Shown one piece after another: positions 1 through 14,487 of a stretch of DNA of 14,487 nt. The stretch spans positions 1 through 14,487 of the forward strand of contig CAYNMN010000049.1 of the NCBI GenBank assembly GCA_964398305.1, in the 5' to 3' direction. Within the stretch, counting starts at the first letter, position 1. Each line of letters starts with the position of its first letter. This stretch comes from an uncultured Oscillospiraceae bacterium (GTDB taxonomy: Bacteria; Bacillota; Clostridia; Oscillospirales; Oscillospiraceae). The notes under the pieces were generated by a model, which saw only the letters and a program-made list of their open reading frames with translations, made no database searches and had not been told where the DNA came from. A program made the position numbers and the translations under genes.

Positions 1-243
1 GCCGCCGACCGTGAGCGGAATGAATATCTGCGACGCCGCGCGGCGCAGGATGTCCGTGAAGATGCCGCGCCCCTCGGCGGAGGCGGTGATGTCATAGAAC
101 ACCAGCTCGTCCGCGCCCTCGGCGTTGTAGAAGGCCGCGAGCTCCACCGGGTCGTCCACGTCGCGTATGCCGGTGAAGTTTTTGCCCTTCACCACTCGCC
201 CGTCGCGGACATCCAGACAGGGGATTATTCGTTTGGTATGCAC
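1..243 (-). CDS. hisF: Imidazole glycerol phosphate synthase cyclase subunit HisF, N-terminal 81 codons (gene continues beyond the window start)
   Basis: Reverse-complement translation from GTG (plus-strand cac at 241-243) reads [55 protein letters not shown]...[10 protein letters not shown], a canonical HisF N-terminus. GGAGG sits 6 nt upstream of the GTG. The ORF track omits it because it is truncated by the window edge. It overlaps the hisA 3' end by 19 nt. Confidence 0.85.
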
Positions 244-959
244 TGCGCGCCTCCTGTTCTTACGGCATCGGCGAGGTCCACCGCGCCGGAGTAATATGCC
301 TTGCCGATTATCAGCGCCGCCGCGCCGGTCTCCCTCACGCGGCGCACGTCCTCCGCGCAGCCCACGCCGCCGGAGGCGACGATGCTCGCGTCCACGCTCC
401 TTACGAGCCGCTCAATCGCGGCAAGCGGCGGGCCGGAGAGCGTGCCGTCGGTGTCGATATCGGTGTAAATGAGCGTCCCAACGCCGAGAGCGGCCATGCT
501 TTTCGCAAATTCGTCGGCTCTGAGATCGCTGCCGCGCTCCCAGCCGTGGGTCATGACCAGCCCGTTCCTCGCGTCCACGCCGACGGCCACGCGCGCGCCG
601 TATTTTTCCACGGCGGCGGCGACAAGGTCGGGGTCGCTCACGGCGGCGGAGCCGATTACGAAGCGCCGCACGCCCATCGCGTCTGCGGCGTCGAGGTCGG
701 CCATGCTCCGCAAGCCCCCGCCGAGCTCCACGGCGAGACCGCTGCTTTTGCAGACCGAGGCGATGATGTCCGCGTTCGCGCGCACGCCGGAGCGCGCGCC
801 GTCGAGATCCACCATGTGCAGCATCACGGCGCCGGAGCGGGCGAAGTCGGCGGCGACGGCGAGCGGATCGTCCGCGACCTGACCGGCGGTGGCGAAGTCG
901 CCCCTGACGAGGCGCACGCAGCGCCCGTCCTTTAGGTCTATTGCGGGCAGTATCAGCAT
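225..959 (-). CDS. hisA: 1-(5-phosphoribosyl)-5-[(5-phosphoribosylamino)methylideneamino]imidazole-4-carboxamide isomerase HisA
   Basis: The track ORF 225..1187 has an Arg-rich, non-protein-like N-terminal extension. The real start is taken as the internal ATG at 959 ([22 protein letters not shown]...), preceded by GGGGAGGG 7 nt upstream. HisA/HisF (beta/alpha)8 motifs are present (AIDL.DG, VGGGLRS, SGGVG). It overlaps the hisH stop by 7 nt. Confidence 0.9.
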
Positions 960-1591
960 TTTCCGCCCTCCCCGAGCGCGCAGAAGGCCCGCAGGATGCC
1001 GAGCCCCGTCTCGCCGCTCTTTTCGGGGTGGAACTGCGTGCCGAATACGCTGCCGTTCTGCACGACGCCCGTCACGTCCACGCCGTATTCGCTCGTCGCG
1101 GCGATATATCTCGCGTCGCACGCGGCGTAGAACGAGTGGACGTAGTAGACAAAGCCGCCCTGCTTTGTGTTCGCAAGTATCGGGCAATCGCTCCGCGCAA
1201 TGTCGAGACTGTTCCAGCCTATCTGCGGCACCTTGAGAGAGCTGCCGCGCGCCCTGAGCGCGTCGGAGAGCGAAACCACGTCGCCGGGGATGAGCCCGAG
1301 TCCGGCGTGCTCGCCGAACTCCAGCCCGCGCGTGAAAAGGAGCTGCATTCCCAGACAGATGCCGAGGAAGGGCTTGCCGCGCCCCGCCTCCTCGAGCAGC
1401 GTGGGGACAAGTCCCGTCTCGCGCAGCTTGTCGGCCGCGTCGCCGAAGGCGCCCACGCCGGGGAGGATTATCCGCTCCGCGCTTTTGAGCTGCCGCGCGT
1501 CGCTTGTTATCACGCTCTCGGCGCCGATGGCGGCAAGAGAGCAGGAGAGGGAAAAGAGATTTCCGACCCCGTAATCCACTATTGCCGTCAT
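953..1591 (-). CDS. hisH: Imidazole glycerol phosphate synthase glutamine amidotransferase subunit HisH
   Basis: 212 aa beginning MTAIVDYGVGNLFS, with class-I glutamine amidotransferase motifs (LPGVGAFG, GICLGMQLL, HPEKS). It sits between hisB and hisA. Confidence 0.9.
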   Translation of the reverse strand: MTAIVDYGVGNLFSLSCSLAAIGAESVITSDARQLKSAERIILPGVGAFGDAADKLRETGLVPTLLEEAGRGKPFLGICLGMQLLFTRGLEFGEHAGLGLIPGDVVSLSDALRARGSSLKVPQIGWNSLDIARSDCPILANTKQGGFVYYVHSFYAACDARYIAATSEYGVDVTGVVQNGSVFGTQFHPEKSGETGLGILRAFCALGEGGKC

Positions 1592-2181
1592 AGGTCGAGC
1601 AGCCCCTTCGTGGAGGGCGCCTCGCCCGCCGCGCGCGGGTCGGGGGAGCAGGCCTCGTCGAGCGCGTGCGCGAGCGCCTTGAACGCCGCCTCGATGATGT
1701 GATGGCTGTTCACGCCCGCAAGCTGCCGCAGGTGGATGCCTGCGCCGAGCGTGCGCGCGAGCGCCTGCATGAACTCCGCGACGAGCTCCGTGTCAAAGTC
1801 GAATACCCTCTGCGAGGGGGTGGCGATGTCGCTGCCGTACCATGCCCGTCCGCCGATGTCCACGGCGGCGAGGACGAGCGCGTCGTCCATCGGGATGACG
1901 GCGCTGCCGTAGCGCTTCACTCCGAGTCTTTCGCCCAGCGCCTCGCGGAAGGCGCTGCCGAGCGCCATCGCGCAGTCCTCCACCGTGTGGTGATAGCCGG
2001 TCTTTACGTCGCCGGCGCAGCTTATTTCCAGATCGAAGCGTCCGTGGCGGGCGAAGAGCTCGAGCATGTGGTCGAGAAAGCCGCAGCCGGTTTCCACGGT
2101 GTATTTGCCGCTGCCGTCCACATTGAGGGCGACCCTGATATCGGTCTCGTTGGAGCGTCGGGAATATTGCGCTTTTCTCAT
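1588..2181 (-). CDS. hisB: Imidazoleglycerol-phosphate dehydratase HisB
   Basis: The track ORF 1588..2355 carries a spurious Arg-rich extension. The start is taken at the ATG at 2181 (MRKAQYSRRSNETDIRVALNVDGSG...), with GGAGG 6 nt upstream. IGPD motifs are present (GCGFLDHML, HHTVED, HHIIEA). It overlaps the hisC stop by 4 nt. Confidence 0.9.
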   Translation of the reverse strand: MRKAQYSRRSNETDIRVALNVDGSGKYTVETGCGFLDHMLELFARHGRFDLEISCAGDVKTGYHHTVEDCAMALGSAFREALGERLGVKRYGSAVIPMDDALVLAAVDIGGRAWYGSDIATPSQRVFDFDTELVAEFMQALARTLGAGIHLRQLAGVNSHHIIEAAFKALAHALDEACSPDPRAAGEAPSTKGLLDL

Positions 2182-3245
2182 GCTTTCGCCTCCAGTATTT
2201 CTTTTGTGGCGCCGAGGAGGGCGTCCATCTGCCCGTCCGTGCCGACGGTTATGCGCACGCAGTCGATTATCCTGGGCGTGTCCCAGTGCCGGACAAGTAT
2301 GCCGCGCTCCTTTAGCGCGAGGTAATACTCTCCGCCGCCAAGCCCCCTCGGGCACTGGGCGAAGATGAAGTTCGCGCGGCTCTCGGTGGTTTTGAAGCCC
2401 AGAGAGCGCAGAGCCTCGGACGCTCTCTCCCGCGTCGCCGCGATCCTTGCCGAGCAGTCGCGGTAATAGTCCGCGTCGCGCAGGGCCGCCGTGCCGGCGA
2501 GCAGGGTCAGGCGGTTGAGGTTATACGGGTTGAAGCTGAACTTGATCTTGTTTATGTCGGCAATTATCTCCGGCGACGAGAGCGCGTAGCCCAGTCTCGC
2601 CCCCGCGAGGCAGAAGGACTTTGAAAACGTGCCGACGATGAGCAGGTTGTCGTATTTTTTCAGCAGCGGGACACAGCTCGTGCCCCCGAAGGCGCAGTAG
2701 GCCTCGTCCACGATCACGAGCCTGTCGCGGTTTGCGGAGAGCAGGCGCTCGATCTCGGAGAGGGGCAGGCACAGCCCAGTCGGCGCGTTGGGGTTGGCGA
2801 TGATCACCGTGCCGCGCTTGTCGGCGTAATCGTCGACGCTAATGCTCCAGTCGGAGCGCAGCGGCACTATGTCCGCCGCAACGCCGAAGAGCTCGGCATA
2901 GACGGGGTAGAAGCCGTAGCTGAGATCGGGGAACGCCGCGCCGTTCGGACACAGGGCCATGAAGCAGAAGGCGAGCACCTCGTCGCTGCCGTTGCCGGCA
3001 AAGACCTGCGAGCGGTCGAGCGAGAAGTATTCGCTCATCGCGCCGCAGAGGTCGGAGGCGGCGGGGTCGCTGTACAGCCGCAGCCGCTCCACCTCGTCCG
3101 CGTTTATCGCCGCCATGACGCCCCGTGAGGGCGGGTAGGGGTTCTCGTTGGTGTTGAGCTTCACCCAACCGCGCGCGTCCCTGGGCTGTTCGCCGGGGGT
3201 ATAGGCCTCGAGCTCGTTGAGCCGGGGCAGCAGGAAGCGGCTCAT
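2178..3245 (-). CDS. hisC: Histidinol-phosphate aminotransferase HisC
   Basis: 355 aa with KLNTNENPY, GNGSDE and the FSKSFCLAGARLGY PLP-lysine region. It overlaps the hisD stop by 4 nt. Confidence 0.9.
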   Translation of the reverse strand: MSRFLLPRLNELEAYTPGEQPRDARGWVKLNTNENPYPPSRGVMAAINADEVERLRLYSDPAASDLCGAMSEYFSLDRSQVFAGNGSDEVLAFCFMALCPNGAAFPDLSYGFYPVYAELFGVAADIVPLRSDWSISVDDYADKRGTVIIANPNAPTGLCLPLSEIERLLSANRDRLVIVDEAYCAFGGTSCVPLLKKYDNLLIVGTFSKSFCLAGARLGYALSSPEIIADINKIKFSFNPYNLNRLTLLAGTAALRDADYYRDCSARIAATRERASEALRSLGFKTTESRANFIFAQCPRGLGGGEYYLALKERGILVRHWDTPRIIDCVRITVGTDGQMDALLGATKEILEAKA

Positions 3246-4528
3246 TTTATCTCACCGCGGCGCGAGAGCACGCTCCTTGCGTGACCCTCGAGCCCCTCGC
3301 GGCGGGCAAAGCGGACTATGTCGTCCGCCACGCTCGCGAGCGCTCCGGAGGAATAATATATGTAGCTTGAGCGCTTCACGAAATCGTCCACGCCGAGCGG
3401 CGATGAGAAGCGCGCCGTGCCGCCGGTGGGGAGAGTGTGGTTCGTGCCGGCGAAGTAGTCGCCGAGCGCCTCGGGGGCGCTGCGGCCGAGGAATATGCTG
3501 CCGGCGTTCACGACCTCGGGGAGATATTCAAAGGGCTCGTCCACGCAGAGCTCAAGGTGCTCCGGCGCGATGGCGTTGGAGATAGCCACGGCCTCGTGAA
3601 TGTCGCCCGTGACAATTATCCTGCCATAGTCGCGGAAGGCGGCGGTCGCAATCTCGCGTCTCGGAAGTATGGCGAGCTGGCGCTCGATCTCGGCGTCCAC
3701 CCTCCGGGCGAACGCGCTGTCGTCGCACACGAGCACGGGCACGGAGCGCTCGCCGTGCTCGGCCTGGGATATGAGGTCGGCGGCGACGCAGCCGGGGTCG
3801 GACTTCGCGTCGGCTATCACGAGGATCTCGCTCGGCCCGGCGATCATGTCGATGTCGACGGCGCCGAACACCTGCTTCTTCGCCACCGCGACGAAGATGT
3901 TGCCGGGGCCGACGATCTTATCGACGCCATTTACGCTCTCGGTGCCGTAGGCGAGGGCGCCTATCGCCTGCGCCCCGCCCATCTTATAGATGGTGTCTAT
4001 GCCGGCGACATGGGCGGCGGCAAGTATCTCGGGGCGGGCCCTGCCGTCCCTTCCGGGCGGCGTCGCCATCACAACGTCCGGCACGCCCGCGAGCTTCGCG
4101 GGGACGGCGTTCATCAGCAGGCTGCTGGGGTAGGCCGCGGTGCCGCCGGGGATATAGAGCCCCACGCGCGCGAGCGGCGTTATCTTCTGGCCGAGCACCA
4201 TGCCCTCCGCGCGGGTGTATTCAAAGCCCTCGCGCAGCTGGCGGCGGTGGAAGTCCTCTATGTTGTCCCTCGCTCTTTTGAGCGTGTCCATAAACTCCGT
4301 CGGCTCGCTCGCCACGGCCTCCGCTATCTCCTCCGCGGAGACAGACAGGGAGTCGGGGCGCGCGCCGTCAAAGCGCTCGGTATAGCGCGCCACGGCCTCG
4401 TCGCCGTTCTCGCGCACATCCGCGAGTATGGCGGCCACCGCCTTTTCCACCTTTTCGTCTGTCTGCTCCGCCGCGCGGGAAAAGAGCTTCACGGCGTCTG
4501 TGCCTCTCGCCTCGATAATCTGTGTCAT
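3242..4528 (-). CDS. hisD: Histidinol dehydrogenase HisD
   Basis: 428 aa with GPGNIFVAVAKK, AGPSEILVIAD, SQAEHG and NHTLPTGG motifs typical of HisD. It overlaps the hisZG stop by 4 nt. Confidence 0.9.
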   Translation of the reverse strand: MTQIIEARGTDAVKLFSRAAEQTDEKVEKAVAAILADVRENGDEAVARYTERFDGARPDSLSVSAEEIAEAVASEPTEFMDTLKRARDNIEDFHRRQLREGFEYTRAEGMVLGQKITPLARVGLYIPGGTAAYPSSLLMNAVPAKLAGVPDVVMATPPGRDGRARPEILAAAHVAGIDTIYKMGGAQAIGALAYGTESVNGVDKIVGPGNIFVAVAKKQVFGAVDIDMIAGPSEILVIADAKSDPGCVAADLISQAEHGERSVPVLVCDDSAFARRVDAEIERQLAILPRREIATAAFRDYGRIIVTGDIHEAVAISNAIAPEHLELCVDEPFEYLPEVVNAGSIFLGRSAPEALGDYFAGTNHTLPTGGTARFSSPLGVDDFVKRSSYIYYSSGALASVADDIVRFARREGLEGHARSVLSRRGEIK

Positions 4529-6084
4529 TTTCCTGCCTCCAGACGGGCGCGGATGTCCTCTATCCTCGCCGCTTTGAATTTACTGCTCGCCTTGTTGGCG
4601 ATGAGCCGCGCCGACACCGGCGCTATCTCCTCGAGCACGCACAGGTCGTTTTCCCGCAGCGTGCCGCCCGTTTCAACAATGTCCACGATGACGTCGGACA
4701 GGCCGATCACCGGCGCGATCTCAATGCTGCCGCTTAGACGGATGATGTCCGCAAGGCGGCTCTTGCTCTCAAGCCAGCGCGAGGCGGTGTTGGAGTATTT
4801 CGTCGCCACGCGCAGCGGCGCGTCGGGGTCGGGGCGGAGATCCGCCTTGCCGGCGCAGACCATGCGGCACTTGCCGATGCCGAGATCGAGCAGCTCATAG
4901 ACCTCCGGGCTGTGCTCGCGCAGCACGTCGCTGCCGGCGACGCCTATGTCCGCCGCGCCGCGCTCTACATATACCGGCACATCCGAGGGCTTGACGAGCA
5001 GATAACGCAGCTTCTTTCCCGGACAGTCGAACACGAGCGAGCGCGAGTTCTCCGTCAGCGCGGGACATTCGAAGCCGAGCCCGGCAAAAAGTCCGTAGGC
5101 CGCGCTGCCGAGACGCCCCTTCGGGAGCGCCACAGTGAGCATATCGTCGCCGCCGGAGGCCGCCTCGTTCCCCGTGAGTCCGCTCAGATATGCCGCAAAG
5201 CCGATAGCCGGCTGCGAGCGGCCCATGCGCCGCATGAGCCCGTCGTAGCGTCCGCCGGAGAGCACCGCGCTGGGCGCGGAGTCTATGTAGCCGTTGAAGA
5301 TCACGCCGTTGTAGTAGTCGAGCACGCCGCCCACCGAGAGGTCGAGCCGCAGATGCGAGTCCGCCTCGCCGCCGCCTATGGCCGCGTAAAGCGCTTCGAG
5401 CTCGCCTACGGCCGCGCGCAGCTCGTCCGTGCAGGCGAGCCTTCCCGCGGCGGCGAGAGTTTCGGGGAAGGGGCCGGAGAGTCGGCACAGCTCCATGAGA
5501 GCGTCGGCCTTTTCCCCGGCGATCTCCGCAAGCTCCGAGGGGCTCTTGCGCGAGAGCGCGTCGAGCGCCGCGCCGGCCGCCGCGTCGTCAAGCCCGACGT
5601 CACGCATCCACGCGGCGGCAAAGCCGACGTGCCCTACGTCCAGCAGGTAGTCGCCGCCCATCTCCGCAAGGCTCCGCAGAGCAAGGCGCAGCACCTCGGC
5701 CTCCCCCGCGCCGTCCTCGCCGCCGATATACTCCAGCCCCGCCTGGCGGATCTCGCGCAGCTCGCCGCTGCCCGGCTCCGTGCGGAACACATTTTCGCAG
5801 TAATAGAGCCGCCGAGCTCCGCCGCCGGGGGGAGTGTTCTTTATTATGCTCAGCGTGACGTCGGGCTTTAGCGCCATCAGCCGCCCGCGCGGGTCGGTGA
5901 AGGTAACTATGCCGTCGCTCTTCAGAAAGCTCCTGTTGCCGTAGTAGGTGTCGTAGGGCTCAAACCGGTCGCTGCTGTACTTTTCGTAGCCCGCCTTGGA
6001 ATAGAGCCTTCTCAGCCGGAGCGTCAGCCGCTCCGCGCCCGAGAGAAATCCGAGATCGTCCATTTGCTTCTCCGTTTTCTTCAT
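4525..6084 (-). CDS. hisZ-hisG: ATP phosphoribosyltransferase regulatory subunit HisZ (res. 1-314) in one continuous frame with short-form ATP phosphoribosyltransferase HisG (res. 315-519); apparent HisZ-HisG fusion
   Basis: Residues 1-314 look like a HisRS paralogue (GRLYYCENVFRTEPGSGELREIRQAGLEYIGG motif-2-like, GGRYDGLM motif-3-like). Residues 315-519 start MLTVALPKGRL at the internal ATG (plus-strand cat 5140-5142) and are short-form HisG (~205 aa). Reading across 5143-5165 shows no stop codon between the two parts (..EAASGGDDMLTVAL..). A likely alternative hisZ start is the ATG at 6063 (MDDLGF...), which has ACGGAG 8 nt upstream. Confidence 0.8.
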   Translation of the reverse strand: MKKTEKQMDDLGFLSGAERLTLRLRRLYSKAGYEKYSSDRFEPYDTYYGNRSFLKSDGIVTFTDPRGRLMALKPDVTLSIIKNTPPGGGARRLYYCENVFRTEPGSGELREIRQAGLEYIGGEDGAGEAEVLRLALRSLAEMGGDYLLDVGHVGFAAAWMRDVGLDDAAAGAALDALSRKSPSELAEIAGEKADALMELCRLSGPFPETLAAAGRLACTDELRAAVGELEALYAAIGGGEADSHLRLDLSVGGVLDYYNGVIFNGYIDSAPSAVLSGGRYDGLMRRMGRSQPAIGFAAYLSGLTGNEAASGGDDMLTVALPKGRLGSAAYGLFAGLGFECPALTENSRSLVFDCPGKKLRYLLVKPSDVPVYVERGAADIGVAGSDVLREHSPEVYELLDLGIGKCRMVCAGKADLRPDPDAPLRVATKYSNTASRWLESKSRLADIIRLSGSIEIAPVIGLSDVIVDIVETGGTLRENDLCVLEEIAPVSARLIANKASSKFKAARIEDIRARLEAGK

Positions 6085-6183
6085 TATGATAACTAATTAG
6101 CATATTATCACATTACCCTATTAAAGTAAAGTGGGAGAAACGTAAAAATTCCGGCTCACGGGCGCGGCCGTTTGTGGATAATA
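6085..6183 (-). promoter_or_regulatory. AT-rich intergenic region upstream of the his operon; presumed his promoter, with a possible spoVAC terminator hairpin at ~6146-6165 followed by a U-run
   Basis: A 99-bp AT-rich island (ttattatgataactaattagcatattatcacattaccctattaaag) in otherwise GC-rich DNA, directly upstream of the hisZ start. On the minus strand, cggccgcgcccgugagccgg followed by aauuuuua sits just after the spoVAC stop. No sigma motifs were rigorously assigned. Confidence 0.3.
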
Positions 6184-6627
6184 CTATATTAGGCTCAAAA
6201 CGTACAGCACCAGCCCGTAAACAACACTCGCGCCTACGCCGTAGACGATCACGGGCCCGGCGATTACGAACATCTTCGCGGCCGTGCCGGTTATGAGCCC
6301 CTCCGTCTTGAACTCAAGGGCGGGGGAAACGACGGCGTTGGCGAAGCCGGTTATCGGCACGAGCGTACCGGCTCCGGCGAACTTCGCCGCGTCGTCATAT
6401 ACGCCCAGCCCCGTGAGCAGCGCGCCGAGGAAGATGAGCGACATCGAAGCCGCCGCGCCCGCATCCTTTTCGGAAAGGCCGAGCGCCGCGCCGCCCGACA
6501 GCAGCGCCTGCCCGGCGCAGCAGATGAGCCCGCCCACGAGAAAGGCGCGCAGCATATCGCCCCATATCGGGGAGGGCGGGGATCTTTCCGCGACGTATTT
6601 TGCGTATTGCTCCCTGGTCATTTTCAT
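6184..6627 (-). CDS. spoVAC: Stage V sporulation protein AC-like membrane protein (SpoVAC/SpoVAEB family)
   Basis: 147 aa. The N-terminus MKMTREQYAKYVAERSPPSP....LRAFLVGGLICCAGQAL matches the SpoVAC signature (..KAFLVGGLIC.IGQ). The remainder is Gly/Ala-rich and hydrophobic, consistent with a channel-like membrane protein. No spoVAD or spoVAE follows it. Confidence 0.6.
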   Translation of the reverse strand: MKMTREQYAKYVAERSPPSPIWGDMLRAFLVGGLICCAGQALLSGGAALGLSEKDAGAAASMSLIFLGALLTGLGVYDDAAKFAGAGTLVPITGFANAVVSPALEFKTEGLITGTAAKMFVIAGPVIVYGVGASVVYGLVLYVLSLI

Positions 6628-6679
6628 AAAAAAGCACCTCCGCGGTATTATCTGCGGAGGCGCCGAAAATATTAACTTT

Positions 6680-7090
6680 TCAGTCTATATCGACGGAGAG
6701 ATTGTCGATCCCGTGCTCGTCGAACTCGGCGAGGTATTCGTCCATGCGGTCTGTCAGCTCGGTGAAGTCCTCGGGGTCGGTGTCCTCAAGGTGCATATCG
6801 CGCCGGGCCATCTCCTCGGCGAGAATATCAAAGAATACGGCGTCCTCATAGTCGGCGATTGCGTCGTGTATTCCGCCCTCCTCATATTCCTTGGAGGGAA
6901 AGACGTGGCCGTACCAGCTTTGGTAGAGCTTGCTCAAGCCGTTTTTGGAGCAGAGGGCAAAAAGCTTTTCCTGCAGCTCGTCATAATCCGCAAAGCGATC
7001 CTCGCCCCTTGTAGAGTTGAGCACCCAGTTGCCTATATAGACCATGTCCAGCAGCCTGCGAAATTCCTTGTTGGTAAGCTCGATATTCAT
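6680..7090 (-). CDS. Hypothetical acidic protein (136 aa)
   Basis: The track ORF 6680..7102 starts at a GTG that overlaps the GGAGG. The ATG at 7090 (MNIELTNKEFRRLLDMVYIGNW...) with GGAGG 11 nt upstream is preferred. The C-terminus is highly acidic (EDTDPEDFTELTDRMDEYLAEFDEHGIDNLSVDID). No recognisable domain. Confidence 0.5.
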   Translation of the reverse strand: MNIELTNKEFRRLLDMVYIGNWVLNSTRGEDRFADYDELQEKLFALCSKNGLSKLYQSWYGHVFPSKEYEEGGIHDAIADYEDAVFFDILAEEMARRDMHLEDTDPEDFTELTDRMDEYLAEFDEHGIDNLSVDID

Positions 7091-7415
7091 ATCCCGGCAC
7101 ACCTCCTCGCGTCCGTATCGGGGGATACTGATTGATATGCTGTATTATAGCACGACCACACAAAAATTCTACACAAAAATTACAAGGAATCATCAGACGG
7201 TGTTGGCTTATTATACAATCGGCGTCCCGCCCGAAATGCCCAGATACCGCCGCGGCGCGGCGCACAAAAAAAGTGGTGTTAATCAGACGGCAAGGAAAGA
7301 CAATGACTGACGGAGATAATATACTGGACTACAAATAGTGTTAACCAGACGACAACAGCTGTTTTGGAATGGGGGGATAAGTTTGGTTGTTTTGCAGGGG
7401 GAGGAAAAGCGCGCA

Positions 7416-7520
7416 ATGTGCGGCGAGCTTGCGCGGCATCTGCCGAAGCTGCGGGAGATCATGAAGCTCTCGCAGGGGGAGCTTGCGGAGCTCTGCGGTA
7501 TTTCGCGCACGAGGATATGA
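7416..7520 (+). pseudogene. Truncated XRE-type helix-turn-helix gene fragment (34 codons)
   Basis: MCGELARHLPKLREIMKLSQGELAELCGISRTRI* contains the helix2-turn-helix3 pattern (LSQGELAELCGISRTRI) of XRE/Cro-C1 HTH domains but stops within the domain. It lies in a lower-GC decayed stretch. Confidence 0.35.
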
Positions 7521-7545
7521 CACGGACATCTTCACTGAACCAACA

Positions 7546-7938
7546 ATGAAGGGCAAACTTGGCGTAAATGCCATGAAAGCAGATCATCACCTATACGACC
7601 ATATTCTGTATGATTCCACCAACGAGCGGGATTTTGCAACAGAGCTTGATACGCGAACCGAGGTGGCAGTCTATGTAAAACTGCCGAACGGATTCTATAT
7701 CTCCACACCGGTTGGTAAATACAATCCTGACTGGGCAATTGCGTTCAAAGAAGGCAGTGTCAAGCATATCTATTTTGTCGCAGAGACAAAAGGCTCTATG
7801 AATTCTATGCAGCTTCGTATGGTTGAGGAGGCAAAAATACACTGTGCCAGGGAGCACTTCAAAGCCATTAGCTCTGACAGCATAGTGTATGATGTGGTGG
7901 ATAGTTACGAGAGTTTGTTGAACAGGGTTATGAGATAA
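7546..7938 (+). CDS. PD-(D/E)xK nuclease-domain fragment resembling the C-terminal endonuclease module of restriction-enzyme Res subunits; probable gene remnant
   Basis: The ~130-aa ORF starting MKGKLGVNAMKADHHLYDHILYD contains ...YNPDWAIAF...HIYFVAETKGS..., a classical PD...(D/E)xK arrangement. It is too short for a complete restriction enzyme, abuts the truncated HTH fragment, and sits in DNA with GC well below the window average. Confidence 0.4.
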   Translation: MKGKLGVNAMKADHHLYDHILYDSTNERDFATELDTRTEVAVYVKLPNGFYISTPVGKYNPDWAIAFKEGSVKHIYFVAETKGSMNSMQLRMVEEAKIHCAREHFKAISSDSIVYDVVDSYESLLNRVMR

Positions 7939-8193
7939 GCGAATTGCAGAAAAAGGGACATGCCGTCATTGTTCAAAGGCTGCAAATTGATTTAAAAACC
8001 CATGATGGATAATGTGACACATTCGCGGTCTGAACGGAGCGGAGCTTGTAGACCTGATCCTGAAGAATTGCGAAAGACTGAGTGAAAAGTATCAGAGGCT
8101 GATACCGCTGAAGATGGTATATATTCCTGCGGCTCCGGACCGGGCATAGAGCCCGCGGGCATTTAATTCCGCATATAAGTAGGACGACACACC

Positions 8194-9183
8194 ATGCCGC
8201 TGCATTTTATACAATCGGATATCGTTGACGTCAGTGCCGACGCGATCGTGAGCTGCGGGAACAGCGCCATGACCGACGAGGGCGGGGTGAGCGGCTGCAT
8301 ATACCGGGCCGCGGGCAGCGCCGTTGCGGACGAGTGCGCGAGGATCGGCGGCTGTGCCCCGGGCGACGCGGTGGCGACCTCCGCCGGAGAGCTCAAGGCA
8401 AGGTATATCATCCACACCGTTGGCCCGATCTGGGACGGCGGGCGCTCAGGCGAGGAGTTCGTCCTGCGTCAGTGCTATAAGCGCGTCCTCGCCAAGGCCG
8501 CGGAGCTCGGCTGTGCCTCCGTCGCCATGCCGCTCATCGCCTCCGGGCGGTACGGGTATCCCCGGGAGCTCGCAAAGCGCGTCGCCTCCGAGGAGATCAG
8601 CGCGTTCCTCGAAGCTCACGGCGACATGGAGATCACGATGGTGCTGAGCGGCGAGGCCGGGCATATCAGCCGCGTGAGGGCGTCCAACGCCGACCTGTCC
8701 ACGTTCATCGCGAGAAACTTTATAGAGCCCGCGAGTGCCGACGAGCATGAGCCGTACTACGACCGGGACAGGACACGGTTCAGCATCTCGCCGCCGGGCG
8801 CCGGGCTCTACAAGACGCTCGACGAGATGCTCGCCGCGCGCAGTAAGCCGTTCAGGGATATGCTCCGCGATCTCATGACCGAGGCGCAGGTGTCGGACGC
8901 CGAGCTGTACAACAAGGCGGGCGTCTCGCGCCAGACCTTCAACAAGATATGGAACCAGGCCGGCTACAAGCCGAGCAAGAACACCGCCCTGTCGCTTGCC
9001 ATCGGTTTGGAGCTCAACTACGACCAGACGCTCGACCTGCTCGGCACGCTGGGCTACACGCTCTCGCACAGCGTGCAGTTCGACATGATCGTGGAGTACT
9101 TCATAAGGCGCGGCTGCTACGATCTCTTCGACATCAACTATTCCCTCGACGATTACGGCGAGCCGCCGCTCGGCCTTGTATGA
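8194..9183 (+). CDS. Macro domain (MacroD/YmdB-type ADP-ribose binding/hydrolase) fused to a C-terminal XRE-family HTH DNA-binding domain
   Basis: The N-terminus carries SCGNSAMTDEGGVSGCIYRAAG (cf. MacroD N.AN..L.GGGV.GAIHRAAG), YIIHTVGPIWDGG and ASVAMPLIASGRYGYP (cf. SIAFPAISTGVYGYP). The C-terminus carries LRDLMTEAQVSDAELYNKAGVSRQTFNKIWN followed by KPSKNTALSLAIGLELNYDQTLDLLGTLGY, the five-helix XRE pattern. A rho-independent terminator follows the gene. Confidence 0.75.
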   Translation: MPLHFIQSDIVDVSADAIVSCGNSAMTDEGGVSGCIYRAAGSAVADECARIGGCAPGDAVATSAGELKARYIIHTVGPIWDGGRSGEEFVLRQCYKRVLAKAAELGCASVAMPLIASGRYGYPRELAKRVASEEISAFLEAHGDMEITMVLSGEAGHISRVRASNADLSTFIARNFIEPASADEHEPYYDRDRTRFSISPPGAGLYKTLDEMLAARSKPFRDMLRDLMTEAQVSDAELYNKAGVSRQTFNKIWNQAGYKPSKNTALSLAIGLELNYDQTLDLLGTLGYTLSHSVQFDMIVEYFIRRGCYDLFDINYSLDDYGEPPLGLV

Positions 9184-9218
9184 GGCTCTCCGCCCGCGCG
9201 TAAAATATAATAATGTAT

Positions 9219-9253
9219 CCCTCGATCGGTCAAACGGTCGGGGGATGTTTTTT
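9219..9253 (+). terminator. Rho-independent terminator of the macro-HTH gene
   Basis: ccctcgatcg-gtcaaa-cggtcggggg forms a 10-bp stem (two G-U pairs) with a 6-nt loop, followed by atg and tttttt (9248-9253). It sits 36 nt after the stop and directly abuts operator copy 1. Confidence 0.45.
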
Positions 9254-9270
9254 GTCAATCGCGGATTGAC
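9254..9270. promoter_or_regulatory. Dyad operator copy 1, GTCAATC-gcg-GATTGAC (7-3-7 inverted repeat), in the promoter region of the vWA gene
   Basis: Perfect 7-bp inverted arms with a 3-bp spacer. The right arm contains a -35-like TTGACC (9266-9271). A -10-like TATCCT lies 20 bp downstream. The vWA start codon is 83 nt downstream. Confidence 0.5.
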
Positions 9271-9352
9271 CACGGTGTGCAGGGAGTGAAGTATCCTATG
9301 ATCACAGCGGTAGAGCGCAGCTCCCGCAGCAATAAAAACGGAGGATGCTATT

Positions 9353-9994
9353 ATGAACGAAAACCTGACAGAGCTTGTGTTCATACTCGACCGCAGCGGA
9401 TCTATGTGCGGCATGGAGGAGGACACCATCGGCGGCTTCAACTCGATGCTCGACAAGCAGAAGAAGGAGCCGGGCGACGCGCTGGTCACCACGGTGCTCT
9501 TCGACAACGAGTACGAGACCCTGCACGACAGAGCGCCGCTGCAGTGCGTGAGAGCGATGACGGCGAACGACTACTCGGCGCGGGGCAGCACGGCGCTGCT
9601 CGACGCGGTCGGCAGAGCGATCTCCCTCATCCGGATCGCCCAGAAGCACACGCCGGAGGCCGAGCGCCCCGGCAAGACGGTCGTGGTCATCATCACGGAC
9701 GGCTATGAGAATTCGAGCCGCGAGTACAGCATCGAGCAGGTGCGCGAAATGATCTCAAAGCAGACCGGGTTGGGCTGGGAGTTCCTGTTCCTCGGCGCGA
9801 ACATGGACGCCGTGCAGGCCGCCGGCAGGATGAACATCCGCGCCGACAGAGCCGCGACCTACCGGCCCGACGGCGCCGGCACCCGCGCCAACTACGACGC
9901 CGTGGACATGGCCATCCGCTACTCCCGAGCCGGACGCCACTTCTCCGACGAGTGGAGGGCGCCGGTCGACGAGCGCAACAACAGGGACTATTAA
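9353..9994 (+). CDS. Small von Willebrand factor A (vWA) domain protein (213 aa)
   Basis: LVFILDRSGSM (MIDAS D-x-S-x-S), GSTALLDAVGRAI and VVVIITDGYEN motifs. GGAGGA lies 7 nt upstream of the ATG. Confidence 0.8.
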   Translation: MNENLTELVFILDRSGSMCGMEEDTIGGFNSMLDKQKKEPGDALVTTVLFDNEYETLHDRAPLQCVRAMTANDYSARGSTALLDAVGRAISLIRIAQKHTPEAERPGKTVVVIITDGYENSSREYSIEQVREMISKQTGLGWEFLFLGANMDAVQAAGRMNIRADRAATYRPDGAGTRANYDAVDMAIRYSRAGRHFSDEWRAPVDERNNRDY

Positions 9995-10000
9995 AACTCG

Positions 10001-10203
10001 GCGCCCGTTTGAGCTCAAGCAGCGCGAGCTCTGCGCCCTTAGGTTCCCTCGCGTATTCCCTGAACATAGTGAAGGGAATACGCTGAGGGACCTTAGGAGG
10101 CGGTGACGTATCGGCAAACACGGCGCCGGGAACATTCACCGAGCTTTGCACGTCGGTAGTATCCCGCCTGAGCTCAAGAAAAAAGTGTCAATCGCGGATT
10201 GAC
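10001..10203 (+). repeat. Structured intergenic repeat copy 1: long imperfect hairpin (10037-10097), AGGAGG, ~90 nt conserved tail, and dyad operator copy 2
   Basis: Begins 7 nt after the vWA stop. The hairpin is cccttaggttccctcgcgtattccct / loop gaacatagtga / agggaatacgctgagggaccttagg (~23 bp with two single-nucleotide bulges and a T-T mismatch). AGGAGG follows the 3' arm directly. It is ~90% identical to copy 2. A 10-bp direct repeat tgagctcaag occurs at 10009-10018 and 10169-10178. Confidence 0.7.
10187..10203. promoter_or_regulatory. Dyad operator copy 2, GTCAATC-gcg-GATTGAC, upstream of the 62-aa ORF
   Basis: Identical 17-mer. TTGACC is at 10199-10204 and a -10-like TACATT lies 20 bp downstream. 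The ORF start is at 10280. Confidence 0.5.
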
Positions 10204-10279
10204 CCGGGCGAGGGACGGATTTGGTACATTATGAATAGAAGCTGCAAAAACGACGGCTCGAAAGAAAGGGAGGACTGCT

Positions 10280-10468
10280 ATGGATGCTTACGGGAAAACG
10301 AAATTCAACACCTGCCTTGACGAATTCGAAAGAACACTGACCGACCTGCGCAGGTGCGGGTCGCTCACAGAGAAGGATCTCCGCATACTCTGCCGCCGGG
10401 TTGAGGAGATGCGCCGGGCCGGCAACGACAGCCCGGACATGACAGGTCGGAGCCGGCTGCGCCCGTGA
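10280..10468 (+). CDS. Small hypothetical protein (62 aa), predicted helical and charged
   Basis: Strong RBS AAAGGGAGG 7 nt upstream of the ATG. MDAYGKTKFNTCLDEFERTLTDLRRCGSLTEKDLRILCRRVEEMRRAGNDSPDMTGRSRLRP. It lies between the two repeat copies, and its stop codon overlaps the start of repeat copy 2. Confidence 0.5.
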   Translation: MDAYGKTKFNTCLDEFERTLTDLRRCGSLTEKDLRILCRRVEEMRRAGNDSPDMTGRSRLRP

Positions 10469-10648
10469 GCCTGCGCCCTTAGGTCCCCTCGCGTATTCCC
10501 TGAACATAGTGAAGGGAATACGCCGAGGGACCTTAGGAGGCGGTGCCGTGCCGACAAACAAGGCGCCGGGAACATTTACCGACCTCTGCACGTCGGTAGT
10601 ATTCCGTCCGCGATCCGAAACAAGAAAAAGTGTCAATCGCGGATTGAC
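10459..10648 (+). repeat. Structured intergenic repeat copy 2: hairpin 10477-10537, AGGAGG, conserved tail, and dyad operator copy 3
   Basis: Aligns to copy 1 with ~11 substitutions and two small indels over ~175 bp. The bulged base in the hairpin changes in both arms (t to c on the left, t to c on the right) but the predicted structure is preserved. Confidence 0.7.
10632..10648. promoter_or_regulatory. Dyad operator copy 3, GTCAATC-gcg-GATTGAC, at the head of a ~430-nt leader preceding the SPFH gene
   Basis: Identical 17-mer. TTGACC is at 10644-10649 and a -10-like TATGAT (5/6 to TATAAT) lies 20 bp downstream. The next plus-strand gene starts at 11115. Confidence 0.45.
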
Positions 10649-11114
10649 CATGACCGTAAACGGATACGGTATGATACGTTTATAAGGTGAGCTACGCGAA
10701 TCTTAGAAACAGAAGATGAGCTATTGCGAACCTTTTTAGCTGAGGCCAAGTAGCCGGTCCGTGGCGTCGATGAGTCGCCGGACCGCGTCGCCGGGAGCCA
10801 TAAACTCCGGCGTGCAGGCCAAGGCCAGGCAACCGGTAGGGTAGATGAAGTTTCCCGAGGCCGCATAAAGTCCGCCCGGACGCGTAAGACCCCTTGTCCG
10901 GAACGTGAAGTGAGCCTGCTGAGGACGGATACCGTCGGACAGTCCGAAAAGCCGGGACACAGTCCCCGCCGGAGGGTCAGCCGACTCAATTCCTTCGCCG
11001 CTCATCAGCGTGGACGCGGCCGACAAATAATCTCCGCTTGACGGCGCTCCGGCCGACAGCGGTACATATAGACCGACGACATTCGCTGCGGATAATGAAA
11101 GGAGTGCTGCACAC

Positions 11115-12215
11115 ATGACAATTACAATTAAAGACGGAGAGCGCGGGGTGTTGACGAGGGACGGGTGCTTCCTCAAACTACTCACACCCGGAAGACACAG
11201 CGGCGACGACGACTGCGAGGTCGAGGTCGTCAAAGCCACCCCCGGAGAGAGATACAACTCTCTCCACCCTGTCGAGCCGCTGCTCGGCGACCCCGAAGCC
11301 TCGAAACAACTGACGACCGTGGATGTGGCGCCCAACGAACTCGTGTTCGTGTCACACTACGGAGCCGCCAGACTCGCCCTCTCCACCGGGCACTATGTGC
11401 TCTGGACACTGGGCCGCGACCTGGATGTCGAACGCGTCGACATCACCGACCCCCTCGTGGACGAGGAGACGCTTTTGCGCCTCACCCCCGCCCTCGCGAA
11501 AAGCCTACTCAACTGGGAAAGCGTCGCCGAATACGAACAGGGACTGCTGTTCGTGAACGGCGTACTCGCAAAAACCCTCGACCCGGGGCGCTACGCCCTG
11601 TGGGCCAACTCCCTCGCCGACTACGAAGTCAAAACCGTCGACCTGCGCCTTCAGCAACTCGACGTGAGCGGCCAGGAGCTCCTGACCGCCGACAAGGTCA
11701 CGGTCCGCCTGAATGTCGTCTGCACATTCAAAGTGACCGACACCCTCCGCGCCGCGACCGGGTTCTCCAACCACGCGGAGCAACTGCGCACACTTGTCCA
11801 ACTCGCACTGAGACGCGCCGTGTGCGCTCTCACACTCGACGAGCTCCTTGCGAGCCGTGAGGATGTCGCCGAGGGCATCCTCTACGAACTAAAGACCCGT
11901 GAAGCCGAATACGCCGTGACATTCACGGACTCGGGAGTGAAGGACGTAATCCTTCCCGGCGAAATAAGGGACATAATGAACTCGGTCCTACTCGCCGAAA
12001 AACGCGCACAGGCAAACGTAATCGTCCGCCGAGACGAGGCCGCTTCCATGCGGAACAAACTCAATTCAGCGCGATTACTCGAAGAAAACCCGACACTAAT
12101 GCGCCTGACCGAACTGGAGTCCATTGAGAGAATCTGCGAGCACGTGGGGTCCCTCAGCGTGGGCGGTAGCGAAAACCTATTGGGCGAGCTTGCGAAGCTC
12201 GCGGGCAAGAGCTGA
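11115..12215 (+). CDS. SPFH/band-7 (stomatin/prohibitin/flotillin-like) domain protein, with no N-terminal transmembrane helix
   Basis: The core reads VDLRLQQLDVSGQELLTADKVTVRLNVVCTFKVTD...EQLRTLVQLALRRAVCALTLDELLASREDV...VKDVILPGEIRDIMNSVLLAEKRAQANVIVRRDEAASMRNKLNSARLLEENPTLMRLTELESIERI. Two N-terminal SPFH-start-like motifs are seen (DGERGVLTRDG..LLTPGRH and EQGLLFVNGVLAKTLDPGRYAL). AAAGGAG lies 10 nt upstream. No hydrophobic segment is present. Confidence 0.75.
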   Translation: MTITIKDGERGVLTRDGCFLKLLTPGRHSGDDDCEVEVVKATPGERYNSLHPVEPLLGDPEASKQLTTVDVAPNELVFVSHYGAARLALSTGHYVLWTLGRDLDVERVDITDPLVDEETLLRLTPALAKSLLNWESVAEYEQGLLFVNGVLAKTLDPGRYALWANSLADYEVKTVDLRLQQLDVSGQELLTADKVTVRLNVVCTFKVTDTLRAATGFSNHAEQLRTLVQLALRRAVCALTLDELLASREDVAEGILYELKTREAEYAVTFTDSGVKDVILPGEIRDIMNSVLLAEKRAQANVIVRRDEAASMRNKLNSARLLEENPTLMRLTELESIERICEHVGSLSVGGSENLLGELAKLAGKS

Positions 12216-12275
12216 CGCTCTGCCCGGAGTTCGGGGGCGAACACCTCGCCCCCCGGAAATCGCACACATTTGTCC

Positions 12276-12305
12276 TTGACACACGAATTGTTCACACCGC
12301 ATAAT
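12276..12305 (+). promoter_or_regulatory. Sigma-A-like promoter for the ARH operon
   Basis: TTGACA (12276-12281), an 18-bp spacer, then CATAAT (12300-12305). GGGAGG is at 12313-12318 and the ATG at 12328. No copy of the GTCAATC dyad is present. Confidence 0.4.
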
Positions 12306-12327
12306 GGATAAAAGGGAGGCTGTGCAT

Positions 12328-13113
12328 ATGAAAGGCGCAATACTCGGAGACATAGTCGGCTCAGTCTATGAGCGACACAACACAAAGAGCAAGGCGTTTC
12401 CTCTGTTCTCGCCCGTGGGTCGCTTCACGGACGACACGGTGCTGACGTGCGCCGTGGCGAAGGCGTTAATGAGCGACGACGCCGACGTCGACCTTCTCGA
12501 AGAGCTGACCTACCGGCTGCAGCAGTTCGGGCTGCTCTACCCGCACGCGGGGTACGGCGGAGCCTTCAAGCGGTGGTTCCGCTCCGACTACCCGCAGCCG
12601 TACAACTCCTGGGGCAACGGCGCGCCTATGCGCTGCTCGCCGGCCGGCTTCGTTGCCGGCAGCGCGGAGAAGGCCTACGCGCTCGGCGAGGCCACGGCGG
12701 AGCCCACACACAACCACCCGGAGGGGCTTAAGGCCGCGGGGCTCACGGCGGAGCTCGTCTGGCGAGCCCGCCACGGCGAGAGCCGGGAGACTCTGCGCGA
12801 GAGGGCGTTTGAGCTCTATGAGCTGCCCGCGCTCGACGAGGTGCGCCCGACCTACCGCTTCCACGTCTCCAGTCAGGAGACAATGCCCGTCGCCCTCGCC
12901 GCGTTCTTCGAGAGCACGGACTTTGAGGACGCAATACGCAACGCGATCTCCGTCGGCGGAGACAGCGACACCATCGGCGCCATCACCGGCGCAATAGCCG
13001 AGGCGTACTACGGCGTGCCGGACGAGCTCTGGCGGAAGGCGACACTCTACCTCGACGACTACCTGCTGAAAATCGTTACCGAGTTCTATGCCTTCGCCGA
13101 GGCGCGGAGCTGA
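12328..13113 (+). CDS. ADP-ribosylglycohydrolase family protein (ARH/DraG-like), paralogue 1
   Basis: The start is taken at MKGAILGDIVGS (the track ORF begins 24 nt earlier, but GGGAGG sits 8 nt before this ATG and paralogue 2 starts at the same motif). ARH family motifs are present: FTDDTVLTCAVAKAL, GNGAPMRCSPAGF, THNHPEG and GGDSDTIGAITGAIAEAYYG. Confidence 0.8.
   Translation: MKGAILGDIVGSVYERHNTKSKAFPLFSPVGRFTDDTVLTCAVAKALMSDDADVDLLEELTYRLQQFGLLYPHAGYGGAFKRWFRSDYPQPYNSWGNGAPMRCSPAGFVAGSAEKAYALGEATAEPTHNHPEGLKAAGLTAELVWRARHGESRETLRERAFELYELPALDEVRPTYRFHVSSQETMPVALAAFFESTDFEDAIRNAISVGGDSDTIGAITGAIAEAYYGVPDELWRKATLYLDDYLLKIVTEFYAFAEARS
12653..13033 (+). repeat. 381-bp tract 100% identical to 13479-13859 (internal part of ARH paralogue 1); near-identity extends back to 12591
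   Basis: Direct base-by-base comparison at an offset of 826 bp. The tract 12591-13033 versus 13417-13859 shows only 3 mismatches, all within the first 62 bp. The flanking coding sequence on both sides is strongly diverged. Confidence 0.9.
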
Positions 13114-13150
13114 ACGGGTTCATTCAAACCGGACTATAAGGAGGGCAAAA

Positions 13151-13939
13151 ATGAAGGGTGCAATAATAGGCGACATCGTGGGCTCGATCTACGAGTTCGA
13201 CAATCTGCGTCAGAAGGACTTCCCGTTCTTCGGGAAGAAGTGCAAGTTCACCGACGACAGCGTGATGACCTGCGCTGTGGCCGAGGCGCTCATGAACGCA
13301 GACAGGACCGACGGCGACCTTTTCGAGGGGCTTGTTGAGAGCATGCAGGAGCTCGGCAACGCTTATCCGTACCGCGGGTATGGGCTGCGCTTCGGCGACT
13401 GGCTGGACTCCGACGACCCGCAGCCGTACAACTCCTGGGGCAACGGCGCGCCTATGCGCTGCTCACCGGCCGGGTTCATTGCCGGCAGCGCGGAGAAGGC
13501 CTACGCGCTCGGCGAGGCCACGGCGGAGCCCACACACAACCACCCGGAGGGGCTTAAGGCCGCGGGGCTCACGGCGGAGCTCGTCTGGCGAGCCCGCCAC
13601 GGCGAGAGCCGGGAGACTCTGCGCGAGAGGGCGTTTGAGCTCTATGAGCTGCCCGCGCTCGACGAGGTGCGCCCGACCTACCGCTTCCACGTCTCCAGTC
13701 AGGAGACAATGCCCGTCGCCCTCGCCGCGTTCTTCGAGAGCACGGACTTTGAGGACGCAATACGCAACGCGATCTCCGTCGGCGGAGACAGCGACACCAT
13801 CGGCGCCATCACCGGCGCAATAGCCGAGGCGTACTACGGCGTGCCGGACGAGCTCTGGCAGGAGGCGGCGCTCTACCTCGACGCCCGCCTGCTGAAAATA
13901 GTCAGCGACTTCTACGCCTTCGCCGAGACGAAGGCGTAA
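13151..13939 (+). CDS. ADP-ribosylglycohydrolase family protein (ARH/DraG-like), paralogue 2
   Basis: The start is taken at MKGAIIGDIVGS, with AAGGAGG 6 nt upstream. The N-terminal ~95 aa are about 50% identical to paralogue 1, the middle ~145 aa are identical, and the last ~25 aa diverge again. It lies 37 nt after paralogue 1. Confidence 0.8.
   Translation: MKGAIIGDIVGSIYEFDNLRQKDFPFFGKKCKFTDDSVMTCAVAEALMNADRTDGDLFEGLVESMQELGNAYPYRGYGLRFGDWLDSDDPQPYNSWGNGAPMRCSPAGFIAGSAEKAYALGEATAEPTHNHPEGLKAAGLTAELVWRARHGESRETLRERAFELYELPALDEVRPTYRFHVSSQETMPVALAAFFESTDFEDAIRNAISVGGDSDTIGAITGAIAEAYYGVPDELWQEAALYLDARLLKIVSDFYAFAETKA
13479..13859 (+). repeat. 381-bp tract 100% identical to 12653-13033 (internal part of ARH paralogue 2)
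   Basis: See the paired feature. The identical tracts also generate identical spurious antisense ORFs in the six-frame track (12743..12934 and 13569..13760). Confidence 0.9.
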
Positions 13940-13957
13940 GACAACAAAGGAGGCATT

Positions 13958-14347
13958 ATGGATCGGGATTCGTGTGCCATAGCAAAACAACGCTACATAG
14001 ACTTTTCGACTGAAGAGAATCGGAGGCTGTTTTTCGAAACGATCCGTTTGTGCGCGGAAGACAGGACCTGGATCCACTCCCGTGGGAGAGATGATTCCGG
14101 CCGGACTGCGTTGTGTGTTGTGATTACTGATGAAGGCGTGTTCGGAGCGCTTTTTACCTCTATCGAGAATGCGGTAAGGATACCAAGGCAGGTTCAGGAG
14201 CAGTATCCGGCTGTCATATGCTCGCCCATAAACCATGTGATAGACGCGGTAATGGAATATGGTCTTAAGGGGATTGTCTTTGACCCATACAGCGCGCAGC
14301 CTATCTTCATTGAAAGAAATAATTTGAAAGCAATACTCCAATACTAA
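13958..14347 (+). CDS. Hypothetical protein (129 aa), lower GC than its neighbours; a faint resemblance to small SseB/YbjN-like or immunity-type proteins is not demonstrable here
   Basis: AAAGGAGG 5 nt upstream of the ATG and only 18 nt after the ARH-2 stop, so it is likely co-transcribed. The sequence MDRDSCAIAKQRYIDFSTEENRRLFFETIRLCAEDRTW...GIVFDPYSAQPIFIE has mixed composition. GC is about 48% against about 66% for the ARH genes. Confidence 0.55.
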   Translation: MDRDSCAIAKQRYIDFSTEENRRLFFETIRLCAEDRTWIHSRGRDDSGRTALCVVITDEGVFGALFTSIENAVRIPRQVQEQYPAVICSPINHVIDAVMEYGLKGIVFDPYSAQPIFIERNNLKAILQY

Positions 14348-14487
14348 ACGTATTCCGGGTCAGCGAGGATTGTTTAGGGAAAACAAATCAGAGAGGAAGA
14401 GTGATAATTGGATAACGTTACAACATTGACCACAGCACTGATCGACAAGCTCAACGAGGATGTAAGAAACGGGCTTTACGAGCACGG

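Follow-up and report, generated by a model that had tools for sequence, protein, structure and literature searches.

A predicted macro-HTH one-component switch cassette with lineage-specific additions and a possible counter-ADP-ribosylation role

ARG-centric counter-ADP-ribosylation systems were predicted computationally by Iyer, Burroughs, Anantharaman and Aravind (2022, Viruses 14:1977; PMC9503650, section 3.8) and consist of an ARG, an ADPr-sensing transcription factor and vWA/SseB chaperones, sometimes with a Macro protein and without any linked ART. They are the closest precedent of a gene cassette found in a 14,487-nt stretch of DNA from an uncultured gut Oscillospiraceae bacterium (contig CAYNMN010000049.1), hereafter the window, where all the features described below between 8194 and 14347 lie on the plus strand. 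A preliminary description had proposed that seven genes of this window make up a previously undescribed module centred on ADP-ribose. Its domain calls hold according to Pfam and structure comparisons (Macro, XRE-type HTH, vWA, SPFH, two ARH and a weak SseB), but the seven genes do not form a single conserved unit. Its claim of novelty stands for the Macro-XRE regulator, the operator and the Bacillota cassette, of which we found no mention in PMC9503650 or in the further papers that we found, but not for the general design, since ARG-centric systems were already predicted in 2022. We consider it more probable than its rivals, with a probability of roughly 0.6, that the region corresponds to a macro-HTH one-component switch cassette with lineage-specific additions, following an ADP-ribose-responsive, counter-ADP-ribosylation logic.

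The regulator (8194-9183) is a 329-aa protein with a MacroD/YmdB-type macro domain (aa 1-150), a disordered linker (about aa 154-203) and an XRE-type HTH bearing a helical extension (aa 209-329). Pfam detected the Macro domain (E 1.7e-33) and Foldseek matched it to YmdB and MacroD2, using an AF2 model of the full protein with a pLDDT of 85. The HTH_26 match was sub-threshold in Pfam; the HTH call was confirmed because the model of the C-terminal domain (pLDDT 93) matches DdrO, CapH-N, 434 Cro and SinR, which are XRE/Cro repressors. More than 70 full-length homologues were found among species-representative genomes. The macro domain retains its ADP-ribose-binding loops, while the position of the MacroD catalytic Asp is occupied by Ser in the window protein and by Cys in many relatives. 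When considering the top 150 cluster representatives bearing the same HTH domain, 94 were not matched by the macro profile, and the 16 of these that were examined all carry a degenerate macro remnant without ADP-ribose-binding loops, showing that ADP-ribose sensing cannot be universal in this HTH family. A hairpin resembling an intrinsic terminator (9215-9248; 14-pair stem, TTTTT tail) is predicted to end the macro-HTH transcript.

Sequences around macro-HTH genes revealed a 17-bp palindrome, GTCGC-N7-GCGAC, centred near -42 (about 42 bp upstream of the predicted transcription start) and separated by a constant spacing from an invariant TAnnnT -10 box, in promoters that have no -35 box. It matched 48 times in 995 kb of macro-HTH loci: 39 matches lie directly 3' of the macro-HTH gene, which is the usual vWA position, and seven of the nine others could be placed directly 5' of a displaced vWA, while the single match in an 881-kb control also adjoins a vWA. 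The palindrome occurs almost solely 5' of vWA or ARH/ARH-SseB genes, and no copy is found upstream of the macro-HTH gene itself. The promoter geometry is fixed in 46 distinct sites, with C at +1 and an invariant TAnnnT at +22 to +27 and Y/R at +33/+34. A scan anchored on vWA genes found GTC-N11-GAC within 200 nt upstream of the vWA in 48/48 macro-HTH-positive loci, including a few with partial or HTH-only matches, and did not find it in 28 of 32 vWA loci without a macro-HTH match; for three of the four exceptions, the fetched sequence does not reach the place where the macro-HTH would be expected.

In the window, GTCAATCGCGGATTGAC occurs three times in identical form (at 9254, 10187 and 10632); it is a diverged version of this palindrome, triplicated in the source species before the vWA gene, a 62-aa ORF and the SPFH gene. 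All three sites fit the family promoter geometry exactly, and the repeated operator noticed in the preliminary description behaves, in these computations, as a real one. Its half-site is GTCAAT versus GTCGC in the family, and the recognition helix has changed along with it. More generally, the half-site covaries with the recognition helix of the HTH. Over about 60 loci, x-D-(R/K)-(K/R) helices pair with GTCG-type half-sites, almost always GTCGC, with a single exception (GTCCCT in locus L070), and never with GTCAA. Helices of the x-S-(R/K)-Q type are found in six lineages, each with at least one GTCAA half-site; locus L087, with an x-S-R-Q helix and no vWA, has only a weak site.

The conserved target of this predicted operator would be the vWA gene. 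In the window (9353-9994), it encodes a single-domain cytoplasmic protein of 213 aa (VWA_CoxE, 26.5 bits in Pfam) with an intact MIDAS, whose residues D13/S15/S17/T80/D116 are invariant across 45 homologues. It is predicted to be driven by the first operator-promoter (9254-9297), composed of GTCAATCGCGGATTGAC (9254-9270), a C, 20 nt and a TATCCT -10 box (9292-9297), with a predicted transcription start near 9304. This vWA protein matches phrog_7371 (E 3.5e-56), and close homologues are common in true phages that have neither the macro-HTH regulator nor the operator, so its role need not involve ADP-ribose. The combination of macro-HTH, palindromic promoter site and small vWA recurs in dozens of species. 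A vWA is found in 48 of the 61 species-representative loci whose downstream sequence is long enough, in 37 cases within 300 nt; the 43 viral-collection loci that encode a full-length macro-HTH include 36 with a vWA and 14 with an ARH. ARH genes accompany about 13-30% of macro-HTH loci. In these comparisons, the conserved core is the macro-HTH, the 17-bp palindrome and the vWA, to which lineage-specific additions are joined in the window.

Each of the other two operators lies within a copy of a repeat unit, about 215 nt long and containing a 25-bp hairpin, that is confined to the source species among 326 fetched loci. Copy A (10031-10244) contains a hairpin with a 25-bp stem (10037-10097), a spacer, operator 2 (10187-10203) and a TACATT -10 box (10225-10230), and is predicted to drive the 62-aa ORF (10280-10468). 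This ORF has a strong ribosome-binding site (GGGAGG) and a GC3 of 0.75; it matches no family and is lineage-specific, without relatives elsewhere among the fetched loci. Copy B (10471-10689) has the same order, with a hairpin (10477-10537), a spacer, operator 3 (10632-10648) and a TATGAT -10 box (10670-10675), and a predicted start near 10682. It is followed by a non-coding leader of about 430 nt (10690-11114) with no frame of raised GC3, a fold z-score of -1.4, no Rfam match and no detected protein remnant. The next gene (11115-12215) encodes a 366-aa slipin-type SPFH protein (Pfam Band_7, E 4.8e-27, homologues and neighbours) with no predicted membrane segment. The usual setting of this family is in WYL-WCX-slipin-RtcB-RlaP RNA-repair operons: in 80 loci, ARH never adjoins the SPFH homologue and macro-HTH/vWA lies within 10 kb in only one. 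The window SPFH gene thus looks like a lineage-specific recruit that is not co-conserved with the cassette. A GC-rich hairpin with a weak T tail, 3' of its stop codon (12230-12257), is a possible partial terminator.

Downstream, the ARH-ARH-SseB genes of the source species lie behind their own predicted canonical promoter, a sigma-A/sigma-70-like TTGACA-18-CATAAT (12276-12305; 11/12 consensus matches); six such sites were found in the region versus 1.7 expected from shuffles. Pfam found ADP_ribosyl_GH in both reading frames, 12304-13113 and 13088-13939 (E about 1e-37; 1.2e-37 for ARH1), but the ribosome-binding sites and the homologous N-termini point to 12328 and 13151 as the most likely starts of the ADP-ribosylglycohydrolase ARH1 (12328-13113) and of its tandem paralogue ARH2 (13151-13939; Pfam and repeat comparison), respectively. 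ARH1 has the metal-binding motifs GDxxG, TDDT and GGDSDT, and the central 400 nt or so of ARH2 have been homogenised with ARH1 through gene conversion. The last ORF (13958-14347, 129 aa) has a weak Pfam SseB match (21.8 bits versus a cut-off of 21) and is the low-GC gene of the preliminary description (GC 0.48; GC3 0.53 versus 0.75-0.92 for its neighbours). A k-mer-based protein database search returned only its own identical sequence, and relatives of the ORF are absent from every other fetched locus. ARH-SseB and ARH-SseB-Macro fusions nevertheless adjoin macro-HTH genes in loci L060 and L056, which ties the SseB-like ORF to the gene set, and its product is a candidate chaperone partner of ARH. 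Moreover, the operator with its -10 spacing precedes ARH, ARH-SseB or ARH-SseB-Macro genes in loci L045, L056, L060 and L073. The co-conservation expected at the outset thus applies to macro-HTH, vWA, ARH and the SseB domain, linked by co-occurrence, a common operator-promoter and ARH-SseB-Macro fusions, but not to SPFH or the 62-aa ORF.

These observations also bear on the strongest rival, a mosaic island without common function, in which the cassette, an RNA-repair-derived SPFH gene and an independent ARH-ARH-SseB set lie together and the ADP-ribose theme is partly a coincidence. The isolation of SPFH homologues from ARH and from macro-HTH/vWA, the separate ARH promoter in the source genome, the heterogeneous GC and GC3 and the variable cassette flanks in other genomes all fit with it. 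A compositional mosaic is indeed seen along the region. The module is not flanked by the his operon on one side and restriction fragments on the other, as the preliminary description had it: the his/spoVAC genes and, after them, a type III restriction fragment (7483-7938) both precede the module. The tripled operator-promoter with its exact geometry, the position of ARH/ARH-SseB elsewhere as direct operator targets or immediate vWA partners, and the existence of an ARH-SseB-Macro fusion argue against this explanation, which we consider possible but clearly less probable than the switch.

In the switch that we propose, the macro-HTH protein would bind the 17-bp palindrome through its XRE-type HTH, probably as a dimer, and the macro domain would probably sense free ADP-ribose, a related ligand (O-acetyl-ADPr or ADPr-1''-phosphate) or an ADP-ribosylated macromolecule, thereby switching DNA binding. 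Given the promoter geometry and the weak core elements, we favour activation, with repression by occlusion as a possible alternative. The conserved output would be the vWA/MIDAS protein, to which many genomes would add ARH or ARH-SseB from the same operator-promoter or transcript; in the source species, the triplicated operator-promoter would act on vWA, on the 62-aa ORF and, after the 430-nt leader, on SPFH. The vWA and SseB proteins would bind ADP-ribosylated targets and ARH, perhaps with the macro domain itself, would remove the modification. The modification would have an external origin, for instance a phage or a toxin, because no transferase gene is linked: as first noted, the scanned window genes showed no ART or sirtuin domain, and neither did the Pfam-annotated contigs of the same species. 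That the cassette serves defence or counter-defence is still something that we infer, as PADLOC gave no match for the module genes and the immediate cassette neighbours in other genomes span 148 different Pfam families, mostly ordinary, with few defence genes.

Some of these neighbours rather evoke a response to nucleic-acid damage, in which ADP-ribose-1''-phosphate or ADP-ribosylated DNA/RNA ends would be sensed or processed by the macro domain, with outputs that aid RNA or DNA repair and not the removal of ADP-ribose from proteins. Several gut loci have insertions of Y-family polymerase and YolD cassettes that separate macro-HTH from vWA, the neighbours include Tag glycosylase and EEP nuclease genes, RlaP and NADAR genes lie near phage vWA homologues, and the SPFH family itself resides in RNA-repair operons. 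Yet each such neighbour occurs in few loci only, probably from related genomes, the window has no ligase, RtcB or polymerase gene, and characterised ARH enzymes mainly act on proteins, making this explanation rather unlikely. An NrtR-like housekeeping control of NAD/ADP-ribose metabolism, sensing ADP-ribose or O-acetyl-ADPr from sirtuins or NAD turnover, is more doubtful still: the macro domain belongs to the YmdB/MacroD type, that of O-acetyl-ADPr deacetylases, and PnuC-type NMN transporter genes are 2 of 117 cassette-flanking ORFs, but the conserved target is a vWA instead of an NAD enzyme, genes for NAD biosynthesis, NAD salvage or sirtuins are not linked to the cassette, and the cassette is patchy and accessory. 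Although DarTG antitoxins use macro domains and XRE HTH domains are frequent in antitoxins, a DarTG-type pair with macro-HTH as its autoregulating antitoxin is very improbable, for neither DarT nor another ART adjoins macro-HTH, the partner is a vWA-fold protein, the macro domain resembles MacroD, and the operator is at the partner's promoter instead of the regulator's own.

Comparisons with known systems place the proposed switch as follows. DarTG, DraT/DraG and Tre1/Tri1 also reverse ADP-ribosylation with a macro or ARH hydrolase, but each encodes its cognate transferase alongside, unlike the window, whose ARH proteins score far under the DraG and Tri1 equivalog cut-offs. The window SPFH protein belongs over its full length to the slipin family of WYL-WCX-slipin-RtcB-RlaP operons (40-51% identity), but its gene lies behind a macro-HTH-type operator and without those operon partners. 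The N-terminal domain of macro-HTH is structurally closest to E. coli YmdB and human MacroD2 (36-38% identity; TM-score of about 0.86 for YmdB, normalised to the target), which share its conserved Asn and glycine-rich ADP-ribose loops; they are stand-alone enzymes, whereas macro-HTH is a DNA-binding fusion with Ser for the catalytic Asp. The dimeric HTH site near -42, overlapping or replacing the -35 box, recalls lambda cI at PRM and class II CRP/FNR, an analogy of geometry only. Like macro-HTH, the Nudix-related, ADP-ribose-responsive NrtR is a one-component regulator whose enzyme-derived ADP-ribose-binding domain controls an HTH, but it combines a Nudix fold, a winged HTH and NAD-metabolism targets where macro-HTH has Macro, an XRE-type HTH and vWA/ARH targets. 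ARG-centric systems share the most with the window: ARH/ARG with neither an ART nor a sirtuin linked to it, a one-component transcription factor carrying a potential ADP-ribose-binding domain, the predicted chaperones vWA and SseB, an extra Macro and a mosaic variable periphery. They differ by their Nudix or WYL sensor instead of a MacroD-type macro fused to an XRE HTH, by a phosphatase that the window lacks, by their hosts (actinobacteria, planctomycetes and proteobacteria, versus Bacillota for the macro-HTH cassette), by the repression proposed for them (PMC9503650) where the cassette promoter geometry suggests activation, and by their core, which in the cassette is regulator, operator and vWA with only occasional ARH. 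If the proposed switch is right, the ARG-centric logic of Iyer et al. 2022 would operate here with Macro as the sensor, replacing Nudix/WYL.

The preliminary description had grouped seven genes at 8194-14347 into one ADP-ribose-centred accessory module, and our analysis shows that this grouping is real only in part: a regulator, its operator and a vWA gene form a conserved cassette in which ARH and SseB genes are frequent members, while the SPFH gene and a 62-aa ORF (10280-10468) have no relatives at the 61 macro-HTH loci compared. The underlying domain calls were borne out by Pfam searches, which found on the plus strand a macro domain (E = 1.7e-33) followed by a sub-threshold Cro/C1-type HTH in the regulator macro-HTH (8194-9183), a vWA domain (9353-9994), a Band_7/SPFH domain (11115-12215) and two ADP_ribosyl_GH proteins, ARH1 (12328-13113) and ARH2 (13151-13939), together with a borderline SseB match in the ORF at 13958-14347. 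A further plus-strand ORF, of which only the beginning (14409-14487) precedes the contig end, starts 61 nt past the SseB-like gene and may be part of the ARH transcription unit; on L001, a contig of the window's species, it encodes 122 aa without a family match. The gene order on contigs of the same species (regulator 97% identical) is identical to that of the window and continues beyond the module with this 122-aa ORF, an FGase-family gene, a 103-aa ORF and then unrelated metabolic genes. As the preliminary description had stated for ADP-ribosyltransferases (ARTs) and sirtuins, no ART or sirtuin domain was found in the window genes scanned, nor in 20 kb of same-species contigs. A search of the whole window with Rfam (E-value mode) gave a single chance match, outside the region, and no tRNA or tmRNA was found in the window.

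With an alignment of full-length macro-HTH proteins as query, a scan of GTDB species, each represented by a single genome, gave 70 full-length macro-HTH loci, mostly from Clostridia and Bacilli, with a few from Synergistaceae, Chloroflexi and Coriobacteriaceae bins. The window's own macro-HTH protein had no recorded entry when its exact sequence was looked up. Partners were counted over the 61 loci with at least 1.5 kb of downstream sequence: a vWA homologue (45-57% identity) was present in 48 of them, lying within 300 nt in 37 of these 48, an ARH gene was present in 8, and no relative of the SPFH, 62-aa or SseB-like proteins was found in any. Co-conservation with macro-HTH, as the single-module view would have it, is thus seen for vWA, in a minority of loci for ARH, and not for SPFH. 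Similar partners were seen at 43 full-length macro-HTH loci from a viral-contig collection (vWA in 36, ARH in 14), and de novo clustering of all neighbours revealed no conserved partner other than these two, an ArsC/Spx-like gene being recurrent in a few related genomes only. In one gut group of the viral collection (L184 6987-11637; L195 7044-10532; L189, L190, L194-L198, L219), macro-HTH is separated from the operator-vWA pair by an insert of 2.4-4.7 kb, which carries a Y-family (ImpB/UmuC-type) polymerase gene, a YolD-like gene and, in some cases, a YjbR-family gene. In the closest macro-HTH clade lacking vWA (protein P0003; locus L087, 5830-8641), genes for HD_4, FGase and PHP-phosphatase proteins are divergent from the regulator gene. 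The window's species, too, has a gene of the FGase family (43% identical) 3' of the module (L001 16368-17171), and this family may be a further variable output.

The putative operator occurs three times in the window as GTCAATCGCGGATTGAC (9254, 10187 and 10632), and as the 17-bp palindrome GTCGC-N7-GCGAC in the spacer between macro-HTH and vWA at 41 of 44 genome loci. A strict search for this palindrome returned 48 matches in 995 kb of macro-HTH loci, 39 of them directly 3' of the macro-HTH gene, the usual place of vWA, and 7 of the remaining 9 could be mapped to the region directly 5' of a displaced vWA gene; the only match in the 881-kb SPFH set adjoins that set's sole vWA gene. When 46 distinct sites were aligned on the palindrome, they shared a C at +1, an invariant T-A-n-n-n-T at +22 to +27 and an invariant pyrimidine/purine at +33/+34, which correspond to a predicted -10 box and start site at a fixed distance and so would place the palindrome centre near -42. 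These predicted promoters have no -35 hexamer apart from the right half-site of the palindrome. The three window sites conform to this geometry exactly (-10 boxes TATCCT, TACATT and TATGAT), and they precede vWA, the 62-aa ORF and SPFH, respectively, the operator being both diverged and triplicated in the window's species. A role of the palindrome as the macro-HTH terminator was ruled out, since it is usually not followed by a T-run and accompanies vWA where that gene and macro-HTH are apart, as in the gut loci with 2.4-4.7 kb inserts; a terminator-like hairpin with a T-run does lie 3' of the macro-HTH gene.

Two further comparisons, together with structural modelling, point to macro-HTH as the likely binder of this palindrome. 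When the best 80 IMG/VR loci were anchored on vWA, a GTC-N11-GAC site was found within 200 nt upstream of vWA at all 48 loci with a macro-HTH match (a few of which are partial or HTH-only), and 28 of the 32 loci without macro-HTH also lacked the site; for 3 of the 4 exceptions, the retrieved sequence does not cover the place where the regulator would be expected. The predicted recognition helix also covaries with the half-sites, which supports binding of the palindrome by macro-HTH: helices of the form x-D-(R/K)-(K/R)-x-F-S-K-I are paired with GTCG-type half-sites, almost always GTCGC, at about 60 loci with one exception (L070, GTCCCT), and x-D-(R/K)-(K/R) helices are never paired with GTCAA. 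At least one GTCAA half-site was found in six separate lineages with x-S-(R/K)-Q helices (the window, L090, L053, L252/L254, the L278 group and L290), and L087, which has x-S-R-Q and no vWA, has a weak site only. Four viral-collection contigs (L173, L175, L183 and L186) break off no more than a few bases from the macro-HTH stop codon, which suggests that the boundary between regulator and operator coincides exactly with either an assembly break or a variable junction.

Although the HTH scored below the Pfam threshold (17.9 versus a cut-off of 22), a model of the last 118 residues of the regulator (pLDDT 93) has an XRE-type HTH with a helical extension, best matching DdrO, CapH-N, 434 Cro, SinR and C-proteins, with probabilities of 0.9-1.0 and target-normalised TM-scores of 0.7-0.78 against XRE repressors; a sequence-profile search of the PDB with this domain returned just weak CylR2 and spurious matches. 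The macro domain is nearest to YmdB/MacroD O-acetyl-ADPr deacetylases according to NCBIfam, and its Foldseek matches are YmdB and MacroD2. Fold and alignment indicate a MacroD-like domain with intact predicted ADP-ribose-binding loops: the conserved Asn (N23) and the glycine-rich loops G31-V32-x-G34 and G118...G121-Y-P are kept, and the position of the MacroD catalytic Asp is occupied by a Ser in the window protein. The HTH family has 8052 representatives at 50% clustering, and 94 of the top 150 cluster representatives with this HTH domain gave no macro-profile match. The 16 of these 94 that were examined have a degenerate macro remnant (hhalign probability 95%), in which, as in P0266, P0289, P0330, P0340 and others, the first strand and the last helix-strand are kept and the ADP-ribose-binding loops are lost. 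Alternative sensor domains on the same HTH were also considered and rejected, as the non-macro N-termini bearing a Pfam domain are all single occurrences and probably assembly chimaeras.

The MIDAS residues of the vWA protein (D13, S15, S17, T80 and D116, in the order DxSxS...T...D) are invariant in 45 sequences, and a PDB sequence-profile search with the protein gave no match. Its family, phrog_7371, is found in 217 GenBank phage records (Streptomyces, Microbacterium and Pseudomonas phages as well as jumbo phages; for example ON260820.1 and MH576965.1) and in 568 IMG/VR stretches (including loci L249-L324), and it is abundant in true phages that carry neither regulator nor operator. A few phage vWA loci have RlaP or NADAR genes nearby, and one is 3.6 kb from an annotated ADP-ribosyltransferase. 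The vWA gene of one metagenome-assembled genome (L020 6107-6757) has an in-frame stop at codon 8; the gene could be a pseudogene, its translation could restart downstream, or the stop could be a sequencing error.

The ARH genes of the window appear to have their own promoter: a GC-rich hairpin lies 3' of SPFH, and between it and ARH1 are a promoter close to consensus (TTGACA-18-CATAAT) and a strong ribosome-binding site; the predicted ARH1 start is best placed at 12328, that of ARH2 lying at 13151. Within each strain (the window; L001 13798-15409), the central ~400 nt of the two paralogues are 95-100% identical, and between strains the same stretch is only 83-93% identical in 60-nt blocks, both copies alike, indicating ongoing gene conversion (concerted evolution). 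A k-mer-based search with the SseB-like protein returned just its own identical sequence. In other species, the gene beside macro-HTH encodes an ARH-SseB-Macro fusion (L056) or an ARH-SseB fusion (L060), linking ARH, SseB and Macro by domain fusion, and the arrangement of operator and -10 box precedes ARH or ARH-SseB genes at L045, L056, L060 and L073, so that ARH and SseB are predicted to be direct regulon members there.

Retrieval of 80 metagenomic loci anchored on SPFH (L091-L170) showed that the slipin family to which it belongs (366 aa, no membrane segment predicted) regularly occurs in RNA-repair operons of the form WYL-WCX-slipin-RtcB-RlaP: WYL and WCX regulators, RtcB and RlaP recur as its neighbours, with RtcB downstream of the slipin at 44 of the 80 loci and the two regulators upstream at about 40. 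Macro-HTH/vWA lay within 10 kb of SPFH at only one of these 80 loci and ARH at none, so that the proposed co-conservation of SPFH with these genes is not seen from this side either. In the window, operator copies 2 and 3 are inside a duplicated unit of ~215 nt, seen among 326 loci in the window's species only, which opens with a 25-bp-stem hairpin without a T-run (10037-10097 and 10477-10537, +, just past the stop codons of vWA and the 62-aa ORF), each hairpin lying ~90 nt before an operator. From the third operator-promoter to the SPFH start extends a non-coding stretch of ~430 nt (10690-11114). We found no support for this leader being a structured RNA or a decayed gene: it has no significant fold (z-scores of -1.4 on the plus and 0.0 on the minus strand), no Rfam match, no frame with coding GC3, no protein remnant and nothing resembling WYL, WCX or the proteins encoded nearby.

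On its upstream side, the module is preceded by a minus-strand his biosynthesis operon (225-6084), including a fused HisZ-like/HisG gene of 512-519 aa, and then by spoVAC/spoVAEB (6184-6627, -), which indicates a spore-forming member of the Bacillota with a GC content of ~65% as host. A stretch of 44-53% GC (~6600-8190), against 65% in the rest of the genome, contains a C-terminal endonuclease fragment of a type III restriction enzyme (7483-7938; Pfam RE_endonuc, E = 1.8e-36; PADLOC REase_III) and is probably the remnant of an older insertion. This fragment lies between the his genes and the module, and not on the far side of the module from the his operon, as had been described. The PADLOC scan proposed earlier gave, with version 2.0, no defence-system match among the seven module proteins and detected the upstream restriction fragment only. 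The context of the cassette as a defence island is weak overall: the 117 ORFs directly flanking cassettes fall into 148 Pfam families, none occurring more than twice, and with flanks this variable there was no defence-island enrichment, McrBC, AbiEii-like and type I R-M genes being merely scattered.

Considering the predicted promoter geometry, activation by macro-HTH would be favoured, because the site is at -42, the -35 hexamer is absent and the -10 boxes are weak; repression is possible. The macro domain would be the sensor, its ligand being ADP-ribose, a derivative or an ADP-ribosylated macromolecule; the vWA/MIDAS and SseB outputs would capture modified targets, and ARH, possibly with the macro domain, would take the modification off. 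As no transferase is linked, the modification would come from outside the cassette. A bolder reading, to which we give a probability of roughly 0.3, is that macro-HTH might be a one-component transcription factor built on a macrodomain, the first of its kind, which as a class-II-type activator would detect signals of ADP-ribose or targets that are ADP-ribosylated and switch on a phage-related vWA effector and ARH-SseB erasers, and that the cassette might be a widespread, self-contained immunity or repair module of Bacillota against phage or toxin ADP-ribosyltransferases, with an operator specificity that re-evolved (GTCGC to GTCAA) and a regulon growing by duplication of promoter cassettes as in the window. 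To our knowledge, there is almost no experimental work on how bacteria respond to externally imposed ADP-ribosylation, whether the enzyme is of the phage Alt/Mod type or an ART toxin, and the sole framework that we know of is a computational prediction from 2022. The cassette offers a compact and testable system, with a recognisable ligand domain, a sharp 17-bp operator in a fixed promoter geometry, natural variants of operator and recognition-helix specificity and a small output set (vWA, ARH, SseB). It would also give phrog_7371, a vWA family without known function, its first functional context, and the window illustrates regulon expansion by operator-promoter duplication.

As the preliminary description had argued, four known systems do not fit. 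DarTG includes an adjacent DarT (DUF4433) ART, absent from the window and from the 117 flanking ORFs of homologous loci; against DraT/DraG, the window ARH proteins score 62-64 bits with TIGR02662 (cut-off 337) and no DraT is present; against Tre1/Tri1, they score 36-46 bits with NF041672 (cut-off 490) and have no ART neighbour; and NrtR joins a Nudix-like effector to a winged HTH acting on NAD metabolism genes, whereas the window has no Nudix domain and its predicted targets are vWA and ARH. The window SPFH is by sequence a member of the family of WYL-RtcB-RlaP slipins, with no operon partner in the window and no partner remnants in the leader. Closest are the ARG-centric systems predicted computationally from actinobacteria, planctomycetes and proteobacteria, in which an ARG is joined by a transcription factor of the Nudix-HTH or WYL-HTH type, a phosphatase and chaperones (vWA, SseB, TY), in some cases also by Macro or NADAR (Iyer et al. 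2022, PMC9503650). Shared with these systems are an ARG/ARH without linked ART or sirtuin (two ADP_ribosyl_GH genes in the window), a predicted peptide-binding chaperone (here vWA with its MIDAS and the SseB-like ORF, with the ARH-SseB fusions in support) and the sensor-transcription factor logic, and the sensing, capture and removal that we propose would follow the same logic as inferred by Iyer et al. The two differ in the sensor, a Nudix/WYL one-component factor in about 42% of ARG-centric systems (PMC9503650) and a Macro domain here, which would be a functional analogue with another fold; in the XRE class of the HTH; in the phosphatase, coupled (rhodanese-phosphatase, calcineurin-like, HD or HAD) in about 55% of ARG-centric systems (PMC9503650) and absent from the window genes, although the related locus L087 has HD_4 and PHP phosphatase genes; in the Bacillota hosts; and in the conserved core, which is here regulator plus vWA rather than ARG. 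Literature searches gave nothing specific on a Macro-HTH/vWA cassette, and neither the Macro-HTH regulator nor this operator is mentioned in Iyer et al. 2022 (PMC9503650) or in the other literature found. We regard the window system as a variant of the ARG-centric systems, a kind that is itself so far only predicted, and as new in its Macro-XRE regulator and its operator.

Follow-up and report, generated by a model that had tools for sequence, protein, structure and literature searches.

A macro domain fused to an XRE-type helix-turn-helix, with a conserved promoter operator: a candidate ADP-ribose-responsive activator in Bacillota

Introduction

In all domains of life, ADP-ribosylation is read and erased chiefly by macro domains. 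In the literature that could be searched, no description was found of a macro domain serving as the ligand sensor of a bacterial transcription factor. The closest described regulator is NrtR, a one-component factor that joins an ADP-ribose-binding enzyme fold to a DNA-binding domain; the genes under its control are related to ADP-ribose and NAD, its sensor is a Nudix domain, its DNA-binding part a winged helix, its regulon NAD synthesis and salvage, and its effect repression. The closest described gene systems are the "ARG-centric" ones, which are predicted to act against viral ADP-ribosylation. They were reported from actinobacteria, planctomycetes and proteobacteria, use Nudix-HTH or WYL-HTH factors, list Macro only as an accessory enzyme and have a coupled phosphatase in about 55% of cases (Iyer, Burroughs, Aravind et al., Viruses 2022, PMC9503650, section 3.8).

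Here we describe a macro-XRE fusion gene on a contig of an uncultured Oscillospiraceae bacterium; "the window" denotes the whole stretch of DNA analysed, 14,487 nt in length. A first-pass annotation, made from the sequence alone, had read the gene as a possible ADP-ribose-responsive transcription factor and likened it to NrtR. The analogy is apt, as both follow the same logic of an ADP-ribose-binding fold fused to a DNA-binding domain, but the parts differ: the sensor is a macro domain (there is no Nudix match), the C-terminal module is a five-helix XRE domain without a wing, the regulon consists of a vWA gene and ADP-ribosylglycohydrolases (ARH), the promoter geometry suggests activation and the catalytic residues of the sensor are kept in many family members. 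The likeness to the ARG-centric systems lies in ADP-ribosylglycohydrolases without a coupled ADP-ribosyltransferase (the window has two ARH genes, and no ART or sirtuin domain was found in its scanned ORFs), a sensor-HTH one-component factor, the vWA and SseB "chaperones" and a nearby restriction endonuclease (REase), in the window of type III. In contrast to those systems, the locus belongs to Bacillota, a Macro-XRE factor takes the place of the Nudix or WYL sensor, the core is formed by the regulator and the vWA gene with ARH optional, no phosphatase domain was found in the scanned window ORFs (Pfam), and an operator and promoter architecture can now be defined. The vWA partner, the activation-type promoter geometry and the replacement of the catalytic Asp and His were all overlooked by the first-pass annotation.

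Results

Domains of the fusion protein

The features of the locus are collected in Table 1. The reading frame of the fusion gene was confirmed on the plus strand, and the three strings that had been quoted from its translation, GGVSGCIYRAAG, HTVGP and AMPLIASGRYGYP, all lie within it. The N-terminal half is a macro domain of the MacroD/YmdB type: Pfam Macro (PF01661) covers residues 22-131 (E=1.7e-33; 115.5 bits against a cut-off of 22), and the top NCBIfam matches are O-acetyl-ADP-ribose deacetylase and ADP-ribose-binding equivalogs, each scoring under its own cut-off. The nearest solved structures, with E values from 6e-34 to 1e-28, are D. radiodurans DR_2288 (6e-34), E. coli YmdB (2e-32) and human MacroD1/2. 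These nearest relatives share the ADP-ribose-binding loops of the window protein but are single-domain enzymes without a DNA-binding module.

Table 1. Positions in the window of the fusion gene, the putative operators and promoters, and the neighbouring genes.
Feature	Position	Strand	Remarks
Macro-XRE fusion gene	8194..9183	+	329 aa; ORF, Pfam Macro, AlphaFold model
Macro domain, MacroD/YmdB type	8194..8646	+	residues 1-151; Pfam, NCBIfam, alignment, PDB matches
Linker	8656..8805	+	conserved helix (residues 155-175), then variable low-confidence stretch
C-terminal XRE-type module	8806..9180	+	residues 205-329
Predicted recognition helix, S245-R-Q-T-F-N-K-I-W253	8926..8952	+	
Terminator-like hairpin and T-run	9215..9253	+	3' of regulator gene
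Dyad 1, putative operator GTCAATCGCGGATTGAC	9254..9270	.	99 nt 5' of vWA start codon
-10-like box TATCCT	9292..9297	+	20 nt past GACC of dyad 1
vWA/MIDAS protein, partner and putative target gene	9353..9994	+	213 aa; Pfam
Dyad 2, putative operator	10187..10203	.	
-10-like box TACATT, TGG just before	10225..10230	+	20 nt past dyad 2
62-aa ORF	10280..10468	+	strong RBS AGGGAGG; also called as gene in same-species contigs
Dyad 3, putative operator	10632..10648	.	
-10-like box TATGAT	10670..10675	+	20 nt past dyad 3
SPFH/Band-7 protein	11115..12215	+	366 aa; first gene past dyad 3 and ~430-nt leader
ADP-ribosylglycohydrolase 1	12328..13113	+	ORF from 12304; 12328 is the likely start
ADP-ribosylglycohydrolase 2	13151..13939	+	ORF from 13088; 13151 is the likely start
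SseB-like protein	13958..14347	+	129 aa

The XRE-type HTH proposed for the C-terminal half holds up on structure. The AlphaFold model of the full-length protein has a pLDDT of 86.6, falling below 50 in linker residues 184-203; the XRE fold has a pLDDT of 94.4, and fold searches return the XRE family only. The five-helix fold (residues 220-284) superposes on solved XRE domains and is followed by two additional helices (295-320), possibly a dimer interface. The assignment is based on structure prediction and fold search, as sequence searches alone gave marginal signals: the window protein scores 17.9-19.9 bits with the HTH_26 profile against a cut-off of 22, E=4e-6 is reached by 4 of 16 relatives, and the PDB matches are marginal too (phmmer E=0.34; profile search E=0.23, to CylR2). 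The prenyltransferases that topped the PDB profile search were judged spurious.

The first-pass annotation had suggested aligning the macro domain with MacroD to see whether its catalytic residues are intact. In the window protein they are not: the Asp is replaced by S33 and the His, four residues further on, by Y37, while the Asn (N23) is kept. The motif reads N-SAMTDE-GGV-S where N-x6-GG[VLI]-D is expected, with Ser33 standing at the place of the Asp. Across 107 members of the family, the Asp position holds D in 60, C in 39 and S in 5, and the His position H in 58, F in 41 and Y in 4; the full D/H pair of MacroD is present in roughly half (55/107), and 39 have Cys and Phe at the two positions. 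The presence of Cys/Phe in so many members, and of Ser/Tyr in the window protein, implies that the canonical catalytic pair is dispensable for the conserved role of the fusion. The ligand-binding parts are better preserved, for 101 of 107 sequences retain N23, and the loops GGV and GxYG are kept as well; the phosphate-binding loop G-x-[YF]-G is present as S116-G-R-Y-G-Y-P, with G118 invariant and Y120 and G121 conserved.

A dyad at a fixed distance from the -10 box

The terminator that had been noted after the regulator gene is indeed terminator-like (hairpin with T-run, 9215-9248), and a dyad follows it directly, as the first-pass annotation had stated; the copy number given there needs correction, however, as the first dyad recurs twice and not three times downstream. 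The total of exactly three copies in the window compares with 0.01 expected by chance. In the family, the corresponding dyad GTCGC-N7-GCGAC lies 62-119 nt 5' of the vWA start codon, and a TAnnnT box is found exactly 20 nt past its GACC. The dyad stays by the vWA gene even where the regulator is 0.3-3 kb off, and a reciprocal search starting from vWA found it at 48 of 66 sites, comprising nearly all of the close orthologs and none of the distant paralogs. At the loci examined, an operator 5' of the regulator gene itself was absent, with one exception (L055). Owing to its short arms, the dyad escaped a generic search for inverted repeats in distant loci and was found by reading the intergenic sequences.

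In a compilation of 101 unique sites, the score of the -10 box is 4.69 of 6, and the best -35 match at a spacing of 16-18 nt scores 1.40 of 6 against 2.49 in shuffled sequences, so there is no -35 element; an extended -10 TG is found in only about one-third of the sites. In these 101 sites the dyad is centred at -42. A 17-bp dyad, a TAnnnT box fixed at 20 nt and the lack of a -35 element together place the centre at the position of a class II activator. The layout resembles that of lambda cI at OR2/PRM, where a cI/Cro-type HTH likewise has class II activation geometry, with the qualification that activation at our sites is suggested by geometry only; unlike in lambda, no cooperative multi-operator array was seen, and beyond the shared fold the sequences are unrelated.

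The possibility that the structured repeat of ~150 nt is a mobile element was rejected, as there were no other copies in same-species loci and no exact matches in JGI metagenomes. A search of metagenomes for further regulon members with the exact window operator gave six matches, all unrelated and arising by chance, and among known RNA families (Rfam) nothing relevant was found in the window.

Recognition helix and half-site change together

The first-pass annotation had supposed that the XRE domain binds the dyad, and comparative data support this through the conservation of the dyad at ~100 sites and its co-variation with the recognition helix. The family consensus of the helix is D-R-K-L-F-S-K-I-R. 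Helices beginning D-R-K/R go with the half-site GTCGC and those beginning S/T-R/K-Q, including that of the window protein, with GTCAA, such that Lys or Arg at helix position 3 pairs with G and Gln with A. The GTxAA half-site was found with 7 of 7 Q-type helices and with none of 60 K/R-type helices (Fisher p=1.1e-9, kinship being ignored in the test), and Q-type helices are spread over the tree in at least four independent lineages. The nearest Q-type relative (P0002) has GTCAAC/GTCAAC. Q-type helices with His at position 4 have mixed half-sites, e.g. GTCGCC/GTCAAC, so the recognition code is not simple. Co-variation of this kind is the signature of direct readout by the macro-XRE HTH, and the comparison of about 100 genomes indicates that the protein binds the 17-bp palindrome in the promoters of vWA genes and of genes for ADP-ribose-removing enzymes.

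The vWA partner and the ADP-ribose-related genes

A same-strand vWA partner was found at about 50 of 70 fusion loci versus none of 10 macro-only control loci. In distant loci the vWA partners share 49-54% identity, and the regulator there only ~40%. The regulator and the vWA gene are the invariant core of macro-XRE loci, and ARH is optional. A connection of the regulon to ADP-ribose is supported by the genes near dyads: the third dyad of the window lies upstream of the SPFH-ARH-ARH-SseB-like cluster, which includes both ARH genes, and extra dyads are found 5' of ADP-ribosylglycohydrolase genes in four other genomes (L028, L049, L061 and L075). The gene past a dyad in L061 combines an SseB-like domain with ARH and Macro. 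The ~430-nt leader between dyad 3 and the SPFH gene contains no ORF, no pseudogene remnant and no exceptional RNA folding (z=-1.68), and with such a leader in between, control of the ARH cluster from the dyad 3 promoter is an assumption. The 62-aa ORF has no family match.

PADLOC gave no match for the regulator, the vWA gene, the 62-aa ORF, the SPFH, ARH or SseB-like genes, and matched the REase fragment alone; the type III REase of the window is a fragment only. The antitoxin DarG of the DarTG system, which removes ADP-ribose from DNA, resembles the window protein in having an N-terminal macro domain, a partner-specific C-terminal domain and a role in ADP-ribosylation conflict, but its C-terminal domain binds the toxin, whereas here it is an HTH with an operator in promoters. 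Neither Pfam nor PADLOC found a DarT/ART toxin gene at the window locus, and a DarTG or antitoxin reading was rejected for lack of a toxin.

Discussion

The domain identities, the conserved operator, its co-variation with the helix and the regulon content come from computation; that the protein dimerises, which ligand it binds, whether it activates or represses and what triggers it physiologically are inferred parts of our model. We think it probable that macro-XRE is a one-component factor, with the macro domain as input and the XRE domain as output at the dyad, and that it activates three units of the window organism in a ligand-dependent, class II manner. The C-terminal HTH, presumably dimeric, would bind GTCAAT-N5-ATTGAC (17 bp), centred at about -42 in promoters with a good -10 box and without a -35 element, and would thereby control the vWA/MIDAS gene, the 62-aa ORF and the cluster of SPFH, two ARH and SseB-like genes. 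The MacroD-type domain would bind ADP-ribose or an ADP-ribosylated molecule, which in many family members it may also hydrolyse, and ADP-ribose or its derivative would control the protein by altering operator binding or the recruitment of RNA polymerase. The output would be the removal of ADP-ribose by ARH and possibly the handling of modified proteins by the vWA, SseB-like and SPFH proteins; a phage or toxin that ADP-ribosylates its targets, or else the breakdown of NAD, could be the trigger.

A repressor would also fit a site overlapping the -35 region: with the same parts and operator, it would occlude that region and leave the DNA upon binding ADP-ribose. Repressors form the majority both of sensor-HTH one-component factors and of XRE proteins, the dyad overlaps the place of sigma region 4, and negative regulation was predicted for the analogous systems (Iyer et al. 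2022, PMC9503650). However, a derepressible promoter must be intrinsically active, and the 101 sites lack a -35 element at canonical spacing, with an extended -10 TG in only about one-third of them; moreover, a dyad that is centred at -42 and never varies in its distance from the -10 box has the layout of a class II activator. The promoter geometry thus favours ligand-dependent activation, and we regard a ligand-released repressor as rather unlikely. It is also conceivable that there is no ligand switch at all and that the macro domain acts mainly as an ADP-ribosyl hydrolase or O-acetyl-ADP-ribose deacetylase, for which the HTH only sets the expression of partners or provides a tether to DNA, for instance so that ADP-ribose is stripped, in the manner of DarG, from DNA close to the bound site. 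Since roughly half of the family has the full MacroD set, unlike degenerate sensors such as the Nudix domain of NrtR, the domain may be mainly an enzyme; its nearest relatives are the active MacroD/YmdB enzymes, and enzymes that double as regulators have precedents in BirA, PutA and NadR. Against this, the canonical pair is dispensable, as seen in the Cys/Phe members and in the Ser/Tyr of the window protein, and general DNA tethering would not need a specific, promoter-positioned and co-evolving operator, which makes a switchless enzyme improbable.

A further alternative takes the dyad away from the regulator altogether, making it an RNA hairpin (a 3' stabiliser, a terminator or a 5' UTR element) or a binding site for some unlinked regulator, adjacent by coincidence. 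The dyad does begin 1-5 nt past the regulator stop codon in many loci, a hairpin of 5-6 bp could form, and the second and third copies of the window are terminator-like on the minus strand. On the plus strand, however, no U-run follows the dyad, and as it lies upstream of the -10 box, it would be absent from the transcript of the adjoining promoter. Where the genes are separated, it accompanies the vWA or ARH gene and not the regulator gene. The co-variation of the half-site with the macro-XRE recognition helix and the fixed 20-nt spacing to the -10 box in 101 sites led us to reject the RNA-hairpin reading, and coincidental adjacency as a whole is exceedingly improbable.

Returning to the ligand-dependent activator, macro-XRE is probably a widespread and undescribed switch that turns on a response to ADP-ribosylation in Bacillota. 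A bolder version, which we offer tentatively, makes these proteins the master activators of a widespread, hitherto undescribed response of Bacillota to damage by ADP-ribosylation: on binding or turning over ADP-ribose or ADP-ribosylated macromolecules, the macro domain would turn the dimer into a class II activator at -42 of -35-less promoters, and the vWA protein and, in many genomes, DraG-like glycohydrolases would undo ADP-ribosylation by phages or toxins. If so, macro-XRE would be the first case, in any organism, of a transcription factor with a macro-domain sensor, its specificity code would be readable from sequence (at helix position 3, Lys/Arg stands for G and Gln for A), and in many genomes read-through transcripts would be kept untranslated by an anti-Shine-Dalgarno segment that lies upstream of the start site. 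The family makes it testable how bacteria sense ADP-ribosylation by phage ARTs, toxins or NAD cleavage and how they reverse it, and would provide a natural ADP-ribose-responsive genetic switch for biosensors. The predicted ARG-centric counter-ADP-ribosylation systems would be extended to Bacillota and to a third sensor type, and the uncharacterised cytoplasmic vWA protein of ~213 aa would gain a physiological context.

The exact sequence of the window protein had no match in the contig index. A 97% identical protein (P0001) is found at six same-species loci, the regulatory regions of which are 99.9-100% identical and so near-identical that they are uninformative on conservation. The same Macro-XRE architecture forms a large Bacillota family, found in at least 596 species and in at least 320 clusters at 90% identity, and the C-terminal module has 8,313 representatives at 50% identity. 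Many stand-alone proteins of 125-206 aa consist of this module, but most of them are fragments or decayed copies of the fusion, with the linker helix still present, and we therefore make no claim for the use of the module with other sensors. Macro-XRE clusters number in the thousands and come from gut, rumen and soil Bacillota.

Domain composition of the regulator

The open reading frame in which the first-pass annotation had recognized a macro domain fused to an XRE-type helix-turn-helix (HTH) is present, and all three of the motifs quoted for it occur in its product (Table). The Pfam Macro domain covers residues 22-131 (E=1.7e-33). Among solved structures, DR_2288 of D. radiodurans (6e-34), YmdB of E. 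coli (2e-32) and human MacroD1/2 are nearest; in NCBIfam, the nearest models, for O-acetyl-ADP-ribose deacetylase and for ADP-ribose-binding equivalogs, all score far under the equivalog cut-offs. Checked in an alignment with YmdB and 106 family members, the catalytic residues are intact in part: the catalytic Asn (N23) is kept, as are the GGV and G-x-Y-G loops, and the canonical Asp and His positions are taken by Ser33 and Tyr37. Of 107 family sequences, 55 have D/H at these two positions, 39 have C/F and three S/Y; the ligand-binding scaffold is thus conserved and the classical MacroD catalytic pair optional. Some decayed family members found on long contigs, such as P0184, have lost most of the macro domain and keep the linker helix and the XRE module (e.g., MPLQIVRNDITKMTVDDVALDKKAYKISEKLF...); they may be pseudogenes or variants that naturally lack the sensor.

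The C-terminal half gives marginal results with sequence profiles alone: HTH_26 reaches 17.9-19.9 bits, below its cut-off of 22, with half of the model covered, and the top PDB sequence matches, XRE/PbsX and CylR2 HTHs, have E=0.2-0.3. Among 16 relatives, HTH_26 reaches E of about 4e-6 in four, and HTH_19 is likewise matched by four. The identity of this half was settled by structure prediction, the full-length model (pLDDT 86.6) placing a compact helical module with a five-helix core at the C-terminal end, after a disordered stretch; the profile analysis does not speak against an HTH. Two extra helices beyond the core (295-320), for which there was no consistent structural match, may form a dimer interface, by analogy with SinR and DdrO.

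Table. Features of the window and of its regulator
Feature	Position	Strand	Remarks
Housekeeping genes	225-6627	-	
Truncated XRE-HTH-like ORF	7338-7520		sequence '...LPKLREIMKLSQGELAELCGISRTRI'
Putative restriction-modification remnant	7338-7938		includes 151-aa ORF
Regulator ORF	8194..9183	+	329 aa
Macro domain	residues 1-151		predicted structure
Conserved linker helix	residues 155-175		predicted structure
Disordered stretch	residues 184-203		predicted structure
Terminator-like hairpin	9215-9248		after regulator gene
Dyads 1, 2, 3	9254, 10187, 10632		copies of GTCAATCGCGGATTGAC
vWA/MIDAS gene	9353-9994		
Direct repeat, first copy	10025-10186		immediately upstream of dyad 2
Direct repeat, second copy	about 10465-10631		immediately upstream of dyad 3
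62-aa ORF (MDAYGKTKFNTCLDEFERTL...)	10280-10468		strong AGGGAGG ribosome-binding site, own dyad and promoter
Leader	10682-11114		dyad 3 -10 box to SPFH start codon; no convincing ORF
Stretch shared by ARH genes	12582-12881, 13408-13707		300 nt, 99% identical

A widespread family with a conserved partner

Clustered at 90% identity, proteins of the macro-XRE architecture form at least 320 groups, whose members are named just 'macro domain-containing protein' or 'O-acetyl-ADP-ribose deacetylase'. The architecture has matches in at least 596 species of a one-genome-per-species collection; the carriers are chiefly Oscillospiraceae, Acutalibacteraceae, other Clostridia, Bacillaceae, Erysipelotrichaceae and Negativicutes. 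For the C-terminal module, clustering at 50% identity gives 8,313 representatives, in all of which it stands at the C-terminal end; apparent stand-alone copies are mostly fragments or decayed fusions. At four distant loci, the regulator is followed by a gene for ~215 aa, without Pfam annotation, that is orthologous to the vWA/MIDAS gene of the window, the products being 49-54% identical with invariant DxSGS, T and DG motifs. In about 50 of 70 loci with the fusion, the vWA gene lies downstream in the same orientation; it is absent from all ten macro-only control loci. The core that never varies across the family is the regulator and vWA, not the ADP-ribosylglycohydrolase (ARH).

The operator and its predicted recognition

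The dyad GTCAATCGCGGATTGAC occurs exactly three times in the window, with 0.01 copies expected, and is itself missing from the distant loci; these carry a 17-bp dyad equal to it in shape and place (wwwT-GTCGC-N7-GCGAC-Cw). It is located 62-119 nt before the vWA start codon, and exactly 20 nt past its GACC comes a TAnnnT hexamer. Where the vWA gene is 0.3-3 kb from the regulator, the dyad stays with the former (L011, L015, L032, L035, L040, L049, L050 and L054). A reciprocal search of IMG/VR contigs, starting from vWA, found the dyad and -10 box at 48 of 66 sites, the dyad being present in almost every close ortholog (score above about 300 bits) and in none of the distant paralogs (below about 280 bits). 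On 73 IMG/VR contigs classed as viral (L094-L166), the vWA partner and dyad occur, often accompanied by the regulator; these may be prophage cargo or host flanks.

That the protein binds the dyad, as had been proposed, is best supported by the co-variation of half-site and predicted recognition helix. In nearly every member, the helix reads D-R-[KR]-L-F-S-K-I-R and the half-site is GTCGC (109 of the 120 half-sites of the K/R class); the window protein has S-R-Q-T-F-N-K-I-W with GTCAAT, and its nearest relative, P0002, has S-R-Q-V-F-N-N-I-W with GTCAAC/GTCAAC before its own vWA gene. Gln at position 3 and at least one GTxAA half-site are also combined in L020 (SKQTWYKIM), L068 (TKQTFSKIR), L058 (SRQHFSKIR), L097 (SKQHFSKLI) and L122 (SRQHFSKIQ), and mixed half-sites are seen in Q-types having His at position 4. 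Overall, a GTxAA half-site is found in 7/7 Q-type and 0/60 K/R-type cases (Fisher p=1.1e-9, in a test that ignores kinship). In a neighbour-joining tree, Q-types sit at four or more separate positions amid K/R-type neighbours, and the change therefore arose repeatedly. Contact of guanine by Lys or Arg and of adenine by Gln is the textbook pattern, and we consider it very probable that this HTH binds the dyad.

Promoter layout and read-through

The 101 unique sites have a strong -10 box (4.69/6). TTGACA, sought at a spacing of 16-18 nt, is matched at best with 1.40/6, lower than the 2.49 of shuffled sequence; if the hexamer is at -12 to -7, the dyad is centred at -42. The regulator gene has no upstream dyad in the window and in most other loci. 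At L055, a second GTCGC-type dyad (3908-3924) lies ~90 nt upstream of the macro-XRE gene, which suggests autoregulation there.

In many genomes, the dyad begins 1-5 nt past the regulator stop codon, the terminator between them is absent, and the Shine-Dalgarno (SD) sequence of vWA has its complement either in the segment from dyad to predicted start site or in the TATCCT box. Such segments are seen, for example, at L008 (7372-7431), L021, L027, L049 (6110-6167) and L091 (2727-2764). When the predicted folding of read-through RNA was compared with that of RNA initiated 7 nt past the -10 box over 42 loci, the mean unpaired probability of the SD was 0.22 in the former and 0.77 in the latter (Wilcoxon p about 1e-12), a contrast that supports the -10 assignment. 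The SD pairs with the upstream segment at 0.74 vs 0.50 for a shuffled segment (p=4e-7); the high shuffled baseline makes for moderate evidence that the pairing possibly insulates translation from transcripts that read through from the regulator gene. The effect is absent from the window (0.20 vs 0.25), which has a terminator in its stead.

The regulon

Additional dyads with equal -10 spacing each precede an ARH gene (Pfam E from 1e-32 to 5e-39) in L028, L049, L061 and L075. The dyad-preceded gene of L061 (1280-3106) encodes a 608-aa ARH-SseB-Macro triple fusion, joining in one polypeptide ARH and SseB-like functions that adjacent genes encode in the window. There, dyad 1 lies upstream of the vWA gene, dyad 2 upstream of a 62-aa ORF with no match in Pfam or PADLOC, and dyad 3 is followed by a ~430-nt leader, SPFH, two ARH genes and an SseB-like gene. 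This content supports, short of proof, an ADP-ribose-related signal. The 5' parts of the two ARH genes differ, which, given their shared stretch, suggests recent gene conversion or partial duplication.

Proposed mechanism and its rivals

The domain identities, operator, co-variation, promoter geometry and regulon were shown computationally. We propose that the protein would act as a dimer, since its site is a dyad, that its macro domain would bind ADP-ribose or an ADP-ribosylated molecule, and that binding would govern operator occupancy or RNA polymerase contact. With the site centred at -42 in promoters that lack a -35 element, regulation would be positive, in the class II arrangement that lambda cI, with its cI/Cro-type HTH, uses at OR2/PRM. 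Taken as a whole, this mechanism is reasonably probable; a ligand of the ADP-ribose type is somewhat likely, and towards activation, not repression, we lean slightly. A repressor released by its ligand is a serious, if rather unlikely, rival. The macro domain may also be mainly enzymatic, as the Asp/His pair is kept in half of the family; the C/F and S/Y variants show that this pair is not what conserves the fusion. The interpretation of the protein as a regulator, already put forward in the first-pass annotation, is supported by the conserved partner, operator, co-variation, promoter layout and ARH regulon.

Relation to known systems

NrtR, a Nudix-wHTH repressor responsive to ADP-ribose, is functionally the nearest case. 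At the system level, the nearest are the predicted 'ARG-centric' systems of Iyer, Burroughs, Aravind et al. (PMC9503650, section 3.8), made up of an ADP-ribosylglycohydrolase without a coupled transferase, a Nudix-HTH or WYL-HTH factor, vWA, SseB or TY chaperones, and variable Macro, NADAR and REase genes, and reported from actinobacteria, planctomycetes and proteobacteria. The window shares with these the ARH genes, vWA, the SseB-like gene and, as a decayed fragment, a type III REase; unlike them, its factor carries a macro domain as putative sensor, a phosphatase is absent and the family core is regulator and vWA. A Macro-HTH factor is unmentioned in PMC9503650, none was found in full-text literature searching, and PADLOC has no model for the genes of this locus. 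The literature and the comparison thus point to a sensor-HTH one-component regulator of ADP-ribose biology. With a conserved partner, an operator with a readable specificity code and a promoter architecture, the finding is weightier than the sequence alone showed, and it concerns a regulon that removes ADP-ribose in hundreds of species.

Other features of the window

The direct repeat (~150 nt, 90% identical over 145 nt) folds very stably as RNA (-77.6 kcal/mol, z=-6.6): a GAGCUC stem closes the structure, inside which are one hairpin whose arms are 25 nt long and another hairpin. Its second copy adjoins the 3' end of the 62-aa ORF. Same-species contigs contain no further copies, and neither Rfam nor, for exact matches, the JGI metagenomes gave a hit; the repeat may stabilise 3' ends or insulate downstream of the vWA gene and the 62-aa ORF, or it may be left over from a local duplication. 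The leader has no pseudogene remnant or Rfam family and an unexceptional folding energy (z=-1.68); in same-species contigs, gene callers place there a 96-aa minus-strand ORF without a Pfam match.

The left flank, syntenic in identical order in six same-species metagenome contigs, holds a histidine biosynthesis operon (hisA/H/B/C/D and a fused hisZ-hisG) and spoVAC, which indicate a G+C-rich, spore-forming member of Clostridia. Between it and the regulator, the truncated XRE-HTH-like ORF runs into a 151-aa ORF; of the type III restriction enzymes, this ORF matches just the C-terminal endonuclease domain (1.8e-36 for Pfam RE_endonuc; positions 862-986 of the 989 in PADLOC REase_III), and the region looks like a decayed restriction-modification remnant.

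Follow-up and report, generated by a model that had tools for sequence, protein, structure and literature searches.

A palindrome adjoining Macro-HTH genes in Bacillota is a candidate operator of promoters without a −35 element and a probable site of class II-type activation

The 14,487-bp stretch of DNA analyzed here, from an uncultured Oscillospiraceae bacterium (hereafter, the window), carries the same perfect palindrome ahead of three transcription units, which raises the question of which protein reads this site and what it does to the promoters beside it. An earlier note on this DNA had reported three exact copies of the 17-mer GTCAATCGCGGATTGAC, upstream of a von Willebrand factor A (vWA) gene, a 62-aa open reading frame (ORF), and the long leader of an SPFH gene. 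All three copies are indeed present, at distances of 99, 93, and 483 nt from the respective start codons, and no further copy was found elsewhere in the window, even at two to three mismatches. The dyads and the units downstream of them are as follows:

9254–9270, no strand assigned: dyad copy 1 (GTCAATC-GCG-GATTGAC), proposed operator of the vWA promoter
9353–9994, + strand: vWA gene (213 aa, DxSxS MIDAS motif; Pfam VWA_CoxE/VWA; PHROG 7371, E = 3.5e-56), the conserved primary target
10187–10203, no strand assigned: dyad copy 2, proposed operator of the 62-aa ORF promoter; its geometry matches the family consensus
10280–10468, + strand: 62-aa ORF, lineage-specific target of promoter 2, with the Shine-Dalgarno sequence GGGAGG 8 nt upstream
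10632–10648, no strand assigned: dyad copy 3, proposed operator of the promoter for the long leader and SPFH-ARH-ARH-SseB
10682–11114, + strand: non-coding leader of the SPFH operon, 433 nt (no codon periodicity; folding z-score −1.4)
11115–14347, + strand: SPFH-ARH-ARH-SseB, probable operon from promoter 3 (Pfam, NCBIfam)
11115–12215, + strand: SPFH/slipin gene, first in this probable operon
12304–13113 and 13088–13939, + strand: ORFs of two ADP-ribosylglycohydrolases (ARH; gene caller starts 12328 and 13151)
13958–14347, + strand: gene for an SseB-like protein, last in the probable operon

Identity between the copies reaches 19 nt (TGTCAATCGCGGATTGACC). Dinucleotide-preserving shuffles (n = 200) gave a mean of 0.01 matches at two or fewer mismatches, and 0 of the 200 reached three, so three copies are as improbable by chance as the note had held; however, copies 2 and 3 are not independent of each other. 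Both sit inside a direct duplication of ~215 nt (10031–10244 versus 10471–10689), with an identity of 90% upstream of the dyad, 100% over 25 nt around it, and ~60% after it. Given this shared ancestry, the identity of these two copies alone is not evidence of selection. The flanks of copy 1 are unrelated to those of copies 2 and 3, and the intergenic regions are identical among the compared strain loci (L001–L006).

Homologues were collected by exhaustive profile search and a pattern-based metagenome scan; a word-indexed search of proteins that used only the C-terminal 133 aa of the neighboring Macro-domain protein as query gave no matches. The related loci come from genomes of Bacillota, from metagenomes, and from one complete phage. 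In ~130 related loci, dyads of the form T-GTCnn-N7-nnGAC-C adjoin genes for the same C-terminal XRE-type helix-turn-helix (HTH) domain, and the pairing of dyad and HTH gene extends over Bacilli, Clostridia, and Negativicutes and to a phage. The motif built from 71 canonical homologous sites reads A-W-W-T-GTCGC-yT..cA.-GCGAC-C, and exact GTCGC-N7-GCGAC occurs 61 times in 808 kb versus ~0.8 expected. Judged by sequence, the 17-mer of the window is a lineage variant of this widely conserved element. The usual target is a small vWA gene, which is the gene downstream of the dyad in 63 related loci; these 63 sites lie directly upstream of the vWA orthologue even where other genes part it from the regulator gene. 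The other targets in related loci are genes for ADP-ribosylglycohydrolase, HD_4, Metallophos, and DSP-like phosphatase proteins. The HTH domain is usually fused to a Macro domain, but stand-alone versions of 130 aa exist, without a Macro domain and without vWA nearby, and their loci carry GTCAAAT-N3-ATTTGACC and the 20-nt/−10 layout described below right after the HTH stop codon. Since these stand-alone loci keep the dyad, the HTH domain is its only constant partner.

We then turn to the promoters. The note had described a fixed 20-bp offset from the dyad to −10-like hexamers, and this offset is exact in all three copies: downstream of each dyad come a C, 20 nt, a TAnnnT hexamer that begins exactly 20 nt past TTGACC, and a pyrimidine-purine (Y-R) step 7 nt further on, which is the putative start site:

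9292–9297, + strand: −10 hexamer TATCCT of promoter 1; predicted start A9304 (CA step, 9303–9304)
10225–10230, + strand: −10 hexamer TACATT of promoter 2, with TGG before it (extended −10); predicted start A10237 (TA step, 10236–10237)
10670–10675, + strand: −10 hexamer TATGAT of promoter 3; predicted start A10682 (TA step, 10681–10682)

The same layout recurs in the relatives. TAnnnT lies exactly 20 nt after the dyad (motif positions 39–44) at 72 of the 75 canonical homologous sites, against a background of 1.4% per position, and a Y-R step occupies motif positions 50–51, 7 nt after the hexamer, at 69–70 of 71 sites; in the Q-class list, 40 of 49 entries have TAnnnT at 20 nt. More than 100 sites, in front of at least six kinds of target gene, keep one and the same spacing from dyad to −10, while spacer positions 22–35 carry ~0 bits of information. 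With this arrangement of dyad, spacer, −10, and start, the dyad centre falls at about −42, that is, 42 nt upstream of the conserved Y-R step, and matches the class II position near −41.5 if transcription starts at that step. The operator never overlaps the −10 hexamer or the predicted start site. A standard sigma-70 scan (16–18 nt spacers) found no promoter at the window dyads, consistent with a missing −35. At the 75 canonical sites, the best −35 match at 16–18 nt averages 1.44/6 versus 2.43 for random sequence, the −10 hexamer match averages 4.6/6, and the TG of an extended −10 is present in only 24. Having no −35, often a modest −10, and TG in so few cases, these promoters are expected to be intrinsically weak.

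The gene directly upstream of dyad copy 1 encodes the HTH domain of the window:

8194–9183, + strand: gene for a 329-aa protein with a Macro domain (Pfam Macro PF01661, E = 1.7e-33) and a C-terminal XRE-type HTH (Macro-HTH), the proposed dyad-binding regulator
8914–8949, + strand: predicted recognition helix, residues 241–252 (KAGVSRQTFNKI), with S245-R246-Q247 in place of the family's D-R-K/R

Pfam HTH_26 is only weakly detected in the C-terminus (17.9 bits, below the cut-off of 22), and a profile search against PDB sequences was marginal (CylR2, E = 0.22). An AlphaFold2 model of the C-terminal 125 aa (pLDDT 94.5) has the five-helix XRE-type HTH fold, and its nearest solved folds by Foldseek are DdrO, CapH, ClgR, P22 c2, 434 Cro/repressor, C.AhdI, SinR, and lambda cI. 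All of the top matches belong to the XRE family (TM-score on target 0.64–0.78, rmsd 2–3 Å, probability up to 1.0), with weak E-values of 0.15–2. The inner bases of the half-site track the recognition helix in the related loci. Helices with D-R-K/R pair with GCGAC (GC at half-site positions 13–14) at 67 of 72 sites, whereas those with S/T-R-Q pair with TTGAC at 43 of 48 and with GC at 0 of 48 in the automated table; one S-R-Q protein read by eye (L096) has GTAAC..GCGAC and is an exception to the rule. Among non-redundant helix/site combinations, the contrast is 18/23 versus 0/22 (Fisher p = 2e-8, not corrected for phylogeny), and the K/R-to-Q switch may reflect few independent events. One further locus with an S-R-Q helix (P0003) has no vWA neighbor and no clear dyad. 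This co-variation supports the adjacent Macro-XRE protein, proposed in the note, as the probable binder, and the dyad appears to define a small regulon tied to that protein, as also proposed, with the same architecture at 72 of 75 sites, always beside HTH-domain genes. An Asp in helix 2 (D235) is nearly invariant and is only a lead for a polymerase contact. In the Macro domain of the window clade, the Asp and His of the canonical GGVDGAIH motif are lost (GGVSGCIY in the window-type protein), and this domain may only bind its ligand.

Taken together, these results lead us to favor, as a reasonably likely model, a Macro-HTH dimer that binds the dyads at about −42 as a class II-type activator and probably responds to ADP-ribose. 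Each 17-mer would be an operator of the Macro-HTH protein encoded directly upstream, whose C-terminal XRE-type HTH, as a dimer, would read the half-sites T-GTCAA(TC) and (GA)TTGAC-C. The composite promoter would consist of the dyad, 20 unconserved nt, TAnnnT, and a start site 7 nt on, with no −35; the bound dimer would replace the missing −35 contact and recruit sigma-A RNA polymerase, and sensing would fall to the N-terminal Macro domain, with ADP-ribose or an ADP-ribosylated product as the probable ligand. We infer from sequence that Macro-HTH physically binds the dyads, and from geometry and promoter weakness that it activates; the start sites and the ligand are deduced in the same manner. 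The geometry and the missing −35 fit the activator-dependent architecture that the note had suggested. The fixed spacing could instead have come with an inherited promoter cassette, but this is disfavored because the otherwise unconstrained 20-nt spacer has no indel.

The same dimer could also be a repressor, the main alternative though a rather unlikely one, in which it would occupy −50 to −33 and block polymerase until ADP-ribose or a related ligand released it, as in NrtR. Precedents are not lacking: NrtR is a known repressor that combines an ADP-ribose-binding, enzyme-like domain with an HTH (PMC2330246), negative control is predicted for the Nudix/WYL regulators of ARG (ADP-ribosylglycohydrolase)-centred systems (PMC9503650), and the nearest structural neighbors of the HTH model (DdrO, CapH, SinR, and the 434 and P22 repressors) are mostly repressors. 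Moreover, one third of the promoters have an extended −10 (TG), which could make a −35 dispensable. However, the remaining two thirds have neither element and many have a modest −10 (TATCCT, TAAGAT), so derepression would give little transcription. In addition, the operator is clear of the −10 and the start site at all sites, and steric repression needs no invariant spacing, yet the spacing does not vary. These features argue for the activator model.

It is very improbable that the dyad is bound by another transcription factor, encoded elsewhere, and that the Macro-HTH gene is a mere neighbor. The regulator gene of the window has no dyad upstream of its own start, which would fit such a factor, but the dyad and the HTH gene stay together in ~130 loci, the half-sites change with the recognition helix, and the stand-alone HTH loci have nothing else in common. 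We give little credence either to the palindrome acting as an RNA or DNA hairpin, be it a terminator or a protein-binding stem in RNA, instead of a duplex operator. Any read-through RNA would include the dyad, and a scan of the minus strand reports copies 2 and 3 as GTCAATCCGCGATTGAC with a T-run behind it. An intrinsic terminator at the dyads was nevertheless rejected: all genes here are on the + strand, copies 2 and 3 have their T-run on the non-coding strand alone, and neither strand of copy 1 has one. In canonical dyads, the stem has 5 bp and the loop 7 nt, a T-run is not consistently present, the stem bases are invariant in sequence and show no co-variation, and the outer T...C asymmetry and the fixed distance to the −10 are promoter features. 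Complementarity of the paired positions in the N7 spacer is close to that expected from base frequencies (26 vs 24, 50 vs 53, and 32 vs 25), and G-T and A-C mismatches are equally frequent; the lack of covariation points to a DNA site, not an RNA stem.

The note had also taken TTGACC for a near-consensus −35 and the long spacer for a possible MerR-like architecture. Both suggestions are set aside here, as is the idea that the copies are a functionless local duplication or small mobile repeat, and we regard either as scarcely credible: TTGACC does match TTGACA at 5/6 positions, and copies 2 and 3 do lie inside a duplication with a large hairpin, but TTGACC appears to be the regulator's right half-site, the corresponding hexamer at 68 of 75 canonical sites (mostly GCGACC) matches TTGACA at only 3/6 positions, the dyad is widely conserved without the hairpin repeat, which occurs twice in one lineage, and the flanks of copy 1 are unrelated. 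A MerR-type promoter was rejected because the dyad ends where the unconserved 20-nt spacer starts instead of lying inside it, and a MerR-type regulator because the window has no such gene and the associated regulator has an XRE fold.

In the activator model, the regulon of this organism comprises three units within the window, namely vWA, the 62-aa ORF, and SPFH-ARH-ARH-SseB, as judged by the placement of the dyads. The 62-aa ORF has a GC content at the third codon position of 0.75, is the single member of its 90%-identity cluster, and has no family match in Pfam, NCBIfam, PADLOC, or PHROG. Promoter 3 probably drives SPFH across the 433-nt leader, and no terminator-like site was found on the + strand between dyad copy 3 and 11115. 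The leader contains no ORF with a coding signal, no unusual folding, and no Rfam match, and it has no clear conservation with the single related SPFH upstream fragment compared. The SPFH-ARH linkage is also present in other loci. PADLOC 2.0 gave no match for Macro-HTH, vWA, the 62-aa ORF, SPFH, ARH, or SseB, its only match being a type III restriction remnant at 7483–7938. Along with the two ARH genes of the window, no ADP-ribosyltransferase or sirtuin was found in the window or 6 kb beyond. Strong hairpins lie ahead of the promoters:

9215–9248, + strand: intrinsic terminator of the Macro-HTH gene, abutting dyad 1 (13–14-bp stem, −22 kcal/mol, T-run)
10037–10097, + strand: hairpin of the D1 repeat (25-bp arms, about −48 kcal/mol), after the vWA stop and before dyad 2
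10477–10537, + strand: D1 hairpin, second copy (about −49 kcal/mol), between the stop of the 62-aa ORF and dyad 3

The D1 repeat is confined to this lineage, where it has just two copies, and neither the repeat nor the dyads nor the long leader had a match in an Rfam search of the whole window (E ≤ 1). The terminator would insulate promoter 1 from read-through, and the strong hairpin ahead of each promoter would likewise block transcription from upstream; with each unit so shielded, we propose that its expression hangs on the regulator alone. In most relatives, the promoter sits within a terminator/anti-Shine-Dalgarno hairpin, which holds the −10 hexamer and the Shine-Dalgarno sequence of vWA.

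The HTH domain occurs in about 8,000 representatives at 50% identity, which public annotation describes only as "macro domain-containing protein" or "O-acetyl-ADP-ribose deacetylase". The Macro-HTH family probably switches on ADP-ribosylation-handling genes in Firmicutes and their phages. More tentatively, and with somewhat less than even confidence, we suggest that it is a large, unnoticed family of one-component regulators that combine Macro-domain sensing of ADP-ribose or ADP-ribosylation, strict class II activation of −35-less promoters, and an output that reverses ADP-ribosylation. Under this suggestion, promoters placed inside terminator/anti-Shine-Dalgarno hairpins would make only regulator-initiated transcripts translatable; vWA, ARH, phosphatases, and SPFH would form an inducible response in Bacillota and some phages; and a simple Lys/Arg-to-Gln switch would re-target the regulator from GTCGC to GTCAA.

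An anonymous palindrome is thereby turned into a testable regulatory code, with an operator consensus, a fixed geometry, and candidates for both the recognition residue (Q247 in the window; Lys/Arg in most relatives) and the class of ligand, and the code applies to a widespread protein family now annotated solely as an enzyme. Macro domains, best known as readers and erasers of ADP-ribose, would be linked to direct transcriptional control in bacteria and phages, and the range of the predicted ARG-centred anti-ADP-ribosylation systems would come to include Bacillota, where the sensor is of a third type. The motif makes regulons predictable by simple pattern search, and cultured carriers include Peribacillus asahii (such as MA001), Neobacillus drentensis, Planococcus glaciei, Coprococcus comes, and Selenomonas ruminantium. 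The promoter-inside-terminator of most relatives is a compact insulation device that may serve synthetic biology.

We found no earlier description of this cis-element and promoter design in the literature, and several known systems share parts of it. The closest in geometry are lambda cI at OR2/PRM and XRE-type class II activators such as the restriction-modification C-protein C.AhdI. The lambda cI dimer, of the XRE type, activates in class II fashion from a position over the −35 region, in contact with sigma region 4, and the centre of class II CRP sites is at −41.5 (PMC1874639). The window shares with cI and C.AhdI a 17-bp palindrome overlapping the −35 region near −42, a predicted XRE-fold HTH dimer, and, as far as the layout indicates, geometry-dependent activation. 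Unlike lambda cI, it has a single operator per promoter in place of cooperative tandem sites and no sign of a dual repressor role, and its DNA-binding domain is C-terminal, fused to a Macro domain, and at work in a Gram-positive host with sigma-A. MerR-type promoters resemble it in having 19–20 nt between a TTGAC-like hexamer and the −10; however, the hexamer of the window would be a regulator half-site, which is GCGACC in most relatives.

In its domain logic, Macro-HTH recalls NrtR, in which an ADP-ribose-binding, enzyme-derived domain is likewise joined to a DNA-binding domain, the operator is palindromic, and the regulon is local and linked to NAD/ADP-ribose (PMC2330246). The two are analogous, not homologous: NrtR combines Nudix and winged-helix domains, whereas a Macro domain and an XRE-type HTH are joined here. 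NrtR targets NAD synthesis as a repressor whose operators overlap promoters at variable positions, and the targets here are vWA, ARH, phosphatase, and SPFH genes. In gene content, the locus is most like the ARG-centred systems for which a role against viral ADP-ribosylation has been predicted (Iyer, Burroughs and Aravind 2022, PMC9503650 section 3.8), with which it shares an ARG (here without a transferase in the window or 6 kb beyond), vWA and SseB "chaperones", a Macro domain, a one-component regulator, HD/calcineurin/rhodanese-type phosphatases, and REase remnants; SPFH homologues occur elsewhere in such loci with a WYL regulator (L143). Those systems were described from Actinobacteria, Planctomycetes, and Proteobacteria with Nudix- or WYL-HTH regulators, whereas the loci analyzed here belong to Bacillota, carry Macro-HTH, and have as their constant core Macro-HTH and vWA instead of ARG.

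The genes of the window are arranged as follows.

Left part of the window, minus strand: his operon and spoVAC
Between spoVAC and the Macro-HTH gene: remnant of a type III restriction gene
8194-9183, plus strand: Macro-HTH, a 329-aa protein with a Macro domain and an HTH domain
9353-9994, plus strand: vWA protein, 213 aa
10280-10468, plus strand: 62-aa ORF
10682-11114, plus strand: non-coding stretch of 433 nt, from promoter 3 to the start of the SPFH gene
Downstream of the 433-nt stretch, plus strand: SPFH/slipin gene, two ADP-ribosylglycohydrolase (ARH) genes and an SseB-like gene, in that order

An exact-match scan of the window placed the palindromic 17-mer GTCAATCGCGGATTGAC (the dyad) at starts 9254, 10187 and 10632, and no further copy was found in the window when mismatches were allowed. 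In dinucleotide-preserving shuffles of the window the mean count was 0.01 and none of 200 reached three, which bears out the claim of the earlier note that three exact copies exceed chance. The full stretch identical among the copies is 19 nt long (TGTCAATCGCGGATTGACC), and the hexamers TATCCT, TACATT and TATGAT start 20 nt past the final C of copies 1, 2 and 3, respectively. Copies 2 and 3 are paralogues, because both lie within a direct duplication of ~215 nt, whose upstream part (D1) is 90% identical and contains a hairpin with 25-bp arms; copy 1 has flanks unrelated to these and lies directly next to the upstream gene's terminator (9215-9248). Downstream of both the vWA stop (10031-10175) and the stop of the 62-aa ORF (10471-10615) lies one copy of a 145-nt direct repeat, 90% identical between the two, each with a hairpin of 25-bp arms (~-48 kcal/mol) lacking a U-run; among the loci fetched, the repeat occurs only in that of the window species. 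Its probable role is to stop read-through, and it probably marks a cassette of 'hairpin + dyad promoter' that was duplicated.

The identical gene arrangement, with every dyad that the contigs reach, is found in six further assemblies of this species, which are too similar to inform on selection. The Macro-HTH gene linker (8702-8794) differs from all six by 16 substitutions in an otherwise identical 3 kb, which suggests a recombination patch or a hypervariable inter-domain linker. In the 7417-7938 region lie a 45-aa XRE-like ORF that is truncated and a fragment of 130-150 aa matching only the C-terminal endonuclease domain of type III restriction enzymes (PF19778; PADLOC REase_III positions 862-986 of 989); this region, beside the island, is a gene remnant. 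The neighbouring ARH genes (12304-13939) are ~78-80% identical to each other and therefore a recent tandem duplication. The 433-nt leader is GC-rich and folds no better than shuffles (z-score -1.4); codon periodicity, an Rfam match and a terminator were looked for in it and not found, and it may represent either coding sequence that has decayed or an RNA element not yet recognised.

The same layout recurs in related loci. A locus from another sample (L007) encodes a 51%-identical Macro-HTH, followed by GTCAAC-agccg-GTTGACC, 20 nt, TATCCT and a vWA gene. Scanning one genome per GTDB species with the Macro-HTH alignment returned 80 loci (34-42% identity) from Bacilli, Clostridia, Negativicutes and others, with a vWA orthologue after the regulator gene in ~60 of the 80 and TGTCGC-N7-GCGACC in nearly every intergenic region; in 808 kb there are 61 exact copies of GTCGC-N7-GCGAC, against ~0.8 expected. 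The consensus of 71 aligned sites reads A-W-W-T-GTCGC-yT..cA.-GCGAC-C, then 20 nearly uninformative positions, T-A-t-n-a-T at 39-44 and Y-R at 50-51. The fixed 20-bp offset to a -10-like hexamer, noted earlier for the window, proved to be conserved family-wide, with TAnnnT at position 39 in 72 of 75 sites (background 1.4% per position), and window copies 1-3 match every consensus feature, including CA/TA at positions 50-51. The gene downstream of the dyad encodes vWA (63 cases), ARH (3), the regulator itself (2) or an HD_4 phosphohydrolase (1), and the dyad remains with vWA in loci where further genes intervene between vWA and the regulator gene. Across the 71 canonical sites, positions 50-55 are conserved as Y-R-T-A/C-A-A, often CATCAA (window equivalents 9303-9308, 10236-10241 and 10681-10686), and this conservation of the putative first transcribed bases exceeds what start-site preference explains.

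The dyad is very probably the operator of the adjacent Macro-HTH protein; its sequence tracks that of the predicted recognition helix. With GTCGC/GCGAC half-sites this helix is a nearly invariant A-N-I/V-D-R-K/R-L-F-S-K-I, and the window and L007 proteins carry S-R-Q in it; a metagenome scan targeting S-R-Q-type helices added 50 loci. Across all loci, half-site positions 13-14 are GC in 67 of 72 sites whose helix has K/R as the third residue of this motif (D-R-K/R), and with Q helices they are TT in 43 of 48 and GC in none (L096 is an exception by eye); for non-redundant helix/site combinations the figures are 18/23 versus 0/22 (Fisher p=2e-8, kinship ignored). In ordinary recognition chemistry, Lys or Arg reads G and Gln reads A. 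About 20 metagenome loci (L122-L141, e.g. L136 3890-5029) encode the HTH domain alone (130 aa), lacking both Macro domain and vWA; their stop codon is directly followed by GTCAAAT-N3-ATTTGACC, the same 20-nt/-10 layout and a 217-aa HD-like gene. This leaves the HTH domain as the dyad's only constant companion. Some of them carry a second dyad promoter in divergent orientation. The AlphaFold2 model of the domain is confident (pLDDT 94.5), and its closest solved folds are of the XRE family (DdrO, CapH, ClgR, P22 c2, 434 Cro/repressor, C.AhdI, SinR and lambda cI); sequence-level matches are marginal.

Start sites, Macro-HTH binding, the sign of regulation and the ligand are all deduced here from sequence. 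Because the start site is predicted at position 51, the dyad centre would lie at -42. The dyad-to-hexamer distance is invariant in more than 100 sites, which span several phyla and six or more kinds of target gene, while the spacer sequence varies freely. At 16-18 nt from the -10, the dyad promoter sites have no -35 element (mean best match 1.44 of 6, random 2.43), the match being below random because those positions carry the conserved GACC. The TTGACC earlier read as a near-consensus -35 is instead the predicted regulator half-site: the equivalent hexamer matches TTGACA at only three of six positions in 68 of 75 canonical sites, most of which have GCGACC. The -10 hexamers are of moderate quality, averaging 4.6 of 6, and just 24 of the 75 sites have an extended -10 TG. 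In class II CRP sites the centre is at -41.5, and lambda cI at OR2/PRM is a classical class II activator (PMC1874639); the dyad promoters resemble these in their 17-bp XRE-type dimer operator, its centre at -42 and the missing -35. Since this geometry matches class II activation, we lean towards Macro-HTH as an activator. That it represses the dyad promoters is distinctly less probable, despite the precedent of NrtR, a negative regulator (PMC2330246), and of the regulators predicted for ARG-centred systems, likewise negative (PMC9503650). The MerR-like architecture suggested as one option in the earlier note was rejected, as the dyad does not lie in the spacer, which is itself unconserved, and the regulator is not of the MerR type.

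Reading the dyad as an RNA stem or a terminator was likewise rejected. The half-site bases are invariant without co-variation, complementarity of the N7 spacer pairs is no higher than base frequencies predict, with G-T not favoured over A-C, and the outermost positions are asymmetric (T left, C right), oriented towards the regulated gene. The dyad is a predicted duplex protein-binding site inside a promoter.

Separate RNA structures surround these promoters. In 62 of 69 related promoters (L008-L087), base pairing joins the Shine-Dalgarno (SD) region of the regulated gene to the stretch between dyad and predicted start, so that the -10 hexamer and start site lie inside a hairpin whose 3' arm is the SD (e.g. 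L032 7056-7137, L018 4925-5003 and L047 8139-8219). These hairpins are strong (median z-score -3.7) and often followed by a U-run; their arms vary in sequence between loci with pairing maintained. The hairpin would form only in read-through RNA, because dyad-promoter transcripts lack the 5' arm. It would thus terminate or translationally silence read-through as a terminator/anti-SD structure, leaving the regulated gene expressed from the dyad promoter alone. Such a hairpin is absent at window promoters 1 and 2, the two folded (z-scores -0.3 and +2.2; the leader of promoter 3 is too long). A separate strong hairpin precedes each window promoter (the terminator at 9215-9248 and two D1 hairpins of ~-48 kcal/mol), which would fit the same principle of insulation.

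The Macro domain is the obvious candidate for the sensor. Most family members keep the MacroD-type motif GGVDGAIH; the window clade (with the related proteins P0002 and P0003) has GGVSG-x-I-Y/F (GGVSGCIY in the window, Macro domain 8194-8640), having lost the catalytic Asp and His and kept the glycine-rich and phosphate-binding loops, and may be a binding-only sensor. Family targets include vWA, ARH, HD_4, calcineurin-like and DSP-like phosphatases, a poly(A)-polymerase/CCA-type enzyme and SIMPL, with SPFH-ARH-ARH-SseB as an extra set in the window, whose lineage appears to have acquired a dyad promoter that would place the SPFH operon under Macro-HTH control. A complete Caudoviricetes phage genome from human faeces (PV036457.1, locus L142 2429-5302) likewise has the Macro-HTH/dyad/vWA/HD module, in the order Macro-HTH, 151-aa ORF, canonical dyad TGTCGCTTCCAAAGCGACC (L142 3924-3942), 20 nt, TATTCT, vWA and HD_4 phosphohydrolase. 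Phages of Streptomyces, Microbacterium and Pseudomonas also commonly carry the vWA family (217 records). A PADLOC search of the components of the regulator/target module gave no match.

The HTH family comprises 8,345 representatives at 50% identity (E<=1e-3), with the domain C-terminal in all but three of the 150 matches listed; public annotation offers only 'macro domain-containing protein' or 'O-acetyl-ADP-ribose deacetylase', and full-text literature searches turned up neither a Macro-HTH regulator nor the dyad motif. In gene repertoire, the Macro-HTH targets and the SPFH-ARH-ARH-SseB set match the ARG-centred systems predicted to counter viral ADP-ribosylation (Iyer, Burroughs and Aravind; PMC9503650). 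Those systems were described in other phyla and have Nudix- or WYL-HTH regulators, predicted to be negative (PMC9503650), in place of Macro-HTH. Two SPFH homologue loci include RtcB (L143 1071-10167 and L146 3417-8309), and L143 in addition has WYL/WCX regulators, two metallophosphatases and an ARH; loci of the L143 type are predicted WYL-regulated forms of an ARG-centred system. The Macro-HTH system is familiar in kind, with a one-component regulator, a palindromic operator and a local regulon; its sensor domain, strict -42 geometry, recognition switch and promoter-in-terminator arrangement appear to be new.

Follow-up and report, generated by a model that had tools for sequence, protein, structure and literature searches.

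Two hairpin-bearing spacers ahead of dyad-overlapped putative promoters in an uncultured Oscillospiraceae bacterium

In the genome of an uncultured Oscillospiraceae bacterium, a long, bulged hairpin is found twice, each time at a stop codon and ahead of a putative promoter. This raises the question of whether the two copies represent an RNA signal, a recombination site, a mobile repeat or the remains of a duplication. We analyzed a stretch of 14,487 nt (contig CAYNMN010000049.1, hereafter the window), along with same-species metagenome contigs and public sequence collections. The reading we favor, at about even chances, is a locally duplicated spacer composed of an mRNA 3′ hairpin and a regulated promoter, the copies of which recombine and are kept alike by gene conversion. 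The pair looks like a local duplication, and neither like a mobile element nor like a new RNA class. Of a preliminary description of the locus, the anatomy stands and its option of an RNA 3′ hairpin is the most plausible one, whereas its more novel options are not supported. The coordinates of the features are given in Table 1.

Table 1. Positions of the features discussed, numbered from the first nucleotide of the window.
Feature	Position	Strand	Remarks
Macro-domain gene	8194–9183	+	weak C-terminal XRE/Cro-type HTH; Pfam Macro E = 1.7e-33
Canonical intrinsic terminator	9215–9248	+	14-pair stem and T-tract, after the Macro-HTH gene
Dyad copy 0	9253–9271	+	upstream of vWA; −10-like TATCCT 9292–9297, 20 nt past TTGACC
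vWA (YegL-like) gene	9353–9994	+	stop codon 9992–9994
Left flank of copy 1	9998–10030	+	weak homology to 10444–10470; 9-nt insertion
Direct repeat TGAGCTCAAG (10 bp), left copy	10010–10019	none	contains the palindrome TGAGCTCA; absent at copy 2
Element copy 1, 145-nt core	10031–10175	+	repeat family D2
Hairpin 1	10037–10097	either	arms 10037–10061/10073–10097; inverted repeat I18
Identical apex block, 38 nt	10046–10083		= 10486–10523; site of both natural crossovers
Direct repeat TGAGCTCAAG (10 bp), right copy	10169–10178	none	flanks copy 1
Dyad copy 1	10186–10204	+	A-tract 10176–10185 before; −10-like TACATT 10225–10230, 20 nt past TTGACC
ORF62, 62-aa orphan ORF	10280–10468	+	GGGAGG 7 nt before ATG; GC3 0.75
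Element copy 2	10471–10615	+	repeat family D2
Hairpin 2	10477–10537	either	arms 10477–10501/10513–10537; inverted repeat I11; C at both bulges (10485, 10524)
Dyad copy 2	10631–10649	+	A-rich linker 10616–10630 before; −10-like TATGAT 10670–10675, 20 nt past TTGACC
Stretch between third promoter and SPFH gene	10690–11114	+	~430 nt, no convincing ORF
SPFH/Band-7 gene	11115–12215	+	first of the downstream genes

The two-copy structured element after stop codons that the preliminary description had reported is real: the 145-nt cores align without gaps at 90% identity. Leftward the homology is weaker and reaches ~9998 and ~10444 with a 9-nt indel, ending ~40 nt left of the hairpin. On the side of copy 2, this weak homology corresponds to the final nine codons of ORF62 and includes its stop codon (10466–10468), in agreement with the reported overlap. 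Rightward it runs through the linker and the identical dyad into ~40 nt of promoter sequence at ~55% identity, and fades just right of the dyad. Identity between the copies amounts to 71/73 positions in the hairpin, 55/65 in the following stretch and 19/19 in the dyad. Both copies are co-oriented with the genes, begin at or in a stop codon (the hairpin itself 42 nt past the vWA stop and 8 nt past the ORF62 stop) and precede a dyad-bearing promoter. The same arrangement of stop codon, hairpin and promoter is found at 9215–9271 and 12233–12305, and the position of the hairpins at two stop codons mirrors the placement of terminators elsewhere in the locus.

Each hairpin consists of 25-nt arms with an 11-nt loop (gaacatagtga) in between, an architecture common to both copies. 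From base to tip, hairpin 1 contains 3 bp, a T-T mismatch, 4 bp, a bulge in the left arm (10045), 5 bp, a bulge in the right arm (10084) and 11 bp below the loop. The two differences in the hairpin between the copies are T-to-C changes at precisely these bulges, and the loop, the bulges, the mismatch and these changes are as previously described. Hairpin 1 can be extended to 10031–10103; the stem comprises 23–29 pairs. Folded alone, the 73-nt hairpins reach −46.1 and −45.5 kcal/mol (z −8.5 and −7.4), and none of 200 shuffled sequences folded as stably. In the bulged register all stem pairs are Watson-Crick, and the hairpin can form on both strands, with a small advantage for the + strand (the − strand giving −41.0 and −43.3 kcal/mol). 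The sequence therefore barely separates a role in RNA from a role in DNA. Apart from the apex block, no stretch of 31 nt or more is identical in the two copies. The AGGAGG reported at the end of the 3′ arm is present in both copies (10095–10100 and 10535–10540) with no start codon following it, and is in part the 3′ complement of the extended lower stem (CUGC...GCGG).

The ~70–90 nt that follow the hairpin are conserved between the copies in sequence (85%), as noted before, but they form no significant structure (z −1.6 and −0.9) and fold differently in the two copies. Next comes the dyad TGTCAATCGCGGATTGACC, with three exact copies against 0.01 expected; the dyad described before is present, although it occurs three times and not twice, the additional copy lying at 9253–9271. 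Its core is a 17-bp dyad (GTCAAT-N5-ATTGAC) that overlaps the putative promoter, the promoters being non-canonical in the distance of their −10-like hexamers from TTGACC. The canonical terminator directly precedes dyad copy 0, a position held by the hairpin element in the other two modules.

As for what such a hairpin may do in a transcript, the element is not a classical intrinsic terminator, as had been anticipated: a stem is present, but AGGAGGCGG comes next instead of a U-tract. A terminator scan found none on the + strand at either copy, nor anywhere in 9250–11400, while recovering the canonical one at 9215–9248. From the upstream gene up to the hairpin there is no terminator either, and the spacer hairpin has the irregular stem of at least ~20 bp expected of an RNase III site or a 3′ stabilizer. 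Among established families of structured RNA (riboswitches, leaders, sRNAs, ribozymes and intron domains) no covariance model matched: Rfam 15 yielded nothing across the whole window at E ≤ 1 and, for 9985–10700 at E ≤ 10, a single meaningless miRNA match of 15 bits. A scan for tRNA and tmRNA was empty. The element was also rejected as a coding sequence. Copy 2 has an open frame on each strand, but the + frame is interrupted by a stop in copy 1; in addition, the two copies differ in their frame with respect to the gene before them, and GC3 does not resemble that of coding sequence.

The element is akin to the intercistronic mRNA hairpins that punctuate operons, such as the early RNase III sites of phage T7 (R1.1) and the REP/BIME 3′ stabilizers of enterobacteria. 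In common with these, the element has a long irregular stem with bulges or an internal mismatch, located in a presumably transcribed spacer right after the stop codon, oriented with the genes and devoid of a U-tract, and should set the 3′ end of the message upstream of it or shield that end. REP/BIME are palindromes of ~20–40 nt with a very high copy number and an associated RAYT transposase. The palindrome here is 61 nt long and is known in two copies as against hundreds of REP, has no GTAG-type head, and the 20 kb of the locus contain neither an IS200-like gene nor one for a RAYT. In contrast to REP and T7 hairpins, the present module adds a regulated promoter. Judged by position and stability, a role in RNA 3′-end formation, processing or stability appears the most plausible for the hairpin.

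In the favored reading, the module would comprise three parts: a very stable, irregular hairpin of 25–29 bp right where the upstream gene stops, ~70 nt under weaker constraint together with an A-tract, and a promoter overlapped by the 17-bp dyad. Transcripts of vWA and ORF62 would extend into the hairpin, which on the RNA would act as a 3′-end structure, i.e., a barrier to 3′ exonucleases, a processing site for a double-strand-specific enzyme and/or a weak terminator lacking a U-tract. It would thereby insulate the message that ends there from the promoter that follows, which has its own regulation. The terminator at 9215–9248, ahead of the vWA promoter, and a GC hairpin without U-tract at 12233–12253, ahead of the ADP-ribosylglycohydrolase (ARH) promoter, hold the same pre-promoter position.

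Recombination between the copies can be followed in natural populations. ORF62 and one repeat together form a 440-bp unit of variable copy number, and most same-species metagenome contigs contain a single unit. In contig L018 (from SRR8925746), vWA is joined to a chimeric element (left part of copy 1, right part of copy 2) and the ORF62 unit is absent. Contig L007 (from ERZ27239218) has the reciprocal junction, with the end of ORF62, a chimeric element, the promoter and again ORF62, meaning an extra 440-bp unit or a circle. Both change copy between 10045 and 10084, i.e., inside the apex block, so that the junctions of the copy-number variants lie within the repeat as a simple duplication would have them. 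The Logan contigs (k = 31) end at 10075 and begin at 10494, in both cases exactly 30 nt away from a variant site (10045 and 10524, respectively), and the unbranched path of L018 is therefore a real allele. Hence, the two direct copies have recombined within the hairpin apex in nature. In addition, two ARH paralogues in the same contig share a tract of 300 nt at 99% identity that changes in concert between strains, which demonstrates gene conversion or concerted evolution there. The locus has several features in common with tandem or segmental duplications that undergo unequal crossing-over and concerted evolution: the repeats are direct and spaced by 440 bp, there are alleles without the unit and with one, a further junction points to two or more, the crossovers lie in the longest identity block, and neighboring paralogues show gene conversion. 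Gene conversion and homologous exchange, more than strong selection on each base, would keep the copies alike, and recombination between them would alter the number of units.

The pair is nevertheless not simply the whole unit duplicated in tandem, as the sequences preceded by copy 1 and by copy 2 are unrelated. The stretches 10206–10470 and 10651–11114 do not align over their length at the DNA level (z −0.85), and the comparison at the protein level was not significant either. In contrast to tandem or segmental duplications, the interior of the unit (ORF62) has no detectable counterpart past the second repeat, and a recent tandem duplication of the whole unit thus fails to explain the layout. 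The preliminary description had named a local tandem duplication without further copies as the outcome that would undo its proposal; further copies are indeed absent from our searches, but the duplication is not of this simple kind. The stretch 10690–11114 may hold a third, decayed module, with candidate parts at ~10872–10961 and 11028–11110 upstream of the SPFH gene. The evidence is marginal, as the score of comparison E1P1 was reached by 9 of 478 genomic windows and 2 of 500 shuffles, and comparison E2P3 was not significant; no significant structured RNA was found in 10682–11114 on either strand.

It is also possible, though doubtful, that the pair is a functionless by-product, namely an old intergenic duplication that stayed similar through gene conversion alone, with the hairpin being an inherited palindrome and only the promoter and dyad being of importance. 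Several observations agree with this. In the divergent tract of contig L003, ~2.5% (7/285) of the spacer holding copy 1 (9995–10279) is changed, as are 4% (7/169) of the spacer upstream of vWA and 0.3% (2/642) of vWA, and there is therefore little sign of purifying selection on the copy 1 spacer, where substitution looks neutral. One of the L003 changes (10088 G>T) disrupts a stem pair, and covariation is absent, with no compensatory substitutions in the stem among the sequences at hand. The nearest vWA homologue is just 64% identical, and the homologue loci (L020–L023) have the Macro and vWA gene pair but lack the hairpin element. The concerted ARH paralogues and the marginal third module fit a by-product as well. 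Against it, the 73-nt hairpin differs at two positions, both of them bulges, versus 10 in the next 65 nt; a useless palindrome of −46 kcal/mol would be costly in replication and expected to decay or be deleted; and the placement at two stop codons parallels that of the terminators in the locus.

The natural recombinants bear equally on a further proposal of the preliminary description, that of a site-specific recombination site. ORF62, its promoter and one element would then be a small cassette, inserted and excised in the manner of integrons or Xer/dif modules at the folded or palindromic apex (11-bp arms, 11-nt spacer) by a recombinase whose gene lies elsewhere. We regard this as quite unlikely, even though the element is found at both edges of the cassette directly after stop codons, an empty-site allele (L018) and its reciprocal junction (L007, a circle or second insertion) exist with both crossovers inside the apex, the content is an orphan ORF (no homologues of ORF62 were found) as in chromosomal integron arrays, and what lies inside the unit bears no relation to what comes after copy 2. 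In attC sites, the core sites R′ (5′-RYYYAAC-3′) and R″ (5′-GTTRRRY-3′) pair as the R box, an extrahelical G and T lie ~6 bp apart on one arm, and an unpaired central spacer comprises 5–6 nt per arm; these hairpins of 57–141 nt are located just 3′ of small, often orphan ORFs and are highly similar within an array (PMC5027507). The hairpins described here (61–73 nt, directly 3′ of an ORF) match in size and position. As in integron attC arrays and the Vibrio cholerae repeats, an imperfect hairpin with unpaired bases follows a small orphan ORF, the copies are highly similar, and presence of the cassette differs between strains. Unlike in integrons, there are just two sites, the unit has a promoter of its own, and the AAC/GTT core and IntI are missing. 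A search of 9985–10210 and 10430–10655 found neither core motif, the foot of the stem being CCTTAGG/CCTTAGG. The bulges are on opposite arms and 5 bp apart, and in place of an unpaired central spacer there is a lone T-T mismatch, so that an attC site was rejected. No integron integrase with attI and no recombinase domain was detected in the window or in the 20-kb same-species loci, and in these ~20 kb there is likewise no resolvase, transposase, RAYT or IS200-like gene. Tyrosine recombinase cores typically measure 6–8 bp, which the 11-nt spacer exceeds. No further cassette or copy was found in the collections searched, and with the apex as the sole long identity block, homologous exchange or replication slippage would map there too. 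What stands of this proposal is that natural recombinants join in the apex. A bolder version, which we consider very improbable, makes the hairpin the recombination site of micro-cassettes that move independently of integrons, a kind of system not described before, in a spore-forming Clostridia-like bacterium. Its unit would run from the right half-site through the regulated promoter and the small orphan ORF to the left half-site; a recombinase with its gene elsewhere would cut it out as a circle and reinsert it at the 11-11-11 apex, with L018 as the empty site and L007 as the junction of a circle or second insertion.

Further copies would be expected of a non-autonomous mobile repeat (MITE-, Correia- or REP-like) that carried the promoter and operator and inserted twice. 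A hairpin-apex pattern with a free loop matched once among GTDB species representatives, once in JGI metagenomes and not at all in IMG/VR. Both matches (L019 and L024) are unrelated hairpins with dissimilar flanks; L019 has 14 nt of each arm in common with the element, which we took as chance. Distant-mode blastn against PLSDB plasmids and INPHARED phages gave no matches, and neither did a concatenated six-frame pseudo-protein of the element, aimed at ORFs mis-called over other copies, against 5.8 billion proteins. The 20 kb of the locus hold the two copies only. Of this species' genome, these searches covered the 20-kb locus, next to the public collections, and the JGI scan missed L008, a contig known to hold copy 1, so that this collection is incomplete for the organism. 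The Correia elements (CREE) of Neisseria are ~100–155 bp long, lie between genes, form a substrate of RNase III through their inverted repeats once transcribed, and can provide adjacent genes with promoters; the inverted repeats are terminal, the target duplication is TA, and the elements are dispersed in >100 copies (PMC2649163; PMC2229807). A length of ~150–200 nt, a long internal inverted repeat, an intergenic site after a stop codon and an outward promoter resemble them (PMC2649163; PMC2229807). However, the palindrome here is internal, terminal inverted repeats and a transposase or RAYT gene nearby are lacking, and no dispersed copies were found. Copy 1 is flanked by the direct repeat TGAGCTCAAG, and an exact 10-mer so near is improbable by chance. 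Its right copy (10169–10178) was correctly located before, while the left copy lies at 10010–10019 and not at 10009–10018. Since the repeat is absent at copy 2 and the homology between the copies extends past both of its positions, it is no target-site duplication as had been hinted. A mobile repeat is thus quite unlikely.

That the palindrome serves as a double-stranded DNA site for a protein, i.e., a second long operator or architectural site (e.g., for the Macro-HTH protein) with no RNA function, is very unlikely. The wholly Watson-Crick stem is about equal on both strands and, in two of the three modules, lies ~90–150 bp upstream of the promoter that has the dyad, but 25-bp arms with fixed bulges are unlike the sites of dimeric proteins, duplex DNA has no bulges, the hairpin contains no dyad half-site, and the vWA promoter has the dyad without such a palindrome. 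A cis-regulatory leader RNA (attenuator- or riboswitch-like) controlling the downstream gene, as also suggested earlier, would agree with the strong structure and with the SD-like AGGAGG where the stem ends on its 3′ side, but is extremely unlikely because the promoter and dyad are downstream of the element, which places it outside the leader of the following gene, the AGGAGG has no start codon after it, and neither an Rfam match with lax filters nor a significant or conserved fold 3′ of the hairpin was found.

If the locally duplicated spacer is the true reading, a terminator-like hairpin and a regulated promoter were copied as a single spacer module, such direct repeats render a small gene copy-number-variable within a species, and an orphan 62-aa ORF can occupy a ready-made regulated promoter. 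The locus opens no new class of elements, but the module would be usable for operon annotation in high-GC Clostridia metagenome-assembled genomes and would explain the assembly breaks seen here.

The neighboring genes deserve mention in their own right. A reading of the neighborhood as a defense system was rejected, as PADLOC matched just a fragment of a type III restriction enzyme. The Macro-HTH gene lies beside three identical dyads, upstream of vWA and near the genes for SPFH and two ADP-ribosylglycohydrolases, which follow SPFH. The Macro and vWA gene pair is kept in distant Clostridia. The HTH_26 match of the Macro protein (E = 0.0013–0.0037) falls under the Pfam cutoff, and the protein is probably the regulator that binds the dyad. 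Such binding would unite vWA, ORF62 and possibly the SPFH and ADP-ribosylglycohydrolase genes in one ADP-ribose-related regulon, and the gene set together with the dyads suggests that this regulon is ADP-ribose-responsive. Biologically, this observation may matter more than the hairpin.

The preliminary description of the feature proved real and accurate, apart from small corrections. The two structured copies lie at 10031-10175 and 10471-10615 and are 90% identical without gaps. Each contains the long bulged hairpin that had been described (10037-10097 and 10477-10537), in which an 11-nt loop joins two arms of 25 nt. Read from the base toward the loop, the stem consists of 3 bp, a T-T mismatch, 4 bp, a one-base bulge in the left arm, 5 bp, a one-base bulge in the right arm and 11 bp. 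The bulged bases indeed change from T to C between the copies: these are the only two differences across 73 nt and fall exactly at both bulges. Isolated with short flanking sequence, the two hairpins fold at -46.1 (copy 1) and -45.5 kcal/mol (copy 2), with z-scores of -8.5 and -7.4, respectively; among 200 shuffles there was no fold this stable. No other local inverted repeat in 20 kb of the locus comes close to them in length. In the bulged register all stem pairs are Watson-Crick, and both strands can fold, the plus strand slightly better; the sequence thus helps little to exclude a role at the DNA level.

An SD-like AGGAGG was correctly said to be present with no start codon after it; the motif is partly the 3' complement of a stem extension. 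The ~90 nt reported as conserved after the hairpin show 85% identity over 65-85 nt; their structure is not significant, and the two copies adopt different folds. As already stated, the element lacks a U-tract and is no classical terminator. The dyad operator was found after each copy, and a third TGTCAATCGCGGATTGACC is also present at 9253-9271 before the vWA gene; here the position of the hairpin element is occupied by a canonical terminator (9215-9248).

Plus-strand features around the two repeat copies
Feature	Position	Strand	Remark
Type III restriction endonuclease, C-terminal fragment	7483-7938	+	first in plus-strand order
Macro-domain protein with weak C-terminal XRE-type HTH (Macro-HTH)	8194-9183	+	
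YegL-like vWA protein	9353-9994	+	
62-aa ORF (ORF62)	10280-10468	+	
Stretch without convincing gene, ~430 nt	10690-11114		between third promoter and SPFH
SPFH/Band-7 protein	11115-12215	+	
Two ADP-ribosylglycohydrolase (ARH) paralogues	12304-13113 and 13088-13939	+	
SseB-like protein	after ARH paralogues	+	last in plus-strand order

The window is a complete contig from an organism with a GC content of 62%, and its minus strand encodes a his operon and spoVAC, which identify the host as a spore-forming Firmicute. The Macro and vWA gene pair also occurs in distant Clostridia; the closest vWA homologue shares only 64% identity, and the element is absent from all relatives' loci carrying vWA homologues. 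The endonuclease fragment is an isolated C-terminal domain of about 130-150 aa with a GC3 of 0.50 versus 0.85 in the genes around it, and looks like a remnant of a degraded restriction-modification system at the island edge. In the Macro-to-HTH linker (8702-8794), 16 clustered differences set the window apart from all other contigs of the species and represent either an allele specific to the window or a small patch of recombination. The stretch preceding the SPFH gene has stops in every plus frame, no significant fold and no Rfam match. On its minus strand, gene callers put an ORF (89-114 aa) whose GC content by codon position is atypical.

Variation in the population is the most informative result of the analysis. 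At least 18 same-species contigs were recovered (99.2-99.8% identity), and the arrangement of the window is found in six assemblies crossing the interval. Logan contigs (k=31) end at window position 10075 or begin at 10494, in both cases precisely 30 nt away from a variant site (10045 and 10524, respectively). Such breaks are expected if the hairpin apex, identical over 38 nt in both copies (10046-10083 and 10486-10523), is a two-copy node of the assembly graph. The same-species contig L018 is unbroken and leads from the vWA gene through the left arm of copy 1, the apex and the right arm of copy 2 to the third promoter, without ORF62. Since it runs straight through, the predominant allele in the sample is one without the 440-bp unit of ORF62 and one repeat. 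The reciprocal order is found in L007, a MEGAHIT contig (k=119) of the same species. At its start are the final 45 nt of ORF62, then the left arm of copy 2, the apex and the right arm of copy 1, followed by promoter 1, ORF62, copy 2 and SPFH. This junction is not producible from k-mers common to both copies and indicates that the unit is either present a second time in tandem or exists as a circle.

The best explanation of the element is local duplication of a spacer made up of hairpin and promoter, the two copies of which recombine and so vary the copy number of the orphan ORF. The two crossovers both map to the hairpin apex, between 10045 and 10084. No other stretch of 31 nt or more is identical between the copies; crossovers in this block are predicted alike by site-specific recombination, RecA-mediated exchange and replication slippage stimulated by the hairpin. 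Among the readings, only a system of micro-cassette recombination directed by the hairpin, in Clostridia, would be remarkable if true. It is improbable: it has the two apex crossovers in its favor and no positive support beyond their location, and homology accounts for both equally well.

That the duplicated copies are so alike is accounted for more economically by gene conversion than by constraint. The same-species contig L003 contains a divergent tract (window-equivalent 9030-10212) with 22 differences. Within it, 7 of 285 nt are changed in the copy-1 spacer (9995-10279; 2.5%) and 7 of 169 nt in the spacer upstream of vWA (4%), versus 2 of 642 nt in the vWA gene (0.3%). Its G>T change at 10088 breaks a stem pair, with the hairpin still folding at -40 kcal/mol, and no compensatory stem change was found anywhere among the strain variants. 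There is thus little evidence of purifying selection on individual bases. The tract ends just past dyad 1, with 10213-11080 fully identical, and is a recombination tract with a boundary inside the module (element, linker and dyad promoter). Between copies, the hairpin is clearly better preserved than the adjoining 65 nt (2 versus 10 differences). The ARH paralogues are about 88% identical overall, with a 300-nt tract (12582-12881 and 13408-13707) at 99%. Where other strains depart from the window's sequence, they do so at matching positions of both genes, which indicates that gene conversion is ongoing in this contig.

To the left of the element, weak similarity with a 9-nt indel extends to about 9998 and 10444, so that sequence just past the vWA stop is matched by the final nine codons of ORF62. 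To the right, similarity crosses the linker with a 5-nt indel; the dyad is perfect, the next 40 nt are ~55% identical, and no similarity is found beyond. A recent duplication of the whole 440-bp unit is ruled out because the remainder of unit 1 (promoter 1 and ORF62) resembles the sequence after the third dyad neither as DNA (z -0.85) nor as protein. A third, strongly decayed module may be marginally recognizable directly upstream of SPFH (~10872-10961 and 11028-11110). With module 1 as query, 9 of 478 genomic windows and 2 of 500 shuffles had a semi-global score at least as high; with module 2 as query, the score was not significant.

Each of three transcription units opens with the same dyad, the centre of which lies ~42 nt ahead of the inferred start. 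The -10-like hexamers (TATCCT, TACATT and TATGAT) are located 20 nt after TTGACC, an unusual spacing. The three identical dyads are neighbours of the Macro-HTH gene, and one each is placed ahead of vWA, of ORF62 and of the stretch toward the SPFH and ARH genes; this arrangement may constitute an ADP-ribose-responsive regulon. Directly upstream of each dyad is a 3'-end structure of the preceding gene, namely a canonical terminator after Macro-HTH and a large hairpin without U-tract after vWA and ORF62. A fourth stop-hairpin-promoter layout follows SPFH, with an 8-bp GC hairpin lacking a U-tract (12233-12253) and a near-consensus promoter (TTGACA-18-CATAAT, 12276-12305). Given this promoter, the likely start of the first ARH gene is the ATG at 12328-12330 and not 12304; an AGGGAGG is present upstream (12314-12320).

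As a 3'-end structure recurs ahead of each regulated promoter, the element is read as a module that punctuates operons. On transcription, the hairpin would form the end of the upstream message and serve as a 3' barrier, processing site and/or weak terminator, and the dyad promoter behind it, plausibly controlled by Macro-HTH, would restart regulated transcription. In this scheme the anatomy alone is observed; we infer the RNA role of the hairpin, the regulator and the promoter calls. T7 RNase III sites and REP stabilisers are hairpins that punctuate polycistronic messages, and by analogy the element would work most like these intercistronic hairpins. It is a fresh instance of an already known kind of thing.

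The element resembles attC/VCR sites in its position, size and bulged hairpin form, and in the small orphan ORF of variable presence nearby. However, attC sites have a RYYYAAC/GTTRRRY core and an unpaired central spacer (PMC5027507). The element lacks both, its bulges are on opposite arms, and no integrase was found near it in the window or the same-species loci; an attC identity is therefore rejected. Correia elements are similar in size, foldable inverted repeat and carried promoter (PMC2649163, PMC2229807), but the element has no terminal repeats or true target duplication, and no dispersed copies were found in the sequence sets scanned. The proposed MITE- or REP-like mobile repeat is accordingly not supported in the collections searched, and the 10-bp direct repeat, the left half of which lies at 10010-10019 rather than 10009-10018, is no target-site duplication. 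A known RNA family is dismissed, as Rfam gave no match to the element.

The hairpin apex, searched with a free loop, had no further copy in 185,579 species-representative genomes (one unrelated hairpin matched), none in IMG/VR and only one unrelated soil hairpin in the JGI metagenome set. The latter scan did not return L008, a JGI contig with copy 1, so this collection does not cover the organism. Plasmids and phages (blastn of the element) and 5.8 billion proteins (six-frame pseudo-protein) also gave none. The unrelated match in the genomes lies in a contig of a Eubacteriales MAG (CATYEP010000063.1, 487-531) and is a perfect hairpin, GGCGTATTCCCTGA-N7-TCAGGGAATACGCC, with 14 nt of each arm in common with the element apex; its flanks share nothing, and the match was judged to be chance.

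The spacer and gene downstream of the second ARH paralogue differ among strains. The same-species contig L002 has ~155 extra nt there (~13661-13834 of that contig), including 55 nt that are repeated; L003 encodes a 204-aa gene (13738-14352 in its own numbering) where others have a 129-aa SseB-like gene.

Follow-up and report, generated by a model that had tools for sequence, protein, structure and literature searches.

The tufA and tufB genes of Salmonella are an example of gene conversion and concerted evolution between bacterial paralogues. Further precedents are provided by a survey of prokaryotes (PMC6053082) and by paralogues of Mycobacterium tuberculosis (PMC12046097, PMC13061034). The locus studied here lies in a window of 14,487 nucleotides (the whole stretch of DNA that was analysed, from an uncultured Oscillospiraceae bacterium). 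It resembles these systems in that two direct repeats within 1 kb of each other share an internal tract far more alike than its flanks, with homogenised silent sites and a phylogeny that is incongruent along the gene. The classic mark of concerted evolution, paralogues of one genome being closer to each other than to their orthologues in a sister species, presupposes a second species with the pair, of which none was found; the strain-level likeness of the copies is confounded by assembly. The locus also resembles the outcome of bubble popping or repeat collapse in short-read de Bruijn graph assemblies of metagenomes: where the expected differences have k or more identical nucleotides on either side, both copies show a single version, the assemblies differ in the version chosen, and one assembly resolves both.

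The two genes, designated ARH1 and ARH2, belong among the ARH/DraG-like ADP-ribosylglycohydrolases, whose named members include DraG (2woe), ARH3 and Tri1. The nearest solved structure is that of the Rhodospirillum DraG (2woe, E 1e-14). Unlike DraG and Tri1, ARH1 and ARH2 represent a short form of about 260 amino acids, and their locus has no nitrogenase or type VI context. Comparison of the available sequences makes it probable that the genes are old paralogues with a converted core about 95.5% identical, and that the differences remaining in this core were collapsed by the assembler in the window.

The ARH genes and their neighbourhood

Both products matched the PF03747 HMM (130.5 bits for ARH1 and 131.2 bits for ARH2 against a gathering cut-off of 26.2; E 1e-37), and their scores lay well below the cut-offs of the DraG equivalog TIGR02662 (62-64 bits, cut-off 337) and the Tri1 equivalog NF041672 (36-44 bits, cut-off 490). 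The GNGAPMR, THNHPEG and GGDSDT motifs were found in ARH1 and ARH2 alike, as were the motifs of the binuclear metal site (the N-terminal T-D-D and the C-terminal D-x-D-T). Across an alignment of 121 sequences, ARH1 and ARH2 among them, T34, D35, D36, D214 and T215 were invariant and D212 was at least 90% conserved. The earlier note proposed that the tract shared by the two genes homogenises the catalytic core and leaves a variable N-terminal region, possibly for substrate recognition. The first proposal stands insofar as THNHPEG and GGDSDT fall within the tract, but the core is not entirely inside it, because T34-D35-D36 lie in the diverged part. For the same reason the second proposal is only half right: the variable N-terminal part also carries the invariant catalytic T-D-D.

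The placement of the ARH1 start at ATG 12304 had to be abandoned, as this ATG falls within the -10 box of a promoter-like site. The starts were corrected to those given in Table 1, each of which has a separate Shine-Dalgarno sequence, and with these starts the genes do not overlap. The ARH1 stop and the ARH2 start are 37 nt apart, and this spacing implies that the two genes probably form one operon. A base comparison at an offset of 826 revealed no homology between the copies beyond the ORFs, the intergenic DNA (13114-13150) being unrelated to that downstream of ARH2 (13940-13957). ARH1 and ARH2 are tandem genes that look expressed, and both are real: their N-terminal parts, tails, ribosome-binding sites (RBSs) and intergenic DNA differ and both genes are present in all 7 assemblies spanning the locus.

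A macro-domain gene adjoins the pair; the locus could thus serve for finding out what regions of the enzymes determine substrate choice. PADLOC detected no known defence system in the window beyond one stand-alone type III restriction endonuclease domain, and an Rfam scan of the window gave zero matches.

Table 1. Positions of the features of the ARH locus, in window coordinates
Feature	Position	Strand	Remarks
Type III restriction endonuclease domain, stand-alone	7483-7938		PADLOC match
Promoter-like site TTGACA-18-CATAAT	12276..12305	+	11/12 matches; 5' of ARH1
ARH1 RBS AAAGGGAGG	12311-12319	+	upstream of start 12328
ARH1, 261-aa ADP-ribosylglycohydrolase (PF03747)	12328..13113	+	Pfam match, gene call, own RBS
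Diverged N-terminal part of ARH1, codons 1-87	12328..12588	+	55% identity, dS ~1.3
Homogenised tract, copy 1, 444 bp	12590..13033	+	381-bp exact run 12653-13033
X/Y block, copy 1, 154 bp	12729..12882	+	X in window; Y in L003-L006
Tail of ARH1, codons 236-261	13034..13110	+	dS 0.35, dN 0.26, 62% protein identity
ARH2 RBS TAAGGAGGG	13138-13146	+	upstream of start 13151
ARH2, 262-aa ADP-ribosylglycohydrolase (PF03747)	13151..13939	+	Pfam match, gene call, own RBS
Diverged N-terminal part of ARH2, codons 1-88	13151..13414	+	one codon longer
Homogenised tract, copy 2	13416..13859	+	381-bp exact run 13479-13859
X/Y block, copy 2	13555..13708	+	X in window; Y in L088, L003-L006
Site 618 of gene, copy 2	13771	+	G in window; A in L088 ARH2
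Tail of ARH2	13860..13936	+	L005 divergence begins within it

Mosaic structure of the pair

The earlier note's description of the assembled sequence proved accurate. Base-by-base comparison recovered the exact 381-bp identity at an offset of 826, and a repeat search gave the same repeat family. The 443 bp from 12591 to 13033 contained the three reported differences (at 12639, 12648 and 12652, corresponding to 13465, 13474 and 13478 in copy 2), and an exact run of 49 bp (12590-12638) lies ahead of the 381-bp run. The N-terminal parts were diverged and the tails differed, as claimed: protein identity was 55% over residues 1-87, 95% over residues 88-108, 99% over residues 109-235 and 62% over residues 236-261. 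Over 783 aligned sites ARH1 and ARH2 of the window differed at 125, and the two tract copies were 99.3% identical in the window and 95.5% identical in the assembly L088. The 381-bp identity holds for the assembled sequence; the DNA of the organism is a separate matter.

Silent divergence between the genes was distributed in strata. The dS values were ~1.3 for codons 1-87, 0.15 for codons 88-108 and 0.35 for codons 236-261, and for codons 109-235 dS was 0 in the window and 0.08 in L088. In the same order along the gene, the third positions differed at 44/87, 2/21, 0/127 (window) or 9/127 (L088), and 6/26 codons. The longest identical run was 381 nt in the window against a permuted mean of 31 and maximum of 76, and 88 nt in L088 against a permuted maximum of 65. 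The maximum chi-square reached 189 in the window (permuted maximum 16) and 143 in L088 (permuted maximum 20). The observed values were matched in none of 2000 permutations for the longest run and in none of 200 for the maximum chi-square, in the window and in L088. The breakpoint tests were significant even in the least identical assembly, and a chance origin of the identical run is ruled out by permutation. Selection is excluded by the cross-species controls: when the tract codons were compared with those of five other species, 55-91 of the 127 third positions differed (43-72%).

The phylogeny was also incongruent along the gene. The N-terminal parts were not sister to each other, and the tract and the tail were; the bootstrap frequency with which the paralogue was the nearest neighbour was 0.001-0.002 in codons 1-87 and 1.0 in the tract. 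These stratified dS values, breakpoint tests, unconserved silent sites and incongruent trees bear out the recombination mosaic that was claimed from the sequence of the window, and the locus represents a clean stratified conversion mosaic in a lineage-specific ADP-ribosylhydrolase pair. They point to gene conversion as its mechanism. The tails, which are mutual nearest relatives yet diverged, are on sequence grounds an older stratum.

Distribution of the pair among species and strains

The tandem pair was confined to this species, being found at none of 82 other loci, and no second ARH gene was present within 6 kb at any of 80 species-representative loci. The nearest relative, L089, has a single ARH copy and so does L090. 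A tandem pair suspected in the relative P0018/P0025 turned out to be a coincidence, as the P0025 contig (L090) holds one ARH gene. None of the GTDB species representatives belonged to this species. Scanning JGI metagenome contigs for exact 32-mers yielded no further assembly, even though L001, itself a JGI contig, contains the sequence. A protein search aimed at fragments likewise gave no partial genes of the species, and protein clusters contained no variants beyond those already found.

Strains were compared in eight assemblies (the window, L001-L006 and L088), the flanks of which were 99.1-100% identical. On the question of one versus two ARH copies in related strains, raised in the earlier note, both genes lay on one contig in 7/7 assemblies spanning the locus. 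The eighth assembly, L001, is a 1.4-kb contig that stops inside ARH2; its end was considered as a signature of a break at a repeat and proved uninformative, since it stops 10 nt into the 49-nt run, where no plausible k fits. The identical repeats had also been predicted to be a hotspot of deletion or amplification, and the predicted product was absent from every assembly compared. In most assemblies of the strains, the same version of the tract was seen in both copies, a pattern that collapse would equally give, and no orthologous pair was present in the other species sampled.

Two versions of the tract

In these assemblies the tract occurs either as version X or as version Y, with 16 sites distinguishing the two. 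Thirteen of these fall within a 27-bp patch (12856-12882 in copy 1 and 13682-13708 in copy 2; gene positions 529-555, residues 177-184), where RFHVSSQE is changed to EFTESSQG. Site 618 of the gene varies in addition and, at a distance of 63 nt from this block, behaves like a single-site bubble of its own; it is G in both copies of the window and A in both copies of L003. The window and L002 carry X in both genes, and L003-L006 carry Y in both. In L088, ARH1 has X with 618G and ARH2 has Y with 618A, so that its copies differ at 17 sites within the tract. The flanks of L088 and L003 were identical over ~9.4 kb, and all of the 17 sites that differ between these assemblies in 10,160 bp are in the ARH1 tract. 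Likewise, L002 (X/X) and L006 (Y/Y) showed zero differences outside the tracts over 4.2 kb.

X and Y were equally close to the family when compared with 118 homologues. A conversion donor was sought among the same 118 sequences, and tract identity was uncorrelated with identity to either N-terminal part. A diversity-generating retroelement was considered and rejected, as the X/Y differences span all four bases in both directions with no adenine bias; a search for a reverse transcriptase domain among the ORFs of the window found none.

Assembly collapse or recent conversion

Identical runs of 76, 62 and 88 nt, none of them shorter than 55 nt, bracket all 17 assembly-variable sites. The gaps within the 16-site block are all shorter than 55 nt, and the block therefore behaves as one unit. 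Sites 312, 321 and 325, which follow the 49-nt run, were constant among assemblies, as were sites 707, 715 and 717 and the differences beyond; of about 125 other paralogue differences only site 709 varied, in the divergent imported segment of L005. Thus, the variable sites coincide with bubbles of a k=55 graph. This value of k is documented for one assembly, L002, a SPAdes scaffold with a 55-nt overlap across a 100-N gap.

These observations suggest the following course of events. The first ~87 codons would be those of ancient paralogues, unless a whole copy or just a 5' third is foreign; from codon ~88 to the stop ARH1 and ARH2 are mutual closest relatives. Homogenisation of the 3' region would have taken two or more rounds of non-reciprocal homologous recombination, the proposed route being gene conversion of the RecA type between the direct repeats, which are offset by 826 bp. 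The older event would have extended to the stop codon (present dS 0.35) and the younger would have spanned codons ~88-235. The younger tract of the actual genome is most likely ~95.5% rather than 100% identical, with X in ARH1 and Y in ARH2, the two differing in the 154-bp block that includes the 27-bp patch with its 13 differences. With 55 nt or more of identical sequence on either side, the internal differences would form bubbles in the k=55 de Bruijn graph; the assembler would have collapsed these to one version and traversed the collapsed edge twice, giving the perfect 381-bp repeat. At k of 99 or more the genes in the X/Y state have no k-mers in common, which makes such a collapse impossible. 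The same collapse would have occurred in most other short-read metagenome assemblies of the locus. Within the window, the second copy of the X/Y block is the stretch most likely to be mis-assembled, apparently overwritten by the ARH1 version.

The case differs from simple bulge removal, however, as the main bubble is here ~209 nt, is expected at 1:1 coverage and lies near the upper size limit. The standard SPAdes bulge limit of ~3k would spare such a bubble, and the collapse argument therefore relies on the more aggressive settings of metaSPAdes or on k=21/33. By design, metaSPAdes builds a consensus backbone in which differences are masked, and to this end it "collapses larger bulges" (PMC5411777).

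The recent conversion with a perfect 381-bp tract read from the window was not supported in that form, because L088, an assembly of the same strain background, has 17 differences inside it; the perfection is thus probably made by the assembly. The earlier note's own caveat, a collapsed-repeat artefact, emerges as the likelier cause, given that the variable sites are those of k=55 bubbles. Moreover, the persistence of 13 differences in 27 nt inside a ~99% identical tract implies that the X/Y state is stable, and such stability fits poorly with its loss, in both directions, in 5/6 fully assembled near-clonal strains. We infer that the identity in the window reflects collapse and not real recent conversion. 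This has a cautionary side, since bubble collapse can make perfect paralogue tracts in short-read metagenome-assembled genomes, and taking them at face value leads to false claims of very recent conversion and of strain-level "concerted evolution". Here the comparison of independent assemblies of the same strain exposed the discrepancy without recourse to reads.

A real 381-bp identity, produced by ongoing bidirectional conversion in a polymorphic population, is an unlikely alternative, though one with several points in its favour. Under this explanation L088 would be the unconverted X/Y state, the window and L002 ARH1-to-ARH2 convertants and L003-L006 ARH2-to-ARH1 convertants. Every assembly spanning both tracts, L088 excepted, has matching versions, and the private SNP 618A is found in both L003 copies. 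In addition, L005 shows that assemblers can retain copy-specific differences near the tract, patchy recombination occurs elsewhere in these strains, short, highly diverged patches that look real are present in their single-copy DNA (8702-8794 of the window; also in L004 and L005), and the homology requirement of RecA is shorter than the identical runs of 62-88 nt. L088 itself could be chimeric, combining an X/X and a Y/Y strain that shared one sample. Gene conversion between tandem repeats and in clonal bacteria may equal point mutation in frequency (PMC12046097), and on that footing identical flanks would be compatible with several real events.

Nevertheless, this explanation calls for three or more independent events, running in both directions, in strains whose flanks differ by 0-3 SNPs per 4-10 kb. 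The mismatches at sites 312, 321 and 325 of the gene were crossed by no event, whereas with left ends placed at random along the 139 nt of homology roughly one in two would have crossed them, and the converted sites match the k=55 bubbles exactly. If conversion were frequent, the long survival of the 48%-diverged 27-bp patch would also be hard to explain. Unlikelier still is the extended form in which X/X, Y/Y and X/Y are all real and a near-clonal population shuffles a diverged surface patch between its ARH genes. Were it true, frequent bidirectional conversion would be faster than the accrual of point mutations in the 10 kb flank, and strain polymorphism would mean that conversion outpaces point mutation in a gut commensal. 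Distinct N-terminal lobes would then be combined with either patch in a cassette-like re-assortment of specificity determinants, perhaps as part of an arms race against ADP-ribosylating toxins.

Origin of the diverged parts

The collapse account leaves two origins for the diverged 5' parts. As an alternative to ancient paralogues, a fairly recent tandem duplication may have been followed by an exchange in which foreign ARH DNA took the place of one copy's 5' third (and 3' tail); in a variant of this scenario, a foreign ARH gene integrated beside the resident one with the conserved core as homology anchor. We regard a foreign origin as doubtful. It is consistent with the absence of the tandem pair from other sampled species and with the lack of homology outside the ORFs. 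It also agrees with the N-terminal parts, which are no nearer each other than to homologues from other bacterial families: 65 of 118 foreign homologues are closer to ARH1 than ARH2 is, and 80 of 118 are closer to ARH2 than ARH1 is. Import of this kind is seen in L005, which departs from the other strains within the ARH2 tail and continues into a different downstream gene. However, no donor lineage was identified among the 118 homologues, and the contrast between the tail dS of 0.35 and the tract dS of 0-0.08 still requires at least one later homogenising event. The foreign scenario concerns origin only and is compatible with the collapse account of the perfect identity.

Purifying selection on the catalytic core, to which the conserved THNHPEG and GGDSDT of the tract might point, and the duplication of a lone ARH gene during assembly are both extremely improbable, being refuted, respectively, by the silent-site control (0/127 third positions between the copies) and by the diverged ends, with saturated silent divergence in the first 87 codons, differing tails, separate RBSs, unrelated intergenic DNA and a contig shared by the two genes in each of seven independent assemblies.

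The mosaic of the tandem ARH genes

Comparison of the window sequence with itself confirmed the repeat as the earlier note had described it: a 381-bp run is identical between the ADP-ribosylglycohydrolase genes ARH1 and ARH2 at an offset of 826, and the 443 bp of 12591-13033 differ from the other copy at three positions (12639, 12648 and 12652). A 49-bp exact run lies ahead of the 381-bp repeat, and no similarity between the genes was found outside the ORFs in this comparison. The genes differ at 125 of 783 aligned sites, and their synonymous divergence is stratified.

Divergence between ARH1 and ARH2 along the genes; dS and dN according to Nei-Gojobori.
Codons	Protein identity	dS	dN
1-87	55%	1.3 (saturated)	0.43
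88-108	95%	0.15	
109-235	99%	0 (window)	
236-261	62%	0.35	0.26

Chance was ruled out as the cause of the mosaic, as the longest identical run in permuted data was on average 31 nt and at most 76 nt (n = 2000) in comparison to the observed 381, and the two-breakpoint max-chi-square was 189 in comparison to a permuted maximum of 16. Protein conservation was rejected as the cause of the identity: the paralogues differ at 0 of 127 third codon positions in the tract (the homogenised middle of both genes), whereas against ARH genes from five other species these codons show changes at 55-91 of the 127 third positions. Thus, the dS strata, the permutations and the cross-species control uphold a gene-conversion mosaic between tandem paralogues.

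Both ORFs match PF03747 (ADP-ribosylglycohydrolase; E about 1e-37), a family common among gut anaerobes. The true starts, 12328 and 13151, each have a strong Shine-Dalgarno sequence, and the resulting 261-aa and 262-aa forms were also picked by independent gene callers; an ATG at 12304 falls within the -10 box of a promoter-like site. Among solved structures, DraG of Rhodospirillum rubrum is the nearest (E 1e-14). Because neither gene comes anywhere near the equivalog cut-offs for DraG and Tri1 in score, ARH1 and ARH2 are generic short ARH-family enzymes. In the alignment with 118 homologues all family-invariant residues are kept in both genes, among them T34-D35-D36, which falls within the diverged N-terminal part, and D214-T215 of the tract. 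Since the N-terminal dN/dS is moreover 0.33, both genes look functional from their sequences.

Features of the locus. Positions are those of the window unless an assembly is named.
Feature	Position	Strand	Remark
HisZ-like/HisG fusion	4525-6084	-	519 aa
Type III endonuclease domain ORF	7483-7938		130-151 aa
Stretch with the Macro-domain gene	8194-9994		
Diverged patch	8702-8794		16 sites in 93 bp
Non-coding element	10023-10204, 10464-10649		about 185 nt
Promoter-like TTGACA-18-CATAAT	12276-12305		ARH1
ARH1	12328-13113	+	
ARH2	13151-13939	+	
381-bp exact repeat	12653-13033, 13479-13859		
X/Y block	12729-12882, 13555-13708		154 bp
Hairpin of version X	12864-12880, 13690-13706		GTCTCC-AGTCA-GGAGAC
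L005 divergent segment	13803-14487 (L005 9500-10486)		junction 13886-13940
L004 private patch	L004 about 6370-6475 (L088 3576-3676)		

Perfect identity of the tract in different assemblies

Exact-protein look-ups yielded seven other assemblies of the locus, L001 from JGI and L002/L087, L003, L004, L005, L006 and L088 from ENA; L001 covers ARH1 only, its 1.4-kb contig stopping inside ARH2. Outside the tracts the strains differ by 0-3 scattered SNPs per 4-10 kb and a few short diverged patches. Inside them a block occurs in two versions, X and Y, distinguished by 16 sites from gene position 402 to 555; 13 of these are within 529-555, where they turn RFHVSSQE into EFTESSQG. Both genes carry X in the window and L002, and both carry Y in L003, L004, L005 and L006. 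L088 has X with 618G in ARH1 and Y with 618A in ARH2, so that its copies differ at 17 sites within the "identical" tract, the longest exact runs being 76, 62 and 88 nt. In L003, 618A is present in both copies as a private variant. L088 and L003 share two flank markers that separate them from the other strains, and their 17 differences over 10,160 bp are all in the ARH1 tract, at 402-618, where L003 has the ARH2 sequence. The window differs from L088 at these two markers and in ARH2 402-618, where it has the ARH1 sequence.

We consider it probable that the perfect identity is an assembly collapse and that in reality ARH1 carries X and ARH2 carries Y. In a de Bruijn graph with k = 55 the 16-site block would form a single bubble, since no gap within it reaches 55 nt, and site 618, 63 nt further on, would form a second; each would be bounded by identical runs of 55 nt or longer. 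The assembler would collapse each bubble to one version and then traverse the collapsed edge twice. The 55-nt overlap across its N-gap shows that L002 is a SPAdes scaffold built with k = 55. In building a consensus backbone, metaSPAdes masks differences of this kind and collapses bulges of larger size than SPAdes does (PMC5411777). Assembly collapse predicts the observed pattern of varying and fixed sites exactly: all 17 bubble-capable sites vary between assemblies, the 16-site block as a unit, and among about 125 sites unable to form a bubble only 709 varies, within the divergent imported segment of L005. Sites 312, 321 and 325, behind the 49-nt run, show no variation between assemblies.

Real, frequent and bidirectional conversion between ARH1 and ARH2 is a less probable source of this pattern, albeit feasible in principle. 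Identical runs of 62-88 nt are long enough for RecA. One study indicates that conversion may be about as frequent as point mutation (PMC12046097). Such conversion would require at least three independent events among near-clonal strains, none of them crossing the mismatches at 312-325, and it is not easily squared with a 27-bp patch in the tract that is 48% diverged and has persisted over the long term. The small remaining probability belongs to L088 being a two-strain chimera or to other scenarios.

Under either reading the tract keeps at least 95.5% identity and its flanks are saturated. The conversion mosaic holds; what is in doubt is merely how recent and how perfect the homogenised tract is. 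The interpretation in the earlier note is upheld in part: the mosaic is retained, whereas the perfect identity that was read as recent conversion probably arose in assembly, given the L088 copies and the k = 55 bubbles, as the artefact across a collapsed repeat that the note had flagged as possible. The locus represents a new example of a well-known phenomenon.

The hypervariable patch of version X contains a perfect 6-bp hairpin, and its counterpart in Y is imperfect (GAGTCC-AGTCA-GGGCAC). Four of the differences between X and Y fall in the arms of the hairpin and either restore base pairs or exchange them, which could be chance or a template-switch footprint.

History of the pair

The homologues aligned with ARH1 and ARH2 were of 55-67% identity. 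In codons 1-87, 65 of them are nearer to ARH1 than ARH2 is, 80 are nearer to ARH2 than ARH1 is, and only 0.1-0.2% of bootstraps place the paralogue as nearest neighbour; the N-terminal parts do not group with each other. For the tract, 100% of bootstraps do so, and in the tail none of the 118 homologues is nearer than the paralogue. The tandem arrangement is lineage-specific, since among 80 loci taken from GTDB species representatives a second ARH never occurs within 6 kb and the relatives L089 (the nearest, 67% identity) and L090 have a single copy. Homogenisation thus probably acted on the 3' two-thirds of two very different ARH genes, and it took no fewer than two steps, which differ in age; alternatively, the pair could derive from one gene plus a foreign 5' part. 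Comparison with the homologues did not identify the donor copy.

Diverged patches and neighbourhood

Short, highly diverged patches seem common in this species. At 8702-8794 the window differs from all four other covering assemblies, with 10 amino-acid changes in the linker (aa 170-201) that joins the Macro domain to the HTH-like C-terminal part of a 329-aa protein, and the surrounding kilobases are identical; this patch stems either from the import of a short piece by recombination or from a chimeric assembly. L005 departs from all other strains from within the ARH2 3' end and has a different 204-aa gene where the others have a 129-aa SseB-like gene. As the 100-N gap of L002 with its 55-nt overlap lies exactly at this junction, both downstream variants were, as this suggests, present together in the L002 sample. 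The private patch of L004 (11 differences in about 100 bp) lies in a 122-aa gene downstream of the window.

The two direct copies of the non-coding element are about 88% identical and 441 nt apart, contain stops in all frames and each follow closely on a + strand gene, on its downstream side. The fold of either copy consists of a long hairpin and a terminal GTCAATCGCGGATTGAC hairpin (z-scores -6.1 and -7.2 against shuffles). The element has no Rfam match and, among 89 fetched loci, is restricted to this position in the same species.

Between 7.4 and 14.5 kb, GC is lower and uneven in comparison to the adjoining his operon, and the products are a lone type III restriction endonuclease domain, Macro-plus-HTH, VWA, SPFH/Band-7, the two ARHs and SseB-like; the ARH region matched no known defence system. 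In 6 of 81 other genomes, the nearest relative among them, a Macro-domain gene lies within 6 kb of the ARH homologue (loci L012, L015, L026, L044 and L089), and four loci also contain a VWA gene, which hints at a recurrent Macro-VWA-ARH module for the reversal of ADP-ribosylation. The type III ORF comprises the C-terminal endonuclease domain only (PF19778; positions 862-986 of 989 in PADLOC REase_III), with no helicase part or methylase nearby, in a stretch of about 50% GC adjoining the his operon of about 67% GC. Within that operon, a single ORF fuses HisZ-like (tRNA-synt_His) and HisG domains and is called as 512 aa in L003.
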